NCBI GenBank assembly: GCA_038831915.1
Contig: JAWBKB010000004.1
Span: 1-64,000, forward strand
Origin: Candidatus Caldarchaeum sp.
Lineage (GTDB): Archaea > Thermoproteota > Nitrososphaeria_A > Caldarchaeales > Caldarchaeaceae
Direction of reading: 5' to 3'
DNA length: 64,000 nucleotides
The first letter of the stretch is position 1, and each line of letters begins with the position of its first letter. The notes under the pieces are model-generated. The model saw only the letters and a list, made by a program, of their open reading frames with translations. It had not been told where the DNA came from and did not search any database. This document shows positions 1 to 64,000 of the stretch, one piece after another. Made by a program: the position numbers and the translations under genes.

Positions 1-204
1 ATCATCGCATATTTTCAATTTTTGTGAAAAAATTTTATCGTTTACAAACATTTCATTCAGCGTAAGAGAAAGAGCAAGACGCAAACACATTGAATAAGAA
101 ATTAACATTTACGGAAAAGACGATTTAATCCAATTTCTGAGTTTAATCGGATTTTCCCATCCAACTAAAATTGTTCAAATAAGTCGCGTTTGGTCCCACT
201 AAAA
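1..204 (+). mobile_element. 16S BHB intron (3' part), inserted after about E. coli U793
   Basis: 16S resumes at ACCCCGGTAG (205) without the preceding GGATTAGAT. CTAA (199-202) can pair with exon TTAG and is followed by a 3-nt AAA bulge, i.e. the 3' half of a BHB. Confidence 0.85.
2..202 (+). pseudogene. C-terminal part of intron LAGLIDADG homing endonuclease with internal stop
   Basis: Frame 2 reads ...RRKHIE*EINIYGKDDLIQFLSLIGFSHPTK..., a typical LAGLIDADG domain end (IGFxHPxK); in-frame TAA at 95-97. Confidence 0.7.
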
Positions 205-354
205 ACCCCGGTAGTCCCAGCCGTAAACGATGCGGGCTTGGCGTCGGAACGGCTACGAGCCGTTCCGGTGCAGAAGGGAAACCATTAAGCCCGCCGCCTG
301 GGGAGTACGGCCGCAAGGCTGAAATCCTAAGACCGCGCAAGTGCTCATCGCGAA

Positions 355-1021
<667 letters not shown>

Positions 1022-1052
1022 CGTTGCGGCTTAATTGGAGTCAACGCCGGAA

Positions 1053-1666
1053 AGAGGGGTCCTAACGGCAACGGCATTGTTTTAACGAGACATGGTTACA
1101 TGGATGGTGTTGAAAGAGGTTTATGCTGAATGTCTTGAAAACAGGGAAATTGCGTCGAAGGTTATGTTGTCTTTGATTGAGTTCGAGTTTGGCTTTGTTG
1201 GTGATGATAAACCGACGTTGGTTCAGTGCAAAAACAACGAGCAACAATTCAAGGCGATTTTCGAAATCTGCAGAAAACATGGGTGGGCGACAAGAACCGA
1301 GAAATCGTTTAAAAAAGGAAATCCTTATTTCAGAATGAACGTACGAGGGTTCCAAGAAATATACAATATCGCTGGGCCGTTCGCAGATTGGAAGAAAGAT
1401 TTGTGGGCGCGACTGTTGCTTGAACGCTCTGGTAAAATCGGGGGATGTCGAAAACACGATGCACCAACAGAAACTAAGTTGTTAAAATTGATTCAAGAGT
1501 TTCCTGACAAAATATGGAAAATTGAAGAACTATGTCTTGAGTTGAGGTTGTTGCCAAGCTCTGTTCGAGCAGCTCTCCGAATTTTGGAGAAGAAGGGAAT
1601 GATTAAAAAATTAGGAATGGTAAACAGATTCTCTATACTTTAGCCGTTAACTAACCCCTCCCGGAC
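1053..1666 (+). mobile_element. 16S BHB intron at about E. coli 978 (614 nt)
   Basis: Central helix CCGG/CCGG with AAA and ACA bulges; stem GAGGGGT..TAACGGC / GCCGTTA..ACCCCTC; splicing restores CCGGAAACCTTACC. Confidence 0.93.
1092..1643 (+). CDS. Intron-encoded protein: divergent single LAGLIDADG-like domain plus C-terminal winged HTH
   Basis: Intact 183-aa ORF; VMLSLIEFEFG at the LAGLIDADG motif position; C-terminal IEELCLELRLLPSSVRAALRILEKKGMI is HTH-like. Confidence 0.65.
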   Translation: MVTWMVLKEVYAECLENREIASKVMLSLIEFEFGFVGDDKPTLVQCKNNEQQFKAIFEICRKHGWATRTEKSFKKGNPYFRMNVRGFQEIYNIAGPFADWKKDLWARLLLERSGKIGGCRKHDAPTETKLLKLIQEFPDKIWKIEELCLELRLLPSSVRAALRILEKKGMIKKLGMVNRFSIL

Positions 1667-1750
1667 ACCTTACCGGGGGCGACAGCAGGATGATGGCCAG
1701 GTTGAAGGCCTTGCCTGACGAGCTGAGAGGAGGTGCATGGCCGTCGCCAG

Positions 1751-2384
1751 TCCGCAGCAGCAACTTTTTTATACAAAGTCCTGGCGCGTTGTTTTTGATG
1801 ATTTTTATCTGGCTGGTCTTATTGCGGCAGATGGATATGTGTCGGAACGCGAGGTTAGAATTTCCACCTCGAGCCGCGAGTATGCCGAATATGTCGCTGA
1901 CATTGTCCGCCGATGTTTGGGAAAAGCTCCTAAAATAGAAATAGGGAAAGGAGTGCTGCTTTTGCGCATCTATGACGTCAGCTTCGGAAAGATCCTTGAA
2001 ACCAAGTATGGAATTCCGATAGGGAGAAAATCCTCGACAATCCCGCTACCGTTATGGCTTGAATTGCCGGACATCATCGATTATTTGAATGGATATTTTG
2101 ATGGCGATGGTTCAATCACTGCAAACAAATCGGGAGTAACAAACGGCCGCTGGGGGCCGTACATTTCACCGTGAATTGTGATCACTTCAAAGTCGAAATT
2201 ATTTATCGACTCGTTGTCAAATTTTTTGAAAAAATTTGGGTTTAACGTAAAAGGACCTAGCTACGACAACGGTGTATACAGAATAAAAATGTTTGGTAGC
2301 AAAAACTTACGCATATTCGTGAGGATGTTTCAGCTGAGACATCCTCAGAAAAAGACCATGATAGAGTTACTGCTGCGGGGCGAA
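1751..2384 (+). mobile_element. 16S BHB intron at about E. coli 1068 (634 nt)
   Basis: Central helix CGCC/GGCG with AGT and AAT bulges; terminal stem CCGCAGCAGCAAC/GTTACTGCTGCGG. Confidence 0.88.
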
Positions 2385-2396
2385 TGCGTGCCGTGA
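1788..2396 (+). pseudogene. Two-motif LAGLIDADG homing endonuclease with in-frame TGA (2172-2174); start uncertain
   Basis: YLAGLIAADG and YLNGYFDGDG motifs; ORFs 1737-2174 and 2178-2396 share a frame; C-terminal LRHPQK. Confidence 0.88.
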
Positions 2397-2964
2397 GGTG
2401 TCCTGTTAATTCAGGCAACGGACGAGACCCGTGCCTCCAGTTGCGACCGGGCCGGAAGGCGCCGAGCACTCTGGAGGGACTGCCCCGGAAACGGGGAGGA
2501 AGGAGCGGGCCACGGCAGGTCAGTATGCCCCGAATCCCCCGGGCCGCACGCGACGTTCAATGGTGGGGACAGTGGGATGCAACCCCGAAAGGGGAAGCTA
2601 ATCCCTAAACCCCACCTCAGTAGGGATCGAGGGTTGCAACTCGCCCTCGTGAACGCGGAATCCCTAGTAACCGCCCGTTACCACCGGGCGGTGAATACGT
2701 CCCCGCTCCTTGCACACACTGCCCGTCGCTGCATCCGAGCTGGAACTGGGCGAGGGCCTGTCTCGTTGGCGGGTTCGAGCCCGGTTCTGGTGAGGAGGCA
2801 GAAGTCGTAACAAGGTGGCCGCACGGGAACGTGTGGCCGGATCACCTCCACGTACCGTATTCCCCAACAAAGCCTGGGTTTTGCTGCGGAGGATGTGGAA
2901 AGGGCTTGGCCCGTGTTTGATTGTTTTTATACTCGTAGCCTGTGTGCTCTCTAGAGGTGTTTGT

Positions 2965-4002
2965 ATGAAGGCTGCTGTTTATCACGGTCCGAACGATGTA
3001 AGAGTTAAAGACGTTGAGAAGCCATTGGCTGGACGCGGCGAAGTCGTGGTCAAAACATACGTGACTCTGACCTGTGGCACTGATTTGAAGATGTTTTTGC
3101 GTGGTCATCCGTTTGCGAAGCCGCCGGTCGTGATGGGGCATGAATTCGCCGGCGTCGTGACAGATGTCGGGGAAGAAGTTGATTGGGTTTCGGTTGGTGA
3201 TGAAGTTGTTGCCGCAAACTCGGCGCCATGCGGCTACTGTTCATACTGTAAGCTCGGCCGGTTCAACCTCTGCGAAAACCTTGAAGAAACCATCATCGGG
3301 TTCTCCGTCGACGGAGCATACGCGGAATACGTCAAACTTCCTCGGAGAATAGTGACTTTCAACCTTTATCGGCTTCCTAAGGGATTGGAGCCGCGTGTCG
3401 CAGCTCTGCTCGAGCCGTTAGCATGCGTAGTGAGAGGACAGAGGTTGAGCAACATCGACGTAGGCGACACTGTTACGGTGTTAGGAGCTGGTCCAATAGG
3501 CTTGATCCACATGCTTCTCGCCCGCCTTTCAGGAGCGCGTAAAACAATCGTCGTCGACGTGAACTGGAATAGGCTACGGTTTGCGTCTGAGCTTGGAGCC
3601 GACGTCGTCGTCAACAGCATGGAAGAAGACGCTGCTAAACGTGTATACGATGAAAACGGTGGTCTGGGCTCGGACGTCGTTATAGAGGCCGTCGGCCTGC
3701 CTGAAACCTGGGAAACGGCGATAAAGCTTGCGAGAAAAGGTGGAACTGTGCTTTTTTTCGGCGGCCCACCGAAGGCAACGAAAATCAGCGGCGACACATA
3801 CGCAATCCATTATGGCGAACTAACCCTACAGGGATCATTTCATCACACACCGCAAGACGTAACACGTGCTCTAAGGCTGCTCGAATCTGGAAAACTGCCA
3901 TTCGCAAAACTCATCACAGGAGAGGCAAAGGTCGACGACATAGTCAAAGTATTTCATGAACTACGCGAAGGGAAACACATCAAAGTCGCCATCACAGTTT
4001 AA
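2965..4002 (+). CDS. Zn-dependent (MDR) alcohol/polyol dehydrogenase
   Basis: TCGTD, GHEFAG, CGYCSYC structural Zn site, GAGPIG; ATG 2965 after GAGGTG. Confidence 0.92.
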   Translation: MKAAVYHGPNDVRVKDVEKPLAGRGEVVVKTYVTLTCGTDLKMFLRGHPFAKPPVVMGHEFAGVVTDVGEEVDWVSVGDEVVAANSAPCGYCSYCKLGRFNLCENLEETIIGFSVDGAYAEYVKLPRRIVTFNLYRLPKGLEPRVAALLEPLACVVRGQRLSNIDVGDTVTVLGAGPIGLIHMLLARLSGARKTIVVDVNWNRLRFASELGADVVVNSMEEDAAKRVYDENGGLGSDVVIEAVGLPETWETAIKLARKGGTVLFFGGPPKATKISGDTYAIHYGELTLQGSFHHTPQDVTRALRLLESGKLPFAKLITGEAKVDDIVKVFHELREGKHIKVAITV

Positions 4003-5018
4003 CTCGTCAGAACCACTTTCAGGCTTCGCGACGCGTCGTGCGCAGTTTCAAACGCTTTCACAGCGTCTTCCAGGTCATATACATGGGTGACGAGTTTTCG
4101 GGCTGAAAACCTTCCGTTCTTCATGAGCATGAGGACTTCGTTTGTCTCTATTTCTGTAGTGGAATAGCTCGTTACGATGTTTTTCTCCTCGATGAATAAC
4201 CTGCTGAAATCAATTTCGGTTTTCTCACCTTTTTCAGGCGCGCCGAAAACAACCAGTGTTCCACCTTTACGAATTGTTTCTAAAGCTGTTGAAACTGGTT
4301 TGGCGGCTGGTGTGGCAACCACCCCGATGTCCATCCCAATGCCCTGAGTAAGATCTCTGCAAATTTCGACAAAGTCGTTTGTGGCTGGGTTGATGGCGGC
4401 GTCAGCGCCGTTTTCCAATGCTTTACGCAGCCTGAATTCTGAAAGTTCGGCGACCGCTATGACGCTCGAGCCGATGACTTTTCCAAGAACGATAAATAAA
4501 GACCCGGTGGGCCCTGCCCCGACAACCGATATACTATCACCGGCTATAAATCGGGCCCTTTTCAAAGCTCTGAGAACACAGGCCGCCGGCTCGATGAACA
4601 CTGCATCCAGCCAGTCGATGTTTTCAGGAATTTTTAAAACTGCTCCTCGCTCTATGTTTGTTCGGGGCACTCTGAAATATTCCGCGAACCCGCATGGATG
4701 AATGGTTGTTTGGAGGAAGAGTGGACACATTGTGTGGGAGCCGCGGCGGCAGTAGTAGCATTTTCCGCATGAGACGTGATGATGGACAAATACTCGGTCA
4801 CAGGGTTGAAAATCTTCGGACTTGGATTCAGCTACTACTCCAACAACCTCGTGGCCAAGCATCGGCGGAGTTAGAGGTATTCCGAACGCTTTCTCGAGGT
4901 CGGTTCCGTCTATTCCGCATGCTTTCATTTCAACGAGGATTTCTCCATCGTTAATTTCGGGTATCTGTGAATCCCTGATTTCGACACCGCCTCCTTGTTT
5001 CGCGAAAACAGCCTTCAC
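3999..5018 (-). CDS. Zn-dependent (MDR) dehydrogenase
   Basis: GHEVVG, CGKCYYC, GAGPTG; GIDGTD at the catalytic Zn site. Confidence 0.9.
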   Translation of the reverse strand: MKAVFAKQGGGVEIRDSQIPEINDGEILVEMKACGIDGTDLEKAFGIPLTPPMLGHEVVGVVAESKSEDFQPCDRVFVHHHVSCGKCYYCRRGSHTMCPLFLQTTIHPCGFAEYFRVPRTNIERGAVLKIPENIDWLDAVFIEPAACVLRALKRARFIAGDSISVVGAGPTGSLFIVLGKVIGSSVIAVAELSEFRLRKALENGADAAINPATNDFVEICRDLTQGIGMDIGVVATPAAKPVSTALETIRKGGTLVVFGAPEKGEKTEIDFSRLFIEEKNIVTSYSTTEIETNEVLMLMKNGRFSARKLVTHVYDLEDAVKAFETAHDASRSLKVVLTS

Positions 5019-5050
5019 GACTGTGAAACTATCATGTGATTAGAAAAAGT

Positions 5051-5890
5051 TTACCACCATCCGATTTTGTCGAGGAGGCCTCTCGCCCGTGCTTCTCTCA
5101 CGGCTTTTTTAAAGATGTAGAAGCTGAACGCGACCCAGACCGACGAAATGAAGAAGGCGTATAATGTGTTTGCTTCGACGTTCATCCCGAGCGATGCTCT
5201 CATGGAGTTGAGTGCTTGGTTTATGGGTAGGATGTATTTGAAGGGGGCGGCGAATGGGTTAAGCGACTGAACTGGAAACAGTATATCGCCAAGAAGATAC
5301 AGTAGTCCGAGAAAGTAGTATGTGAGGCTCCACTGCAGTTTGTTGGTGAGAAAGTTGATGGATGGCAGGAGGTAGAAAATAGATAATGAGCCGATGTACA
5401 GAGACGCTAACGCTGTTAAAGTGTAGAGCGGGTTTGATAGGTTGGTTTGTAGCTGATGTCCCACCGCGTACACGATGAACATGTACGAGATGATGGTGGA
5501 GAACAGGGTTGACACCAGTGAGATAGCTGCTATGGCGAGGAATCTGCCGAAGAAGTAAGTGGTTAGGGAGGATGATGTAATGTAGATGCTTTTCATGACG
5601 CCGTATCTCTCTCTGTCTTGTGCTACTATGGTTCCACCCGCCTCGGCTGCTAAGATGTAAGGTGTGAGGAAGGCGGTTCCGATAAAGATGTATGATAGGT
5701 ATTCAGCGTCGACAGGCTGGCCCGTGAAGTTCATACCTACGATGTATAGCAGCGGAAACAACAATGTTGATGCAAGAGGCCTGATGATCTGAAGGCCTAT
5801 GAAGATGAAGGGGTCGGTCCAGTTGCTTTCAATCTCCCATCCAACCCAAATAGACGCGTAAATTGAGCGAAGCCTCTGCTTTACATCCAT
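5051..5890 (-). CDS. ABC-2 type exporter permease
   Basis: Multi-TM hydrophobic protein in operon with an ABC ATPase; start placed at MDVKQR. Confidence 0.8.
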   Translation of the reverse strand: MDVKQRLRSIYASIWVGWEIESNWTDPFIFIGLQIIRPLASTLLFPLLYIVGMNFTGQPVDAEYLSYIFIGTAFLTPYILAAEAGGTIVAQDRERYGVMKSIYITSSSLTTYFFGRFLAIAAISLVSTLFSTIISYMFIVYAVGHQLQTNLSNPLYTLTALASLYIGSLSIFYLLPSINFLTNKLQWSLTYYFLGLLYLLGDILFPVQSLNPFAAPFKYILPINQALNSMRASLGMNVEANTLYAFFISSVWVAFSFYIFKKAVREARARGLLDKIGWW

Positions 5891-6699
5891 CTGAGACTCA
5901 GCCTCCCTTCCTTCCGTCCGAGGTTTTCCATGAACTTCAAAGTTATCCAAGCCAATGGAATTAACACCACGGTTAGGATGGTCAAAACTCCGATGTGAAG
6001 CAACACACCTGAAACTGTCTGGCCGAGGATTATGGTTTGGCGGAGCCCGTCGATGCCGAAGGTAAGGGGTATCAGCGATGCGAGAAACTGGATGATGGCG
6101 GGAAAGGGTGAAAATCTGCCGACGGTGGGGAAGTACAGGCCTGAAACCAAATAGATAGGTTCGGCGAGGATGTCGTTGAGGTTATACGCGCCTCTGCCAT
6201 ACAGCATGTAGAGAGATGACATTAGCATTCCGAGTCCGTAGAGAGCCGTCATAGTGAGGATGAAGACAAGCGCCACTGCGAGAGGGTCGACGACGTTTAC
6301 GCGGATGTTCAGGACAAAGGTCGCGAAAAGAAATATCAAAACGGCTCGGACGGATGTGTTGACGATGGAGCCAACAGACATGCCGAGCAAAATGGACATT
6401 TTGGAAACGGGTGCTATGATGTATAGGTCGAGGTTTCCGCTTTCTTTCTCCCAGTAGAACTGGCTGGCCATGAGCCACAGAACATTATCCCAGAAAGCCA
6501 TCATAGCTCCCCCTATGACTGCGAAACCGGCTAATGCTTCGCTTCCAGAAACTCTGTAAAGGCTCGCGGCAGCAAAAACAACCATCAACGGAATAAGTGA
6601 TTCCGTGATTATCCATTCGGGTTCTCTGAAAGTGCTGACGACGCGGACATACGTTCGAGCGTAAGCGGCCTGAAGATTATGTCGCAAAGTCTTCCACAA
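5881..6699 (-). CDS. ABC-2 type exporter permease
   Basis: EKESGNLD, SGLYFP, PLTFGIDGLR ABC-2 signatures. Confidence 0.87.
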   Translation of the reverse strand: MWKTLRHNLQAAYARTYVRVVSTFREPEWIITESLIPLMVVFAAASLYRVSGSEALAGFAVIGGAMMAFWDNVLWLMASQFYWEKESGNLDLYIIAPVSKMSILLGMSVGSIVNTSVRAVLIFLFATFVLNIRVNVVDPLAVALVFILTMTALYGLGMLMSSLYMLYGRGAYNLNDILAEPIYLVSGLYFPTVGRFSPFPAIIQFLASLIPLTFGIDGLRQTIILGQTVSGVLLHIGVLTILTVVLIPLAWITLKFMENLGRKEGRLSLRWM

Positions 6700-7654
6700 C
6701 TTCTTCGCCTCCGATCAACTTGACGTAAACATCTTCAAACGATGGAAGGGATTTTGTGAGAGAAAGTACTTTTCCGCCGCGGCTTGTTATCAGTTGCACG
6801 AGTTCAGCGGTTTCATTCCAATCGTTGACAACCACCCTTATGCGGTATATGTTGGTCGCGGGGTCGCGTGTTTTGTAAGCGTTTTCGATTTTCTCCAAAA
6901 CGTTTTGAGCGTCGGATGGAATCCAGGTTTCGATGACGGCCACCTGTTTGCCCGCCACGATGTTCCGCAGCTCCGTGGGGCTTCCGAGTGCAACTATCCG
7001 GCCCTTGTTAAGCACGGCGACCTGTGCGCAAAGCTCTTCGACTTCAGCCATGTAGTGAGAGGTGAGGATGACGGTTTTTCCGCTGTTTCCTCTCACCCAT
7101 TCCTTGATAAGCCTTCTGATGTTACGGGCAGAAACAGCGTCCAATCCAATCGTCGGCTCGTCAAGAAAAAGAACAGACGGCTCGTTTACGAGACCTCTTG
7201 CAAGGTTCATCCGCTGCCGATAGCCTGTTGAAAGGTTTCGCAACATCTCGTTTTCAACCTCTTTCAGCCCGAGCTTTTCGATGAGATAGTCGATGCGTTC
7301 CTTCGCCGTCGCCTTGTCGATTCCATAGAGCATCGAATAGAACCAGAGGTTTTCACGGACCGTGATGAGTCCGTATCCGGGAGTGTCGGCTCCCGAAACG
7401 AGGTTTATCAGAGGCCTGATTTTTTCAGCTTCGGAGACAACGTCATAGCCATATACGTAAGCTTGACCGCTGGTCGGCAGAAGCAGCGTCGATAAAATTT
7501 TAACCAAGGTGGTTTTTCCAGCGCCGTTTGGGCCGAGAAGCCCAAAAATCATGCCTTTATCAATTTTGAGCGCAACATCTTCGAGAGCTTTCACAGTCAT
7601 GCCTTTGTTTTTGAAGACTCTTCCCAGGTTGACTGTTTCCACCGCATAAGTCAT
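6677..7654 (-). CDS. ABC exporter ATP-binding protein (DrrA-like)
   Basis: GPNGAGKTT, LSTGYRQR, LFLDEPT. Confidence 0.93.
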   Translation of the reverse strand: MTYAVETVNLGRVFKNKGMTVKALEDVALKIDKGMIFGLLGPNGAGKTTLVKILSTLLLPTSGQAYVYGYDVVSEAEKIRPLINLVSGADTPGYGLITVRENLWFYSMLYGIDKATAKERIDYLIEKLGLKEVENEMLRNLSTGYRQRMNLARGLVNEPSVLFLDEPTIGLDAVSARNIRRLIKEWVRGNSGKTVILTSHYMAEVEELCAQVAVLNKGRIVALGSPTELRNIVAGKQVAVIETWIPSDAQNVLEKIENAYKTRDPATNIYRIRVVVNDWNETAELVQLITSRGGKVLSLTKSLPSFEDVYVKLIGGEEVVEDFAT

Positions 7655-7754
7655 ATTTTATCACCAGTGGTTTTTTCACAATTTAAGAGCTCGAATTCCG
7701 CTTTGATAGAAGCAAAATGAGTTTAAATACATATTTGCATTCCCAACTACAAAC

Positions 7755-9548
7755 ATGAAAACTGTCAAGGGCAAAATCATTTGGGTTGCAGGGCCTGCTG
7801 TGAAAGCTGACGGTATGATGGGTGCAAAAATGTATGAAACGGTTTACGTTGGTGAAGAAAGGCTAATCGGGGAAATAATCAAGCTCACCGGAGATGTTGC
7901 TTTCATCCAAGTTTATGAGAACACGAGCGGGCTGAGGCCCGGGGAACCAGTTGAATCAACAGGGTCTCCTCTATCCGTTTCACTCGGGCCCGGAATGCTG
8001 GGAAGCATTTACGACGGAGTTCAGCGACCGCTCGACGTCATCGGACGCATCGCAGGCGGGTTCATCAAAAGAGGAATCAAAGCAGAGCCGCTCGCAAAAG
8101 ACAAAAAATGGAAATTCATCCCCAAGGCTAAGGCTGGGCAGGAAATCGGGCCCGGCGATTTTATTGGAGAAGTTCCCGAAACACCTCTGGTAACAACGAA
8201 AATCATGGTTCCACCCGACACGAAGCCAGGCGAGTTATCATACATCGCTCCAGAAGGCGAATACACTATAGAGGACACGATCGCTGAGGTTAAAACAAAA
8301 GACGGTAAAGTGGCGCTTAAGCTTTATCATAAATGGCCTGTCAGGCGTGCGCGGCCGTTCGTTCGACGGCTCGACCCCGAAGTTCCCATGATATCCGGTC
8401 AACGTGTTCTCGACACCTTGTTCCCAATTTCGAAAGGAGGAACAGCATGTATTCCGGGCGCGTTTGGCACGGGTAAGACTGTTACGCTTCATCAGCTCGC
8501 GAAATGGAGTGACACACGTGTCATATTCCATGTGGGGTGCGGGGAAAGAGGAAACGAGGAGTCCGAAGTTTTGACGGAGTTTCCGCATCTCAAAGACCCT
8601 GCGACCGGTAGGCCGTTGATGGAGCGAACTGTTCTAATCGCCAACACCAGCAACATGCCAGTGGCCGCGCGTGAAGCGAGCATCTACACGGGAGCGACCA
8701 TGGCTGAATACTATCGAGACATGGGATACGATGTGTTGCTTGTGGCCGATTCAACGAGCCGGTGGGCTGAAGCTCTGAGAGAAATTAGCGGAAGACTGGA
8801 AGAAATGCCGGCCGAGGAAGGGTATCCAAGCTATTTGGCCAGCAGGTTGGCTGAATTCTATGAAAGAGCGGGTAGGGTGGTTACGGTCGGTAGGCCGGAA
8901 AGAATTGGAAGCGTAACGCTTGTCGGAGCAGTCAGCCCGCCGGGAGGTGACTTTACGGAACCTGTTACGACTCACACAATGAGATTCATCAGAACTTTCT
9001 GGGCCCTTGACGCAAGCCTAGCATATACACGTCATTATCCCGCTATCAACTGGATTACATCGTATTCAGCGTATGTCGACACCGTTCGTAAATGGTGGTC
9101 TGAAAACGTTTCAATCGACTGGTACGAGCAGCGATATCAAGCGTATAGATTATTGCAGAGAGAGTCGGAGTTGCTTGAACTTGTTCGTCTGCTGGGGCCG
9201 GAAGCTTTGCCGGATGAAGAGAAACTTATCATCGACGTGGCCCGCATGATAAGGGACGGATTTCTCCAGCAAAACGCTTACGATGAAATCGACGCTTACT
9301 GTCCACCACATAAGCAATATAAGCTTCTGAGGCTCTTCGTCAAGTTTTACAACCTCGCTGATGAGGCTCTTCGGAAAGGCGTCTCACTCAAAGAAATCAG
9401 AACCATTCCGCTGATATCGAAACTCATCCGTGCTAAATATGAAATTCCCAACGACAGGCTTGACCTGATTGACGCTTTGGAGAAAAGCTTGGACGAGACG
9501 TTTGAAAAACTTGTTCTCGGCGAAAAACTCGAGGTGAAATCCGCGTGA
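7755..9548 (+). CDS. atpA: A/V-type ATP synthase subunit A
   Basis: [26 protein letters not shown]; no intein. Confidence 0.98.
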
Positions 9549-10939
9549 CTCTGGAAAAATCGGGGATAGAATATCTCTCGGTTCAGGAAATTCGAGGGCC
9601 TTTGATGATTGTCGGTGGTGTGTCCGGCGTCGCTTACGACGAGCTTGTGGAAGTTGAAACGGCTGATGGGGAGAGGAGGCTTGGCAGAGTTATCGAGGTG
9701 GGTGAAGGTAGGGCTGTTGTCCAAATTTTTGAAGGAACTCAGGGCCTTGGCATAGAAGGAACGAAGGCAAGGTTCCTCGGCCGCACGATGGAAATTCCAG
9801 TCAGCGTCGATATGCTTGGAAGGGTTTTTGACGGCTTGGGAAAACCTCTCGACGGATTGCCCGAGCCGATAGCTGAAGACGTGCTCGACGTCAACGGAGA
9901 ACCCATCAACCCACAGCAACGCGAATATCCATCTGACTTCATCCAGACCGGGATATCAGCCATCGATGGGATGAACAGCCTCGTCAGAGGCCAGAAACTT
10001 CCGATATTCTCGGGGGCAGGGCTTCCGCACAACTTTCTCGCCGCACAGATAGCGCGACAAGCCACGGTGCCGGGTAAAGAGGAGGAGTTCGCGGTTATTT
10101 TCGCCGCGGTCGGTGTGCAGAACGACGAAGCACGGTACTTTAGAAGGAGCCTTGAGGAAAGCGGGGCCATCAAGAGAAGCGCGTTGTTCCTCAACTTGGC
10201 GGATGACCCGGCCATCGAAAGAATCGTGACGCCGCGAATTGCTTTGACGCTCGCCGAATATCTTGCATACAGGCAAGGATACCACGTTCTCGTAATCATC
10301 ACCGACATCACGAACTACGCCGAAGCTTTGAGAGAGGTCAGCGCGGCACGTGAAGAAGTGCCTGGCAGAAAAGGTTATCCAGGATACATGTACACGGACT
10401 TGGCCTCGCTTTACGAAAGAGCTGGAAGAATATCGGGTTTGAAAGGCAGTTTGACGCAGATGCCTATATTGAGCATGCCGAGCGACGACATCACTCACCC
10501 CATACCCGACCTTACCGGCTACATCACGGAAGGACAAATCGTACTTTCCCGCGACCTCTACCGCCGAGGAATCTATCCACCCATTAACGTTCTGATGAGT
10601 TTGAGCAGGCTAATGGGGCCGGGCATAATTTCACAGAAGAAAACAAGACCCGACCACGGAGACGTAAGCAACCAGCTTTACGCCGCTTACGCGAGAGCAG
10701 TTCAGCTGAGAAGCTTGGCGGAAATCGTCGGTAAATCGGGCCTGTCCGAAACAGACCTCAAATACCTCGAGTTCGGAGACCTGTTTGAACAGCGTTTCCT
10801 ACGCCAAGGCCTCACCGAGAACCGAACACTCGACCAAACACTCGACATCGCCTGGGACATTCTATCGAGCCTTCCTGAAACTGAGCTGACCAAAATCAAG
10901 GAAGAGCACATCCGGAAACATTATAGGAAACGGACGTAG
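9545..10939 (+). CDS. atpB: A/V-type ATP synthase subunit B
   Basis: [37 protein letters not shown]. Confidence 0.98.
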
Positions 10940-12082
10940 TTGCACATAGACCAGCGATGGATTCTCTTATCGTGGCTGTTCCTCGACCGTATCGTCTACA
11001 CGCTTAACTGGCTTGCGATTTCACCAGCTCAACCATTCGTCGCCTACGAATTTGGGCTGGGCCTCACATCACTCGGATTCCTCGGCACAATTTTTCTCAT
11101 AGGCATCGGCGTCTTCCAACTTCCCGCAGCAGTCCTTGCAACCAAATATGGGGCCCGAAAAATCGCGCTGATTGGATTGCTTATGTCATCTTTATTCGCG
11201 GGCCTCTGTGGGCTCGCGCCCAACTTTGAAACATTACTCGTTTTCCGGTTTCTAACAGGTGTTTTTCTCAGCTTTTTCTTCGGCCCGGGCATAATGTTTT
11301 TCACCCCTCTTTTTGGAACGAAAGAAAGAGGTTTCGCGCTGGGAATTTACAACGCCGGGTTCCACATGGGAACCCTGATCGCCATAGGCTTTTGGCCCAT
11401 AGTTATTTCTCTTGTCGGATGGCGAAACGGATTGCTGATTCCGGGAATTCTCGGAATTCTTTTGACAGCGTCAACCTACCGTGCGTCCCTCTGGGTTCAC
11501 GAGCCTCCCAGCTCGTCGGACTTCGGGTTGTCAACGGCTAAAAATTCAGTTGTCCTTGCATCAGCTCTGGGCCTTGGTGTTGCAGGTGCTGCATGGTATC
11601 CACTCACGCAGTTCGGAATCTTTTACTTAAATTCCGAGAAGAACCTTGGATTCGAAACAGCCGGCCTACTCATATCCATACTTTCGGTGGGAAGCGTTGT
11701 CGGAGCACCTGTAATAGGGCGAATTTTTGACTTGACATCAAGCCGGAAAAGACTCCTCTACGTTCTAAGCCTGATGAGCGCTTTCTCATTATTCTTATTT
11801 GCTTTTTCCCCTGTGTTGCTAATTCCGGCTGTGATGTTTTCGGTTGGATTTTTCTACACCGGGTTAAACAGCCTTCTCTACGTCGCACCTTTGACGGTTC
11901 TTTCGGAAAACAAAGTCGCTGTCGCGGTCGCAACAGTCAATTGTGTGCATCTCATCGCGGCTTCAACCATTCCATACATTTTTGCAAACGTCGTCGAAAC
12001 GCAGGGGTATCTGTGGGGTTGGGCAGCAATGTCCGCGCTGTGTCTCACGGCAGCGATATTTATCAAGGCGCTCAAGCTTTAA
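10940..12082 (+). CDS. MFS transporter
   Basis: About 12 hydrophobic segments with MFS-like loop motifs (ATKYGARK, ERGFALG). Confidence 0.85.
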   Translation: MHIDQRWILLSWLFLDRIVYTLNWLAISPAQPFVAYEFGLGLTSLGFLGTIFLIGIGVFQLPAAVLATKYGARKIALIGLLMSSLFAGLCGLAPNFETLLVFRFLTGVFLSFFFGPGIMFFTPLFGTKERGFALGIYNAGFHMGTLIAIGFWPIVISLVGWRNGLLIPGILGILLTASTYRASLWVHEPPSSSDFGLSTAKNSVVLASALGLGVAGAAWYPLTQFGIFYLNSEKNLGFETAGLLISILSVGSVVGAPVIGRIFDLTSSRKRLLYVLSLMSAFSLFLFAFSPVLLIPAVMFSVGFFYTGLNSLLYVAPLTVLSENKVAVAVATVNCVHLIAASTIPYIFANVVETQGYLWGWAAMSALCLTAAIFIKALKL

Positions 12083-12133
12083 CCACTGAGAAGTGGTTAA
12101 AAATCTAAATACGGACAAAAAGACACTATTGAC

Positions 12134-12607
12134 ATGGACGTTTTCACGGCCGCTGAAGAAATCATGGAAAACGCACTCGTTTCGGTGTTAAGCTATCGAA
12201 CACAGTCGGGCAGGATATCCAGCCATCCCATGTTACCGCTCTACAGCCGTGAACGGAAAAAGCTTTACATGACGTCCAGCATTCTTTTCAGCAAAAAAGC
12301 CGAACACATCAAGAAAAACCCCAAAGTCGGAGTGTTGTTCAGCGGTCGCCAATTCATCAAGTTACCGAGTTATTCAGCTCTTCACCTAAAGGGCGACGCC
12401 CGAGTCATCGAAGACGATTTGCATGACGGCTGGAGCTGGTTGGTGGAGCTTTGGAGGAAAAAAGAGCCTTACATCGAATCATTCATCAAGCAGCGAGTAG
12501 CTCTACCTCTTTTCTGGGAACGTGTGATAATCGAAATAACACCGCGTGAAATGCTTCTCTGGAAAAACGGTGTCCTCCGTAACGAGCCGTTGAGGTGGAA
12601 AGCATGA
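12134..12607 (+). CDS. Pyridoxamine 5'-phosphate oxidase-like split-barrel flavin/F420-binding protein
   Basis: SKKAEHIKKNPKVGVLF and LKGDARVIED are typical of the PNPOx/FDOR fold. Confidence 0.75.
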   Translation: MDVFTAAEEIMENALVSVLSYRTQSGRISSHPMLPLYSRERKKLYMTSSILFSKKAEHIKKNPKVGVLFSGRQFIKLPSYSALHLKGDARVIEDDLHDGWSWLVELWRKKEPYIESFIKQRVALPLFWERVIIEITPREMLLWKNGVLRNEPLRWKA

Positions 12608-13923
12608 CAACAGAAATCTCTCTGGAAGAATACAGCGACATAGTAGTTTCTTATCTTGATGACGACGGATATCCCGTGAGTTATTCAACCACCGCTCGCA
12701 TGGAGGATGGAAAACTTGTCGTCGAAAAGCCCGCAGGTCTCAACCCTAAAAAGCAGATGACTGTCGTCCTTAACCACATAACGCCGTTGCCAACCGGCGG
12801 ATACACCGACCGTAGATACGTCACTATGATAGGTGAAGCGGAAATACGCGATGACACAGTCGTGTTCAAACCTGCTAAAACTTATGGATGGAACGAGAAA
12901 ACCAAGCCCTTCTTCCAATACTGCGAAGAAAACGTGCCGCAAGCTAAACAATATCTATCAAACCTGAGCAAAGCGTTGGGAAGAGAGATTAAAGCCCGGC
13001 TTCCCACGTCGCAGCTTCTCTTCAGGGCGACTCGTTTCCCGTTTCTTACAGCTACCGCTGGGCCTGTGTTGGTTGGCGTCGGCTCAGCCGCCTATCTCGG
13101 GTTCTTCGACCCGATCCTGTTCCTTCTCACCATCATAGGGGCCAGCCTCATACATCTCGCCCTCAACATGACTAACGACTATTTTGACGCCAAACTCGGA
13201 GCCGACGAAGCCAACATAACGCCAACCCCATTCAGCGGAGGCTCGCGAATCATTCAGTATGGGCTCTTGACACCGAAACAAGTTGCAGGCATGGCGACGC
13301 TATTCTACGTCGTGGGGATCGTGATTGGTCTGTATTTGGCGATTCAACGGGGCTTGGTTCCAATTCTCGCGGTAATGGGGGTAGGTGTTTTCATCAGCTA
13401 TGCATACACCGCCCCACCGTTTAAGCTCGCTTACCGAGGATTGGGTGAAATAGCTGTCGGAATCGGGTTCGGGCCAATAGTTGTTCTCGGAAGCCATTAC
13501 GTCCAAACACAATTCTTCTCTATTGAAGCACTGCTCGCGTCAATACCGGTCGGCATCATGATAGCCCTGATACTTTACGTAAACGAAATCCCTGATTCAC
13601 CCTACGACGCGGCCGCGGGAAAACGAACACTTGTCACAAGGCTTTCAAAGGAAAGCGTGATAAAGCTTTACAAAGCTCTGCTAACAGCCAGCTATGTGTC
13701 GGTCGTCATACCGGTTGTTCTTGGCTTCTCTCCACCAACCGCGTTGATGGCGTTGTTGACAATTCCGAAAGCCGTTAAAACCGTCAAACTTGTTCGAGAA
13801 ACATACGGTAGTCCGTACTTAATGATACCTGCCCTCGCGTCAAACGTCCAAGTCGCAACAAACACAGGGTTCCTGCTCGCCGCTGGATTTTTCCTCTGGG
13901 CTGCGATAAACTTCCTGCTTTAG
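12604..13923 (+). CDS. MenA-like (UbiA family) prenyltransferase with extra N-terminal split-barrel-like domain
   Basis: NDYFD, GAD, FSGGSR, YTAPPFKLAYRGLGE, NEIPD..D...GKRTL; ~140-aa soluble N-terminus (VSYLDDDGYP). Confidence 0.85.
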   Translation: MTTEISLEEYSDIVVSYLDDDGYPVSYSTTARMEDGKLVVEKPAGLNPKKQMTVVLNHITPLPTGGYTDRRYVTMIGEAEIRDDTVVFKPAKTYGWNEKTKPFFQYCEENVPQAKQYLSNLSKALGREIKARLPTSQLLFRATRFPFLTATAGPVLVGVGSAAYLGFFDPILFLLTIIGASLIHLALNMTNDYFDAKLGADEANITPTPFSGGSRIIQYGLLTPKQVAGMATLFYVVGIVIGLYLAIQRGLVPILAVMGVGVFISYAYTAPPFKLAYRGLGEIAVGIGFGPIVVLGSHYVQTQFFSIEALLASIPVGIMIALILYVNEIPDSPYDAAAGKRTLVTRLSKESVIKLYKALLTASYVSVVIPVVLGFSPPTALMALLTIPKAVKTVKLVRETYGSPYLMIPALASNVQVATNTGFLLAAGFFLWAAINFLL

Positions 13924-13962
13924 CAAAGCTATAAATGATTCGCTAAGAACCCTTCTTCGAAC

Positions 13963-15039
13963 ATGGCGAGAAAGAAATCGGCGGCTAAGCCTGCCTATGT
14001 TGGTTCTTTATTTGGTAAGGACTTTCTGAACACCAACGATTTCAGCCAAGAAGAAATTAGTCGAATCTTGAAGGCCGCGAGAGACCTCCGTGACCGATAC
14101 CGTGCGAGAAAACCCACCGAATTTCTGAAAAACCAGACGTTGTTCATGCTTTTCTACAACAGGTCTCTGCGAACCCGTAACTCCTTTGAAGCAGGTATCT
14201 ATCAGCTGGGAGGACACGCGCATTTCCTCAGCCCTTCAGATGTCTACACGCCCACACTGCCTGAAGACATGATTCCGTATCAAACCGAGTCGATAGCGGA
14301 TGTCGCAAGAGTCCTCAGCACCTATGGAGACGCCATAGCCGTAAGAATATACGGTGACGCGGCAAAATGGCATATCGGCCGTGGCCACAGAGTTATTCAG
14401 GAGTTTGCGAAATGGGCTACCATACCGGTGCTCAACATGGAAGACGACATCTATCATCCGTTTCAAGCTCTTGCTGACATGATGGCGATTACCGACGTAG
14501 CTCCTAAACCTCAGGGAAAGAAATTCGTGGTTTCCTACGCGTATTCGGGAGGGCTTAAGCCGTTGGCTGTCCCACAGAGCTGCATATTGATTGGAACACA
14601 GTTCGGCATGGATGTTGTTTTGGCACATCCGCCGGGCTTCGAACTCGAAGACCACGTCATACAGGCATGCAGGGAGAATGTCGAACAATACGGAGGGTCG
14701 TTCACAATTGTCCACGACATGAAAGAAGCGTTTGAAGGAGCTGACTTTGTCTATCCGAAGGCATGGTCTCCGAAGAAATTCTTCCCACCCTACAACACGA
14801 CAGTAGACAAAGAGGGTGCAACAAAATATCAGGACCAGTTCAAAAACTGGATAACAACGCCCGAACTGATGGATTTGACTAACAAAGGAAAATACATGCA
14901 CTGCGGACCAGCCGACCGAGGACAAGAGGTTATGGACGAAGTTATCGACAGCCCTGTTTATTCGCTTTACTTCCAGCAGGCTGAAAACAGGCTTCACGTC
15001 CAGAAAGCAGTCATGGCTATGACGATGGGGCGGAAATGA
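13963..15039 (+). CDS. YgeW-like carbamoyltransferase (ATCase/OTCase superfamily)
   Basis: SLRTR, HPFQALAD, YAYSGGLKPLAVPQS (compare YgeW WAYSPSYGKPLSVPQG), VYPKAW, YMHCGPAD. Confidence 0.85.
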   Translation: MARKKSAAKPAYVGSLFGKDFLNTNDFSQEEISRILKAARDLRDRYRARKPTEFLKNQTLFMLFYNRSLRTRNSFEAGIYQLGGHAHFLSPSDVYTPTLPEDMIPYQTESIADVARVLSTYGDAIAVRIYGDAAKWHIGRGHRVIQEFAKWATIPVLNMEDDIYHPFQALADMMAITDVAPKPQGKKFVVSYAYSGGLKPLAVPQSCILIGTQFGMDVVLAHPPGFELEDHVIQACRENVEQYGGSFTIVHDMKEAFEGADFVYPKAWSPKKFFPPYNTTVDKEGATKYQDQFKNWITTPELMDLTNKGKYMHCGPADRGQEVMDEVIDSPVYSLYFQQAENRLHVQKAVMAMTMGRK

Positions 15040-16067
15040 AAACCGGCGAAGACATCTTAGACATCATAGGCAACACCCCGCTTCTACGTCTCCGAAACAT
15101 AGAGAAAAAACACGGCCTAACAGCCGAACTGTGGGCGAAACTCGAATTCTACAACCCATCCGGAAGCCTCAAAGACAGAATTTACCGCGAAATGATAACC
15201 AAAGCCATCGAAAGAGGCGACCTGAGGCCCGGAATGGAAATTCTTGAAGTTTCGACGGGCAACGCTGGAATCGCGTGTTCATTCGTAGGAACTCATATTG
15301 GATATCGAGTGACGATAGTTATGCCGGAGGGAATGAGCGAGGAGAGGAAGCAGCTCATCAAGGCCTTTGGCGGAAATCTTGTTTTTACCCCTGGGGCGGA
15401 AAGCGACGTCGACCTCAGCCTTCGGAAAGCTGAAGAAATGATGAAGCAGCACCCGGGAAAGTATTGGTTTCCAAACCAGTTCACCAACCCCGACAACGTT
15501 CAGGCCCATATCAAAACAACAGGTCCAGAAATATGGGAGCAGACTAAAGGAACCGTGGATTGTTTCGTGATGTCGCAGGGTTCCGGCGGAACTGTTAGCG
15601 GTGTTGGAAAATTCCTTAAAGAGAAGAAGCCAAGTGTGAAAATTTATACAGTTGAACCGGCTGAAGCGCCGATAATAAGCGAAGGGCTATGGGGTTCTCA
15701 CAAAATTGAAGGCATTGGAGATGGGTTCATTCCACGCAACCTCGACCTCTCCATATGCGATGGAGTAGTAACTACGACTTCTGATGAAGCCATAGAAACG
15801 GCGAGAGAACTGGCCCGCATGGAAGGAATATTTGCAGGAATTTCAACGGGCTGCAACATCGCTGCAGCGGTCAAAGTTGCCAAAAAGCATCCCCACATCA
15901 GGAAAATAGTCACTCTCGTATGTGATTCAGGCAACAGATATCTGTCCACAGAGCTCTATGGGCCAGGTAAAAAGCATGTCGAGATTCCCGAAAGGGAGCA
16001 TTCGCTAGACGACTATACTTTGGAGATGCGGAAAAAACACGCGGGTCGTCTCGAGATTATAAGGTGA
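15036..16067 (+). CDS. PLP-dependent cysteine-synthase-family enzyme
   Basis: IGNTPL, NPSGSLKDR, STGNAG, QGSGGT, HKIEGIG. Confidence 0.9.
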   Translation: MKTGEDILDIIGNTPLLRLRNIEKKHGLTAELWAKLEFYNPSGSLKDRIYREMITKAIERGDLRPGMEILEVSTGNAGIACSFVGTHIGYRVTIVMPEGMSEERKQLIKAFGGNLVFTPGAESDVDLSLRKAEEMMKQHPGKYWFPNQFTNPDNVQAHIKTTGPEIWEQTKGTVDCFVMSQGSGGTVSGVGKFLKEKKPSVKIYTVEPAEAPIISEGLWGSHKIEGIGDGFIPRNLDLSICDGVVTTTSDEAIETARELARMEGIFAGISTGCNIAAAVKVAKKHPHIRKIVTLVCDSGNRYLSTELYGPGKKHVEIPEREHSLDDYTLEMRKKHAGRLEIIR

Positions 16068-16073
16068 TAAGCT

Positions 16074-16574
16074 ATTTCGTCCCTCAGCTACGATGATAAG
16101 AACGGCGTCATTTACGATAACTTTCTCGGTGGTAGAGTTTTTCTGCTGTCAGCTAAACTTGTCGGCGAAATGCGGTATCTTCTCGCCGGATCAACTTCTA
16201 CAGCCGCGGCAGATACTCTGCTATGGCACATCGGCAACAAGTACGGCCGTGCACTAGCTGGACGAACCAAGGAACTGGGCAAAACAGCTGACGAAAGTAT
16301 GGCGATCTTAGCGCTCGCTGCGCAAAAATCCGGCTGGGGCAGAATAATTCTCGAAAACCGTCTACAGCTTGATGAAACCATAAAAGTTTTCTTCGAAAAC
16401 TGCGCATTCTGCGAAGGGTTGCACGGTGAAAACTCTCCATCATGCTATTTTTTGGCGGGAATTTTATCGGGAATTGCTCAGCGATTGTTCGGTGAAGAAT
16501 TTTCGGCCCGTGAAACGGAATGCCGAGCAGTCGGAGGCAATTCATGCGTTTTTTCCGTTGCAAAGTTTAAGTGA
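16074..16574 (+). CDS. V4R domain protein; first ATG at 16170 but frame is open from 16071
   Basis: SGWG, NCAFC, SCYFLAGILSG, ETECRAVGGNSCVF. Confidence 0.85.
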   Translation: MSSLSYDDKNGVIYDNFLGGRVFLLSAKLVGEMRYLLAGSTSTAAADTLLWHIGNKYGRALAGRTKELGKTADESMAILALAAQKSGWGRIILENRLQLDETIKVFFENCAFCEGLHGENSPSCYFLAGILSGIAQRLFGEEFSARETECRAVGGNSCVFSVAKFK

Positions 16575-16580
16575 TTCAGC

Positions 16581-17837
16581 TTGACGTTTGTTGAAAAACT
16601 GGTTTGCTCGAGATGCGGCGAAGTCTACGACCCAGTGGAAAGTCCAGTGATGTGCCGGAAAAAAGACATGGGCAGGCTCGACATTATCTACGACTATGAC
16701 TGTGTGGCCAGGTCTTTCACACGTTCAAGCTTGGAGACGAGACCGCACATAGGTGTTTGGCGCTTCTGGGAGCTCATGCCTGTCGACAAAAAATACAGAT
16801 CAACACTGTCAGAGGGAAACACAGCTCTGCTCAAAGCTGAAAGGCTTGGAAAACAAATCGGTCTGAAAAACCTGTTTCTTAAAGACGAAACACGCAATCC
16901 AACCGCTTCATTCAAAGACCGCGCCATGGCCGTGGGTGCGGCCAAGGCGTTTGAAACTGCGAGAAAGCAGGTTGTTATTGCTTCCAGCGGAAACGCGGCT
17001 TCGTCTCTAGCTGCTTACAGTGCTTCGTTGGGCCTCAGTTGCACGGCTTTCGTGCCCGAAGACGTGGCTATGGGGAAGGCCTCTCAGCTTCTTCTCTATG
17101 GTGCCAGAGTTGTGCGAGTTAAGCAGGTCGAAGAAGGCCGCGACCCTACCGTTGACCTCATGCTGCAAACGGTGGAAAAGCTGGGATGGTATCCGTGTCC
17201 GAGCTTCGGCCCGTTCAACCCCTACCAAGTTGAAGGCCCAAAAACAATCGTATACGAAGTGGTGATGCAAATGAACTGGCAGCCGCCGGACTTTATTTTC
17301 ATCCCGACAGGCTCGGGATGTCTCGCGACTGGAATTTGGAAAGGCTTGAAAGACCTCAAAACCCTCGGTTTAATAGATCATTATCCGAAAATCGTGCCGG
17401 TTCAGCCTGAGGGAAACATGGCTCTTACACGGGCTATAAAGCAGGGTAAGAAATTCGAGGAAATCGAGCCCGAAAAATGGTCCAAGTCGATCGCGTCCGG
17501 ACTGCTCGACCCGTTTCCATGGGACGGCGACGCTGTACTTGAAGGTGTTAAAGCAACCGGTGGCACAGCTGAATCAGTCAGCGAAGACGAAATTCGGGAT
17601 TCGATGACAAAGCTTGCACGTCTCGAAGGAGTGTTTTCGGAGCCTTCAGGAGCAGTCGGAGTTGCCGCGGCTGAAAAACTTCTACAGCATGGAGTAGTCG
17701 ACCCTTCAGATGACGTAGTCGTCCTCGTCACAGGCTCTGGGCTCAAGGAGCCTGAAAAAATCACAGCGCATACGACCATTCCGTTGACAACGCCTGACAT
17801 CGACCAGTTTCTCAAGCTGCTGAATTTGTCTGTTTGA
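16581..17837 (+). CDS. Threonine-synthase-like PLP enzyme (fold type II)
   Basis: CSRC knuckle, EGNT, NPTASFKDR, SSGNAA, PTGSG, EPSGA, TGSGLK. Confidence 0.9.
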   Translation: MTFVEKLVCSRCGEVYDPVESPVMCRKKDMGRLDIIYDYDCVARSFTRSSLETRPHIGVWRFWELMPVDKKYRSTLSEGNTALLKAERLGKQIGLKNLFLKDETRNPTASFKDRAMAVGAAKAFETARKQVVIASSGNAASSLAAYSASLGLSCTAFVPEDVAMGKASQLLLYGARVVRVKQVEEGRDPTVDLMLQTVEKLGWYPCPSFGPFNPYQVEGPKTIVYEVVMQMNWQPPDFIFIPTGSGCLATGIWKGLKDLKTLGLIDHYPKIVPVQPEGNMALTRAIKQGKKFEEIEPEKWSKSIASGLLDPFPWDGDAVLEGVKATGGTAESVSEDEIRDSMTKLARLEGVFSEPSGAVGVAAAEKLLQHGVVDPSDDVVVLVTGSGLKEPEKITAHTTIPLTTPDIDQFLKLLNLSV

Positions 17838-17868
17838 GGTTTTTATTACGGAATGAGTAGTGTGGGTT

Positions 17869-18825
17869 ATGGCTAGCGGAGAGCTTATCGTGATTGCTTT
17901 AGGTGGAAACGCGTTGCTTAGACGCGGTGACAAAGGCAGTTTCGAAGAACAATACCGAAACGTTCAGAACGCAGCCAAATATCTCGCCGACATCGTCGAA
18001 GCCGGTCACAAACTCGTCATCACTCATGGAAACGGGCCTCAAGTGGGTGCGACACTTCTGCGACACGACGCCGGCCAGAAAATACATGGTATTCCCGCCT
18101 TCCCGATGGATGCCTGCGGAGCGGAAACTCAGGGATTCATCGGATACATCATTCAGCAAAACCTCCGCAACGAACTCAAACGCCGGAGCATAGACAAATA
18201 CGTAATAACTGTGGTGACAAGGGTCATCGTCGATAAGGACGACCCAGCTTTCAAAAATCCAACAAAACCAATAGGCCCGTTCTACACAAAAGAAGAAATG
18301 GAAAAAATCAAGGCTGAACATCCCGAGTATATCTTCGTAGAGGATAAGGCTCGCGGAGGCTGGCGTAGGGTAGTGCCGTCGCCTGACCCCAAAATTATCG
18401 CGGAAAGATTCGCAGTCAAAAAGCTCGTAGATGAAGGCTTCATCGTCGTAGCGAGCGGCGGAGGAGGCATTCCCATAATCGAGGAAAACGGCCGCGCTAG
18501 TGGGGTTGAAGCGGTCATCGACAAGGACTTGGCGGGAGAAAAACTCGCCGAACTAATCAAAGCCGACCGATTCATCATATTGACGGACGTTGACGGAGCT
18601 TACATCAACTATGGAAAACCAGACCAGAAAAGACTTGAAAAAGTTACCGCAAAAGAGGCGAGGAAATATCTTGAGGAGGGGCATTTCGGCTCGGGTTCGA
18701 TGCTGCCCAAGGTTCTCGCCTGCATAAGATTCGTGGAATCCGGTGGAAAAGAAGCCATTATCGCAGAGCTTTCACAGCTAAAGGAAGCGTTCGCAGGAAA
18801 AGCCGGAACACATTTTGTCGCATAA
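17869..18825 (+). CDS. arcC: Carbamate kinase
   Basis: ALGGNAL, HGNGPQVG, PTKPIGPFY, RRVVPSP, GGGGIP, VIDKD, GSMLPK. Confidence 0.97.
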   Translation: MASGELIVIALGGNALLRRGDKGSFEEQYRNVQNAAKYLADIVEAGHKLVITHGNGPQVGATLLRHDAGQKIHGIPAFPMDACGAETQGFIGYIIQQNLRNELKRRSIDKYVITVVTRVIVDKDDPAFKNPTKPIGPFYTKEEMEKIKAEHPEYIFVEDKARGGWRRVVPSPDPKIIAERFAVKKLVDEGFIVVASGGGGIPIIEENGRASGVEAVIDKDLAGEKLAELIKADRFIILTDVDGAYINYGKPDQKRLEKVTAKEARKYLEEGHFGSGSMLPKVLACIRFVESGGKEAIIAELSQLKEAFAGKAGTHFVA

Positions 18826-18830
18826 ATTTT

Positions 18831-19850
18831 TTAAGTTTTTCCCGCCACCAGGGCTAGAATGGCCGCTCTTACGTATAAAAGGTTTTCAGCCTGGTCATAG
18901 ATAACGCTTCGAGGCCCATCCATCACGTCGTCGTCAGCTTCCTGTCCGCGGAACACAGGAAGAACATGTGTCACGATACCATGCTTCGACATCAGGTCGG
19001 TTAGCTGCTTGGTCAGTTTCCAGTCGCGGTATTTGTTGTGCAGCTCGATTTCTTTTTCTCTTCCGAACCTGTTCATACCGACTACGACGCATTCGTGGCT
19101 GGCCCAGCTGCGTGGAAACACGGCGTCTGCATCCCGAAGAGCTTCCTGGTAATCATGTGAAATAGTGAGCGATCCGCCGCTTTCCTCCGCGTTCTGCTTA
19201 GCTAGCTTAACAAGGTTCTCATCTATGTCGAAACCAGGTGGATAAGCGAGTACTACATCCATGCCGAATCGTGTTGCGATTAGCATTTCGTCCTGTATGC
19301 TTCCCCAGCTTCTTATTTTGTCGCTGTAAGTCCACATCAACACGTATTTCTTTTTCTCGATTTTGCCCAGCTTCTCCTTCAAGGTATAGAGGTCGGTGAT
19401 CGCTTGGCTCGGATGAAACATGTCGTCCGCCATATTGATGACGGGTATTTTCGCGTGTTCAGCATATTCTCTTACGACCGCGTTTCCTCTGCCATAGACA
19501 TAATCGACGGCGGATTCGAGAATCCTCACGCCTAGAACATGTCCAAGCCTTTCATACATCTTCGCGATGTCTTTCACAGATTCTCCTTCAGCCCCGCGTG
19601 TTGTTGCGAAATCGATGAACTGGGCGTGGCCGCCCAGCATAGTCGCCGCGGCCTCGAAACTAGCTCTTGTCCTCGTGCTGGTGTTGTAGAAAAGCATGAA
19701 CATCGTCCTGTTTTTGAAAAGCTCAGGTACATCGCCGACCGCTCTCCGTATTTTCAGTGATCTCGCCAGCTCCATTGTTGCGTTGATCTCTTCGATGCTC
19801 CAGTCCTGTGACGAGATGAGGTCTCTGCCAGAGAGCTCTGTCAGAGTCAT
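18831..19850 (-). CDS. Second, divergent YgeW-type carbamoyltransferase
   Basis: STRTR, HPSQAITD, MWTYSDKIRSWGSIQD, VFPRSW, HVLP in place of HCLP. Confidence 0.85.
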   Translation of the reverse strand: MTLTELSGRDLISSQDWSIEEINATMELARSLKIRRAVGDVPELFKNRTMFMLFYNTSTRTRASFEAAATMLGGHAQFIDFATTRGAEGESVKDIAKMYERLGHVLGVRILESAVDYVYGRGNAVVREYAEHAKIPVINMADDMFHPSQAITDLYTLKEKLGKIEKKKYVLMWTYSDKIRSWGSIQDEMLIATRFGMDVVLAYPPGFDIDENLVKLAKQNAEESGGSLTISHDYQEALRDADAVFPRSWASHECVVVGMNRFGREKEIELHNKYRDWKLTKQLTDLMSKHGIVTHVLPVFRGQEADDDVMDGPRSVIYDQAENLLYVRAAILALVAGKT

Positions 19851-19874
19851 GGGTGTTGTTGTGTTTGCGAGGAT

Positions 19875-22205
19875 TTATAGATGCGTGGCTTTGACTAATC
19901 CTTCAAGAACTTTGGAAGGTTTCAGCGGTAGCTCGCGGAAATAAACACCTGTTGCATGTGCGAGAGCTCCTGCGATTGAAGCGGCTGGAAGAACCACTGG
20001 GATTTCACCCATTGCTTTGGCTCCGAAAACGCCGATGCTTCCACGGACTTCGACGATGATGCTCTGTATTTCTTCTGGCGCGTCGGAGGCCGTTGGAATG
20101 ATGAATTGATGCAGGTTAGGGTTGACAAGGTAGCCGCCGTCGTGAATTATTTCCTCAGTCAAGGCATAGCCGAGGCCCATGATGCTCCCCCCTTCGTAAA
20201 CAGCCACCAGCCCCATCGGGTTGATGGCGCGTCCAACATCGTAAGCCGCGGTTAACCGGTCGACCTTCACCACACCGGTTTCGATGTCGACCGTGACTTC
20301 AGCCACCAACGCACCATAAGTGTACTGGTTGTAGGGAGCGCCTTGGCCTGTTTCGGGGTCCCATTTGGTTGGTGGAGCGATGTAGTAGCCGACCGCCTTG
20401 AGTGAAACGTTTTGCTCGTAGCATTTGTTGACTGCTTCACGCCAGCTCAGCGAACGGCCGTTTGGGGTCGTTATCTCGCCGTTTTTGAATTCGAGGTTCA
20501 AAGGCTCTGTGTTGAGGATTTTTGCCGCGACTGAGGCGACCGCGGCCCGTAGCTTTATCGCGGCATCTACCGCTGCTTGGCCGCCGATGACTGTTGTTCT
20601 CGAAGCGACTGTGGGGCCTGCGTTGGGAACCGCTGACGTGTCTGGCCTTTCGAGCCTGACCATGGAAAGCGGGATTCCGAGGACTTCGGCGGTCACTATG
20701 GCGAGAGACGTGAGAGCGCCTGTTCCGTATTCGGTCAACCCTGTCTGAACAACCACGGTGCCGTCACGTTCGATGCGCGAAACCACTGTAGCGAAGTCAT
20801 CCCCCTCGGGACCGAGAGTGTTGCCATGGTAGAGCAATGCGATTCCTATGCCTTTCTTCAAGACCTTGTTTCGACGATTGAATTCATCGAATTCAAGCCG
20901 TATACGTGTAAACTGAGACGTTTCCACGGCTCGCTGGAAACATCGGACGAGTCCGTCGTCTTCGATTTTCTGGCTGGTAGATGTTAAAGACCCGGGCTTG
21001 AGCATGTTCTTTTCACGAATTTCCAGAGGTGAAATGTTGAGCTCCTCTGCGAGCTCGTTCATTATCATTTCTGCGGCGAAATGTGCTTGAGGCGCGCCAA
21101 ATCCACGGGTTGAGCCGGCCATCGTGTTGTTAGTCAGCACGCAGTAGCCGTCAGCCCACACGTTCGGCACCTCATAAGGGCCTGTGCAGTGAAAAGTAGC
21201 CCGGCCGATGACAAGATGGCCTTTCGAAATGTAAGCGCCGGTGTCTTCGATAAGCTTGGACTTCCACGCATTAAGCCTGCCGTCTTTCATTGCACCGACA
21301 ACATTCGTAATTTCAAACGAATGTCTTTTACATTGAACGGTCATGGCTTCGCTCCGTGTAAAAGCCGCGAGCGCAGGTCTTCCAGTGTAGTAGGTAGCGA
21401 GACAGGCATACGCGGCGACGTCTATGGGTGTTTCATCGCTTTTTGGTCCGAAGCCGCCACCGGTAGCCGCCTGAACCACACGGAGCTTGTCATTGGGCAC
21501 GCCGAGTATTTTGATGACTTTGTTGTAGACGTCGTATAGGTTCTGCATCGATGAAATGCAGTTGATTCTTCCATCGCCGTCGAAGAAAGAATAGGCGATT
21601 TCAATTTCTAGCGGAAGCCCGGTGATGAACTGAGTCCGGTAAGTTCTTTCTATAACTACGTCGGATTCCCTCAGACCTTTTTCCACATCGCCTTTCCTAA
21701 TCTTGAAATGAGTAATTACGTTGTCGCGGTCTTGTATTCTCGGTGCGTCATGCTTCATTGCGTCGCGTGGATTAGTCACCACCGGCAATGGTTCGTAAAG
21801 CACGTCAACATGTTCAGCTGCTTCTTCAGCGTCTTCAACCGATTCGCCCACAACCAACGCCACGGCTTCACCGATATGCCGAACCTTGTCGAAGGCCAGT
21901 AAAGGCCTGTCCGAAATGAGGCTTCCGGCGTCGTTAACCCCAGGGATGTCTTGAGCCGTGAGAACTTTAACGACTCCTTTCCGGGTTAATGCGGAGCCGT
22001 AGTCGATTTTTTTGATGTAGCCGTGTGGAATTGTGGACCTGACGGCTTTGACGAAAAGGGTTTTTTCGGTTACGAGGTCTGCGGTGTAGATAGGTTTGCC
22101 CAGAACGGCGTCGAGAGCGTCGACCCGTGCGACTTTTTTCCCGACGATGAAAAATTCCCTTGCCTGGAGGATTTCTTGGAAACGTCTGAGAATTTCTTCG
22201 CTCAC
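19875..22205 (-). CDS. Xanthine dehydrogenase family molybdopterin-binding subunit
   Basis: GGGFGPK, RGFGAPQ, GPTVASR, AKAMGE (catalytic Glu). Confidence 0.95.
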   Translation of the reverse strand: MSEEILRRFQEILQAREFFIVGKKVARVDALDAVLGKPIYTADLVTEKTLFVKAVRSTIPHGYIKKIDYGSALTRKGVVKVLTAQDIPGVNDAGSLISDRPLLAFDKVRHIGEAVALVVGESVEDAEEAAEHVDVLYEPLPVVTNPRDAMKHDAPRIQDRDNVITHFKIRKGDVEKGLRESDVVIERTYRTQFITGLPLEIEIAYSFFDGDGRINCISSMQNLYDVYNKVIKILGVPNDKLRVVQAATGGGFGPKSDETPIDVAAYACLATYYTGRPALAAFTRSEAMTVQCKRHSFEITNVVGAMKDGRLNAWKSKLIEDTGAYISKGHLVIGRATFHCTGPYEVPNVWADGYCVLTNNTMAGSTRGFGAPQAHFAAEMIMNELAEELNISPLEIREKNMLKPGSLTSTSQKIEDDGLVRCFQRAVETSQFTRIRLEFDEFNRRNKVLKKGIGIALLYHGNTLGPEGDDFATVVSRIERDGTVVVQTGLTEYGTGALTSLAIVTAEVLGIPLSMVRLERPDTSAVPNAGPTVASRTTVIGGQAAVDAAIKLRAAVASVAAKILNTEPLNLEFKNGEITTPNGRSLSWREAVNKCYEQNVSLKAVGYYIAPPTKWDPETGQGAPYNQYTYGALVAEVTVDIETGVVKVDRLTAAYDVGRAINPMGLVAVYEGGSIMGLGYALTEEIIHDGGYLVNPNLHQFIIPTASDAPEEIQSIIVEVRGSIGVFGAKAMGEIPVVLPAASIAGALAHATGVYFRELPLKPSKVLEGLVKATHL

Positions 22206-22657
22206 CGCTTTTTCACCTTCTCAAACGCCTGTTCAAACCGGATATAACTACCGCATCTACACAAAACGCTGCGCAAAGCATGGCGGACCTCGTGCCGCGA
22301 CGCGCCCGGATTCATTTCGTAGAGATGTTTCAGCACCAGTAGTGCCGCAGGGATGCAGAACCCGCATTGAACCGCTCCAGTGTCGATAAAGGCTTGCTGA
22401 AGCGGGTGAAGCTTTCCATCGTCGCCGATGCCTTCAACGGTGGTAATGCTTTGGCCATGTGCCTGGTATGCGAGAACAAGACATGAATTGACCGGTTTTC
22501 CGTCAAGTAGGACTATGCAGAGGCCGCAGTCGCCGACGCCGCATCCCTGTTTCACAGATACATAGCCGAGCTTGCTACGCAGAACGTCGCTCAGCCTTTC
22601 GTTGGGCTCGACGTCAACCGAATATCTCTCTCCGTTCACGACCAATTCGACTTTCAT
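22202..22657 (-). CDS. XDH family 2x[2Fe-2S] subunit
   Basis: GCGVGDCGLC, QCGFC, LCRCG. Confidence 0.95.
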   Translation of the reverse strand: MKVELVVNGERYSVDVEPNERLSDVLRSKLGYVSVKQGCGVGDCGLCIVLLDGKPVNSCLVLAYQAHGQSITTVEGIGDDGKLHPLQQAFIDTGAVQCGFCIPAALLVLKHLYEMNPGASRHEVRHALRSVLCRCGSYIRFEQAFEKVKKR

Positions 22658-23487
22658 TCGCGACCCCCGCCATACTGCTCTAAAAGACGGCGGAACAAAA
22701 CACCTGCAACCTTCCGCCTATACCAGGAAGACGCCAAAACGTCATCAACTGGGTTTATCGAATCGCTTAAAAGCTGCGCCGCCTTGGCCAAAGTTTCGCC
22801 GGTCAAAGGCTTGTTTTCGAGGAATTTTTCAACCGAAAGAACCCGTCCAGGAGTATTCATGTCTCTGTGAGACACAGCTACCCTGACAAAGCCGTCTCTC
22901 ATGGCAACCGCGACGGATATCAGGGGATATCTCGAAACACCCATCCAAAGCTTCTCGAAAAAACACCAACTCGACATTGAGAAAATAACGCTTTTCAGCA
23001 AAGCTTTCTCAACCATGCCCTTAATCAGAAAATCATGAAGAGAAATCTTCTTCTCACCTTCGCGGGTGGCGAAGACCAATTCCGCGTCCATGGCTAGGAG
23101 AATGGGTAGAAGGTCTTCGGATGCTCTGCGAAGAATCACGCTTCCGCCGACTGTTGCGCGATACGAAACCGCCGGGGAAGAATAACTTGCGAGAAAATTC
23201 TCGAATGCTGGAACTGATTTTTTCAAAGCTGACGCGAGTTCGTGATGGGTGACCAACGCGCCCGCCGAAACGCGGCCGTTTTCCGTCCTAATTTCCCTTA
23301 GCTGCTCTATGCGAGTGATGTCGACGAATTTTCTGGTTTTCTTGGTTGCCATGGTTAGGGCTGTGATGATTTCTGTGCCGGCGGCTAAAATTTCGCGCGC
23401 AGGTTCGGCTTCGAGAAGGTTCAAAGCTTCGTCAACATTTTCGGCGACTGCGATGTCAAGTCGCGGAATGTTAAGATAGCCTATCAA
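22654..23487 (-). CDS. XDH family FAD-binding subunit
   Basis: AAGTE (variant of GGTD), RATVGG, DDVLASSWYRR. Confidence 0.88.
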   Translation of the reverse strand: MIGYLNIPRLDIAVAENVDEALNLLEAEPAREILAAGTEIITALTMATKKTRKFVDITRIEQLREIRTENGRVSAGALVTHHELASALKKSVPAFENFLASYSSPAVSYRATVGGSVILRRASEDLLPILLAMDAELVFATREGEKKISLHDFLIKGMVEKALLKSVIFSMSSWCFFEKLWMGVSRYPLISVAVAMRDGFVRVAVSHRDMNTPGRVLSVEKFLENKPLTGETLAKAAQLLSDSINPVDDVLASSWYRRKVAGVLFRRLLEQYGGGRE

Positions 23488-23490
23488 GTC

Positions 23491-24858
23491 TTACTTCACC
23501 TTAAGCGGCTCTACAGCTTCAGAAGGTGATTCCCCGAGACGGCTCCACAGTTTTTCGATGGTTTCAACGATGGTTTTTTCAGCTTTTTCTTTGTCAAGCT
23601 TCGTCAGGCGCCTGTTTTCCACGACTTGAACACCGTCGACAAACACATGCTCCACATCGCCGCCTTTCATACCGTTCACAAGATATCCATAAACGTTGCG
23701 GTTCATTGGTGTTGCGTATACTTCGGGCCTGACCACGATGACGTCGGCTTTCTTCCCTACTTCAATCGAACCGATGTCGAGTAGGCCATAGCATTTCGCA
23801 GCGTTAACGGTGGCGAGCTCAACGACTGTTTGTGGAGAAATTATGGATGGGTCTCTGCGGTGAACGCGATGTATGAGAAAGGCGGCTCTCATGTTTTCGA
23901 AGCCATCGAAAACGTATCCATCGTTGCCTAATCCAACGTTGATGTTTGCCTGCAGCATTTCGGGAAGGCTCATCACGCCGACGGCGTTGAGCATGTTGCT
24001 CATAGGATTGTGTGCCACATGTGTTCCTGTTGCGGCGCAGAGCTGGATTTCACGCTGGTTAAGATGGACGCAGTGCGCGAGAACCGTAGAAGGCCCGAGA
24101 AGACCTGTGTCTTTCAACCTCTCCACCGTCCGCTTCCCATATCGTTCAATGTTGTGGTAAACATCGTTCGGCCCCTCAGAAACATGAATAGTGATCGGTG
24201 CGCCGAATTTCTTCGCCGCCTCCATTCCCCGCGCGATGAGGTCATCAGTAATCGTGAAAGACGCGTGAAGGCTTATCATTCCCTTCGCGAGACCGTTACC
24301 ACCCTTTGCGAGAAACCTCACATTTTCTTCAAGTCCTCTCCTACCCTCTTCGACGCTTCGCCGCTCAGTCGCCTCAAACGATATAATTCCTCTGATTCCA
24401 ACTTCGTTGACGGCTTTTGCTATTGCGTCGAGGCTTCCCTCGGGGTTGGGAGGCGCTGAATAGGTGTCAGCGAAAGTGGTTGTTCCGTTTAGGACCATTT
24501 CCATGCAGGCCGCTAACGCGGTCGCATAGGCGTCGTCGTTGTCCATCTTTTCGTCGAGAGGCCACCAAATACGCTGCAGGTTCTCGAGAAAGTCTGTTGT
24601 TGGCCTAATCCGCAGTGGGGCGCCGCGTAAAGCAATACCGTAAAGATGGGTGTGTGCACAGACGAGGCCCGGCATGACGAAACAGCCGCTGGTGTCGATT
24701 ACCTTGTCGAACTTGCCTGCTTTCGCCGCTTCATCAGCTTTACCGACAAATGTTATTTTTCTGTTCTCGAAGCCGACTGCACCGTCCACGATGATTCTCC
24801 GTGATGCGTCCATGGTTACTACGACGCCGCCGCGGAGTAGTACCGACTGACTCACCAT
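23491..24858 (-). CDS. SsnA-like amidohydrolase
   Basis: MPGLVCAHTHLY, DFLENLQRIWWPLD (compare SsnA DFISTLKNLWWRLD), HVSEG, HNPMSNMLNAVG, GLGNDG. Confidence 0.88.
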   Translation of the reverse strand: MVSQSVLLRGGVVVTMDASRRIIVDGAVGFENRKITFVGKADEAAKAGKFDKVIDTSGCFVMPGLVCAHTHLYGIALRGAPLRIRPTTDFLENLQRIWWPLDEKMDNDDAYATALAACMEMVLNGTTTFADTYSAPPNPEGSLDAIAKAVNEVGIRGIISFEATERRSVEEGRRGLEENVRFLAKGGNGLAKGMISLHASFTITDDLIARGMEAAKKFGAPITIHVSEGPNDVYHNIERYGKRTVERLKDTGLLGPSTVLAHCVHLNQREIQLCAATGTHVAHNPMSNMLNAVGVMSLPEMLQANINVGLGNDGYVFDGFENMRAAFLIHRVHRRDPSIISPQTVVELATVNAAKCYGLLDIGSIEVGKKADVIVVRPEVYATPMNRNVYGYLVNGMKGGDVEHVFVDGVQVVENRRLTKLDKEKAEKTIVETIEKLWSRLGESPSEAVEPLKVK

Positions 24859-24859
24859 G

Positions 24860-25870
24860 CTACGCCTCCGCGATGCTTTTGATGAGGTATTCAGGGTCTC
24901 CGCTCAAGGGGAGCAAGAGGGGCGAAGTGCATCCATGAGCCATGTATTCCTTGACTTTGGCTATTACTTCTGAAACAGTTCCGGAGGCGGTTATCATGCG
25001 GACGACTTCATCGGGCACAATTTCCGTGGCTTTTTCTATTCCACCGGGTTTAGCGGGCCAACCGCCCATGACGCGTTGAACTTCCTCAATCAAATCTTCG
25101 CTTACGCCGCTCGCCTTCATGATGTGTGGTTGCTGTCCTAGAGTCATGGTTACGTGTTTTTTCGCGAGTTTGACCGCTTTATCGCTGTCAGGATGCATCG
25201 AGCATGCGATCAGCTGAGGTCTGTCGATGTCTTCGAGCCTTCGACCTACTTTGGCCGCTCCCTTGCGCAGATATTCGAGTGCGGTGTCGTTGTATTTCGG
25301 TGAAACCAGATAGTTTAGTAAGACGCCATCTCCGATTTCTCCTGCGAGCTCCATCATCTTCCACCCTGTGGCCCCGATGTAGATTGGGATATTACGCGGT
25401 TTTTCACCCGCGCCATGTAGAACGTCGAGCCTGACCCCACGCATCTTGACAAACTTCCCTTCGAACGTTACTTCTTCCATGCGGAAGAGCCGGCGAATTA
25501 CTTCGACGTATTCACGCATACACAGCAAAGGCTCTGTCCGTTCTATCCCTACTTTCCACGCGAGCGGGTCCCACCACGCCCCGAGGCCGAGCATCACCCT
25601 GCCATCGCTTAGCTCATCCATGGTGGCGAAAGTTTGAGCGATGAGGGCGGCGTTACGCGTCCATGTGTTGATGACGCCGGCTCCAACTCTGATTTTCGAA
25701 GTGACGGTGGCTATGGCCGTCATCGGTGTCAACGCGTCTCTGGCCAAACGTGATTCAGCAACCCACGCTGATTCGAAACCATACTGTTCAGCGAGCTGTG
25801 CATAACGAACCATGTCACGGACATGCATGTCTTGGAGATACAGACCCCAACGTATAGTGGACGTCATCAA
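24860..25870 (-). CDS. Mer-like luciferase-like (LLM) F420/flavin-dependent oxidoreductase
   Basis: GFESAWVAE, TMDELSDGRVMLGLG, IPIYIGATG, AGEIGDGVLL. Confidence 0.88.
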   Translation of the reverse strand: MMTSTIRWGLYLQDMHVRDMVRYAQLAEQYGFESAWVAESRLARDALTPMTAIATVTSKIRVGAGVINTWTRNAALIAQTFATMDELSDGRVMLGLGAWWDPLAWKVGIERTEPLLCMREYVEVIRRLFRMEEVTFEGKFVKMRGVRLDVLHGAGEKPRNIPIYIGATGWKMMELAGEIGDGVLLNYLVSPKYNDTALEYLRKGAAKVGRRLEDIDRPQLIACSMHPDSDKAVKLAKKHVTMTLGQQPHIMKASGVSEDLIEEVQRVMGGWPAKPGGIEKATEIVPDEVVRMITASGTVSEVIAKVKEYMAHGCTSPLLLPLSGDPEYLIKSIAEA

Positions 25871-25949
25871 ATACGTATTGAATGCGCGGTTTTTATTTGT
25901 TTGCGTACTTAATTCAAAAATATATCTCGCCGGTTACCTCTTATACTAA

Positions 25950-27737
25950 ATGTGGAAACGGGTAAAGCTTCCTCACGTAACAAAAAATTTGGTTAGAACA
26001 GCGTTGGGGCTTGAACACGCTGACCTAGTGATAACGAATGGTAATGTGGTTAATGTCCACACGCGGGAAATTATGGAGGAAGTGGATGTGGCGGTTAGGT
26101 TTGGAAGAGTTGCACTTGTTGGCGACGCGCAGCCATGCATCGGCCCCAACACGGTCGTTTACGACGCTTCTAACAAATTTCTGGTTCCAGGGTTGATAGA
26201 TCCCCATGTTCACATCGAAAGTTCGATGGTTGGTGTTACGGAATTCGCCCGCATAGTCCTACCGCATGGAACGACGACGGTGTTTATCGACCCGCATGAA
26301 ATCGGGAATGTTTTTGGATTGGACGGTGTGAAGTTGATGATTGATGAGTCGAAGAATTTACCGCTCAAAGTCTTTGTCACGTATCCTTCGTGTGTGCCGG
26401 CGGCTCCCGGCTTCGAAACAGCGGGGGCTGCTGTAGGGCCCGAGGAAGTCGCCGAAGCTATGAAGCTTGAAGAAGTAATTGCTCTCGGCGAGATGATGAA
26501 TTTCCCAGGAGTGTTGGCCGCTGATGAAAAAGTTCACGCCATGATTGCTGAAACCTTGAAAGCCGGCAAAATCGTTGAGGGACATGATTCGGGGCTTTTG
26601 GGCCGTGAACTAACTGCATACACGGCTGCGGGAATAACTTCCACACATGAAAGCGTCACCAAGCGACAAACTTTAGAAAGGCTGCGGAACGGCATGTATG
26701 TTTATCTCCGTGAAGGAAGCGCTTGGCTCGACGTAAAGGAAACCATCAGAGCATACACCGAGACAGGAATAGACCCGAGACACATCTGTCTCTGCACCGA
26801 CGACAAAGAGCCGGCTTCGATTCTCCGCGATGGACACATGGACCACAGCCTTCGTCGAGCAATCCAGGAAGGTGTTGACCCTTTGACGGCAATTCAAATG
26901 GCGACTTTAAACCCGGCTGAAAGATACCGTCTCTCCTACGAGCTTGGAAGCATCGCGCCGGCGAGGATGGCCGACATATTGGTCGTCTCGGATTTGTCGA
27001 AGTTCAAAATCGAAGCTGTTTTCGCTGACGGTGAGCTGGTGGCTGAAAACGGAAAACTCATCAAAAATCTTCCGTCATACAACTATACTGAAAAATTTAT
27101 GAGAAGCGTAAAAATTCCGAAGCAGTTTACACCTGAAGATTTCATAATCGGTACGAATCGCAAAGAGTCGGAGCTCCGTGTCCGAGTCATAGAAGCTATC
27201 GAAGGGAGTGTGTTGACTAAACATCGGATTGAGCGTCTCGAAGCTTCAAAAGGAGTTTTGCCAGCGGACCCGGATAGAAGCATTTTGAAAATCGCTGTTA
27301 TCGAGCGTCACGGCAAGACGGGTGCCATGTCTCTCGGCTTTACGAAAGGTTTCGGATTTAGGAAAGGTGCTGTTTCTTCGACCGTTGCTCATGACAGCCA
27401 CAATTTGATGGTTGTCGGATACGATGAAAAAGACATGGCTCTGGCTGCGAATGAAAACGCCCGCATCAACGGCGGAATCGTGACGGTCGCGGATGGAGAA
27501 GTATTGGCCCGTGTCGAACTTCCTTTGGCCGGGCTGATGTCCGTAGAGTCCGCCGAAAAAACCGCTGAAAAACTCAACAAAACCTATGAAATCTGGCGAA
27601 ATCTCGGATGCGAATGGGTTTCACCCTTTATGACGTTATCGCTTCTCAGTTTAAGCGTCATCCCCGAACTCCGAATCACCGACAAAGGCTTGCTGGACAC
27701 CGTGACGTTCCAGTTTGTCGACCTCATAATCGACTGA
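25950..27737 (+). CDS. ade: Adenine deaminase
   Basis: DPHVHIESSM, DPHEIGNV, GEMMNFPGV, REGSA, CTDD, AHDSHN. Confidence 0.95.
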   Translation: MWKRVKLPHVTKNLVRTALGLEHADLVITNGNVVNVHTREIMEEVDVAVRFGRVALVGDAQPCIGPNTVVYDASNKFLVPGLIDPHVHIESSMVGVTEFARIVLPHGTTTVFIDPHEIGNVFGLDGVKLMIDESKNLPLKVFVTYPSCVPAAPGFETAGAAVGPEEVAEAMKLEEVIALGEMMNFPGVLAADEKVHAMIAETLKAGKIVEGHDSGLLGRELTAYTAAGITSTHESVTKRQTLERLRNGMYVYLREGSAWLDVKETIRAYTETGIDPRHICLCTDDKEPASILRDGHMDHSLRRAIQEGVDPLTAIQMATLNPAERYRLSYELGSIAPARMADILVVSDLSKFKIEAVFADGELVAENGKLIKNLPSYNYTEKFMRSVKIPKQFTPEDFIIGTNRKESELRVRVIEAIEGSVLTKHRIERLEASKGVLPADPDRSILKIAVIERHGKTGAMSLGFTKGFGFRKGAVSSTVAHDSHNLMVVGYDEKDMALAANENARINGGIVTVADGEVLARVELPLAGLMSVESAEKTAEKLNKTYEIWRNLGCEWVSPFMTLSLLSLSVIPELRITDKGLLDTVTFQFVDLIID

Positions 27738-27777
27738 ATATGGCAAAAACATATATGCGGCGGACACAGGTAAATAA

Positions 27778-29142
27778 ATGATGGGGAAAGATAATCGAAT
27801 TTCGAGGAGAAAATTTCTCGCGGTATCTTCTGGTGTGGCCGCTGGAGGAATAGCAGCCGGTGCCATCGCGGGTGGTCTCGCCGGATATCTAATTGGCGCA
27901 TCTCAGGCTCCCGCTGCTGTGACGAGAACTGTGACGGCTCCCGCCCAAACGGTCACCACCACCGTTACAGCTCCCGAACGGCTGAAGGTGGGTTACATCT
28001 ACGTTGGGCCGGTAGGTGACTATGGTTGGACTTTTGCACATGACCAAGGGCGGAAATACGCCGACGGCCTCTACCGAAACGTCGACAGCATATACATCGA
28101 AAGCGTTCCCGACCCTCAGGCTCCGGGTGCTATTGAATCCTTGATAAATCAGGGCGCGGACCTTATTATCACAACGAGCTTCGGGTTCATGGATGCTACC
28201 GCTGAAGCCGCGGCGAGACATCGTGACAAATACTTTGTTCACATTTCGGGCTATCGGAGCGGAGCTGCTGGAAACGCGCCTCAAAACATGAGCAGTGCTT
28301 TCGCCGAGTTCTACCAGCTTTACTATCTCAACGGTTTGGCTGCCGGAGCTGTTACGCAGACAGGTGTCGTCGGATACGTTGCTGCTTTCCCAATTCCTGA
28401 AGTGGTGCGACACATAAACGCCTTTGTACTCGGAGCTAACTATGCATACAGGAGACGCACGGGCCGCAATATTCGAGCTTATGTTAGCTGGTTGTTCAGC
28501 TGGTTCGACCCTGGTAAAGCTAGAGAAGCATCCGTGGCTTTAATCGAGCAGTCCAACGCCGATGTTCTGGCTTTCACCGAGGACACCCCCGCTACTTTGC
28601 AGGTCGCTGAAGAATACACCACGCAAAGAGGCAGAAGAGTCTGGAGCTTCAGCCACTACAACGACATGTCCAGCTATGGTCCGAACGCTCATCTAACTGG
28701 TCAAATTGTGAACTGGGGCCCGATTTACCTCGACTTCTACCGGATGGTTGGAACTGGTTCTTGGGTTTCGGTCGACATCTGGACGAGAATCGGCGACTAC
28801 ATGCCCTTTAGGTGGACGAGACCGCCTGCTCAAAGCACGGCTACGCAGGTCGACGGCACGCTTCAGCTCGGCAAGCTAAGCCCAGCAATACCAAGCGAAT
28901 GGCAGGCTGAAATCAGGCTCCGCTACGAACAGATGAAAGAACTGCTTTTCGAACCTTTCAGCCCTGAAGGAAACCTTGGAGAGCCGATACGGGCCCAAGA
29001 CGGCGAAGTAATGATAGACGGCCAAACCTACGTCGTCAGCAAAAGAACCGGTGAAAGAAGGTCGGGTGCGAGGGCGGACCGAGACGCGTTGTGGGAAATG
29101 GACTGGTTCGTCGAATACATTGAAAGCGAGCTGCCCCGCTGA
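27778..29142 (+). CDS. BMP-family (purine/nucleoside) ABC substrate-binding protein with Tat signal
   Basis: SRRKFL twin-arginine motif, Thr-rich linker, VGPVGDYGWTFAHDQG, TTSFGFMD, PIPEVVRHINAF. Confidence 0.92.
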   Translation: MMGKDNRISRRKFLAVSSGVAAGGIAAGAIAGGLAGYLIGASQAPAAVTRTVTAPAQTVTTTVTAPERLKVGYIYVGPVGDYGWTFAHDQGRKYADGLYRNVDSIYIESVPDPQAPGAIESLINQGADLIITTSFGFMDATAEAAARHRDKYFVHISGYRSGAAGNAPQNMSSAFAEFYQLYYLNGLAAGAVTQTGVVGYVAAFPIPEVVRHINAFVLGANYAYRRRTGRNIRAYVSWLFSWFDPGKAREASVALIEQSNADVLAFTEDTPATLQVAEEYTTQRGRRVWSFSHYNDMSSYGPNAHLTGQIVNWGPIYLDFYRMVGTGSWVSVDIWTRIGDYMPFRWTRPPAQSTATQVDGTLQLGKLSPAIPSEWQAEIRLRYEQMKELLFEPFSPEGNLGEPIRAQDGEVMIDGQTYVVSKRTGERRSGARADRDALWEMDWFVEYIESELPR

Positions 29143-29186
29143 AAGCTTTTAAAACCCATAAATTTTTTGCAATTAAATTCACACTG

Positions 29187-30728
29187 GTGGACATAATGTC
29201 CGAATATGAATACTTGGTGGAGATGAAAGGTATAGTCAAGCGTTTTCCAAACGTAATTGCGAACAAAAACGCTTACTTCAGTCTACGTAAAGGTGAAGTT
29301 CATGCTCTCTTGGGCGAAAACGGCGCGGGCAAATCAACTTTAATGAACATACTGTACGGCATATACAGGCCCGATGCCGGCGAAATATGGGTTTATGGAA
29401 AGAAAGCCGAAATTAAAGGTCCCAAAGATGCCTTGAAGCTAGGAATCGGGATGGTTCATCAACAGTTTAAGCTAATTCCAGTCCACACGGTTGCGGAAAA
29501 TGTAATTCTCGGGTTGAGGGAGATGGGGTTTGTCTTGGACGGCAAAAAAATCAACCAAAAACTATCTGAAGTAATTGATAAGTATGGGTGGAAGATTTCT
29601 CCAGAGGCGAGAGTCTGGCAACTTTCAGCCGGTGAGAAACAACAAGTTGAACTTTTGAAAATGTTGATTCGCCAAGTTCGGATACTGATTCTCGATGAGC
29701 CAACGTCGGTTTTGACACCGCAGGAAACGATTCTACTCTTTCAAACACTCAGAAAAATGGCGTCGCAGGGTCTGGGAATAGTATTGATAACACATAAGCT
29801 CGATGAAGTTTTTTCTGTAAGCGACCGAGTAACAGTCATGAGGGGCGGTGAAACCGTTGCGACTAAAAATGTCACGGACACAAACATCGAAGAACTTGTC
29901 GAGCTAATGATTGGCAGACCTTTGTTGAAAATCTCAACAACTCGTAAAGTCGTCAGAGAAAGACCTGTTCTGCAGGTGTTAAACCTGCGTGTTTTGAATG
30001 ACAAAGGACTTGAGGCCGTGCGAAACATTTCGTTCAATCTTTACCGAGGAGAGATACTTGGCATAGCTGGGGTTTCTGGAAACGGTCAGCAAGAACTTCT
30101 CGAAGCGTTGGCAGGTTTACGCAAACCGTTCTCCGGTAAGATTTTGCTCGACGGAGTTGACATCACCGGCAAACATCCCAGAGAAATTATTTCGAACGGA
30201 GTTGCTTACATTCCCGCTGAAGCACTTCGCTACTCTGCTCCGGAAATGACAGTCGCGGAAAACCTCATCTTGAAAGGATATCGCTCCAAAGAATTTTCGA
30301 ACAAGCTGTTGATCAGGTGGAAGAATGTTGAAGCGAAGGCGATAGATTTGGTTAACAGCTTTAGGATTGTTACGCCATCTATTAACAATAAGCTGGGAAA
30401 CCTGTCCGGTGGCAATGTTCAGCGGCTTGTGCTGGCCCGCGAACTTGGAACCTACCCAAACCTTCGCGTGATTCTCGCTGCGTATCCGACGCGGGGGCTT
30501 GACATCGCTTCGACAGAAACCATTCATCAAGAAATCATCAACAAATCTGAGCAAGGAGCAAGCGTTCTGCTCGTTTCCGAGGAGCTTGAAGAACTGGCAG
30601 CCCTCTCCGACCGAATAATGGTGATGTACAGAGGCGAAATAGTTGGTATGCTGGAGAAAGGCCAATACGATTTCGAAGAAATCGGATTAATGATGACCGG
30701 TGTAAAAAGAATGGAGGTAAGTGCTTAA
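29187..30728 (+). CDS. Nucleoside/sugar (CUT2) ABC ATP-binding protein, two domains
   Basis: GENGAGKST, LILDEPT, LSGGNVQR, PTRGLD. Confidence 0.95.
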   Translation: MDIMSEYEYLVEMKGIVKRFPNVIANKNAYFSLRKGEVHALLGENGAGKSTLMNILYGIYRPDAGEIWVYGKKAEIKGPKDALKLGIGMVHQQFKLIPVHTVAENVILGLREMGFVLDGKKINQKLSEVIDKYGWKISPEARVWQLSAGEKQQVELLKMLIRQVRILILDEPTSVLTPQETILLFQTLRKMASQGLGIVLITHKLDEVFSVSDRVTVMRGGETVATKNVTDTNIEELVELMIGRPLLKISTTRKVVRERPVLQVLNLRVLNDKGLEAVRNISFNLYRGEILGIAGVSGNGQQELLEALAGLRKPFSGKILLDGVDITGKHPREIISNGVAYIPAEALRYSAPEMTVAENLILKGYRSKEFSNKLLIRWKNVEAKAIDLVNSFRIVTPSINNKLGNLSGGNVQRLVLARELGTYPNLRVILAAYPTRGLDIASTETIHQEIINKSEQGASVLLVSEELEELAALSDRIMVMYRGEIVGMLEKGQYDFEEIGLMMTGVKRMEVSA

Positions 30729-31796
30729 ATGTTATTCAAAATTAAGGTCGAGCGAAGAGGAGAGATTTCGCGCAGGTTTTCTGCCGCCATCACCGGTTTC
30801 TTCCTCGTTCTCGGCTTGCTTTTCGCGAGTGCAGTTTTCGCGCTTCTCGGAGTAAACCCCGTGGAAACCTTTTCAAGAGTTGTGAGTGTTTTCACGAATC
30901 AGTCAACATTAATGCAGGCGATTTTGCGCGGTCTTCCCATCGGGTTTGCCGCGCTTGGTCTTTGTCTCGCGTTTAAGATGAATTTCTGGAACATAGGCGC
31001 CGAGGGACAGATGTACATGGGAATGGTGGCTTCAACCGGCGTCGTGTTGATGCACGTTTACTACGGGATTTTTCCGGATTTTCTCGTGTTTCCCATCATG
31101 GTTATGGCTGCTTTCGCGGCTGGAGGGCTTTACTGCACTCTGCCAGCGGTGTTGAAAGCACGTCTCGGAGTAAACGAAATACTGCCTACGCTGATGCTCA
31201 ACTACATCGCATTTCACTTTGTCAATTTCTTGATTACGGGACCGTGGCGGGACCCACGCGGGTTTGGTTTTCCACTTTCGATAGCTTTTCCACCCTACGC
31301 GCGGCTTGAATTCTTCCTAGGACACGCGAACTACGTGGGACTCCCCGCGGCTTTCTTGACAGCGGCCCTACTTTTCGGACTACTCCAAAAAACTCCGACA
31401 GGATTTGAAATGCGTGTACTAGGTCAAAACTATGAAGCCGCAAGATACGCCGGCGTCAAAATCGGCAGCACTCTATTAACCGGAAGCATGATTGCCGGAG
31501 GCCTAGCAGGTATCGGCGGACTTGTGATAGTCAGCGCTTTGATTGGTAGACTTCGACCGGGTGCGGCAGCAGGCTATGGATACACAGCGATTATCATCGC
31601 CTTTCTAGCAGGTCTTAACCCATGGCTCGCAGTTCCCGCGGCTATATTCTTCGGCGGACTGCTTGTAGCAGGCGACGTCATCCAAGCAACCCTTAACCTG
31701 CCTTTCGCCGCCGTCCAAATATTCCAGTCAACAATTTTCTTGATGATAATTTTAGGCGAATTTTTCAGAAGATACCGGGTGAAATTTGTCAAATGA
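30729..31796 (+). CDS. Nucleoside ABC permease
   Basis: NIGAEGQ, NEILPTLMLNY, GYGYTAIIIA. Confidence 0.92.
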   Translation: MLFKIKVERRGEISRRFSAAITGFFLVLGLLFASAVFALLGVNPVETFSRVVSVFTNQSTLMQAILRGLPIGFAALGLCLAFKMNFWNIGAEGQMYMGMVASTGVVLMHVYYGIFPDFLVFPIMVMAAFAAGGLYCTLPAVLKARLGVNEILPTLMLNYIAFHFVNFLITGPWRDPRGFGFPLSIAFPPYARLEFFLGHANYVGLPAAFLTAALLFGLLQKTPTGFEMRVLGQNYEAARYAGVKIGSTLLTGSMIAGGLAGIGGLVIVSALIGRLRPGAAAGYGYTAIIIAFLAGLNPWLAVPAAIFFGGLLVAGDVIQATLNLPFAAVQIFQSTIFLMIILGEFFRRYRVKFVK

Positions 31797-32773
31797 TTGG
31801 CGTCGGCTTTGTCGAATCGGTTTTGTCCGGCGCGGTCGCGGCTGGCACGGTTTTCCTGCTCGCGTCACTCGGAGAAGTGTATGCCGAAAGGTCAGGCGTT
31901 CTCAACCTCGGCATGGAAGGCATGATGATTTTAGGCGCTGCCGTTTCATTCGTCTTCACTAACGCGATCGGGCACGGTGCCGCCCTGTTGATGGTTATCT
32001 TGGTTGGGTTGTTGATGGGGTTTCTTCATGCGCTATTTTCGGTTTCGCTCAAGTTAAACCAAGTCGTCGTCGGATTAGCCATCACTATTTTCGGCCTGGG
32101 GTTCAGCGGTTTGATGGCGTCCGCGGAAATCAGAAGCAGGATAATCCTCGCGTTAAATCCTGACGCATCGAGAGCTGTGCTGGCCTCCCAAGAAGCGCCC
32201 AAGCTACCTCTCATTCCAATCGAAGGCCTGAAAGACATTCCAGTGCTGGGTCCTATGTTCTTCAATCACAACGCCCTCGTGTATATTTCGCTAGTGTTGA
32301 GCGTCGTGATGTGGTTTGTGCTTTTCCGGACTCGGTTCGGCCTCAGTTTGAGGTCATGTGGCGAGAACCCCTCAATGGCCGATACTTTGGGGGTCAACGT
32401 TTACTTGATGAGGTATGTTGCCATGGCGATTTGCGGAACCCTTGGATGCCTTGCGGGAGCGTATCTTTTTATTGGCTATCAGCCCTTTTGGATCGAAGGA
32501 ATGACTAGTGGCCGAGGGTTCATTTCGCTTGCGTTGGTGATTCTGGCGACTTGGAATCCGTTGCGAGCGATTCTCGGCGCCTATTTGTTCGGCGGAGTTG
32601 AAGCTCTTCAGTTCAGGCTCCAGGTTTTAGGCGTCGCTGCGCAGCTTCCTTACTTCCTTCTCATGCTCCCGTATGCTGTCACCATCATTGCGTTAACTTT
32701 ACTATCCATTGAATCTGTCCGTAAGAGAATAGGCGTGCCAGCGGCACTCGGAATCCCGTATTCTCGTGAATAG
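31793..32773 (+). CDS. Nucleoside ABC permease
   Basis: ERSGVLNLGMEG, GENP, GRGFISLALV, PAALGIPY. Confidence 0.92.
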   Translation: MIGVGFVESVLSGAVAAGTVFLLASLGEVYAERSGVLNLGMEGMMILGAAVSFVFTNAIGHGAALLMVILVGLLMGFLHALFSVSLKLNQVVVGLAITIFGLGFSGLMASAEIRSRIILALNPDASRAVLASQEAPKLPLIPIEGLKDIPVLGPMFFNHNALVYISLVLSVVMWFVLFRTRFGLSLRSCGENPSMADTLGVNVYLMRYVAMAICGTLGCLAGAYLFIGYQPFWIEGMTSGRGFISLALVILATWNPLRAILGAYLFGGVEALQFRLQVLGVAAQLPYFLLMLPYAVTIIALTLLSIESVRKRIGVPAALGIPYSRE

Positions 32774-32775
32774 CC

Positions 32776-34347
32776 ATGGACTGGGATGAAAGAATTATTC
32801 CGAAAACGATGAGTTCACAGCATCCGGACAACGTTTCAAGCCCTCCGTGGCTCGAAAAGCCGATAATAGCCGGGGACGATGAAATCGAAGAAGTTTACCA
32901 GAGTTGGAGCAGGCTCGGATGCATGGAGGCTATGTGGGATGCTGAAGGGAAAGATGTTGACCTGAACGTAGTGAGAAAACTTCTCGCGCGTCATGGGGAA
33001 TTTTTCCGGGAAAAGATAATCGGCCGTCATGTCTTCCTCACCTATCGAATACCTAACCCATCGGTAGAAAAAGGAGACCGCAAAGTTTTTTTCGAAACAC
33101 TTCAAAGCATCCCTAAACACTACGACGTATGCGAAGCGTTTTACGGGACGGACGCGGTTCCGCCGGTCTTCGAAGTAATACTGCCTTTTACACAGTCAGT
33201 TCACCAAATTTTCCAGGTAATCAACACATACCGGAAAGCTGTGGTCCAGCTTGAAGACGTTTTTATCGACTATCCGGACGTCAGGCTCAAAGACGTTATT
33301 GGCCAAATCTATCCCGATAAAATAGAAGTAATACCGCTTTTCGAAGATACGCAGAGCATCTACGACATTGAGACGATTGTAGGCAGGTTCATCGAAATGT
33401 CTTCGCCAAAATACGTCAGAGTTTTCATCGCAAGGTCGGACCCAGCTCTCAACAACGGCTTAATTGCTGCCACTTTGTTGGCCAAGCTAGCACTGGCCAA
33501 GATTCATCGGATTGAGAACCAAACCGGAATACCAATTCATCCAATCATCGGTGTGGGAACCTTTCCTTTCCGTGGAGGACTCAACCCCATTGACCTCGAC
33601 AGATTTCTACGTGAATATGGTGGCTTTTCGACAGTGACGGTTCAATCTGCTTTCCGCTATGATTACCCGGAAAGTGCCGTAATTGAAGCTGTCGACAAGC
33701 TTAACAGATGTTTGCCGGAGCGTAAATCCAGACTTGAAGACGTAGACGACGGCATAGTGAAGCAGATTGTGGAAAAAGCTTCTCAGAGGTATCGGTTGTT
33801 CGCGGAAAGCGCCGCACCCTCAGTTGCCAGGCTTTCGGCTTTGACGCCGAGCCGAAGGATGAGGAAGCTTCACATCGGTGCTTTCGCGTATGGTCGCAGG
33901 CTTGCAAACGTAGAGCTACCTCGTGCCATACCCTACGCATGCACTTATTACAGCCTCGGTTTGCCGCCTGAATTCATAGGGTTGAGCTTTCTGCAGCATT
34001 TATCGGAACGTGAATACGACTTGTTAAGAAGAATGTATGTGAACTTGATTGACGATTTGCGCAAAGTAGCTCCTCTCGTCTGCTTCGACAATATCAACTT
34101 ACTGCTCGGAGATGAGGCAGACGCGAAACCGGAGTTGAAACCACTTGCTTCAGCGCTGCCCTACTACGTTGAAGACCTGGAAACAGCGCGAAATATGCTG
34201 GACATTAAACTAGGGCCTCGCACGTTGTCGGAAAGAAAATATAGCAACATCGTAAACAATTTCCTCATATCCTATATGGAGGGAGATGAAACATCAGCCA
34301 AACAAGAATTACTTAGGGCCGCTCAGATGAGGAGATGTTTGGGTTAG
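32776..34347 (+). CDS. ppcA: Archaeal-type phosphoenolpyruvate carboxylase
   Basis: IPKTMSSQHPDN, MWDAEGK, FIARSDPA, PFRGG, TVQSAFRY, LPRAI. Confidence 0.95.
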   Translation: MDWDERIIPKTMSSQHPDNVSSPPWLEKPIIAGDDEIEEVYQSWSRLGCMEAMWDAEGKDVDLNVVRKLLARHGEFFREKIIGRHVFLTYRIPNPSVEKGDRKVFFETLQSIPKHYDVCEAFYGTDAVPPVFEVILPFTQSVHQIFQVINTYRKAVVQLEDVFIDYPDVRLKDVIGQIYPDKIEVIPLFEDTQSIYDIETIVGRFIEMSSPKYVRVFIARSDPALNNGLIAATLLAKLALAKIHRIENQTGIPIHPIIGVGTFPFRGGLNPIDLDRFLREYGGFSTVTVQSAFRYDYPESAVIEAVDKLNRCLPERKSRLEDVDDGIVKQIVEKASQRYRLFAESAAPSVARLSALTPSRRMRKLHIGAFAYGRRLANVELPRAIPYACTYYSLGLPPEFIGLSFLQHLSEREYDLLRRMYVNLIDDLRKVAPLVCFDNINLLLGDEADAKPELKPLASALPYYVEDLETARNMLDIKLGPRTLSERKYSNIVNNFLISYMEGDETSAKQELLRAAQMRRCLG

Positions 34348-34913
34348 CGGGACGCTAGAGCTACTCTTTCCAGTTCGATCTTTTTCTTTATCGCGAAGCT
34401 TTTAGTGTCTTTCTCAGATGCAAGAATTATTTCCTCGGCGAGTGATTCATCGATTGTTCGCCGTGTCCGGAAGCTGTTTTCACGGGCAGCATGCGCGATG
34501 TTTCTCAGCGCCAAGTCAACGCGACGCTGAGGACTGATGTCGACGGCTTTGAAGTAAACAATGCCTCCGTAGCTCAACCTTGTGACGTCTTCAAGCGGAG
34601 CCGCGTTTTCAACCGCTCTCACGAGGGCCTCGACGGGGTTTTTACCGGTTCGTAGATGAATTATCCAGAGAGCGTTCTTGACAGCTGAAAGAGCTTTAGT
34701 TTTTTTCCCGCCGCTTCTCCCCGGCCTCATCAACATGTTGGCAAGTCTTTCCACGATGTTGACCTGTGATTTAGCAAACCTGCGATGTTCATGTCGGCCG
34801 CTCGAATGAGGGATGACCGTCGGAGTTAAAGAGATGTATTTCTTCAGACCTTCGTCTAGAACTTCGATTCCCTCAACGCTCCAGAGCCCGAACAACTTCA
34901 GTTGGTCGGACAA
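34344..34913 (-). CDS. rps7: 30S ribosomal protein uS7
   Basis: PHSSGRH, IVERL, DISPQRRVD, ELERVALASR. Confidence 0.97.
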   Translation of the reverse strand: MSDQLKLFGLWSVEGIEVLDEGLKKYISLTPTVIPHSSGRHEHRRFAKSQVNIVERLANMLMRPGRSGGKKTKALSAVKNALWIIHLRTGKNPVEALVRAVENAAPLEDVTRLSYGGIVYFKAVDISPQRRVDLALRNIAHAARENSFRTRRTIDESLAEEIILASEKDTKSFAIKKKIELERVALASR

Positions 34914-34952
34914 CCCTTCGATACCATTTTACACGCTTTATTTAATTCTATG

Positions 34953-35387
34953 CTACTGCACGGCGACATGTTCAATGTTGAAATGCCTTTTTGCCAGCAA
35001 CCTCGCTATGTTGATGTTTTTTCCATCTTTTCCGATTGCGACGCCTTTATCGCGAGGGTTCACGGTCACGACGGCGATTTTCTTACCGTCAGGTTTTTCG
35101 GTGACACGGACCGGGTCTATGACTTCAGCTGGATGCAACAAATTTTTAATGAACGAAGCTGCATCCGTGGTATATTCAACGACCTTTATACGTTTTCGGA
35201 AAATTCTGACAAGCTCTTTGATTTTTGCTCCATGGCTTGCAAGCGCCCTGCGTAAATCGCCTTGCCTAACTACGAATGTAAGCAGGTCATCGTCCTCTAC
35301 ACAGTCTACAACCGCCGCGCCAGTTAAAGCTTCAAACATCTGAATATATTTGATTTCTTTCTCGGTGAGTTTTACGCCTTCTCCCAA
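34953..35387 (-). CDS. nusA: Archaeal NusA (KH domains)
   Basis: FEALTGA, DKGVAIGKDGKNI; position in the rpo operon. Confidence 0.93.
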   Translation of the reverse strand: MGEGVKLTEKEIKYIQMFEALTGAAVVDCVEDDDLLTFVVRQGDLRRALASHGAKIKELVRIFRKRIKVVEYTTDAASFIKNLLHPAEVIDPVRVTEKPDGKKIAVVTVNPRDKGVAIGKDGKNINIARLLAKRHFNIEHVAVQ

Positions 35388-35393
35388 GCGTTT

Positions 35394-35699
35394 TCACTCC
35401 TGCTTTTTTTCAAGGAGGTCAGAGCTGCCCGGGTCGATAATGCCTATGAAAGATGTCGGAAAAGGTTTTCGTAGAGCCAGCCCAAGCTCCGCCGGCGACA
35501 AATCGACGAGCAGAAGAGGCACGTCGTTGGCCTTTGAATAGATTTGCATTTTGGTGAGAAGAACAGGATGGGATTTGGTGGAAGCGACGACGACCGCGGC
35601 TTTTTTGTCGATCACTTTCTTCAAGGTCTGTCTGTAACCGACCACGTATGACCCGGTTCTACTAACCACTTGAAGAGATTGTCGCAAATCCATTTTCAA
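35394..35699 (-). CDS. rpl30e: 50S ribosomal protein eL30
   Basis: TGSYVVGYRQTLK, ELGLALRKPF, IIDPGSS. Confidence 0.93.
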   Translation of the reverse strand: MKMDLRQSLQVVSRTGSYVVGYRQTLKKVIDKKAAVVVASTKSHPVLLTKMQIYSKANDVPLLLVDLSPAELGLALRKPFPTSFIGIIDPGSSDLLEKKQE

Positions 35700-38600
35700 T
35701 CACCTTTTTCATGACTCATCAGCAAGGTTACCATTCCCGTGCCAACTGGTATTTCCCTTCCAATAAGGATTCTTTCGACGTTGCCCTTCAAGTTATCAAC
35801 TTCTCCTCGAGTAGCAGCTTCCAAAAGCGTCTGGACGCTGATTTCATACGCCGCTCTCGCGAGCACGCTGCTCTTCAGCTTCACAACACCGTGGCGTCCT
35901 ATCTGCCTAACGGAGCCGCTCACAGTCATCATGTCTGCCAACAGAAGCAGATGCCTAATGTCGACGTCAAGCCCTTGATCCTCGAGAACTTCGCGCGACT
36001 CTTCCACGATGGCGTTGCGAGCGGCCTCGATGCCAAACACTTCCGCGATCTCGTATATGTCGTTGGTTTTAATCCGCTTCCAGTCAACACCAGGCACCTC
36101 CATAACTTCGCGGAGATTCGACCCCTCTGTCCGGATCACGTATTCGTCTTTTTCCTTGAAAACAGTCGCTTTCTTGATACGCCTAATACCTTTGACCTTT
36201 ACCGTTGAAACCCTTTCTCTTACCTGCGAAATGTCGGCAATAGATTCTTCATCGAGCTTCACAGATATGATTTGTTTTTCCGCGTTGTATTCGGCGTTGA
36301 TTGATTTGACGGCTTTTTCGATGTCTTTTCGCGAAGCGCCGTGTTCTTCTAGGGCTTTGGGGTCGAGCTGAAATTCGACCGTGTTCTTCTTATAGTTGAC
36401 GACGACTCCTGCTATAAGGTCTCCAAGAGTCGTGTACTGAATCTGTTTAGCGAGTTTTCTTGCTTTAGTCAGGTTGGTTGCGTATTCGGGCTCAAGCTGA
36501 ATGTACATGATTGGTGTCGATGGTGTTCGTCTGGCGTCCACTATTTCGATGAGCCGCGGCAACCCTTTCAGAATACTTTGTTCACCGACGCCGGCGAAGT
36601 GAAACGTTCGAAGTGTAAGCTGTGTTCCAGGCTCGCCAATTGATTGGGCGGTAACTACTCCAACTGCGTCACCGGGCTCGGCTAGAGAGCCTACGAATTT
36701 GGTGACGGTTTCCGCGATAATTTTGTCGACGGCTTGAGTTGGTGAAAGCTTCTTTACAAGCTCTTCCCGTAATTCTTCCAGTATTTTTCTCGGCAGTCGG
36801 TCGGCTACCTCAGCGAGCTTGCTCTCTATGTATTGTTGTGAAGAAGTTTTCCCGGAGGGAATTGTGGCGAGGACAGAGTTGATTATGTTGGAGACCGTTA
36901 CTGCTTTGCCGTGGTCTGATTTCGCCGGGTCTACACCATCCTCCCCGTATGCGAACTGGATAATTCTACCTTCGTCCGCTGTCCTTACGGTTCCGTCATA
37001 GTCGATGTAAAGTGCTTCGAGAGCGTTTATCAGCCTCCGCTGCATGTACCCGCTTTGCTGAGTCCGCACGGCTGTATCCACGAGACCGTCTCGCCCACCG
37101 ACTGCATGGAAGAAAAACTCTATCGGGTCGAGGCCCGAAACAAATGAATTGTAGACAAATCCTCTTGCCCGCGGCGAAAGGTCGCCGGGCTTGAAGAATG
37201 TAAGAACCCTGTTTCGGAAGCCTCTGTGCACTCTTTCTCTCCGTACCGATTGCTGGCCGACGACGGCTATCATTTGGTCGAGGTTGAGCATCGTTCCTCT
37301 GGCGCCTGTTTTCGCCATGATGAAAGCCGAGCTTTCTTGTGAAATCTTTGACCGAATCAACTTTCCGGCCGAATCTCTCGCCTCGCTCAAGATCTTCAAA
37401 ACATCTGCTTCAAACGCCTGTTGCTCTGTCATGCCGGGCGGAATCTCTTTTTCACCCGACTCGTATTCTCCGCGGAGTTTGACGAAAGCGTTTTCGCTTT
37501 TCCGGAAAATCTGCTCGATGTCAGACTGAATTTCAGGAGGTACTTCTAGGTCGTCTATCGCGAAGGAGAAGCCTTTCATTTCGATGAATGTGTTGGCCAG
37601 CCTTACGATGTTGTCGAGAAACTGTCTCGCGAAATCCGGTCCATAGTCTCTTGCAAGCCTGTGTAAAATGCTGTTCGCCTTCTCAACTCCGACTGACCCC
37701 TTGTCTATGACGCCGGCAACAAGTTGTCCGTTGCGTACAATCACTTCCGTGTTGTTGAACGAAGATTTTGTGACATGGTTGAAGTCTTTGGGCAGGAGCA
37801 TGCTGAAAACCTGTTTTCCTGTCCACATTGGTTCAGGCGATTTGATTGCGGGTTCAGGAATTTCACCACGGTATTTGATTGAAGCGAGTAGCTTGGCGAG
37901 CTCTGACTTGGTAAGTTTAGTGTCATCCTTTGTCAGTAGATATAGCGATGTTAGGAAGTCTCGGATTACGCCGATGATGGGTGCGCCATATCTCGGGGAA
38001 ATGATGTTGTTTTCTACGACGAGAAGTTCGCGTGCTTCTGTCTGGGCTTCTTCGCTCTGTGGTACGTGGAGGTTCATTTCGTCGCCGTCAAAGTCTGCGT
38101 TGTAGGGAGTGCAGACAGCTGGGTTGAGTCTAAGAGTTTTGTAGGGTAAAACTTTGACGTAATGTGCCATGATGGACATCCGGTGTAGGGACGGTTGACG
38201 GTTGAACAACACGATGTCACCGTCCTGAAGATGTCTTTCAACTATGTAACCAGGTTCGAGAGCCGTGGCGAGTTCTTCTAGGTTCGAGACAAACTTCAGC
38301 CGAACACGTTTACCATCGGGTCTGATGATGTATTTGGCGCCGGGATATTTGTCGGAGCCATTTCTAACGAGCGACCTCATCTTCTCTAGGTTCCACGGAG
38401 TTACTCTCTCGGCTACGGTGAGTTGCATCGCGATTTCAAGCGGAACCCCTACTTCGTTGATTCCGATGTTCGGGTCGGGAGAAATGACGGTTCGCGCCGA
38501 AAAGTCGACACGTTTCCCTGAAAGGTTTAGCCTGAACCTGCCTTCCTTGCCTTTGAGTCTCTGAGCAAGTGTTTTCAGAACTCTTCCAGACCTGTGTTTG

Positions 38601-39460
38601 GCTGGTGATACGCCGACAGCTTCGTTGTTGAAATATGTGGTTACGTGATATTGGAGAAGGTCTGAAAGTTCCTCTATGACTGGGGAAGGAGAGCCGGCTC
38701 GGATGTTTTCACGCAGTCTCTGAGCGACCCTGAGGATGTCGACAAGCTTATGTGTCAGGTCGTCTTCGGAACGGTATCCCGACTCCAAAGTTATCGAGGG
38801 CCTGACATAAACTGGTGGAACGGGAAGTACGGTTAACACCATCCATTCAGGCCTTGACGTGGTGGGGTTGATGTCCAGCAGAATGAGGTCTTTGTCTGGA
38901 ATTCTTTCAAGCCGTGCTCTGACCGTGCTTGGGTTGAGTTTCGTAGTGCTGGCCTCTGAAATTTCGACGAAAGTTGTTGGTTTTTCTAGCTCAAGCTTAA
39001 GCTGTTTCTCACCGCAATGTGGACATGTCTGAGTGTTCATCGCCTTCTGCTTGATGCGGTAAATAAGGTTCTTGTAGGGAAGGTTGGCGGCTCTAAGCTT
39101 CTCTATCTCTTCATGGTTTTTCCGGCATTCGTCTTCGGAGAGTAAGATTCGGCCGCATGACCTACACGTTGATTTGAGAAGTTCGTAGATTGTTTTTGCG
39201 AAGCCTACGTGTATGACTGGAATCGGTAGTTCTATTCGACCGAAATGGCCTGGACATCCCAGATATGTGTTTCCGCATGTTTTGCATCTCTGGCCTGGCT
39301 CGAGGGTGCCGAGTCTCGGGTCCATTACGCTCGTGGGGATGGGCAGCCCGTCTTCGTCGTAGGTGTCAGGGCTGATGATTTCCGCGACGCTCATCTTTCT
39401 TATGAGGTCGGGCGACAGAATGCCGAAACTGATTCCCGAAACGGATGCAGCGGTGCTCAT
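35696..39460 (-). CDS. rpoA: RNA polymerase subunit A, unsplit (A'+A'')
   Basis: YNADFDGDEMN, CPGHFG, DTAVRTQQSGY and SIGEPGTQLTLRTFH in one ORF. Confidence 0.97.
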   Translation of the reverse strand: MSTAASVSGISFGILSPDLIRKMSVAEIISPDTYDEDGLPIPTSVMDPRLGTLEPGQRCKTCGNTYLGCPGHFGRIELPIPVIHVGFAKTIYELLKSTCRSCGRILLSEDECRKNHEEIEKLRAANLPYKNLIYRIKQKAMNTQTCPHCGEKQLKLELEKPTTFVEISEASTTKLNPSTVRARLERIPDKDLILLDINPTTSRPEWMVLTVLPVPPVYVRPSITLESGYRSEDDLTHKLVDILRVAQRLRENIRAGSPSPVIEELSDLLQYHVTTYFNNEAVGVSPAKHRSGRVLKTLAQRLKGKEGRFRLNLSGKRVDFSARTVISPDPNIGINEVGVPLEIAMQLTVAERVTPWNLEKMRSLVRNGSDKYPGAKYIIRPDGKRVRLKFVSNLEELATALEPGYIVERHLQDGDIVLFNRQPSLHRMSIMAHYVKVLPYKTLRLNPAVCTPYNADFDGDEMNLHVPQSEEAQTEARELLVVENNIISPRYGAPIIGVIRDFLTSLYLLTKDDTKLTKSELAKLLASIKYRGEIPEPAIKSPEPMWTGKQVFSMLLPKDFNHVTKSSFNNTEVIVRNGQLVAGVIDKGSVGVEKANSILHRLARDYGPDFARQFLDNIVRLANTFIEMKGFSFAIDDLEVPPEIQSDIEQIFRKSENAFVKLRGEYESGEKEIPPGMTEQQAFEADVLKILSEARDSAGKLIRSKISQESSAFIMAKTGARGTMLNLDQMIAVVGQQSVRRERVHRGFRNRVLTFFKPGDLSPRARGFVYNSFVSGLDPIEFFFHAVGGRDGLVDTAVRTQQSGYMQRRLINALEALYIDYDGTVRTADEGRIIQFAYGEDGVDPAKSDHGKAVTVSNIINSVLATIPSGKTSSQQYIESKLAEVADRLPRKILEELREELVKKLSPTQAVDKIIAETVTKFVGSLAEPGDAVGVVTAQSIGEPGTQLTLRTFHFAGVGEQSILKGLPRLIEIVDARRTPSTPIMYIQLEPEYATNLTKARKLAKQIQYTTLGDLIAGVVVNYKKNTVEFQLDPKALEEHGASRKDIEKAVKSINAEYNAEKQIISVKLDEESIADISQVRERVSTVKVKGIRRIKKATVFKEKDEYVIRTEGSNLREVMEVPGVDWKRIKTNDIYEIAEVFGIEAARNAIVEESREVLEDQGLDVDIRHLLLLADMMTVSGSVRQIGRHGVVKLKSSVLARAAYEISVQTLLEAATRGEVDNLKGNVERILIGREIPVGTGMVTLLMSHEKGD

Positions 39461-42400
39461 ATCTCCGGCTCCTCCAACAAGATGCGAGGATGAATACACA
39501 TGCTCATCATTTCGTTGAGAAGTAGGTAGAACGCGTAGGACATCGAAACCGCTTTGACGCGGACGTCTCTACCATCAACAGGGCAGACAAACCTTTCCTG
39601 TTTCAAGTCGTAATAGCATGGAAGCCCGCATTTTTCGCAGAAATACGCATTATATTTATCGCTCTGTTCTAGCAGTCGGTCCAGCAAAAGGTATGACGCT
39701 CCGTAGGCGATGAGGCAGTCTCTTTCCATTTCTCCGAACTTTAATCCTCCGCCTCTCGACCTTCCTTCAGTGGGCTGCCGTGTGAGCATCTGAACTTGGC
39801 CACGGGAACGTGCGTGTATTTTGTCGCGGACAAGGTGATGCAGCCTCTGGTAGTAGACGACGCCAATGAATATCTCCGCTTCAAGCCGCTGACCCGTAAC
39901 ACCGTTGTAAAGAATTTCGCGGCCGTTGCTCTTGAACCCGAGGGCCTCAAGCTCCTTTCTTATCTCATCCAGTGTTTTACCGAGGAAAGGAGTGCCGTCC
40001 ACCATTTCAGCCTCTATGCTTCCAAGTTTTCCAGCAAGACTTTCGATAAGCTGTCCGATGGTCATTCGTGACGGAAACGCATGCGGGTCTATGAGGAGGT
40101 CGGGGACGATGCCGTCCTTGGAGTAAGGCATGTCTTCTTGAGGCAGAAGCATCCCGACAACTCCTTTCTGGCCGTGTCGCGAAGAGAATTTATCACCGAT
40201 TTCTGTGAAACATGTGGCCCTAACTTTAGCCTTCACGAGCAGGTTTCCGTCCGCGTTGGTCGTGATGAAGATGTTTTCGACGTTGCCTGTTTCCGAAGGC
40301 TGAACAGCTTCAGAAGAATCCCTCCAAACCATTTCACGAGTCGGAACCCTTTGATATTCTTCTAGGAAACGTGGAGGACTAATCATTCCGACGATTACAG
40401 TGCCGCCGGACACGTCTGATTCGATGGTTGCGAACCCGTCTTTGTCGAGTACTTTGTAGAACTGTTCGCCTCGGAATCCTCGGACAGATGGGTCTGGAAT
40501 AGTAAATTTATCTCTTTGACCGCCCGGTGTTTGACGGGCTTCCACTTCATAAATACGCCAGCTAAGAGAAAGGCCTAAACCTCTTTCGACTGAAGACCTA
40601 TTCAAAACCACGGCATCTTCCATGTTGTATCCCTGCCCAGTCAAAATAGCGACAACCATGTTCTGCCCTGAAGGTCTGGTGTCAAGCCCTATCAAATCGC
40701 ATGTTCGAGTTGTTACGATGGGTTTCTGCGGGTAAACCAGTAAATGGCTTCTCGAATCGGTTCGGAGAGCGTAGTTAGATGCGAAGACTCCGAGAGCCTG
40801 CTTGGCCATAGCGCCTTCATACACGTTTCGCGGAGACTGGTTGTGTTCGGCGTAGGGGATGATAGAAGCGGCGACTCCAAGCATTGCGAAAGGCGAAATG
40901 TCGAGATGGGTGTGTTCATTGGTGACCTTGTCTGGGGATATTGCGACCAACGCGTTCTCTTCCTCCTCAGCGTCCAAGTACTCTATGATTCCCAGGCTGA
41001 CCAAATCTCTGAACTTCGAAGTTTTTCTACGTATGAGTTCAACATGCTGTTTATGGAGGAGAGGCTGGCCGTTTTGAACAACGACTAGCGGCCGCCTAAC
41101 CCTTCCTTCATCAGTGTTTATAACGACTTCCTGAACATGCGGATAACTGTATAACGCGACGTTGATGTTATGGCTGATGAGGCCTTCTCTGCGTAGCTTG
41201 CGGATTTCATTAACAAGCATTTGTGCATTGTTATGATATCCTTCGAGAACACCGTCGACGAAAACTTTGACGTTCGGAGGTGTCCTGCGTTTCGCTATGA
41301 TGTCTGCGAGTGGAATGACGTTGAGCTGGAAGAGTTTGTCCAACAGGTCTTTCTTGTTCGCTTGGAACGAGACTTCAGCTGATAGGGCAAGGTTTTTGAC
41401 GAGTCCCGCGTTGCTGCCTTCAGGTGTTTCGCATGGACAGAGCCTGCCCCAATGCGTGCCGTGGAGGTCTCTCGCCTCGAAGTGTGGCTGGCCCCGGCTA
41501 AGTGGTGATTGAACTCTTCTGAGATGGCTAAGAGTCGCCAGGTAGTTGGTTCTGTTTAACAACTGTGTTACGCCGACTCTTCCACCGGGCCAGTTCCCGG
41601 TGGCAAGCGCATGCCGGACAAATTCAGAAACAATTCCATGTCTTACATACGTGGAAATTGATATGGGCTGACGTGTCGGAATGATTCTTTCAAGCTGATA
41701 TCTAAGGTCGCGTAAAAGTTTGACAAAGGCCATTCGATACAGCTCGGTGAGTAATCCGCTTTCAAGCTTTAGACGTTTGTTGGCGTAATGATCTCTGTCG
41801 TCGGGTTCTCTCAACCCAAGGCTTGCTTCGAGAACTCTCCCGATCATTTCACATAGATGGATGGCTTTCTTGATACGCGCAGACTTAGTCGTCCCGAGAT
41901 GGAGCAGAAACATCGTGTCGACAATCTGCTCCGCCTTCTCCAAACGATATTCCTCAGCGTAGCCGAAAGCGATCCGGCTTCCGATGTAGTCGAGAGCTTG
42001 CTCAACGGTTTCAACTCCTTCAGCTTCTCTAAAGCTGGGCTCCAGAAGTTCCTGGACTTCTTTGAGCGGTGAAACTAGGTTGGCGATATCCTGGTCTTTT
42101 GTCAATCCCAGGGCCCTCAACATGATGACTGCCGGTACGCCTTTGTAGATTCTTGAAAAATAGACTTTCACGGGGCTGTCCTTACGGTAACTCACTTCCA
42201 CTCTAACCTGTCTTCCATGAGCTGCTGAAAGAACCACTGCCGAATACTGTGGCTTCGAATCACCCTCTTTTTTTGTGACGATGATTCTGTTTGGGGCAAG
42301 GTCTTCGATGGCGACTATTACTCTTTCGGAGCCGTTGATGATAAAGTATCCTCCGGGGTCTCGGGGGTCTTCGCCATGGGCGAGAAGCTCGTCGTGCGAC

Positions 42401-42810
42401 ATTTTCGAAAGTGGGCAAATGTCTGACTTTACCATTACGGGCACAGTTCCAATCCAGACGTTTTCAGGAGGGGCGAGAGGCTTCCCGTCTAAGTAGATGC
42501 TCATCTTAACATACAGCGGAGCTTCGTAGGTAAGGTTCCGCAGCCTCGCCTCCCATGGATACAACGGCTGAGGGTTGGGCGCGTCAATTTCACGCTTGGT
42601 CGGAATGTCGACGGAAACCGTTCCGAACTTGACAACCACAGTTCCGTGTTTGGTCTTTATCTCGTATTCACCGATGGAATTTATCAGCTGCTGCAGCCCT
42701 TCTTTTATGAAATAGTTATAGGATTTGATGTGATGCTGGACGAGCCCTTCGTCCTCGAGGTTAGATTTGAAAACATCCCACAAATCATGTTGGTTGAGCT
42801 GTGGATTCAT
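39457..42810 (-). CDS. rpoB: RNA polymerase subunit B, unsplit
   Basis: GGYFIINGSE, GDKFSSRHGQKG, GLKFGEMERD. Confidence 0.98.
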   Translation of the reverse strand: MNPQLNQHDLWDVFKSNLEDEGLVQHHIKSYNYFIKEGLQQLINSIGEYEIKTKHGTVVVKFGTVSVDIPTKREIDAPNPQPLYPWEARLRNLTYEAPLYVKMSIYLDGKPLAPPENVWIGTVPVMVKSDICPLSKMSHDELLAHGEDPRDPGGYFIINGSERVIVAIEDLAPNRIIVTKKEGDSKPQYSAVVLSAAHGRQVRVEVSYRKDSPVKVYFSRIYKGVPAVIMLRALGLTKDQDIANLVSPLKEVQELLEPSFREAEGVETVEQALDYIGSRIAFGYAEEYRLEKAEQIVDTMFLLHLGTTKSARIKKAIHLCEMIGRVLEASLGLREPDDRDHYANKRLKLESGLLTELYRMAFVKLLRDLRYQLERIIPTRQPISISTYVRHGIVSEFVRHALATGNWPGGRVGVTQLLNRTNYLATLSHLRRVQSPLSRGQPHFEARDLHGTHWGRLCPCETPEGSNAGLVKNLALSAEVSFQANKKDLLDKLFQLNVIPLADIIAKRRTPPNVKVFVDGVLEGYHNNAQMLVNEIRKLRREGLISHNINVALYSYPHVQEVVINTDEGRVRRPLVVVQNGQPLLHKQHVELIRRKTSKFRDLVSLGIIEYLDAEEEENALVAISPDKVTNEHTHLDISPFAMLGVAASIIPYAEHNQSPRNVYEGAMAKQALGVFASNYALRTDSRSHLLVYPQKPIVTTRTCDLIGLDTRPSGQNMVVAILTGQGYNMEDAVVLNRSSVERGLGLSLSWRIYEVEARQTPGGQRDKFTIPDPSVRGFRGEQFYKVLDKDGFATIESDVSGGTVIVGMISPPRFLEEYQRVPTREMVWRDSSEAVQPSETGNVENIFITTNADGNLLVKAKVRATCFTEIGDKFSSRHGQKGVVGMLLPQEDMPYSKDGIVPDLLIDPHAFPSRMTIGQLIESLAGKLGSIEAEMVDGTPFLGKTLDEIRKELEALGFKSNGREILYNGVTGQRLEAEIFIGVVYYQRLHHLVRDKIHARSRGQVQMLTRQPTEGRSRGGGLKFGEMERDCLIAYGASYLLLDRLLEQSDKYNAYFCEKCGLPCYYDLKQERFVCPVDGRDVRVKAVSMSYAFYLLLNEMMSMCIHPRILLEEPEI

Positions 42811-42811
42811 G

Positions 42812-43078
42812 CTATGATTCACCCCATACAACTCTGTAATAAACCGCTTCGCCGGCTGTCTGAGACCTTCGAGTTATTTTGATGATGTCGCCGACTTTTG
42901 CCTTCAGCCTTTTCACCATCGGGTCTGACGGAAGAATGTACGGAAGCTTGTCACGGCTGACGCCGAGACGGGCTAATAGCTCATCGGCCTCACGCGGGGA
43001 CAAAACTTCATGCTTCGGAACCAACACATGCAGTGATATGTCTATTTCATGTTGTTTCTCGGCTTTTTCCTTTACCAT
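42812..43078 (-). CDS. rpoH: RNA polymerase subunit H (Rpo5)
   Basis: HVLVPKHEVL, LPYI, SQTAGEAVYYRVV. Confidence 0.97.
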   Translation of the reverse strand: MVKEKAEKQHEIDISLHVLVPKHEVLSPREADELLARLGVSRDKLPYILPSDPMVKRLKAKVGDIIKITRRSQTAGEAVYYRVVWGES

Positions 43079-43194
43079 GGCCTACACCAAAACAATTACG
43101 CTGTTTTCATACGTCTGAACACTCACTATTAAGTCTTGATTCAAATTTGAAACTTTCGCAACGCATAATTAATGGTTTACGTCTAGATAGGTGG

Positions 43195-43626
43195 ATGGTT
43201 GAACGCAGTTCTCGTCGAATACGTATCCTACTGGCGAAACCCGGGCTGGATGGACACGACCGGGGGTTGCTGATTTTGGCGCGGGCTTTCCGCGACGCAG
43301 GATTTGAGGTGGTTTACGGAGGCATTTTACGCAGTCCCGAAGAAGTGGTAGAAATAGCTGTCCAGGAAGATGTAGACGTGGTCGCTTTAAGCCTACACAA
43401 CGCAGACCATATACCTAATTTCATCAAAGTTGCACGGCTTCTGAAGGAGAAAGGAGCCCACGACATTTTAGTGGTTGGCGGCGGCATAATCCCACCTGAG
43501 CACAAACCCATTCTCGAAAAAGAAGGAATAACCGGAAATTTCGGCCCTGGCACACCTCTTCAAACCATCGTCGATCACATCTATGAAAGAGTAAAACGTG
43601 AAAAATGGGGAATCATTAAAACTTAG
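43195..43626 (+). CDS. Acyl-CoA mutase small (cobalamin-binding) subunit
   Basis: [10 protein letters not shown] (DxHxxG), QEDVDV, GGGIIP. Confidence 0.93.
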
Positions 43627-45404
43627 ATGATCAAGGGTTCACGCCAAGTACCGAAAACTTCTCTGCCCACGTTCATTATCTCTTCGAGAGTCGCGTAGTT
43701 TTTCACAGCATCGATAATGTACGGCATGACGTTTGTCGCAGGGTTTTCGAAAGCTTTTCGAAGATTTTCCAGTGATTGTTGGACTTCTGAGTTGTCCCTG
43801 CTGTTTTTGACCTCGTTCAGCCGTTGAATTTGTTTTCTCGCAACGGATTCGTCAACTACGAGGTAGCTGATTTGCTTTTCCTCGGCGACAACGTATTTGT
43901 TAACTCCCACGACCACTTCTTCGCCCTTCTCGTAGGCTATCTGAGTCCTGTAAGCTGATTCATGTATTTCACGTTGGGGATATCCGGCTTTGATAGCCGC
44001 GAGCATTCCGCCAAGCTCGTCTATTTTCTCGAAATATTTCACAGCTTCCTCCACCATTTGCTGCGTAAGCCATTCGACGTAGTATGAGCCGGCGAGGGGG
44101 TCGATGGTGTCGGCCACACCCGTTTCTTCCGCGATGATTTGCTGTGTTCGCAACGCTATCATCACGGCTTCTTCTGTGGGAAGGGCCCATGCTTCGTCGT
44201 AGCTGTTCGTGTGCAGCGACTGTGTTCCTCCGAGAACAGCGGCCAACGCTTCGATGGTTGTCCTGACTATGTTGTTCAATGGCTGTTGCCATGTCAGAGA
44301 TGCTCCTGAAGTTTGTGTATGAAACCTCAAAGTTAACGACCTTGGATTCCGAGCTCCGTAATATTCTCTCAGAACCATGGCCCAAATTTTCCTTGCTGCC
44401 CGGAATTTTGCTATCTCTTCGAAGAAGTTCATGGTTGAGTTGAAGAAGAATGAAAAACGTGGAACGAATTCGTCGACTTTCATGCCGGCTACGATTCCTA
44501 GGTCTACGTATGTGAAGCCATCCATCAAAGTGAAGGCGAGTTCCTGCAACGCGGTGGCTCCTGCCTCACGTATGTGATAGCCGCTGATGCTGATGAAATG
44601 CCAGTTCGGCATATGTTGGGTGCAGTACTGCATCATGTCGCGAATGATTCGTAGATGTGCTTCCGGCGTGAACGCCCATTCCTTCTGCGCTATATACTCC
44701 TTTAAAATGTCTGTCTGCGTCGTGCCTCTCAGCTGTCGCTGGCTAACTCCCTGCTTTTCCGCTACGGCGATAAGCATGGCGAGCAGAACCGCGGCCGGCG
44801 CGTTAATCGTCATCGAAACACTTGCCGAGTTTAGCGGAATCCCGCTGAAAATTATTTCCATGTCTTTCAACGTGGCCACTGAGACTCCGCATTTTCCTAC
44901 TTCCCCTTCACTCCGCGGGTTGTCTGGGTCGTAACCATAGAGTGTCGGCATGTCGAAAGCGACGCTTAACCCTGTTTCACCGTGTTCAAGAAGAAATTTG
45001 AAACGTTTGTTTGTTTCCTCCGGTGTTCCAAACCCGGCGAACTGTCTCATAGTCCAAAGCTTTCCACGATACATGGTCGTGTAAACTCCACGCGTATACG
45101 GATACATGCCGGGATAACCCAGATCGAATTCATAGTCGAGCCAAGAAACGTCGAGCGGGGTGTATATCGGCTTGACTTCAAAACCGGAGGACGTTTTGAA
45201 GACCTTTTTCCGTTCATTCGAAACGGAAACCGCTTGGCTGTATTGTTTCGCCCAATCTGCAAACGATCGTTTAATTGTCTCCAAAGCTTCAACGTTGAAT
45301 AGAGATGTTTTACGGTGTTTTGTTTGGAATTCATGTATTTTTCGCCGCCAGTACGGTAGCCTTTTATTGCTGGCTTCAGAGAGATTATGGGAAATGTCGT
45401 CCAC
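43623..45404 (-). CDS. B12-dependent acyl-CoA mutase large subunit (isobutyryl-CoA mutase-type residues)
   Basis: [41 protein letters not shown]. Confidence 0.92.
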
Positions 45405-45437
45405 GTATTGTATATACCGTTGCTCGGTTATAAGAAT

Positions 45438-46364
45438 TCAGTTTTTACGGAAAACGGTTCGGATGATTTTTAGGCTGGCACGGTATGGATTCTGCTCCTG
45501 TTCAGCTATTTTCGCGATAATCTGCTGGTTTTCTGGTTTTTGAAGCGCCGTTCGAACCTGTTCCTGGACGATGGTCTTGATTTCAGCGATCAACTGTGAT
45601 TTGCGACGTTTTTCGACTTCACCCGAAGCCCGAAGTTGCTGCCATGTATGAAGTATTGCATCGGCGAGCTCTTTCGCTCCTTCACCTGTCAATGCATTCG
45701 TTCTCAACACGGCGACGTGGTCTTTTCTTCGGTGCAGAAATGTTTCAAGCATTTTGGCTGTTAGCGATGACCTTGGGTCGTCTGATTTGTTGACAACGTA
45801 CAAGTCTCCTACTTCGAGCAGGCCTGCTTTGACTGCTTGAATGCTGTCGCCCATGTCTGATGTAACAACGACGACAACCAGGTCGACCGTTTCGTGAACC
45901 GCGACGTCGGTTTGTCCGGCTCCGGCTGTTTCGAGAATTATGATGTCGTAGCCGGCGGCGTCGAAGATGCGTAGAACTGGTTTCACAGGGAGCGCGATGC
46001 CTCCGCCTGCGCCGCGTGTCGCCATGCTGCGGATGAAAATTTGTTTGTCGGCCGGTAGATGCGTCATTCGCACTCTGTCGCCGAGGACGGAGCCTCCTGT
46101 GAATAGGCTGGAGGGGTCGACGGCGAGAACGGCTACGCTGAGCCCCGATTTTTTGAAATGTTCTAGTGTTTTTCCGATGAGAGTGCTTTTGCCTGAGCCG
46201 GGAGGGCCGATAAACCCAATCACGGGAACACCTCTTACCTTCGAAGAAATTTTAGTTACAAAATCCCATGCGTTGGGTGACAGAGATTCTACCAGGCTAA
46301 TCGACTTGGCCACAGCTTTGACGTCTCCAGCCAAAACCAGTTGAACAAGCTCGTCGACGTCCAA
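45438..46364 (-). CDS. meaB: MeaB/ArgK GTPase chaperone of B12 mutase
   Basis: GPPGSGKST, DPSSLFTGGSVLGDRVRM, ETAGAGQ, VVNKSD; TTG start at 46364 after GGAGTG. Confidence 0.92.
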   Translation of the reverse strand: MDVDELVQLVLAGDVKAVAKSISLVESLSPNAWDFVTKISSKVRGVPVIGFIGPPGSGKSTLIGKTLEHFKKSGLSVAVLAVDPSSLFTGGSVLGDRVRMTHLPADKQIFIRSMATRGAGGGIALPVKPVLRIFDAAGYDIIILETAGAGQTDVAVHETVDLVVVVVTSDMGDSIQAVKAGLLEVGDLYVVNKSDDPRSSLTAKMLETFLHRRKDHVAVLRTNALTGEGAKELADAILHTWQQLRASGEVEKRRKSQLIAEIKTIVQEQVRTALQKPENQQIIAKIAEQEQNPYRASLKIIRTVFRKN

Positions 46365-46410
46365 CCCACTCCTTTTACCCTGCAACAGATAATAACTTTC
46401 ACCGCACCAA

Positions 46411-46424
46411 ACAAAATTTAAATT
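46411..46424 (+). promoter_or_regulatory. BRE/TATA promoter of the tRNA half
   Basis: ACAAAA-TTTAAA with the TATA element about 26-31 nt upstream of the tRNA start. Confidence 0.6.
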
Positions 46425-46447
46425 GAAACCAGCCGACACCGATACAC

Positions 46448-46482
46448 GGGCCCATAGCTCAGCCAGGTTAGAGCGGCCGGCT
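46448..46482 (+). tRNA. tRNA 5' half only (Ile/Met-like body), truncated at the anticodon loop
   Basis: GGGCCCA TA GCTC AGCCAGGTTA GAGC G GCCGG CT covers the acceptor strand, D arm and 5' anticodon strand; no T arm found nearby. Confidence 0.75.
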
Positions 46483-47700
46483 ACGATATTATATTCTTTG
46501 ATGTGATGTTGTTCTTCTTTTTTCTCGGCTTTTTTCTTAATACTCTGTTGCGGTAGGGACATCTATCCCTGTTCTCGAACGTTTGATGGCATACACTGCA
46601 GAATGACTGTCCTCTGCTGTATTGTGGATGGATGCCTGAGGGTATGGAAGGAGATTCTTCATAGTCTTTATAGTTGAATCGTGGTGTTCCATCCTCAACC
46701 CACACATCTATCCTAATCTGTCTCCCGTCGTTAGCCTCGTAATGAGGCAGGTTTTTAAACATGCTGGGTATTCTAAGCCTAAAACCAGCCGATACATCGT
46801 ATCTTCCTTTAAAATCCTCCCCCTTACACAACCACCATGATACCATGTCTTCAGCATTTCGTGAAAGATGGTAATTTGCTCCAGTAAGCTGCACAAGGGT
46901 TACGGATACGTCTTAGACATGATTGAAACCCCAGTGGTCTAGGTCTGTTGTGCTGAAGGTTCTGAACTCCCTGACCATGACGTAGTCTAGGTCTGTTAAG
47001 AAGGTCATGGACCCTATCCTGCTTCCGTCATCGCCTTTGAAGACTGCTTTTATTCTAAGCTCGGCCTTAAGCCTTCCGACCGGAGAGTCCTGAGGAGGAT
47101 TGACACTCAGGTTGAAGTATGTGTCGAGGGGCTTGGGTAGACCCTGCCCCGTGCAGATTGCCAGAACCCTATAGGCCACTCATACCCCGACACCATAAGC
47201 TTTATGCTTGTTATGTTGAAGACACCCTGCTCGAAGTTCTTCAGCCTGACCAAACCCCATCCAGCTCCTCCAGCATGTATGTCTCCCTGCCAGCTGAGAA
47301 GGTCTGAGACAACCCTCCAAAACCCACCAGCCTCCCTCAAAAGACATACTGTGAAAACCTCTCCTATTGAGAACCTTCTCTCACCATGGGTAAACCTATA
47401 ACCGCTTCCAGTAATATAATAGGTGTAGTGCCATGCGTAGCCCTGTATCTCATCATAACCCGTCATGTTTATGACTGACGAGGCCCTGTGGCCTGGGTTA
47501 TCTAAGTTGACAGAGGCTCCTACTATGGGCTGCTGGTTAGAGCAGTCCAAAACCCTTACATAAAACTTACCGTATGGTGTTCCAGAAGGGGAAGTGGTGC
47601 CCGCACTGCAGCAACATAGTTGAGAGGCTGTACCAAGCCTATAGTGACAGGGTTGTGTTCATAATAGTGGCCGGGGGTATACAGGTTGTGTGAAGGCTAG
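46483..47700 (-). pseudogene. Fragmented hypothetical gene(s), possibly a surface protein (ORFs 47107-47550, 46913-47179, 46481-46894)
   Basis: Overlapping same-strand ORF pieces in different frames; beta-rich aromatic sequence; composition looks unlike the core genes. Confidence 0.5.
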
Positions 47701-48184
47701 TTGAAGCGGCTCAGGAGGCTGAGAAACATGATAGTGTCAATCATATAGTTTTAGACAACTGTTGTAATATCATGCCTATTTTTAGATAGCTGTCGAAGCA
47801 AAAATTGTCATGAAAACTCTACGGTGTTTCCTACGCTTCAACAGCCATTACTATGGGTTCTGCTGCTTTGGGCAAATTGGTGTTCGACGGCTGTCGTTCG
47901 TCTGAAACAACACCTGATTCACGTAAATTTCGGCTTTCTACACAGTGTTTTCTCCATGTGTTATGGTAGTACGTTTCGGAGAATTTTTGACATTTTGAAA
48001 CCCTGCCTAAATCCCTGAAGTTTCGCCTACCCACAGAGGTGGAGTGTAAAAATAATGACGCTTTACGTCAAACGTCTAAGCATAATCAGTACAACCTTAG
48101 CAAAACCTGTCACTGCTCTCCAGTGTTTCGCCTCCACAGTACATTTATCTGCTTAAATCCATGTGAGTTGAACAAACATGTAAT

Positions 48185-48340
48185 GAGCGGGACGATGGTC
48201 CCGTGATGGAAGACCTGAGGCCATCCCCTCCGGACGGGGAAGGGATGTGAAGGCTTAGGGTCGTCCCGCGAACACACATGGGAAAACTCCGCCAAAAACA
48301 AACCCTCACCCACACCCGCCGTAAAAGGCGGCCACCCCAT
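48185..48340 (+). ncRNA. Structured non-coding element (K-loop-like hairpin, nested stems, ACA tail)
   Basis: GCGGGACGA/TCGTCCCGC closing stem, CC-GTGATGG-AAGAC-CTGA-GG, CATCCC..GGGATG, then GAACACA; CCGCC-GTAAAA-GGCGG hairpin. Confidence 0.35.
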
Positions 48341-48362
48341 TCAGAGATATCGTGGGATGGCG

Positions 48363-49528
48363 GGGGAAAGTTTGGCTGGAACCAGTCCTTGGGACGGTTC
48401 GCTCGGACCGACAGGCGTGCAGTAGGGAGACAGACGATTAAGATAACATCCAGAAGATGATAGACGACGTCCTCCACATCCATTCCCAAACACCCCTCAA
48501 CATTTTCCCCGATGGGAGGGCCTTCCGCTGGAGAACGGTTCTTCAATACTCTGGCTGGAGGCTATGAAGAAATGACTACCCCGAAAAGAGGCTTATAAAC
48601 CTCTCGGGAGAGAAGTAAGAAGGTTCTTCGTTGATGTTCACACGTCTGCAAACGGTCGTAGAGGGAAGGCGCATCTTGTCTTCGACGGACATCAGTGTGT
48701 TAAGACGTCTCGTCTTGTGGATGTTCCCGCAGGTGAAGGTGATGAGGTCTACGTTGACGTCATACCTTCAACCATGTATGACGATGTTTCTACGCTTCTA
48801 AGCCGTGGAGTCAGGGTTTTCAGGCTGAGGAGAACAGACATCATAGCCGCTTACAGAGACAGGTTCTCACTACCGAAGAACGACGAAAACGACGCTAAAA
48901 TACTATCGATGGTTGAAGGCGAATGCTTCGTGGACGTTTCAGCAAAATACGTGGAACTGATGAAACTCTTAGAAGAATACAACAAACAACTCAACCTCCT
49001 AAAACTGTTGAAACAGTTCAAAACATCCGCAGAAGCTATAAAACCCATACGTAGAAACAAAAACAGGCTGGCACGACAGATAATAAGCATGGCAACGAAC
49101 ACAATAAGCATATACAGGCCTTTATGCGAGACTCTCGGTTTATCAGACGACTGTCTCTATGGAAAGGTTGCTCTAGCAGACCTCCTACTACACGTAGACT
49201 TCACGACTGGTCTGAGAAAAATCATCTGCTACACCGGACTCTACAAACCAAACAACCGCAAATACAACCATCGACTGAAACAGGCTGCCCACTCCCTTGC
49301 ATTAAGCCACTACAGGAAAAACAAGGTCAAAGCCAGACACATACGAAAACTCCTAAAAACAATCAAACAAACAATAGCTGGAGGCCCGGCCTGACAACGG
49401 GGAAAAACCAGATGAAGGCCGGGCAATAGAGCGCCAAACGCCATATAGGCGATACGCCAGGCAATTCACGGTTTTCATCCAGCTTCCCAGACGTTGCCAG
49501 ATGAAGGGCCTCCAGCCAAACTCTCCCC
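48363..49528 (+). mobile_element. IS110/IS1111-like element bounded by 18-bp inverted repeats (17/18 match)
   Basis: GGGGAAAGTTTGGCTGGA (48363-48380) versus TCCAGCCAAACTCTCCCC (49511-49528), enclosing an IS110-like ORF. Confidence 0.55.
48615..49394 (+). CDS. Compact IS110-family-like protein (RuvC-like DEDD domain plus shortened Tnp/Nop-like domain); start uncertain
   Basis: In-frame RRFFVDVH upstream of the called GTG (48717); VYVD, KNDENDA (KxDxxDA), GLRKIICYTGL, NHRLKQAA. Confidence 0.65.
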   Translation, partial: VRRFFVDVHTSANGRRGKAHLVFDGHQCVKTSRLVDVPAGEGDEVYVDVIPSTMYDDVSTLLSRGVRVFRLRRTDIIAAYRDRFSLPKNDENDAKILSMVEGECFVDVSAKYVELMKLLEEYNKQLNLLKLLKQFKTSAEAIKPIRRNKNRLARQIISMATNTISIYRPLCETLGLSDDCLYGKVALADLLLHVDFTTGLRKIICYTGLYKPNNRKYNHRLKQAAHSLALSHYRKNKVKARHIRKLLKTIKQTIAGGPA

Positions 49529-49650
49529 TCATTTTTCCCTTTCGGACATATTCTTATATAAGCGCCGTTGGCTTATTTAGCTAGGGGCTCTATTCCTGGA
49601 GTTGTTTGAACGTATTTAAATAACGGCGTTATAAATCGTGCGATAGAACC

Positions 49651-50424
49651 ATGGAACTCAAAATAGTAGACCTCTACGCCAGCGTAGAAGGACGACAGAT
49701 TCTCAAAGGCGTAAACCTCACCGTCAGAGAGGGTGAAATACACAGCCTCATGGGGCCGAACGGCTCGGGGAAAAGCACTTTGGCGTCCATCATAATGGGT
49801 CATCCAAAATACACAGTCGACAGCGGAGACATCCTACTCGACGGCGAAAGCATCGTAGACCTATCCCCTGACGAAAGAGCACGCCGAGGCCTCTTCCTCG
49901 CATTCCAATATCCCGTCGAAATTTCTGGAGTCACCCTCGCTAACTTCCTCCGCAGAGCTTACATCAACATGAAATACAGCAGAGAAGCCGACAAATCAAA
50001 AATCAGTGTCCCCGAATTTCAAAAGCTCCTAAGAGAAAAAATAGAGATGCTGAAGCTCGACCCGTCCATCGCACGACGCTATCTCAACGAAGGTTTTTCG
50101 GGAGGTGAGAAGAAACGCTGCGAAATCCTCCAGATGGCCATTCTTTCACCACGTATCGCCATTTTGGACGAAACTGATTCAGGACTCGACATCGATGGTG
50201 TCAAAATCGTCGCCGAAGGAGTTAGAACAATTTCGCAGAAAACAGGAATGGGAGCACTCGTAATCACACATTACCAGCGAATACTCAATTATCTTAAGCC
50301 AGACATCGTTCACGTTATGTATGGGGGACGCATCGTCGAAACAGGAGCTCAAGATCTCGCTCATTTGCTCGAAGAAAAAGGGTATAGTGTTATTGAGCAG
50401 AAGTACGGCCCGCCTAACGGCTGA
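49651..50424 (+). CDS. sufC: Fe-S cluster assembly ATPase SufC
   Basis: GPNGSGKST, FLAFQYPVEI, NEGFSGGEKKR, DETDSGLDID, ITHYQR. Confidence 0.96.
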   Translation: MELKIVDLYASVEGRQILKGVNLTVREGEIHSLMGPNGSGKSTLASIIMGHPKYTVDSGDILLDGESIVDLSPDERARRGLFLAFQYPVEISGVTLANFLRRAYINMKYSREADKSKISVPEFQKLLREKIEMLKLDPSIARRYLNEGFSGGEKKRCEILQMAILSPRIAILDETDSGLDIDGVKIVAEGVRTISQKTGMGALVITHYQRILNYLKPDIVHVMYGGRIVETGAQDLAHLLEEKGYSVIEQKYGPPNG

Positions 50425-51145
50425 TCGGCGTCGTTGGAATTCTCGCCCTAACGGCTTTGTACACTGGTATTGCGACAGCTGAACCCACGACGACCTGGCC
50501 GATGTTTAATGGAATTTCGGCGACTGGCACGATGTCAGGCAACACTCCGAGCCACACCGCTAGCATCTCATAGAGGAAGTAACCTGTCACCATTACGAGT
50601 CCCGCTGCAAGAAGCGATATGACGAGCCATGCTTCAACCTCTTTTCGGCGGAAAACGTAGTACGCTGGGACGGCGGAGCCGAGCAGCGCCAGAACCACCC
50701 ATGTCACGGGGCTGACGAGAACCGTGAATGTTTCTCCACCCAGTGGAGTTATTTCAACCAACCCGCTCATGAGGAAAATGCCGACGGAAATCAGAATTCC
50801 GAAGTAAACCCCCACCATGATGGCTGATAATAGCAATGCATTTGGGAAGTTGATTCGCCGCAGCCTTTGATATAGTATGGCGGCGACTGCTCCTTCAGCG
50901 GCTTTGATGACCAAAGTTCCAGGCGCAAAGACTGCGTAGCCGAGCACAATGTCAGCAATCGCTGAGCCTACTCCTCCAGCGAAAGCACCTACGAATGGCC
51001 CGCCGATGAGAGCCGCAAGATATACCATGGTTTCGCCGAGGTTGAAATAGCCACGGGTGAGCGGGAAGTAAACGCTCAAAACCATTGTTGCTGCCGCGAC
51101 CAACGCGGTGAAAACCACGGCCAATGCAATGGTGGAGCCTTTCAT
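50414..51145 (-). CDS. ECF transporter S component
   Basis: GYFNLGE, GGVGSAIAD, APGTLVIK. Confidence 0.85.
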   Translation of the reverse strand: MKGSTIALAVVFTALVAAATMVLSVYFPLTRGYFNLGETMVYLAALIGGPFVGAFAGGVGSAIADIVLGYAVFAPGTLVIKAAEGAVAAILYQRLRRINFPNALLLSAIMVGVYFGILISVGIFLMSGLVEITPLGGETFTVLVSPVTWVVLALLGSAVPAYYVFRRKEVEAWLVISLLAAGLVMVTGYFLYEMLAVWLGVLPDIVPVAEIPLNIGQVVVGSAVAIPVYKAVRARIPTTPISR

Positions 51146-51177
51146 AAGACGTCGGTGTGATTTTGGAATAATAAATT

Positions 51178-51720
51178 TTATGGCTTTTCAACCAATGAAA
51201 GCTGGAATGTTTTTTCGGAGGCTTCTGCTTTTCGCATTTTATCAACCATGTCACGGAGGTCGAGTTCGCGGTATCTGTCTGGAGCCGCTGACAAAGCCCT
51301 CAGCGCTCTTTTAATGATTGAATGGAATCCATTCCTGTCATTTTTCTGCAGATGTACATACGCCGCTGCCGTCAGAATAATACCGTGCAAAATTGTTTTT
51401 TCCTCACCTTTGGCCTCTTTCCACAGCGGTTCAAGTGCTTCATGAGCCTCCCAAAACCGCTCAGCGTTGAAGAGCTCCAGCGCCTTCACGAACTCCGCAT
51501 CCCTGTCGATTACAGTTTTTTCGACAAGCTCGACGACTTCGATTATCTCAAAGCCGTGGAGAATTGGATTTTCACCGCTCTGTACATCGATTTCAACATG
51601 GTTCGAAGCAACACGAACGTCGACGACTTTCAAACCCTGCGACCGTACGACTTCAATCAGCCGCCTCGAATCTTCAGGCCCATAGCCATCATTTCTAACG
51701 ATGATGATGAAACGCTTCAT
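51178..51720 (-). CDS. DUF309 domain protein
   Basis: LFNAERFWEAHEALEPLW, GIILTAAAYVH. Confidence 0.85.
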   Translation of the reverse strand: MKRFIIIVRNDGYGPEDSRRLIEVVRSQGLKVVDVRVASNHVEIDVQSGENPILHGFEIIEVVELVEKTVIDRDAEFVKALELFNAERFWEAHEALEPLWKEAKGEEKTILHGIILTAAAYVHLQKNDRNGFHSIIKRALRALSAAPDRYRELDLRDMVDKMRKAEASEKTFQLSLVEKP

Positions 51721-52058
51721 CTCGACGTAGTTTCCATTACCCATTCGAGATAATCCTTGTTCACGTCGGAAAGCAGCAGCTCTAAAATCGCCGGGACCCT
51801 GTATGGATGCTCGGCCTTAACGACCTTTTTCAGTTCGTCAGCTTTCTCACGACTTGTCTTCATCACGAGAATAATTTCGTCCTCTACATGCAGTCTACCC
51901 TCCCAGAAGAGGAAGGATTTCCCATGCAAGGCGTTTATGCTCGCAGCCAACTTTCTCTCCATGAGGCTTTTGCACCAGGCTGCGTAATCGCGGTCCGCCG
52001 GGAAAGGCACATAAAGCATGCAGATCAATTTCACATCCAAAACCTCCAACCGTCTCAC
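51717..52058 (-). CDS. cutA: Divalent cation tolerance protein CutA
   Basis: KLAASIN, FWEG, MKT, HPYRVPAI. Confidence 0.88.
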   Translation of the reverse strand: MRRLEVLDVKLICMLYVPFPADRDYAAWCKSLMERKLAASINALHGKSFLFWEGRLHVEDEIILVMKTSREKADELKKVVKAEHPYRVPAILELLLSDVNKDYLEWVMETTSR

Positions 52059-52109
52059 ATCTCACGGTGACATTAAAATTCTTGTAGAAAGCCTTTCTCT
52101 GGGAAAATT

Positions 52110-54023
52110 ATGTTACCATACGCGCCTTGGCTGGCGTGGATAACACCCCTCATCGGCAGCCTCTTCGTTCCTCTGGCCTTTCGCGGAGGAAAGAGGGTGG
52201 GAGAAATTTATTCTGTCCTCGTCGCGTTTGTCGCCGCTGCTTTCAGCCTCTCCATGATTCCAGACGTCTATGGGAAAGCGCGTGGAGAGGTTATAGAGGT
52301 GCCTTGGATACCTTTGGGCGGGGACCGTTACATCGAAGCGAGCCTGCTGGTCGACCCGCTGAGCGTCTTGATGGCCTCTATCGCGACGGGAATAGGCGCC
52401 CTAATCGTGCTTTACAGCGTTGGATACATGGCTCATGAAGACGGGCTGCCTCGTTACTACTTCTTTATGCTGTTTTTCATCGGAGGCATGACCCTTCTCG
52501 TCCTGTCTGAAAACCTGTTGATGCTATACATCGGATGGGAAATCGTCGGACTGTGCAGCTACGCCCTCATCGGTTTTTACAACAAAAAACCCGAAGCAAA
52601 CCACGCCGGCATCAAGGCTTTCGTGACGACAAGAATCGGAGACGCGTCAATGCTCGTTGGAATTGTGATTCTGTTTGTTGTTTTCGGCACATTCAGTTTC
52701 ACAGAGCTTGAAAAAGCCATGCTTAAAGGCATTCAGGAGGGAACTGTTTCAGCGGCGTTTCTATTCATACCGTTTCTACTGCTGTTTGGAGGAGCGGTTG
52801 GAAAGTCCGCGCAATTCCCGCTTCATGTTTGGCTTCCCGACGCCATGGAAGGCCCGACACCTGTTTCCGCGCTTATCCACGCTGCAACCATGGTCAAAGC
52901 AGGCGTATACCTCGTTGCCCGGATTATCTACACAGTCATCCCGTTCGAAGCCTTTCCACCGGCTCTTTTTGCAGACTGGTACCTCACCATCGCGCTAATC
53001 GCTGGCTTCACCGCATTCTTTGCAGCCACCATGGGCCTTGTATCGCCTGACATCAAACGGGTTATAGCCTATTCGACCATCAGCCAGCTTGGGCTTATGC
53101 TCGCCGCATTGGGAATGGCTTCTGAAATAGGCTGGTTCGGCGGTGTCTTTCACGTCTTAAGCCACAGCATCTTCAAAGCACTGCTATTCCTCGCAGCCGG
53201 GGCGGTCATCCACGCAGTTCACACAAACAACCTCGACGAAATGGGAGGCCTTCGCAACAAAATGCCTATCACATTCTGGACATCCACGGTGGGAGTTCTC
53301 TCCCTCGCAGGAGTGCCATTACTCAGCGGTTTCTGGAGCAAAGACATCATCATCGAATCATCCCTGAAATCAGCAAACTACGTCGTCTACCTTTTCATCG
53401 TAGGTGCATCAGTTTTGACCGTGGCATACAGCCTACGGTGGCTTTACAAAGTTTTCCTTGCACCGTCCAACCACGTCCATCATAACCATGTTCACGAAGC
53501 GCCGAAAGTAATGACTGTTCCGCTAATCATCCTCGCAGCACTTTCCGTAATCGTCGGCGTAACAGGACTCTGGTTCGAAGAAGAATTCCATCACTATCTC
53601 GGGCTGCATGGAAAATTCTCCGTAAGCCCCGCGACCTATGCAACCACTGCAGCCATTCTCGCAGTGGGCGGGGGGCTAGGATACATCTTCTACATCGGCG
53701 CTGTGCGAAACCCCGCGGACATAAGGCAAACACCACTCGGAGCATCACTACACAAACTTTTCATCAATAGATACTACATCGACGCATTTTACTACAGAGC
53801 CTTCGTCGAGGGGCTTGACAGACTTGCCTCAGCAATCCATAAATTCATAGAGCTGAAAGTAATTGATGGGTTCAACTACTTCATTTCACGCGTCACCGTA
53901 AGCTTCGTACAGGTTTTCCGAAATATTCAGACGGGAGAAAGCAACATTAACATTAGCGGCCTCATCATAGGTCTCGCAATCTTCCTTCTACTCATCCTAA
54001 GATTTCTGTACGGGCTTGGTTGA
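52110..54023 (+). CDS. nuoL: NADH:quinone oxidoreductase-like subunit L
   Basis: GWEIVGLCSY, GKSAQFPLHVWLPDAMEGPTPVSALIHAATMV, YSTISQLG. Confidence 0.93.
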   Translation: MLPYAPWLAWITPLIGSLFVPLAFRGGKRVGEIYSVLVAFVAAAFSLSMIPDVYGKARGEVIEVPWIPLGGDRYIEASLLVDPLSVLMASIATGIGALIVLYSVGYMAHEDGLPRYYFFMLFFIGGMTLLVLSENLLMLYIGWEIVGLCSYALIGFYNKKPEANHAGIKAFVTTRIGDASMLVGIVILFVVFGTFSFTELEKAMLKGIQEGTVSAAFLFIPFLLLFGGAVGKSAQFPLHVWLPDAMEGPTPVSALIHAATMVKAGVYLVARIIYTVIPFEAFPPALFADWYLTIALIAGFTAFFAATMGLVSPDIKRVIAYSTISQLGLMLAALGMASEIGWFGGVFHVLSHSIFKALLFLAAGAVIHAVHTNNLDEMGGLRNKMPITFWTSTVGVLSLAGVPLLSGFWSKDIIIESSLKSANYVVYLFIVGASVLTVAYSLRWLYKVFLAPSNHVHHNHVHEAPKVMTVPLIILAALSVIVGVTGLWFEEEFHHYLGLHGKFSVSPATYATTAAILAVGGGLGYIFYIGAVRNPADIRQTPLGASLHKLFINRYYIDAFYYRAFVEGLDRLASAIHKFIELKVIDGFNYFISRVTVSFVQVFRNIQTGESNINISGLIIGLAIFLLLILRFLYGLG

Positions 54024-55398
54024 CAGACTGCAACTTGAAAACACATTTTCTTCCATGCGTCGCACAACATTCGACTTCAACACACATCATTCCTCTGCCA
54101 ATGAAAACGGTTGAACTAGCCGCGATTAAATTGGCTAAACAACCACAAACCGGCTCAGCAGCTTTTATTCCAACGCATAGCTTACACGAGCTGAACTCCA
54201 CAACATAAGTGTCGAAACTTTCTTTTCTGATTCGGGGCTTCATCTCCGTAACTTCTATCAAAAACTTTTCCATGGTTTTCTCAAAGTTGCGCTTTCCATT
54301 TTCAACGCTCATAGCAGCTGCCAAGAGCCTCGCGTACAATTCCGTCAGGAAAAGCGTTAATGATTCGCTTTCCCATGCTTTGGGGAAGTTGACGGAGACA
54401 TAGCTCGAAATAGTGTCCAGCATATCCTTTGTTTCCACACACGCTAAAGTCCGCAGTTTCTGCAGAACTTTTCTCCTGTAATCACCCTGTCCTATTAACC
54501 GCTCTTCGTCATCATCATGTCTGAACATTTTAACAAACCCTCTGTCGACAAAGGCAGCAATCTTTAAAGCAAGATCATCGAGTTTGTCAGGATAAACACG
54601 TTTCAGCATGCCCATCGTCAACCCATTAATCTCTTTCAACAGGAGCAAGTCATTCAGCGGTAAAAGCGGAGAAGAAGCTCCGGTGTAGACGACTTTTAAC
54701 CGATCGTCTGCCAAAAGCTTATGCGCTAAATTTTTTACAGCTGCCTCAACACCTACTACAGGTTCCACGACGATCAGTTCGTCGTTTTTTATCAAATACG
54801 GAATTGGTCTAAGGTGAAAACCCTCTCGGGCTATTCGCATCGGAACGAAAAAGTTTTGAAATTTGCTGGCGCTTTTCTCGGTCGTAAGCTCGATTGCGCC
54901 GTCCACAATCGCGATGAGTTTTTTTTCAAAATCGCTAAATGTCTTTTTGGGTAAGAGGAAAAATTCGAGATGGCCTGTCTGTTTTATTTCGGCTCTCCAA
55001 AAATCGATGAGCCTGAGAACCTGCTCCGCGCCATGTTTAACCAGAAGCTCGGGTAAATAGACATGGACGAAAATTCGGGGAGTGGAAGCTCTCCTAACCT
55101 TGTTAACAGCTATCGAAAGTTCTTGAAGGTTGTCGACCTCGACGATGGATCTGTTAAAACGGCCTACGTAGCTTTGCCTAGGTGAAACAAACTCTGTCAA
55201 CGGCTGGTTTTTGTAAAGTTTCCGAATAAACTCAGCCGCTTCGCTAAAAGTTTCGTCCAAAACAAGAATAGACATCCCCCATGAAATATCAACGATGTTA
55301 TCAAACTGCCTATTTCCCGTTAAAGCAGGTGTAACATCATGTCCTGCGACCTTCAAAATATCGTTCCCGACTACGACCACCACCTTTTGATTTGTCAC
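53992..55398 (-). CDS. Degenerate KaiC/RecA-like domain protein with C-terminal V4R domain
   Basis: PALTGNRQFD and IVDGAIEL resemble KaiC-like domains without a Walker A; C-terminal CKLC..PVC..VECCATHGRKCVF is V4R. Confidence 0.6.
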   Translation of the reverse strand: MTNQKVVVVVGNDILKVAGHDVTPALTGNRQFDNIVDISWGMSILVLDETFSEAAEFIRKLYKNQPLTEFVSPRQSYVGRFNRSIVEVDNLQELSIAVNKVRRASTPRIFVHVYLPELLVKHGAEQVLRLIDFWRAEIKQTGHLEFFLLPKKTFSDFEKKLIAIVDGAIELTTEKSASKFQNFFVPMRIAREGFHLRPIPYLIKNDELIVVEPVVGVEAAVKNLAHKLLADDRLKVVYTGASSPLLPLNDLLLLKEINGLTMGMLKRVYPDKLDDLALKIAAFVDRGFVKMFRHDDDEERLIGQGDYRRKVLQKLRTLACVETKDMLDTISSYVSVNFPKAWESESLTLFLTELYARLLAAAMSVENGKRNFEKTMEKFLIEVTEMKPRIRKESFDTYVVEFSSCKLCVGIKAAEPVCGCLANLIAASSTVFIGRGMMCVEVECCATHGRKCVFKLQSVNQARTEILG

Positions 55399-55763
55399 AA
55401 TCCTATATTAGCCTTAACAGGCATCAGACCAACTATTTGCACGAATACATCGCGAAACACGTGCATTGGCCAATAGGTGTACGATGTAGACAGGACACCT
55501 TTGGCCGATTTCTCTCTATATTTATAATGTGTCGCAATCTTTATAAGTTATTGTGTAAAATCAAAACGAAAAACTTTTTTCCAACCCAATCCGCTATAAA
55601 TCGAAATGATCGGAATAATGAACCAAATCAGGTTTGTCCTATCAATCGGCCCATCCAGAGAATCGTTGATAGCTCTTGCCGCCTTGGCGGCCGTTCTCGC
55701 CATACAGCTTATCGCAGCAGCATCAGCGGGTAGGCTTATCGACGCGTCAGATTAAACGCAGTA

Positions 55764-56771
55764 TCATACCCGTATTGTTTTCAACATTTTTTCTGCTTCA
55801 GCTATGAATTCAGCGACACCAGTCCAGCCAATTTCGAGCTGAAGTTCCACTGGTACCGCATATCGTCTTACTTCATATGGATTGATGATATGCATTTCTG
55901 CTTTTTCAGCGGGTTCAAGCCAAGGTGGCATGTGAAGACGAACTAATGCCCTTTTTCTGCTTATCGATACAGAGTGGAGAAAGTCTTCGTAAAACTCGTT
56001 TGTACTGTTAGGCAAGCTGACAAGCATGTATTTGACGTCTTCGTGATGTGTTTGCCTCACAGGCACGTATCCGGTCACGAGTCTTCCCGCCTCGACATGT
56101 TTCTCACGATGATAACTAATGAGTTGCGGCGAAACGTTGCAGTTCTTCGAGATTTCTTTCATCTTTATCCTAGGGTTTAGCTCTAGTTCTTCGAGTATTG
56201 CCAAATCCAATTTATCGAAAAAGGTTCTCGCGTTGGTTTCACTGTACGGTATGGTTGGAACAATCAGTTGCATTTTTCGGTCCCAGCGAGTTTGGTCAAA
56301 ACTATACATCGATATCCATTCGGGTTTGTAGTAACCGTCGACGATTTCCTCGACAAGGCAATTTTCGAAGACACCCGCGTCCTGCAAAAATTCAAACAGC
56401 CGAACATAGTTGTCTTTGTCGTCCTCAGGCGGAACCGTTTGGAAGAAGAACTCACCGCTGTTTTGAAGCGACGCTCTGTAAACAGTGTAGACGCGGTCTA
56501 GCCAATTAACAACCGTGTTTCGTATTGATTCGTTTATTTGCCTACTGAACCTGACAAACACCATGTGCGGCGAAAGCCCAATCGCTCGATAGTCAACGAC
56601 TGGTAGAAACCTGAAACCAGCTTCGTGAAACTTCTTCAGATAGTATCGACATGTTTCGACCGGGATGTCCAAGTCGAAGGCAATTCTGTTGACGCGAGTC
56701 GGGCCGTATTTAATCGCTGCTGCGATCACTGACGTGAAGGCCCATCGTGTGTCCGGTGATGATAGTTTCAT
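55764..56771 (-). CDS. Lrp/AsnC-like regulator with duplicated HTH
   Basis: N-terminal HTH (RIAFDLDIPVETCRYY) and FDKLDLAILEELELNPR..ISKNCNVSPQLISYH. Confidence 0.7.
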   Translation of the reverse strand: MKLSSPDTRWAFTSVIAAAIKYGPTRVNRIAFDLDIPVETCRYYLKKFHEAGFRFLPVVDYRAIGLSPHMVFVRFSRQINESIRNTVVNWLDRVYTVYRASLQNSGEFFFQTVPPEDDKDNYVRLFEFLQDAGVFENCLVEEIVDGYYKPEWISMYSFDQTRWDRKMQLIVPTIPYSETNARTFFDKLDLAILEELELNPRIKMKEISKNCNVSPQLISYHREKHVEAGRLVTGYVPVRQTHHEDVKYMLVSLPNSTNEFYEDFLHSVSISRKRALVRLHMPPWLEPAEKAEMHIINPYEVRRYAVPVELQLEIGWTGVAEFIAEAEKMLKTIRV

Positions 56772-56885
56772 CGGTTATAGAAACATTTATTAGTATTTAT
56801 GCGTTTTAAAATCGCTTTTGGTTTTTTGTTTAGCCAACACGCGGCTCTACAAGCATTAAATTGTAGTTTTTAAAATTGTTGGCGG

Positions 56886-58373
56886 ATGTTGCCTGGAACG
56901 GAGCTCAAAATTCCACTGCTTTCTCTCGCTGTCATCCTTCCCATCGTTTTGACTCCTTTCACGTTTCTGGTTGGCCGCGTTGCCTCGTGGAGAGCCGCGG
57001 CACTTTTCACCGCCGCCACCCTGTTTCTTCCTCTGGCCATGACTCTCATTTTGACACCGGCGGTTTTGGCGGGACAGTATTTTCACGAGGAATATGAATG
57101 GGTTCCGGCTTTCGGGCTGAAGGTCGGCTTCGTCCTAGATAGTCTAAGCTACCCATTCATGCTTCTCATAACTCTGGTAGGCTTCCTCGCCGCAATCTAT
57201 TCCACCAAATACATGGAAAAGGAGCACGGGTTGACAGCTTACTATACGTTGCTTCAATTGTTCGTCGCTGGGATGATTGGCGTCGTCCTCGTCACAAACC
57301 TCTTTCTGTTCTACATTTTCTGGGAGCTGATGTTAATACCTTCCTACGGTTTAATCGCTTATTGGGGAACCGGCAACCCTCGCTTAATAGGGTTCAAATA
57401 TTTCATATTCACACATGCCGGAGCTCTGTCCTTGTTGATCGGCATCGCTTGGCTCGCCGCTGTCTTCGGCGACCTAAACATTTTCACACTTTCAAACCTC
57501 GCCCTGAGCGCGGCCGAATCACTGAGGCCCGTTCTCACGATCATCGGGTTGTTGATTTTCATAGGAGCGGCGGTCAAGATGGCTGTTTTTCCGTTTCACA
57601 CATGGTTGCCAGATGCTCACGCTGAAGCTCCAACACCAATAAGCGTCTTGCTAAGCGGTGTGATGATTAAAACAGGTGTTTACGCGGTGGCGAGGCTTGT
57701 GCTCGGCATACTGCCTTTCACCATGGTCGACCTCCGTCTCCCCATTGCCGTGCTTGCTCTCATCAGCATGGTGTGGGGAGGAGTGATGGCCTTGGTTCAA
57801 ACAGACATCAAACGACTTCTGGCCTACAGCAGCATCAGCCAAATCGGCTACATAGTTTTCGGCCTTGCCACGGCAAACGTCGCGGGAATTCAAGGCGGAC
57901 TATTCCACGTTCTAAACCATGGGTTTGCAAAAAGCCTACTTTTCATGGGCGCCGGCGTCTTAATCCACGAAGTAAACGAACGAGATATCCGAAAGCTAGG
58001 CGGCCTCGCCTCCAAAATGCCTTTGACAGCCATTGCGATGCTTCTCGGCGGCTTATCCATCGCGGGCACTCCACCGCTCGGCGGGTTCATGAGTGAATGG
58101 ATGATTTTCGTCGGCGGCGTAGACGCGGGATGGACACTTTTCGTCGCTGTCGCTATCTTCGCCACCGCGATCACCGCGGGTTACTATCTTCGAATGATTC
58201 GAGCGGTCTTCTTCGGTGAAGGGACGCTTAAAGCATCCGACCCGGGTTTAGCCATGCTGGGCCCGATGTCACCGCTCATAGTGCTCGTTATTATCCTCGG
58301 TTTTCTCGCATCTCCTTTGATAGCCGTTGTCTCTCAAACCGCTTCATCGCTTGCCCTTTTCGTCCCTGCTTGA
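56886..58373 (+). CDS. nuoM: NADH:quinone oxidoreductase-like subunit M
   Basis: FWELMLIP, PFHTWLPDAHAEAPTP, AYSSISQ, HGFAK. Confidence 0.9.
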   Translation: MLPGTELKIPLLSLAVILPIVLTPFTFLVGRVASWRAAALFTAATLFLPLAMTLILTPAVLAGQYFHEEYEWVPAFGLKVGFVLDSLSYPFMLLITLVGFLAAIYSTKYMEKEHGLTAYYTLLQLFVAGMIGVVLVTNLFLFYIFWELMLIPSYGLIAYWGTGNPRLIGFKYFIFTHAGALSLLIGIAWLAAVFGDLNIFTLSNLALSAAESLRPVLTIIGLLIFIGAAVKMAVFPFHTWLPDAHAEAPTPISVLLSGVMIKTGVYAVARLVLGILPFTMVDLRLPIAVLALISMVWGGVMALVQTDIKRLLAYSSISQIGYIVFGLATANVAGIQGGLFHVLNHGFAKSLLFMGAGVLIHEVNERDIRKLGGLASKMPLTAIAMLLGGLSIAGTPPLGGFMSEWMIFVGGVDAGWTLFVAVAIFATAITAGYYLRMIRAVFFGEGTLKASDPGLAMLGPMSPLIVLVIILGFLASPLIAVVSQTASSLALFVPA

Positions 58374-59114
58374 CATTTGATCGACTAAGGCCGAAATTCG
58401 GCCAGTTAACTCGCTTATCAAAGCGTCACGGTTTTCTGGATTCGCTACGACGAGTTCAATCTCCGCGTCAACCGAGGATTGTCCAAATTTTTTGACAGTA
58501 AACATAGGTGGAAACCGATGGTCGAAGTTGGCCCGGTATTTGTAGACCTGCTTCAAAATAGCTGCTTCAGCTTCTGGCAGGCTTATGGTCGCTGGAATTG
58601 AAACAGGGATAGTTAACCTTCTCGACGCGACCGATGTTTTGTTAACAAGTACTTGTTTTAGAAACAGAGAGTTGGGCACCGCGATTAGAGAGCCTTCGGA
58701 GCCGAGGAGAAGAGTTGTTACTTGGTTGATTTCGATTACTTTCCCCGCATACTTACCGATTTGAATTTCATCCCCTTTTTTAAACGGCAAGTACACGCCT
58801 ACGAGCACCTTCGAGAACAGGTTGGGTAGCAAATCACGCAAGCCGACGACGACAAAAATCCCACCTAAGGCGATTAAAAGCAAAAGTACGTCCAGTACCA
58901 GTCCAAGCTGGTTTACCGCGACCAGTAATCCAACAAGCCAGACGAACAACGTGGCTAGACGCGCAGCCTGGTCAACCGTCAGCACAGGCACCGCTCTTAA
59001 CGCGGTTCTCACCACTGCGTTCACCAATCTCGCCAAAACAAACGTGACTAAGATGACGGCTGTGAAAACAAGAACACGTGAAAAAACCATCGATAAATCC
59101 ATCCAGCCAAGCAT
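58344..59114 (-). CDS. Small-conductance mechanosensitive channel (MscS family)
   Basis: Three TM segments then PFKKGDEIQIG..GKVIEIN..VPNS. Confidence 0.88.
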   Translation of the reverse strand: MLGWMDLSMVFSRVLVFTAVILVTFVLARLVNAVVRTALRAVPVLTVDQAARLATLFVWLVGLLVAVNQLGLVLDVLLLLIALGGIFVVVGLRDLLPNLFSKVLVGVYLPFKKGDEIQIGKYAGKVIEINQVTTLLLGSEGSLIAVPNSLFLKQVLVNKTSVASRRLTIPVSIPATISLPEAEAAILKQVYKYRANFDHRFPPMFTVKKFGQSSVDAEIELVVANPENRDALISELTGRISALVDQMSSRDEKGKR

Positions 59115-59125
59115 CGGTGATACGT

Positions 59126-60475
59126 CTATCCCTCGATCACCTCTCTTAGAACTCTACTTTCCTCGGTCATTCCTCTTTCGATGCTACACATCATCGCAGA
59201 TTCTAAGCTTCTGTCACCAATTTCTTGTCGAAGTTTTTCGTCTTTGGCAAGCTTTGTTATGGCCTCGGCGAGTTCATCGACGCTTCGAATAACAAAGCCA
59301 TTTGTGCCATTTTTAACCAGCTCCGCGATGCCTGCATTAGCGCTGACCAACGGCGGTTTCCCGTAAAGCCAGCTTTCCACTACAACCAGCCCAAACCCTT
59401 CCGCTTTCGACGGTAACACCGTCAGCGCGCATCTTTCATAAGCCGCGCCTAAAGCGGTTGAATTTACGTGACCTGTGAAAACAACCCTTCCATCCAAACC
59501 GTGAAGAGCGACCAACTCAACCAGCTTTTCCTTCCATCTCTCGGCCTTCGACAACTTCAGACCTTGACTTGAGCTAGAGAAACTACCGTTGCCTACAATC
59601 AACAACTTGATATTTGGAATATGCTTAACGCATTTTGCTACGGCCTGAATGGCGATATCGTGTCCTTTTAGAGGGTCCAGCCGCGCCACCATCGCAACTA
59701 CAAAGTCGTCTTCACGTATTCCATACTTGTCGCAGAATGCTTGAACTTCGCCTTTCGAAGGTTGAACATAGTCTTCAAAATCGATATAAGGATAGACTCG
59801 GTATATTTTCTTAGTGTATCCTAACTTTCGGAGAGAGTTTTCGTAGGAGCTGGAGCTCACCACTACGGCGTCGTAGGCTTCAAAATATTTCAACAAATAG
59901 TCCCTCCATTCGGCCGGGATCGCGAAATGGTTGAAAGGGATATGCCACCTGAAGATTTTCGGCTTTACCGTCGACAGCATTTTGCCTGTGGGCAGCTGCT
60001 GGAAATCATGAACATAGAATACGTCGAAATCTTTTTCCTTGTCAGCCTTTTTCAGCAGTTCGCTGCACAACCTATTGTATAAGTTGTAGTCCGCGTAATC
60101 CTCTTGCCAGACGAGTTCAATTATGTTTTTCTTACCTGAATCGAACATTCCATGAAACAGGTTCCAAAAAGCTTCCTTGACAGCGCCGTATCCTTTTAGA
60201 AAAGGTTCATGGATTTTGACGTAGTTAAGTTCAATGTTTCCAATAGTGATTTTTTCGGGTCCATGCGGGTTTAAGGAAACCCAGACAGCAGATTCGAGCA
60301 GGTTTGTTCTGATTAATCGCTTGAGTAATGGATACAGCATGCGTGTAACTCCGCCCGGGGAGAAGACATAGTCAACGTCCTCCTTTAACTCAGACAAGTT
60401 GACGAAAACTCTATTTAGAAGGTTTGGATTCTTTATCCTAACCAACGGCGTCTGTGAACAGACCCCGATATGCAT
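59126..60475 (-). CDS. GT4 glycosyltransferase (TreT-related)
   Basis: GGV, HDFQ, WHIP, VARLDPLKG, EGFGLVVVES. Confidence 0.88.
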   Translation of the reverse strand: MHIGVCSQTPLVRIKNPNLLNRVFVNLSELKEDVDYVFSPGGVTRMLYPLLKRLIRTNLLESAVWVSLNPHGPEKITIGNIELNYVKIHEPFLKGYGAVKEAFWNLFHGMFDSGKKNIIELVWQEDYADYNLYNRLCSELLKKADKEKDFDVFYVHDFQQLPTGKMLSTVKPKIFRWHIPFNHFAIPAEWRDYLLKYFEAYDAVVVSSSSYENSLRKLGYTKKIYRVYPYIDFEDYVQPSKGEVQAFCDKYGIREDDFVVAMVARLDPLKGHDIAIQAVAKCVKHIPNIKLLIVGNGSFSSSSQGLKLSKAERWKEKLVELVALHGLDGRVVFTGHVNSTALGAAYERCALTVLPSKAEGFGLVVVESWLYGKPPLVSANAGIAELVKNGTNGFVIRSVDELAEAITKLAKDEKLRQEIGDRSLESAMMCSIERGMTEESRVLREVIEG

Positions 60476-60503
60476 AACGAATTTGAAGGTGTGATGTATA
60501 TAA

Positions 60504-61193
60504 CTATGTTTGTTTCGACTCTTCCCTTCTTATTAGTTGAGAGGTTTCAATTTTTTCGAATAGTTCAGGAAAGTTTTCGCGAAAATATAGGCGGACAATG
60601 TAAACTGTTAATGCCATTGCTAATGCGCCTGCGAGGAATAATATCCATCTTGGATAGAAAAGTGATTCAGTCAGGAAGAGCGAAACTGCTATCCAGAGAG
60701 CTGGCACGAAAAGGAGAAAAATCGCGACAATTGCTTTTGTGACGAGCATTTTATCAGCAAGCAGCCTCGCCAACGCCGAGCTGAACCCATCTTCAAGCTC
60801 GAGCTGCGACTGTGTATCAAAGCCAAGCCCGTATAAGACTTTTCCGATAACTTCGAACAACTCAGGATTCGAGGCGGCGTACAAATCCGGCCTCAACACG
60901 GCTTTTCTGGTCCCGGTTTTGTCGATTAAATCGATAGTGTTTCCTTCTGTTTTGATAATCAAGCCTCTTCTTTTAGCAATTTTTTCGACTTTAGCGAGGT
61001 TTTCAGCAGTGATCTGGAAGACCGGGTTTTTGAACGCCATGCCCAAGAGCGGAGGAGAATAAGGAATGTATTTGTTTACGACGAATGAGCCGTCCCTGAA
61101 TTCAGGCATTTTCTCCTGAATGACGGCATCGGGAACGTTTTTGCTTATTTGTTCCTTGACGTGTTTGAAAGCTTTGACGAAAGCTTCGGACAT
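60504..61193 (-). CDS. Hypothetical membrane protein (2 C-terminal TM helices)
   Basis: Open frame from MSEAFV within a minus-strand gene run. Confidence 0.7.
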   Translation of the reverse strand: MSEAFVKAFKHVKEQISKNVPDAVIQEKMPEFRDGSFVVNKYIPYSPPLLGMAFKNPVFQITAENLAKVEKIAKRRGLIIKTEGNTIDLIDKTGTRKAVLRPDLYAASNPELFEVIGKVLYGLGFDTQSQLELEDGFSSALARLLADKMLVTKAIVAIFLLFVPALWIAVSLFLTESLFYPRWILFLAGALAMALTVYIVRLYFRENFPELFEKIETSQLIRREESKQT

Positions 61194-61219
61194 CACTATT
61201 CCGCCGGGCTTTCGCCTAT

Positions 61220-62218
61220 TTATGCCTGTTTTGAAGGCGGGGCCTCCACTTCGTGTAGGAAACACGCGGAGAACCTGTTTTCGCCTGTTTGGAACATCGG
61301 CGGCACCGCGGTCTCGCATTTTCCCTTCATGTAGAATGGACATCGTGGATAGAATCGACAACCAGAGGGGGGGTTGATAAGGCTGGGCGGCTCACCAGCC
61401 ACGACTTTCCTCAAAACAAGCCTGTTCCGGGGGTCTGGGTCAGGAATAGCTTCGATCAGGAATTGAGTGTAAGGATGCTTCGGGTTTCTTAGAACCTCTT
61501 TAGTCGGACCTGTTTCCACAAACTTGCCCGCGTACATCACTACTATGCGGTCTGAGAAATATTTCGCGGTAGCGATGTCGTGAGTGATGTAAACCATGGT
61601 TAGGCCTAGTTTTCTTTGAATTTCCCGGAGCAGTAACAGAATTTCAACCCGTATAGAGGCATCGAGCATTGTCACTGGCTCGTCGGCTACGATGAATTCG
61701 GGTTTCGAAATGATGGCTCTAGCGATTGCAACTCTCTGTCTCTGGCCTCCGCTTAACTGGTGCGGATACTTGTATGCGAAATCGGACGTTGGTATCAGTT
61801 TGACGTCTTCCAGGGCTTTCATCACCATTTCTTCACGTTCTTTCGGCGTGCCTATTCCGTGAACCACCAACGGCTCCTCCACTATTCGGTAAATGGTAAA
61901 CATCGCGTTGAGGCTTGAATACGGGTCCTGGAAGATTGCCCCTACTCTTCGTCGGATTTTTCTTAACTCACTTCCGTCGACGTTGTTTATATCGATTCCG
62001 TCGAAGAAAATTTTTCCAGAATACGGTTTTACGGCTCCGAGCAATGCCTTACCGAAGGTGGTTTTTCCGCATCCACTTTCTCCTACCAACGCTACTGTTT
62101 CACCTTTGTTTATTGAGAGCGATGCGTCATCAACGGCCTTTACCATCCCAATTGTTTTGAACAGCTTTCTAATTGGGAAGTAGACTTTTAGGTTTTCTAC
62201 TTTGATGAATTCCGTCAT
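61220..62218 (-). CDS. oppF: Oligopeptide ABC ATP-binding protein (OppF-like)
   Basis: GESGCGKT, LSGGQRQR, HPYT, CRFYPRCP. Confidence 0.92.
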   Translation of the reverse strand: MTEFIKVENLKVYFPIRKLFKTIGMVKAVDDASLSINKGETVALVGESGCGKTTFGKALLGAVKPYSGKIFFDGIDINNVDGSELRKIRRRVGAIFQDPYSSLNAMFTIYRIVEEPLVVHGIGTPKEREEMVMKALEDVKLIPTSDFAYKYPHQLSGGQRQRVAIARAIISKPEFIVADEPVTMLDASIRVEILLLLREIQRKLGLTMVYITHDIATAKYFSDRIVVMYAGKFVETGPTKEVLRNPKHPYTQFLIEAIPDPDPRNRLVLRKVVAGEPPSLINPPSGCRFYPRCPFYMKGKCETAVPPMFQTGENRFSACFLHEVEAPPSKQA

Positions 62219-63178
62219 TTATTTCTCACCAAGCAGCCAACACGACGCAACATAGTCTTCCGCGATTTCGATTGTCGGCGGCTCTTCAACGTTGCATTTG
62301 TCCTGTATTGCGTAGGGGCATCTCGGATGGAAACGGCAACCTAGTGGAGGATTTATCAGGTCCGGCGGCGCTCCTGGAATGAAGCGCGGCTCTTTCTCGG
62401 TCCGAAGCGTCGGAACGCTTTCGATGAGTAGTTGTGTGTATGGATGTTTGGGTGTGGTGAAAATCTTGTCGGCCGGGCCGTTTTCCACGATTCTGCCCGC
62501 GTACATGATCGCGACCTTGTCGGCCAGCTCGCTCGCCAAAGCCAAGTCGTGTGTGATGAAAATGTACGAAGTTCCAATGTCGTTTTTCATTTTTTTCAAC
62601 AGGTTCATGATGTTGGCCTGAGTGATGATGTCCAAAGCTGAAGTTGGTTCGTCTAGTATGACTATTTTGGGATTAGTTACTAACGCCATGGCTATCGCGA
62701 CTCTTTGCCGCATTCCGCCGCTGAGTTCATGAGGATACCTTGAGGCCATGTCTGGGTTGATGCCGAGATACGAAAGAGTTTCCACTGCTTTCTTTTTCGC
62801 TTCCTCTTTCGATACGCCGAATTCATAGATTAAAGGCTCCGCTACCTGTCGGAAAATGGGAATGACGGGGTTTAAAGTGTTCATCGCCCCTTGAAACACT
62901 ATCGAAATTCCGTTCAGACGAACTTTTTTCCTAAATTCTTCTTCGTTGAGCTTCATCACTTCCATTCCGTTGAAGAAAATCTGTCCTTGGAATTTTGCTG
63001 TGTTTTTCGGCGGCAGGCGGATGAGACATAAGGCAAGGGAGGATTTGCCTGAACCGCTTTCCCCGACGATCGCGAGAGTTTCGCGTTCGCCGAGTTCGAA
63101 GCTTACGTCATCAACAGCCTTGACTATTCCCCGCTCTGATTCGTAGTAAAGGAATAGATGGTCAGCTTTGAGGACCAA
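62219..63178 (-). CDS. oppD: Oligopeptide ABC ATP-binding protein (OppD-like)
   Basis: GESGSGKS, LSGGMRQR, HPYT, CRFHPRCP. Confidence 0.92.
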   Translation of the reverse strand: MVLKADHLFLYYESERGIVKAVDDVSFELGERETLAIVGESGSGKSSLALCLIRLPPKNTAKFQGQIFFNGMEVMKLNEEEFRKKVRLNGISIVFQGAMNTLNPVIPIFRQVAEPLIYEFGVSKEEAKKKAVETLSYLGINPDMASRYPHELSGGMRQRVAIAMALVTNPKIVILDEPTSALDIITQANIMNLLKKMKNDIGTSYIFITHDLALASELADKVAIMYAGRIVENGPADKIFTTPKHPYTQLLIESVPTLRTEKEPRFIPGAPPDLINPPLGCRFHPRCPYAIQDKCNVEEPPTIEIAEDYVASCWLLGEK

Positions 63179-63221
63179 CTTATTCCCAAAAAAAAGTTAA
63201 GGATGATTTAAAAAACTTGTT

Positions 63222-64000
63222 TTAGCTCGGTTTTGGCCTGCGGACCACGGACAAGACGGAGATAACCAGTGCGATTATCGAAACAACGAGGACCAGCTGT
63301 GCAGTCAATAGTATGGTACCAGCGGTTCGCGTCAGTTCTCCAACGCTTTCGTTGATAGTCGTTGCCGAAGCCGATATGGTGTTCACTGCTGTCTCGACTC
63401 TTGACACACGGTCGCTTACTGCCGTAACACGTTCGCCGACAGTGTTTACAGCGCCTTGGACACCTGTCAACGCCGCCGCCAAGTCTCTGCTAATCGCTCC
63501 AAGCCTCTCAAGTACCTCTCGAGAGACGACTTCGATGCTTTCGACAAGCGGCTCGATGTTTAGAACGTCGACGAATTCTTTGACTGCGGCTACAGACGCT
63601 ACTTCATCGCTATAAGCTGCTATGGTGAATTCATAGAGTCCACCGGGTCTTAATGTTTTGGTGAAGTCGGGCGACAGCCTGATGATGAATCTAGTGGGTG
63701 TCACTCGGTCAGCTGTTCCTACCGCTAGAATTTCGCCGGTCACAGGGTCTTTCACCAAGTAGATGGCGTAAAGTGGTGCGGGGCCACTTACATCGATGAG
63801 TAGCAGTGATTCGCCTCCGGGTGTGATGGTGCTTTTGCCGACGCCGGCGATTTCAACTGTTGGGGGCAGTCCGAAGAAGTGGTCTCCTGGTCTGTACGGA
63901 TATGTTGGGTCTCTGAAAGCTTCGAGCTTGAGGTACTGGGCTGCGCTGTCGAAAGCGGTCAGCATGTACGGGCCGTTGCTAACCCAGATGATACCATATC
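63222..64000 (-). CDS. C-terminal part of probable peptide ABC substrate-binding protein with coiled coil and TM anchor (partial)
   Basis: Frame continues past the window edge (WVSNGPYML); heptad region and hydrophobic C-terminus; upstream of oppD/oppF. Confidence 0.7.
   Translation of the reverse strand, partial: YGIIWVSNGPYMLTAFDSAAQYLKLEAFRDPTYPYRPGDHFFGLPPTVEIAGVGKSTITPGGESLLLIDVSGPAPLYAIYLVKDPVTGEILAVGTADRVTPTRFIIRLSPDFTKTLRPGGLYEFTIAAYSDEVASVAAVKEFVDVLNIEPLVESIEVVSREVLERLGAISRDLAAALTGVQGAVNTVGERVTAVSDRVSRVETAVNTISASATTINESVGELTRTAGTILLTAQLVLVVSIIALVISVLSVVRRPKPS

Follow-up and report, generated by a model that had tools for sequence, protein, structure and literature searches.

How many of the ureido groups released in purine breakdown can yield carbamoyl phosphate, and hence ATP, is the question raised by a locus of a hot-spring archaeon that carries two different carbamoyltransferases, A and B, together with a carbamate kinase. 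The locus lies within 64,000 nucleotides of Candidatus Caldarchaeum sp. DNA (the window). A reductive urate pathway through 2,8-dioxopurine was described in bacteria in 2025, as excerpts of two reports set out (PMC12507026; bioRxiv 10.1101/2025.04.24.650524), and in the excerpt of the second, YgeW and YqeA of Escherichia coli together make ATP from diureidopropionate. We found no description in print of a twin carbamoyltransferase arrangement. We give a probability of about one-half to the reading, drawn from sequence comparison, that the region encodes the lower half of the reductive (2,8-dioxopurine) purine/urate pathway in an archaeal, Caldarchaeum-like form, in which both ureido groups would be converted to carbamoyl phosphate. 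If this is true, each of the two urea-like groups of a broken-down purine, and not just one of them, would yield ATP.

Gene content of the locus and genome

The relevant features are as follows.

13963..15039, plus strand: carbamoyltransferase A (P0001, 358 aa); Pfam PF02729 and PF00185 (OTCace_N, OTCace)
15036..16067, plus strand: CysK-like PLP enzyme; PF00291; TIGR01139, 362.9 bits (cut-off 350.95)
16170..16574, plus strand: V4R-domain protein (134 aa); PF02830
16581..17837, plus strand: ThrC-like PLP enzyme (418 aa); PF00291; NF006050, 303.7 bits (cut-off 303)
17860..18825, plus strand: carbamate kinase; TIGR00746, 437.1 bits (cut-off 358.25)
18831..19850, minus strand: carbamoyltransferase B (P0002, 339 aa); Pfam OTCace_N, OTCace
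19875..22205, minus strand: xanthine-dehydrogenase-type molybdenum subunit; PF01315, PF02738, PF20256
22202..22657, minus strand: [2Fe-2S] subunit of the molybdenum enzyme; PF01799, PF00111
22654..23487, minus strand: FAD subunit of the molybdenum enzyme; PF00941, PF03450
23491..24858, minus strand: SsnA-like amidohydrolase, putatively ring opening; best NCBIfam model SsnA NF005540
24860..25870, minus strand: luciferase-like (LLM), probably F420-dependent oxidoreductase; PF00296
25950..27737, plus strand: adenine deaminase; TIGR01178, 569.7 bits (cut-off 472.5)
27778..32773, plus strand: Bmp/PnrA-type ABC uptake system; PF02608, PF00005 (two), PF02653 (two)

Two tightly packed convergent operons thus bring together genes for xanthine dehydrogenase (XDH), the SsnA-like and LLM proteins, adenine deaminase and carbamate kinase. 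B is the final gene of the minus-strand operon and converges on the carbamate kinase gene, with 5 bases between their stop codons, and A and the CysK-like gene share 4 bases, at the stop of the former and the start of the latter. The earlier note had carbamate kinase flanked by the two transferases; this describes B, which abuts it, but not A, from which it is separated by the CysK-like, V4R and ThrC-like genes. The kinase is 47% identical to E. coli YqeA, and the ABC system, consisting of a binding protein, an ATPase and two permeases, probably transports nucleosides or purines. Cysteine synthases in the PDB match the CysK-like protein at up to 284 bits, and threonine synthase 2zsj matches the ThrC-like protein at 188 bits. 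The V4R protein, which reaches 46 bits against the C-terminal part of the MsvR model, a score under the cut-off, is possibly a small-molecule sensor. None of the XDH, SsnA-like and LLM proteins reaches curated cut-offs. The molybdenum subunit scores 493 bits on the XdhA model (cut-off 780) and is 31% and 30% identical to E. coli XdhA and XdhD, respectively; the SsnA-like protein scores 365 bits on NF005540 (cut-off 444) and matches E. coli SsnA (32% identity, 187 bits) better than GuaD (90 bits). The best NCBIfam matches of the luciferase-like protein are all F420 LLM families, every one below its cut-off. No YgfK/UacX ring reductase is present in the window, where the LLM gene takes that place and is a candidate for the replacing reductase.

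The genome, which is 95.6% complete, contains six matches to the M20 model PF01546, on contigs C2, C3 (two), C8, C10 and C13 and none on C4. The window is therefore free of an M20 YgeY hydrolase, as the earlier note had observed, and a YgeY-family hydrolase was not found elsewhere in this 95.6% complete assembly either (best M20 159.6 bits, cut-off 321). YgeX was likewise not found in it (best score 62.6 bits, cut-off 276). The ThrC-like protein, a candidate stand-in for YgeX, is 21% identical to it (40 bits); as the PLP enzymes are unrelated to YgeX, the pathway may end in something other than diaminopropionate. Outside the window, on contig C2, a hydantoinase (TIGR02033, 433 bits, cut-off 393; 35% identical to HyuA) lies beside a second XDH, and in a related family its orthologues adjoin the genes for the ThrC-like and SsnA-like proteins.

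The two carbamoyltransferases and their families

Both proteins have the OTCace_N and OTCace domains intact and carry the motifs first read from the DNA, YAYSGGLKPLAVPQS and MHCGP in A and TYSDKIRSWGSIQD and THVLP in B, and they are 39% identical (133/343, E 2e-88). Their predicted structures (AF2) have pLDDT values of 90.1 (A) and 95.6 (B). The corresponding motifs are SLRT, HPFQ, HCGP and the loop YSGGLKPLAVPQS in A and STRT, HPSQ, HVLP and the loop YSDKIRSWGSIQD in B, so that neither has HCLP. The difference at the acceptor site extends to the families: HCGP occurs in 148/148 A-family rows and H-V-x-P in 190/190 B-family rows, with x being Leu in 183 and Met in seven. The residues invariant in the A family are SLRT, R128, HPFQ, HCGP, E160, K199, K266 and R343 (n = 148), and those invariant in the B family are STRT, R85, HPxQ, HVxP, A141, R180 and R247 (n = 190), with R109 in 189 of the 190. 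B has no Arg or Lys matching R322 of N-acetylornithine carbamoyltransferase (AOTCase), and this position is L, G, R or N across its family. The proline-rich loop contains two prolines in A, as in YgeW; the B loop is proline-free in the window's copy, and proline is rare there across the B family. The carbamoyl-phosphate motifs are thus kept in both proteins while the second-site residues are invariant but family-specific, which suggests two competent enzymes with different specificities.

The label "YgeW-type" given to A and B in the earlier note holds for the wider branch and fails for the family. Measured against the YgeW equivalog models NF005538 (cut-off 453 bits) and TIGR03316 (cut-off 500 bits), A scores 150.0 and 148.3 bits and B 152.0 and 145.5 bits, and we rejected membership in the YgeW family. 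[quoted passage not shown] With respect to another trait of the knotted enzymes, the trefoil knot of the C-terminal domain, Foldseek scores AOTCase and the unknotted Pyrococcus furiosus OTCase about equally as matches of A and B. The best model for A is AOTCase NF003384, at 286.1 bits, 2 bits below the cut-off of 288; its score on the OTCase model TIGR00658 is 228.5 bits (cut-off 280.85) and its best PDB match is AOTCase 3kzc (214 bits). The NCBIfam scores of B are 230.3 bits for AOTCase and 210.6 bits for OTCase, both below cut-off, with 209.8 bits on TIGR00658, and its PDB matches are P. furiosus OTCase at 197 bits and AOTCase at about 175-177 bits. Residues E92, N185 and K302 of AOTCase correspond to T108, P200 and E322 in A. 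With every curated model below its cut-off and neither DxxxSMG nor HCLP present, the assignment of A or B as a plain OTCase or AOTCase was also rejected. By sequence and phylogeny, A and B each represent an archaeal family of its own, within the branch that includes YgeW and outside the ornithine carbamoyltransferases.

Distribution in other genomes

The phyletic profile covered 301 genomes of the phylum, with identity thresholds chosen after gaps in the score lists had been seen. B orthologues occur in 26 of the 301, and SsnA-like orthologues in exactly those 26; A is present in all 26 and in one further genome, and ThrC-like orthologues in all 26 and two more. The 26 genomes belong to three families only of the sample and so do not represent 26 independent events. 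Two of the 28 ThrC-like-bearing genomes have a TAA inside this frame. In many of the sampled genomes, 26-640 kb separate A from B.

A neighborhood survey took in 80 loci with B relatives and the open reading frames of 70 aa or longer within 10 kb to either side of the match, contig permitting. Near B were A (26 loci), carbamate kinase (28), the ThrC-like gene (28), the XDH large subunit (23) and an SsnA-like gene of at least 45% identity (16), and of five additional genomes whose B locus stood "alone," four have A at another place. In Desulfurococcaceae the operon order is B, A, carbamate kinase, SsnA-like, DHO_dh+Fer4 (UacX/PreA-like) and ThrC-like; both these and the Thermoplasmatota relatives have this DHO_dh+Fer4 gene instead of the LLM gene. 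An M20 gene with E. coli YgeY as best match adjoins B in 4 of the 80 loci, all from Thermoplasmatota or "Euryarchaeota," and for the one such protein that was scanned, the YgeY model gave 405.1 bits (cut-off 321). A was not found in these four genomes, the completeness of which is not given, so that it is to be read as not found rather than absent. Three of the four have SsnA-like genes. Taken together, the stretches that carry these also encode a ThrC-like protein, a cyclic amidohydrolase, a UacX-like reductase, a xanthine/uracil permease and an adenine deaminase. A third subfamily, C, adjoins dihydropyrimidinase and PreA in other archaea.

A putative pathway and its alternatives

From this gene content we infer the steps, substrates, order of B and A, and yield of two ATP in the following scheme. 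The Bmp-type system would import purines, with adenine deaminase feeding in, and the xanthine-dehydrogenase-type enzymes, one in the window and the second beside the contig C2 hydantoinase, would act on them. The F420-type luciferase-like reductase would end the aromaticity of the ring, after which the SsnA-like hydrolase would open the six-membered ring and the contig C2 hydantoinase the five-membered ring, both openings together giving 2,3-diureidopropionate. B, as the counterpart of YgeW, would remove one ureido group with phosphate, and A, in the place of bacterial YgeY, would remove the other, also with phosphate. Carbamate kinase would convert both carbamoyl phosphates to ATP, up to two per purine, and the ThrC-like and/or CysK-like enzymes would handle 2,3-diaminopropionate, replacing YgeX. 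That B acts before A is a guess based on the pairing of B with YgeY elsewhere and on the invariant Glu160 of A, which might bind a mono-ureido intermediate by its free amino group. The comparative pattern fits replacement of YgeY by A: A accompanies B in 26/26 genomes, and a YgeY-type M20 gene stands beside B in all four of the Thermoplasmatota-type loci, from genomes in which A was not found. Phosphorolysis of ureido groups is thermodynamically poor, and two serial steps would therefore need a strong pull. In the excerpt of PMC12507026, YgeW gave a smaller product peak than the hydrolase UacY. The scheme is also weakened by the sub-cut-off scores of the SsnA-like, LLM and XDH proteins, by the placing of the hydantoinase outside the window, and by the lack in B of an Arg or Lys at the R322 position and of any proline in the proline-rich loop. 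The two published studies, as excerpted, conflict on which ureido group YgeW cleaves (PMC12507026; bioRxiv 10.1101/2025.04.24.650524), and A and B are for that reason not mapped to positions.

Instead of acting serially on one molecule, the two transferases could both serve the purine pathway with a different ureide each, from parallel or earlier branches. One might, for example, attack ureidomethyl-hydantoin or 5-ureido-dihydrouracil at the exocyclic ureido group before ring opening, or the ureides might be stereoisomers. The two isomeric products of E. coli SsnA (PMC12507026, in excerpt), the different invariant second-site residues of A and B, and their location in separate operons here and unlinked in many genomes are consistent with such a division. 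However, it leaves unexplained why a YgeY-type hydrolase occurs exactly where A was not found, and the second ureido group would still need an enzyme, yet no hydrolase for its removal was found in the cluster or genome; we regard this explanation as conceivable but unlikely. Quite improbable, in our estimate, is a single catabolic phosphorolysis, with the second ureido group lost by a different route, such as PLP-dependent β-elimination catalyzed by the CysK-like or ThrC-like enzyme, and with the other transferase employed on, for example, pyrimidine ureides or amine carbamoylation. Two PLP enzymes of β-replacement/elimination families are indeed conserved in the clusters, and the position of subfamily C indicates that such enzymes serve pyrimidine-type ureides too. 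But the common phyletic pattern of A, B and SsnA-like genes (26/26, with one more for A) would be unexpected for an enzyme working outside the SsnA pathway, and both proteins keep full carbamoyl-phosphate sites.

The strict co-occurrence of A and B in the phylum sample, and the fact that transcarbamylase active sites are shared by neighboring subunits (PMC4581275), would also suit a single mixed enzyme built from both. This is made less likely, and in our view very improbable, by the four genomes in which B stands by YgeY with no A found, by the separation of the two genes, which belong to different operons in this genome and lie as much as 640 kb from each other in others, and by the retention in each protein of every motif for a homotrimer site. 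An anabolic role in arginine synthesis, as ornithine, N-acetylornithine or N-succinylornithine carbamoyltransferase (SOTCase), is what source annotations of "ornithine" or "N-acetylornithine carbamoyltransferase" among the relatives imply; A falls only 2 bits short of the AOTCase cut-off, and its T/P/E at three positions that discriminate AOTCase from SOTCase is closer to the SOTCase pattern. Yet the PDB SOTCase scores only 94 bits, W77 is replaced by Tyr in addition to the missing DxxxSMG and HCLP, and the genome already encodes, besides LysW-type deacylases and one ATCase, two canonical OTCases (382.7 and 390.7 bits, cut-off 306). The carbamate kinase neighbor, the purine cluster, and a distribution that is that of SsnA and not that of arginine synthesis also oppose this role, which we consider scarcely credible.

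Comparison with known systems

Among known systems, the locus is closest to E. coli YgeW, YgeY and YqeA of the reductive urate pathway, where the gene of a catabolic carbamoyltransferase likewise adjoins that of carbamate kinase and the cluster includes XDH-type, SsnA and hydantoinase genes. In contrast to that pathway, there are two transferases, neither YgeY nor YgeX, an F420-type LLM protein instead of YgfK, and an archaeal host. A and B have in common with YgeW the extended 120s loop, FGMDVxLAHP and ADxV(Y/F)P(K/R)(A/S)W, and A also has the loop KPLxVPQ; they are, however, only 29-32% identical to it and shorter (358 and 339 aa versus 396 aa), and in both the alignment shows gaps at its terminal helices, at its insertions in the 120s and 240s and at the one following HCLP. 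In Chloroflexota SsnA clusters, an F420 luciferase-family gene likewise lies by SsnA in the YgfK/UacX place, which the excerpt of PMC12507026 merely notes; that survey is of bacteria only, and the excerpt holds nothing on twin transferases or archaea.

The AOTCase of Xanthomonas campestris (3kzc/3kzk) is the best sequence match of A and the best structure match of both proteins (TM-score by query 0.84 for A and 0.87 for B). Length and the extended 120s loop are alike, and a long 80s loop and E144/K252/R322 are found in A only. Unlike A and B, this AOTCase is anabolic and sits in arginine clusters, and it differs at E92/N185/K302 (T/P/E in A), W77 (Tyr) and HCLP (HCGP or HVLP). Catabolic OTCase and PTCase, which with carbamate kinase serve the arginine and agmatine deiminase pathways, also perform ureido phosphorolysis and lead to ATP from carbamoyl phosphate (PMC4581275), and the YgeW pathway has been likened to this logic (bioRxiv 10.1101/2025.04.24.650524, in excerpt). 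Those enzymes, however, belong to the unknotted OTCase branch, carry DxxxSMG or the PTCase motif and act as one transferase per pathway, whereas this locus has two that are not OTCases.

Results

A carbamate kinase gene and the genes of two carbamoyltransferases, A (P0001) and B (P0002), lie in two convergent operons on contig C4 (bases 1-64000) of a 1.59-Mb, 95.6% complete archaeal genome, and the closest homologues of B carry the source name Candidatus Caldarchaeum.

13963-15039, plus strand: A, 358 amino acids, two transcarbamylase domains
17860-18825, plus strand: carbamate kinase
18831-19850, minus strand: B, 339 amino acids, two transcarbamylase domains

The plus-strand operon begins with A and continues with CysK-like, V4R, ThrC-like, and kinase genes. 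The minus-strand operon, in which gaps or overlaps between genes are at most 24 bases, consists of a luciferase-like F420-type oxidoreductase (LLM), a putative ring-opening amidohydrolase (SsnA-like), the FAD, Fe-S, and Mo subunits of a xanthine-dehydrogenase-type Mo enzyme (XDH), and, as its last gene, B. The earlier note had described two carbamoyltransferases by their motif strings, and both reading frames do contain these strings. It had also placed them on either side of the kinase; both are in the region, but, given the operon order, three genes separate A from the kinase. The lack of an M20 gene, also claimed there, holds for the whole window. In one RNA-library run (X1), contigs at least 99% alike, possibly from DNA carry-over, cover parts of the CysK-like, ThrC-like, kinase, B, XDH, SsnA-like, LLM, and deaminase genes; no contig in this run falls on A, a gap that carries no weight on A expression. 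A second run (X2) gave just three short partial pieces, 90-95% alike. Elsewhere in the window, RNA polymerase subunit A is unsplit (no A'/A''), as a single 1267-amino acid frame with all five Rpb1 domains (35696-39499, minus strand), and a 145-amino acid frame with a LAGLIDADG_3 domain (1737-2174, plus strand) is a candidate homing endonuclease or intein remnant.

A and B are 39% identical to each other, and neither reaches a named family. All curated models scored below cut-off, namely AOTCase (cut-off 288 bits; A 286.1, B 230.3), OTCase TIGR00658 (280.85; 228.5, 209.8), and YgeW, the bacterial ureido carbamoyltransferase (NF005538, 453; 150.0, 152.0; TIGR03316, 500; 148.3, 145.5). The nearest PDB match of A is X. 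campestris AOTCase (214 bits); for B, P. furiosus OTCase (197 bits) ranks ahead of AOTCase (177 bits), and the PDB YgeW (3q98) scores about 130 bits with both. Against E. coli's three own enzymes, YgeW is marginally nearest (148 bits for A, 147 for B; ArgI, 138 and 112). AF2 predicts both structures with high confidence (pLDDT 90.1 for A, 95.6 for B); since AOTCase, P. furiosus OTCase, and YTCase score alike in the fold search (TM-scores 0.80-0.87 for A and B), that search is silent on subfamily or knot. In a maximum-likelihood tree of 31 of 349 rows (rows at least 72% identical to a kept row were dropped, and none of the rows is an AOTCase, SOTCase, or PTCase), A (100/99) and B (100/100) form separate groups in a single clade (97/94) with a third archaeal subfamily, C, and with E. 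coli YgeW, the OTCases falling outside; the order of the four within the clade is not fixed, and the branch to YgeW is long.

Active-site positions were mapped with a table from Shi et al. 2015 (PMC4581275) as reference. A and B alike carry the extended 120s loop, as do members of the knotted group.

Table. Active-site residues in the family alignments of A (148 sequences) and B (190 sequences)
SxRT: A, SLRT, invariant; B, STRT, invariant
80s loop: A, long, Y95 at the AOTCase W77 position; B, short, OTCase-like, invariant R85 where OTCase and YgeW have Gln
AOTCase R112 (conserved Arg): A, R128; B, R109 (189/190)
AOTCase E144 / YgeW Q160 position: A, E160; B, A141
YgeW D124 position: A, K135 (147/148); B, D116 (165/190)
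HPxQ: A, HPFQ; B, HP(T/S/C/A)Q
AOTCase K252 / YgeW K270 position: A, K266; B, R247
HxLP: A, HCGP; B, HVLP
AOTCase R322 position: A, R343; B, variable (L/G/R/N)
Loop: A, YSGGLKPLAVPQS, with KPLxVPQ common to YgeW; B, Y-S-x-x-(I/V)-R-(S/G)-W-x-S-x-Q

Collectively, the model scores, active-site mapping, family conservation, and tree indicate that A and B belong, as judged from sequence, to the YgeW/AOTCase-type branch as two separate families, both well conserved internally and each with a predicted complete carbamoyl-phosphate site and a second-substrate site of its own.

Neighbours were recorded for up to 10 kb to the left and right of the match, as far as the contig extended, at 80 loci with relatives of B, many of them short. 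At least one of the following partners lies near B at 40 of the 80: A (26 loci), carbamate kinase (28), ThrC-like (28), CysK-like (21), XDH large subunit (23), or an SsnA-like gene of at least 45% identity (16). The Caldarchaeum loci keep the full arrangement. The order in Desulfurococcaceae is B, A, carbamate kinase, SsnA-like, a DHO_dh+Fer4 gene of the UacX/PreA type, and ThrC-like, and larger versions there add XDH, CysK-like, adenine deaminase, and cyclic amidohydrolase genes. PMC12507026 names the UacX/PreA type as the ring reductase of C. difficile. Cultured strains of Thermogladius whose genomes are complete have A, B, carbamate kinase, SsnA-like, and UacX-like genes.

Among 301 genomes sampled from the phylum, with identity thresholds placed at clear gaps in the identity lists, orthologues of B (at least 53%) occur in 26, and those of the SsnA-like protein (at least 49%) in the identical 26; A (at least 62%) is found in these and in G242, a fragmented genome in which A sits where a contig ends, and ThrC-like (at least 50%) in these and two more. 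The 26 genomes belong to three families, in two of which some members are without all four genes, and one family has kept both A and B though they are 26-640 kb apart. Five further genomes have "lone" B loci: in four, including an Asgard (Hodarchaeaceae) MAG, A is elsewhere; the exception, a Hadesarchaea MAG, is 0.8 Mb in size. In a Hadesarchaea MAG and a Hodarchaeaceae MAG, an aldehyde:ferredoxin oxidoreductase (AFOR) gene (L053:2958-5072 and L056:7570-9819), not XDH, lies just upstream of B. Two genomes of the Caldarchaeum genus have one internal TAA in the ThrC-like frame (G145:C11:11073-12311 and G207:C5:27921-29159); the frame could have decayed into a pseudogene or begin elsewhere, or the stop could be a sequencing error.

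Four of the 80 loci, every one from a Thermoplasmatota or "Euryarchaeota" MAG, have an M20 gene after B, with E. coli YgeY as its best match; the single one scanned scored 405.1 bits on the YgeY model (cut-off 321). No A orthologue was found in these four genomes, and none of the 26 loci carrying A has an M20 gene. Three of the four (G302-G304) have an SsnA-like gene 30-34% identical to those of the window and of E. coli. Further pathway genes in the fetched stretches are, in G302, ThrC-like, a second PLP enzyme, a cyclic amidohydrolase, and a xanthine/uracil permease; in G303, ThrC-like, a second PLP enzyme, a UacX-like reductase, and an adenine deaminase; and in G304, a cyclic amidohydrolase. 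The company of XDH, adenine deaminase, and xanthine/uracil permease genes led us to drop a pyrimidine reading of the SsnA and DHO_dh module. In the Thermoplasmatota purine cluster of G303, a Beta_elim_lyase of the tyrosine phenol-lyase/tryptophanase family lies between the SsnA-like and UacX-like genes (L122:8398-9777, from G303:C18) and is a further candidate for the PLP enzyme of the last step.

Subfamily C, 39-44% identical to A, directly adjoins a dihydropyrimidinase gene in 10 genomes from a different family within the phylum (one scanned, TIGR02033, 540 bits; cut-off 393). Four C loci were fetched (L117, at G136:C1:154000-164000, and L118-L120); PreA (one scanned, 532 bits; cut-off 335) and GltD/PreT-like genes are near C in three and carbamate kinase in two. 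From gene content, these loci look like reductive pyrimidine breakdown in which phosphorolysis would replace beta-ureidopropionase.

The window's own genome, at 95.6% completeness, yielded neither YgeX, the diaminopropionate ammonia-lyase (best 62.6 bits; cut-off 276), nor YgeY (best M20 159.6 bits; cut-off 321). Its SsnA-like protein shares 32% identity with E. coli SsnA (187 bits, versus 90 bits for GuaD). On contig C2, a hydantoinase/dihydropyrimidinase (TIGR02033, 433 bits; cut-off 393; 35% identity to E. coli HyuA) directly adjoins a second three-subunit XDH-type Mo enzyme (G000:C2:15985-20922; L112:4985-9923). In a sister family, orthologues of this hydantoinase (47-51%) are immediate neighbours of SsnA-like and ThrC-like genes. 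Contig C9 has a further cyclic amidohydrolase (allantoinase/dihydroorotase-like) adjoining two more Mo large subunits. By analogy with XdhA/XdhD in E. coli, these several Mo enzymes may divide labour. CofE (F420 glutamyl ligase) is present (G000:C2:102084-102827; 290 bits, cut-off 180.65), and a search of the genome for CofH, a subunit of FO synthase, gave no gene (best 17.7 bits) despite the F420-type LLM in the cluster; the organism either scavenges the cofactor or encodes CofH in the 4% that the genome lacks.

Discussion

The twin-transferase feature is real and conserved. The present analysis suggests that it serves double phosphorolysis, in which both ureido groups of diureidopropionate would leave as carbamoyl phosphate; B would do the job of YgeW, A would achieve by phosphorolysis what YgeY does by hydrolysis, and one carbamate kinase would harvest both carbamoyl phosphates. 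ThrC-like and/or CysK-like enzymes would handle the diaminopropionate. Observed gene content, motif conservation, co-occurrence, and the alternation of A with YgeY support this reading better than any other, at roughly even odds, and we infer from it the substrates, the ATP yield, and the role of the PLP enzymes. More speculatively, B would act first and A second, and E160 of A might hold the free amine. The full proposition, to which we assign a probability of about 0.45, is that many archaea ferment purines without ureido hydrolysis: two anciently diverged families, B in the role of YgeW and A in that of YgeY, would feed both carbamoyl groups to carbamate kinase and double substrate-level ATP, with ThrC-like/CysK-like PLP enzymes replacing diaminopropionate ammonia-lyase.

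Other explanations fit parts of these data. A and B may act on different ureides, an option with some claim that fits the distinct second-substrate sites and leaves unexplained why a YgeY-type hydrolase turns up where A was not found; we would give it rather less than half the credence of double phosphorolysis. A single phosphorolysis plus a PLP-dependent elimination is less probable still; it would suit the conserved ThrC-like and CysK-like genes, and the distribution that A and B share with the SsnA-like gene counts against it. That A and B form a heteromer is improbable: their co-occurrence in the phylum sample would favour it, and the B-M20 genomes and the family with widely separated A and B genes speak against it. 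An anabolic arginine enzyme would match some of the source names of relatives ("ornithine" or "N-acetylornithine carbamoyltransferase"; others read "hypothetical protein"). We regard this as very unlikely for either protein; a plain OTCase, AOTCase, or SOTCase was rejected for both on motifs, model scores, gene setting, and distribution, and the genome's five transcarbamylases comprise, besides A and B, two canonical OTCases and one ATCase.

If double phosphorolysis is correct, the reductive urate pathway reaches several archaeal lineages, two carbamoyltransferase families gain functions, and A represents a new activity, a mono-ureido-diaminopropionate (albizziin-type) phosphorylase. Substrate-level phosphorylation would then yield two ATP per purine, which matters for energy-limited thermophiles.

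The bacterial pathway (PMC12507026; bioRxiv 10.1101/2025.04.24.650524) was solved only in 2025 and is called restricted to anaerobic bacteria in the review/commentary PMC12990295. PMC12507026 surveyed bacteria and mentions an F420 luciferase-family gene adjoining SsnA in Chloroflexota; it also lists ureidomethyl-hydantoin and 5-ureido-dihydrouracil as racemates that can be bought, and its albizziin standard was commercial. In the available portions of the literature, including PMC10547907, we found no account describing twin transferases or a version in archaea; the supplements of the pathway papers may hold relevant cluster surveys. Which ureido group YgeW cleaves is, according to PMC12990295, a matter of published disagreement, and the A/B pair may help settle which group goes first because nature would here have split the two steps between two directly comparable enzymes of one fold. 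The cluster is best filed under a known pathway, as a new archaeal variant with two unnamed carbamoyltransferase families.
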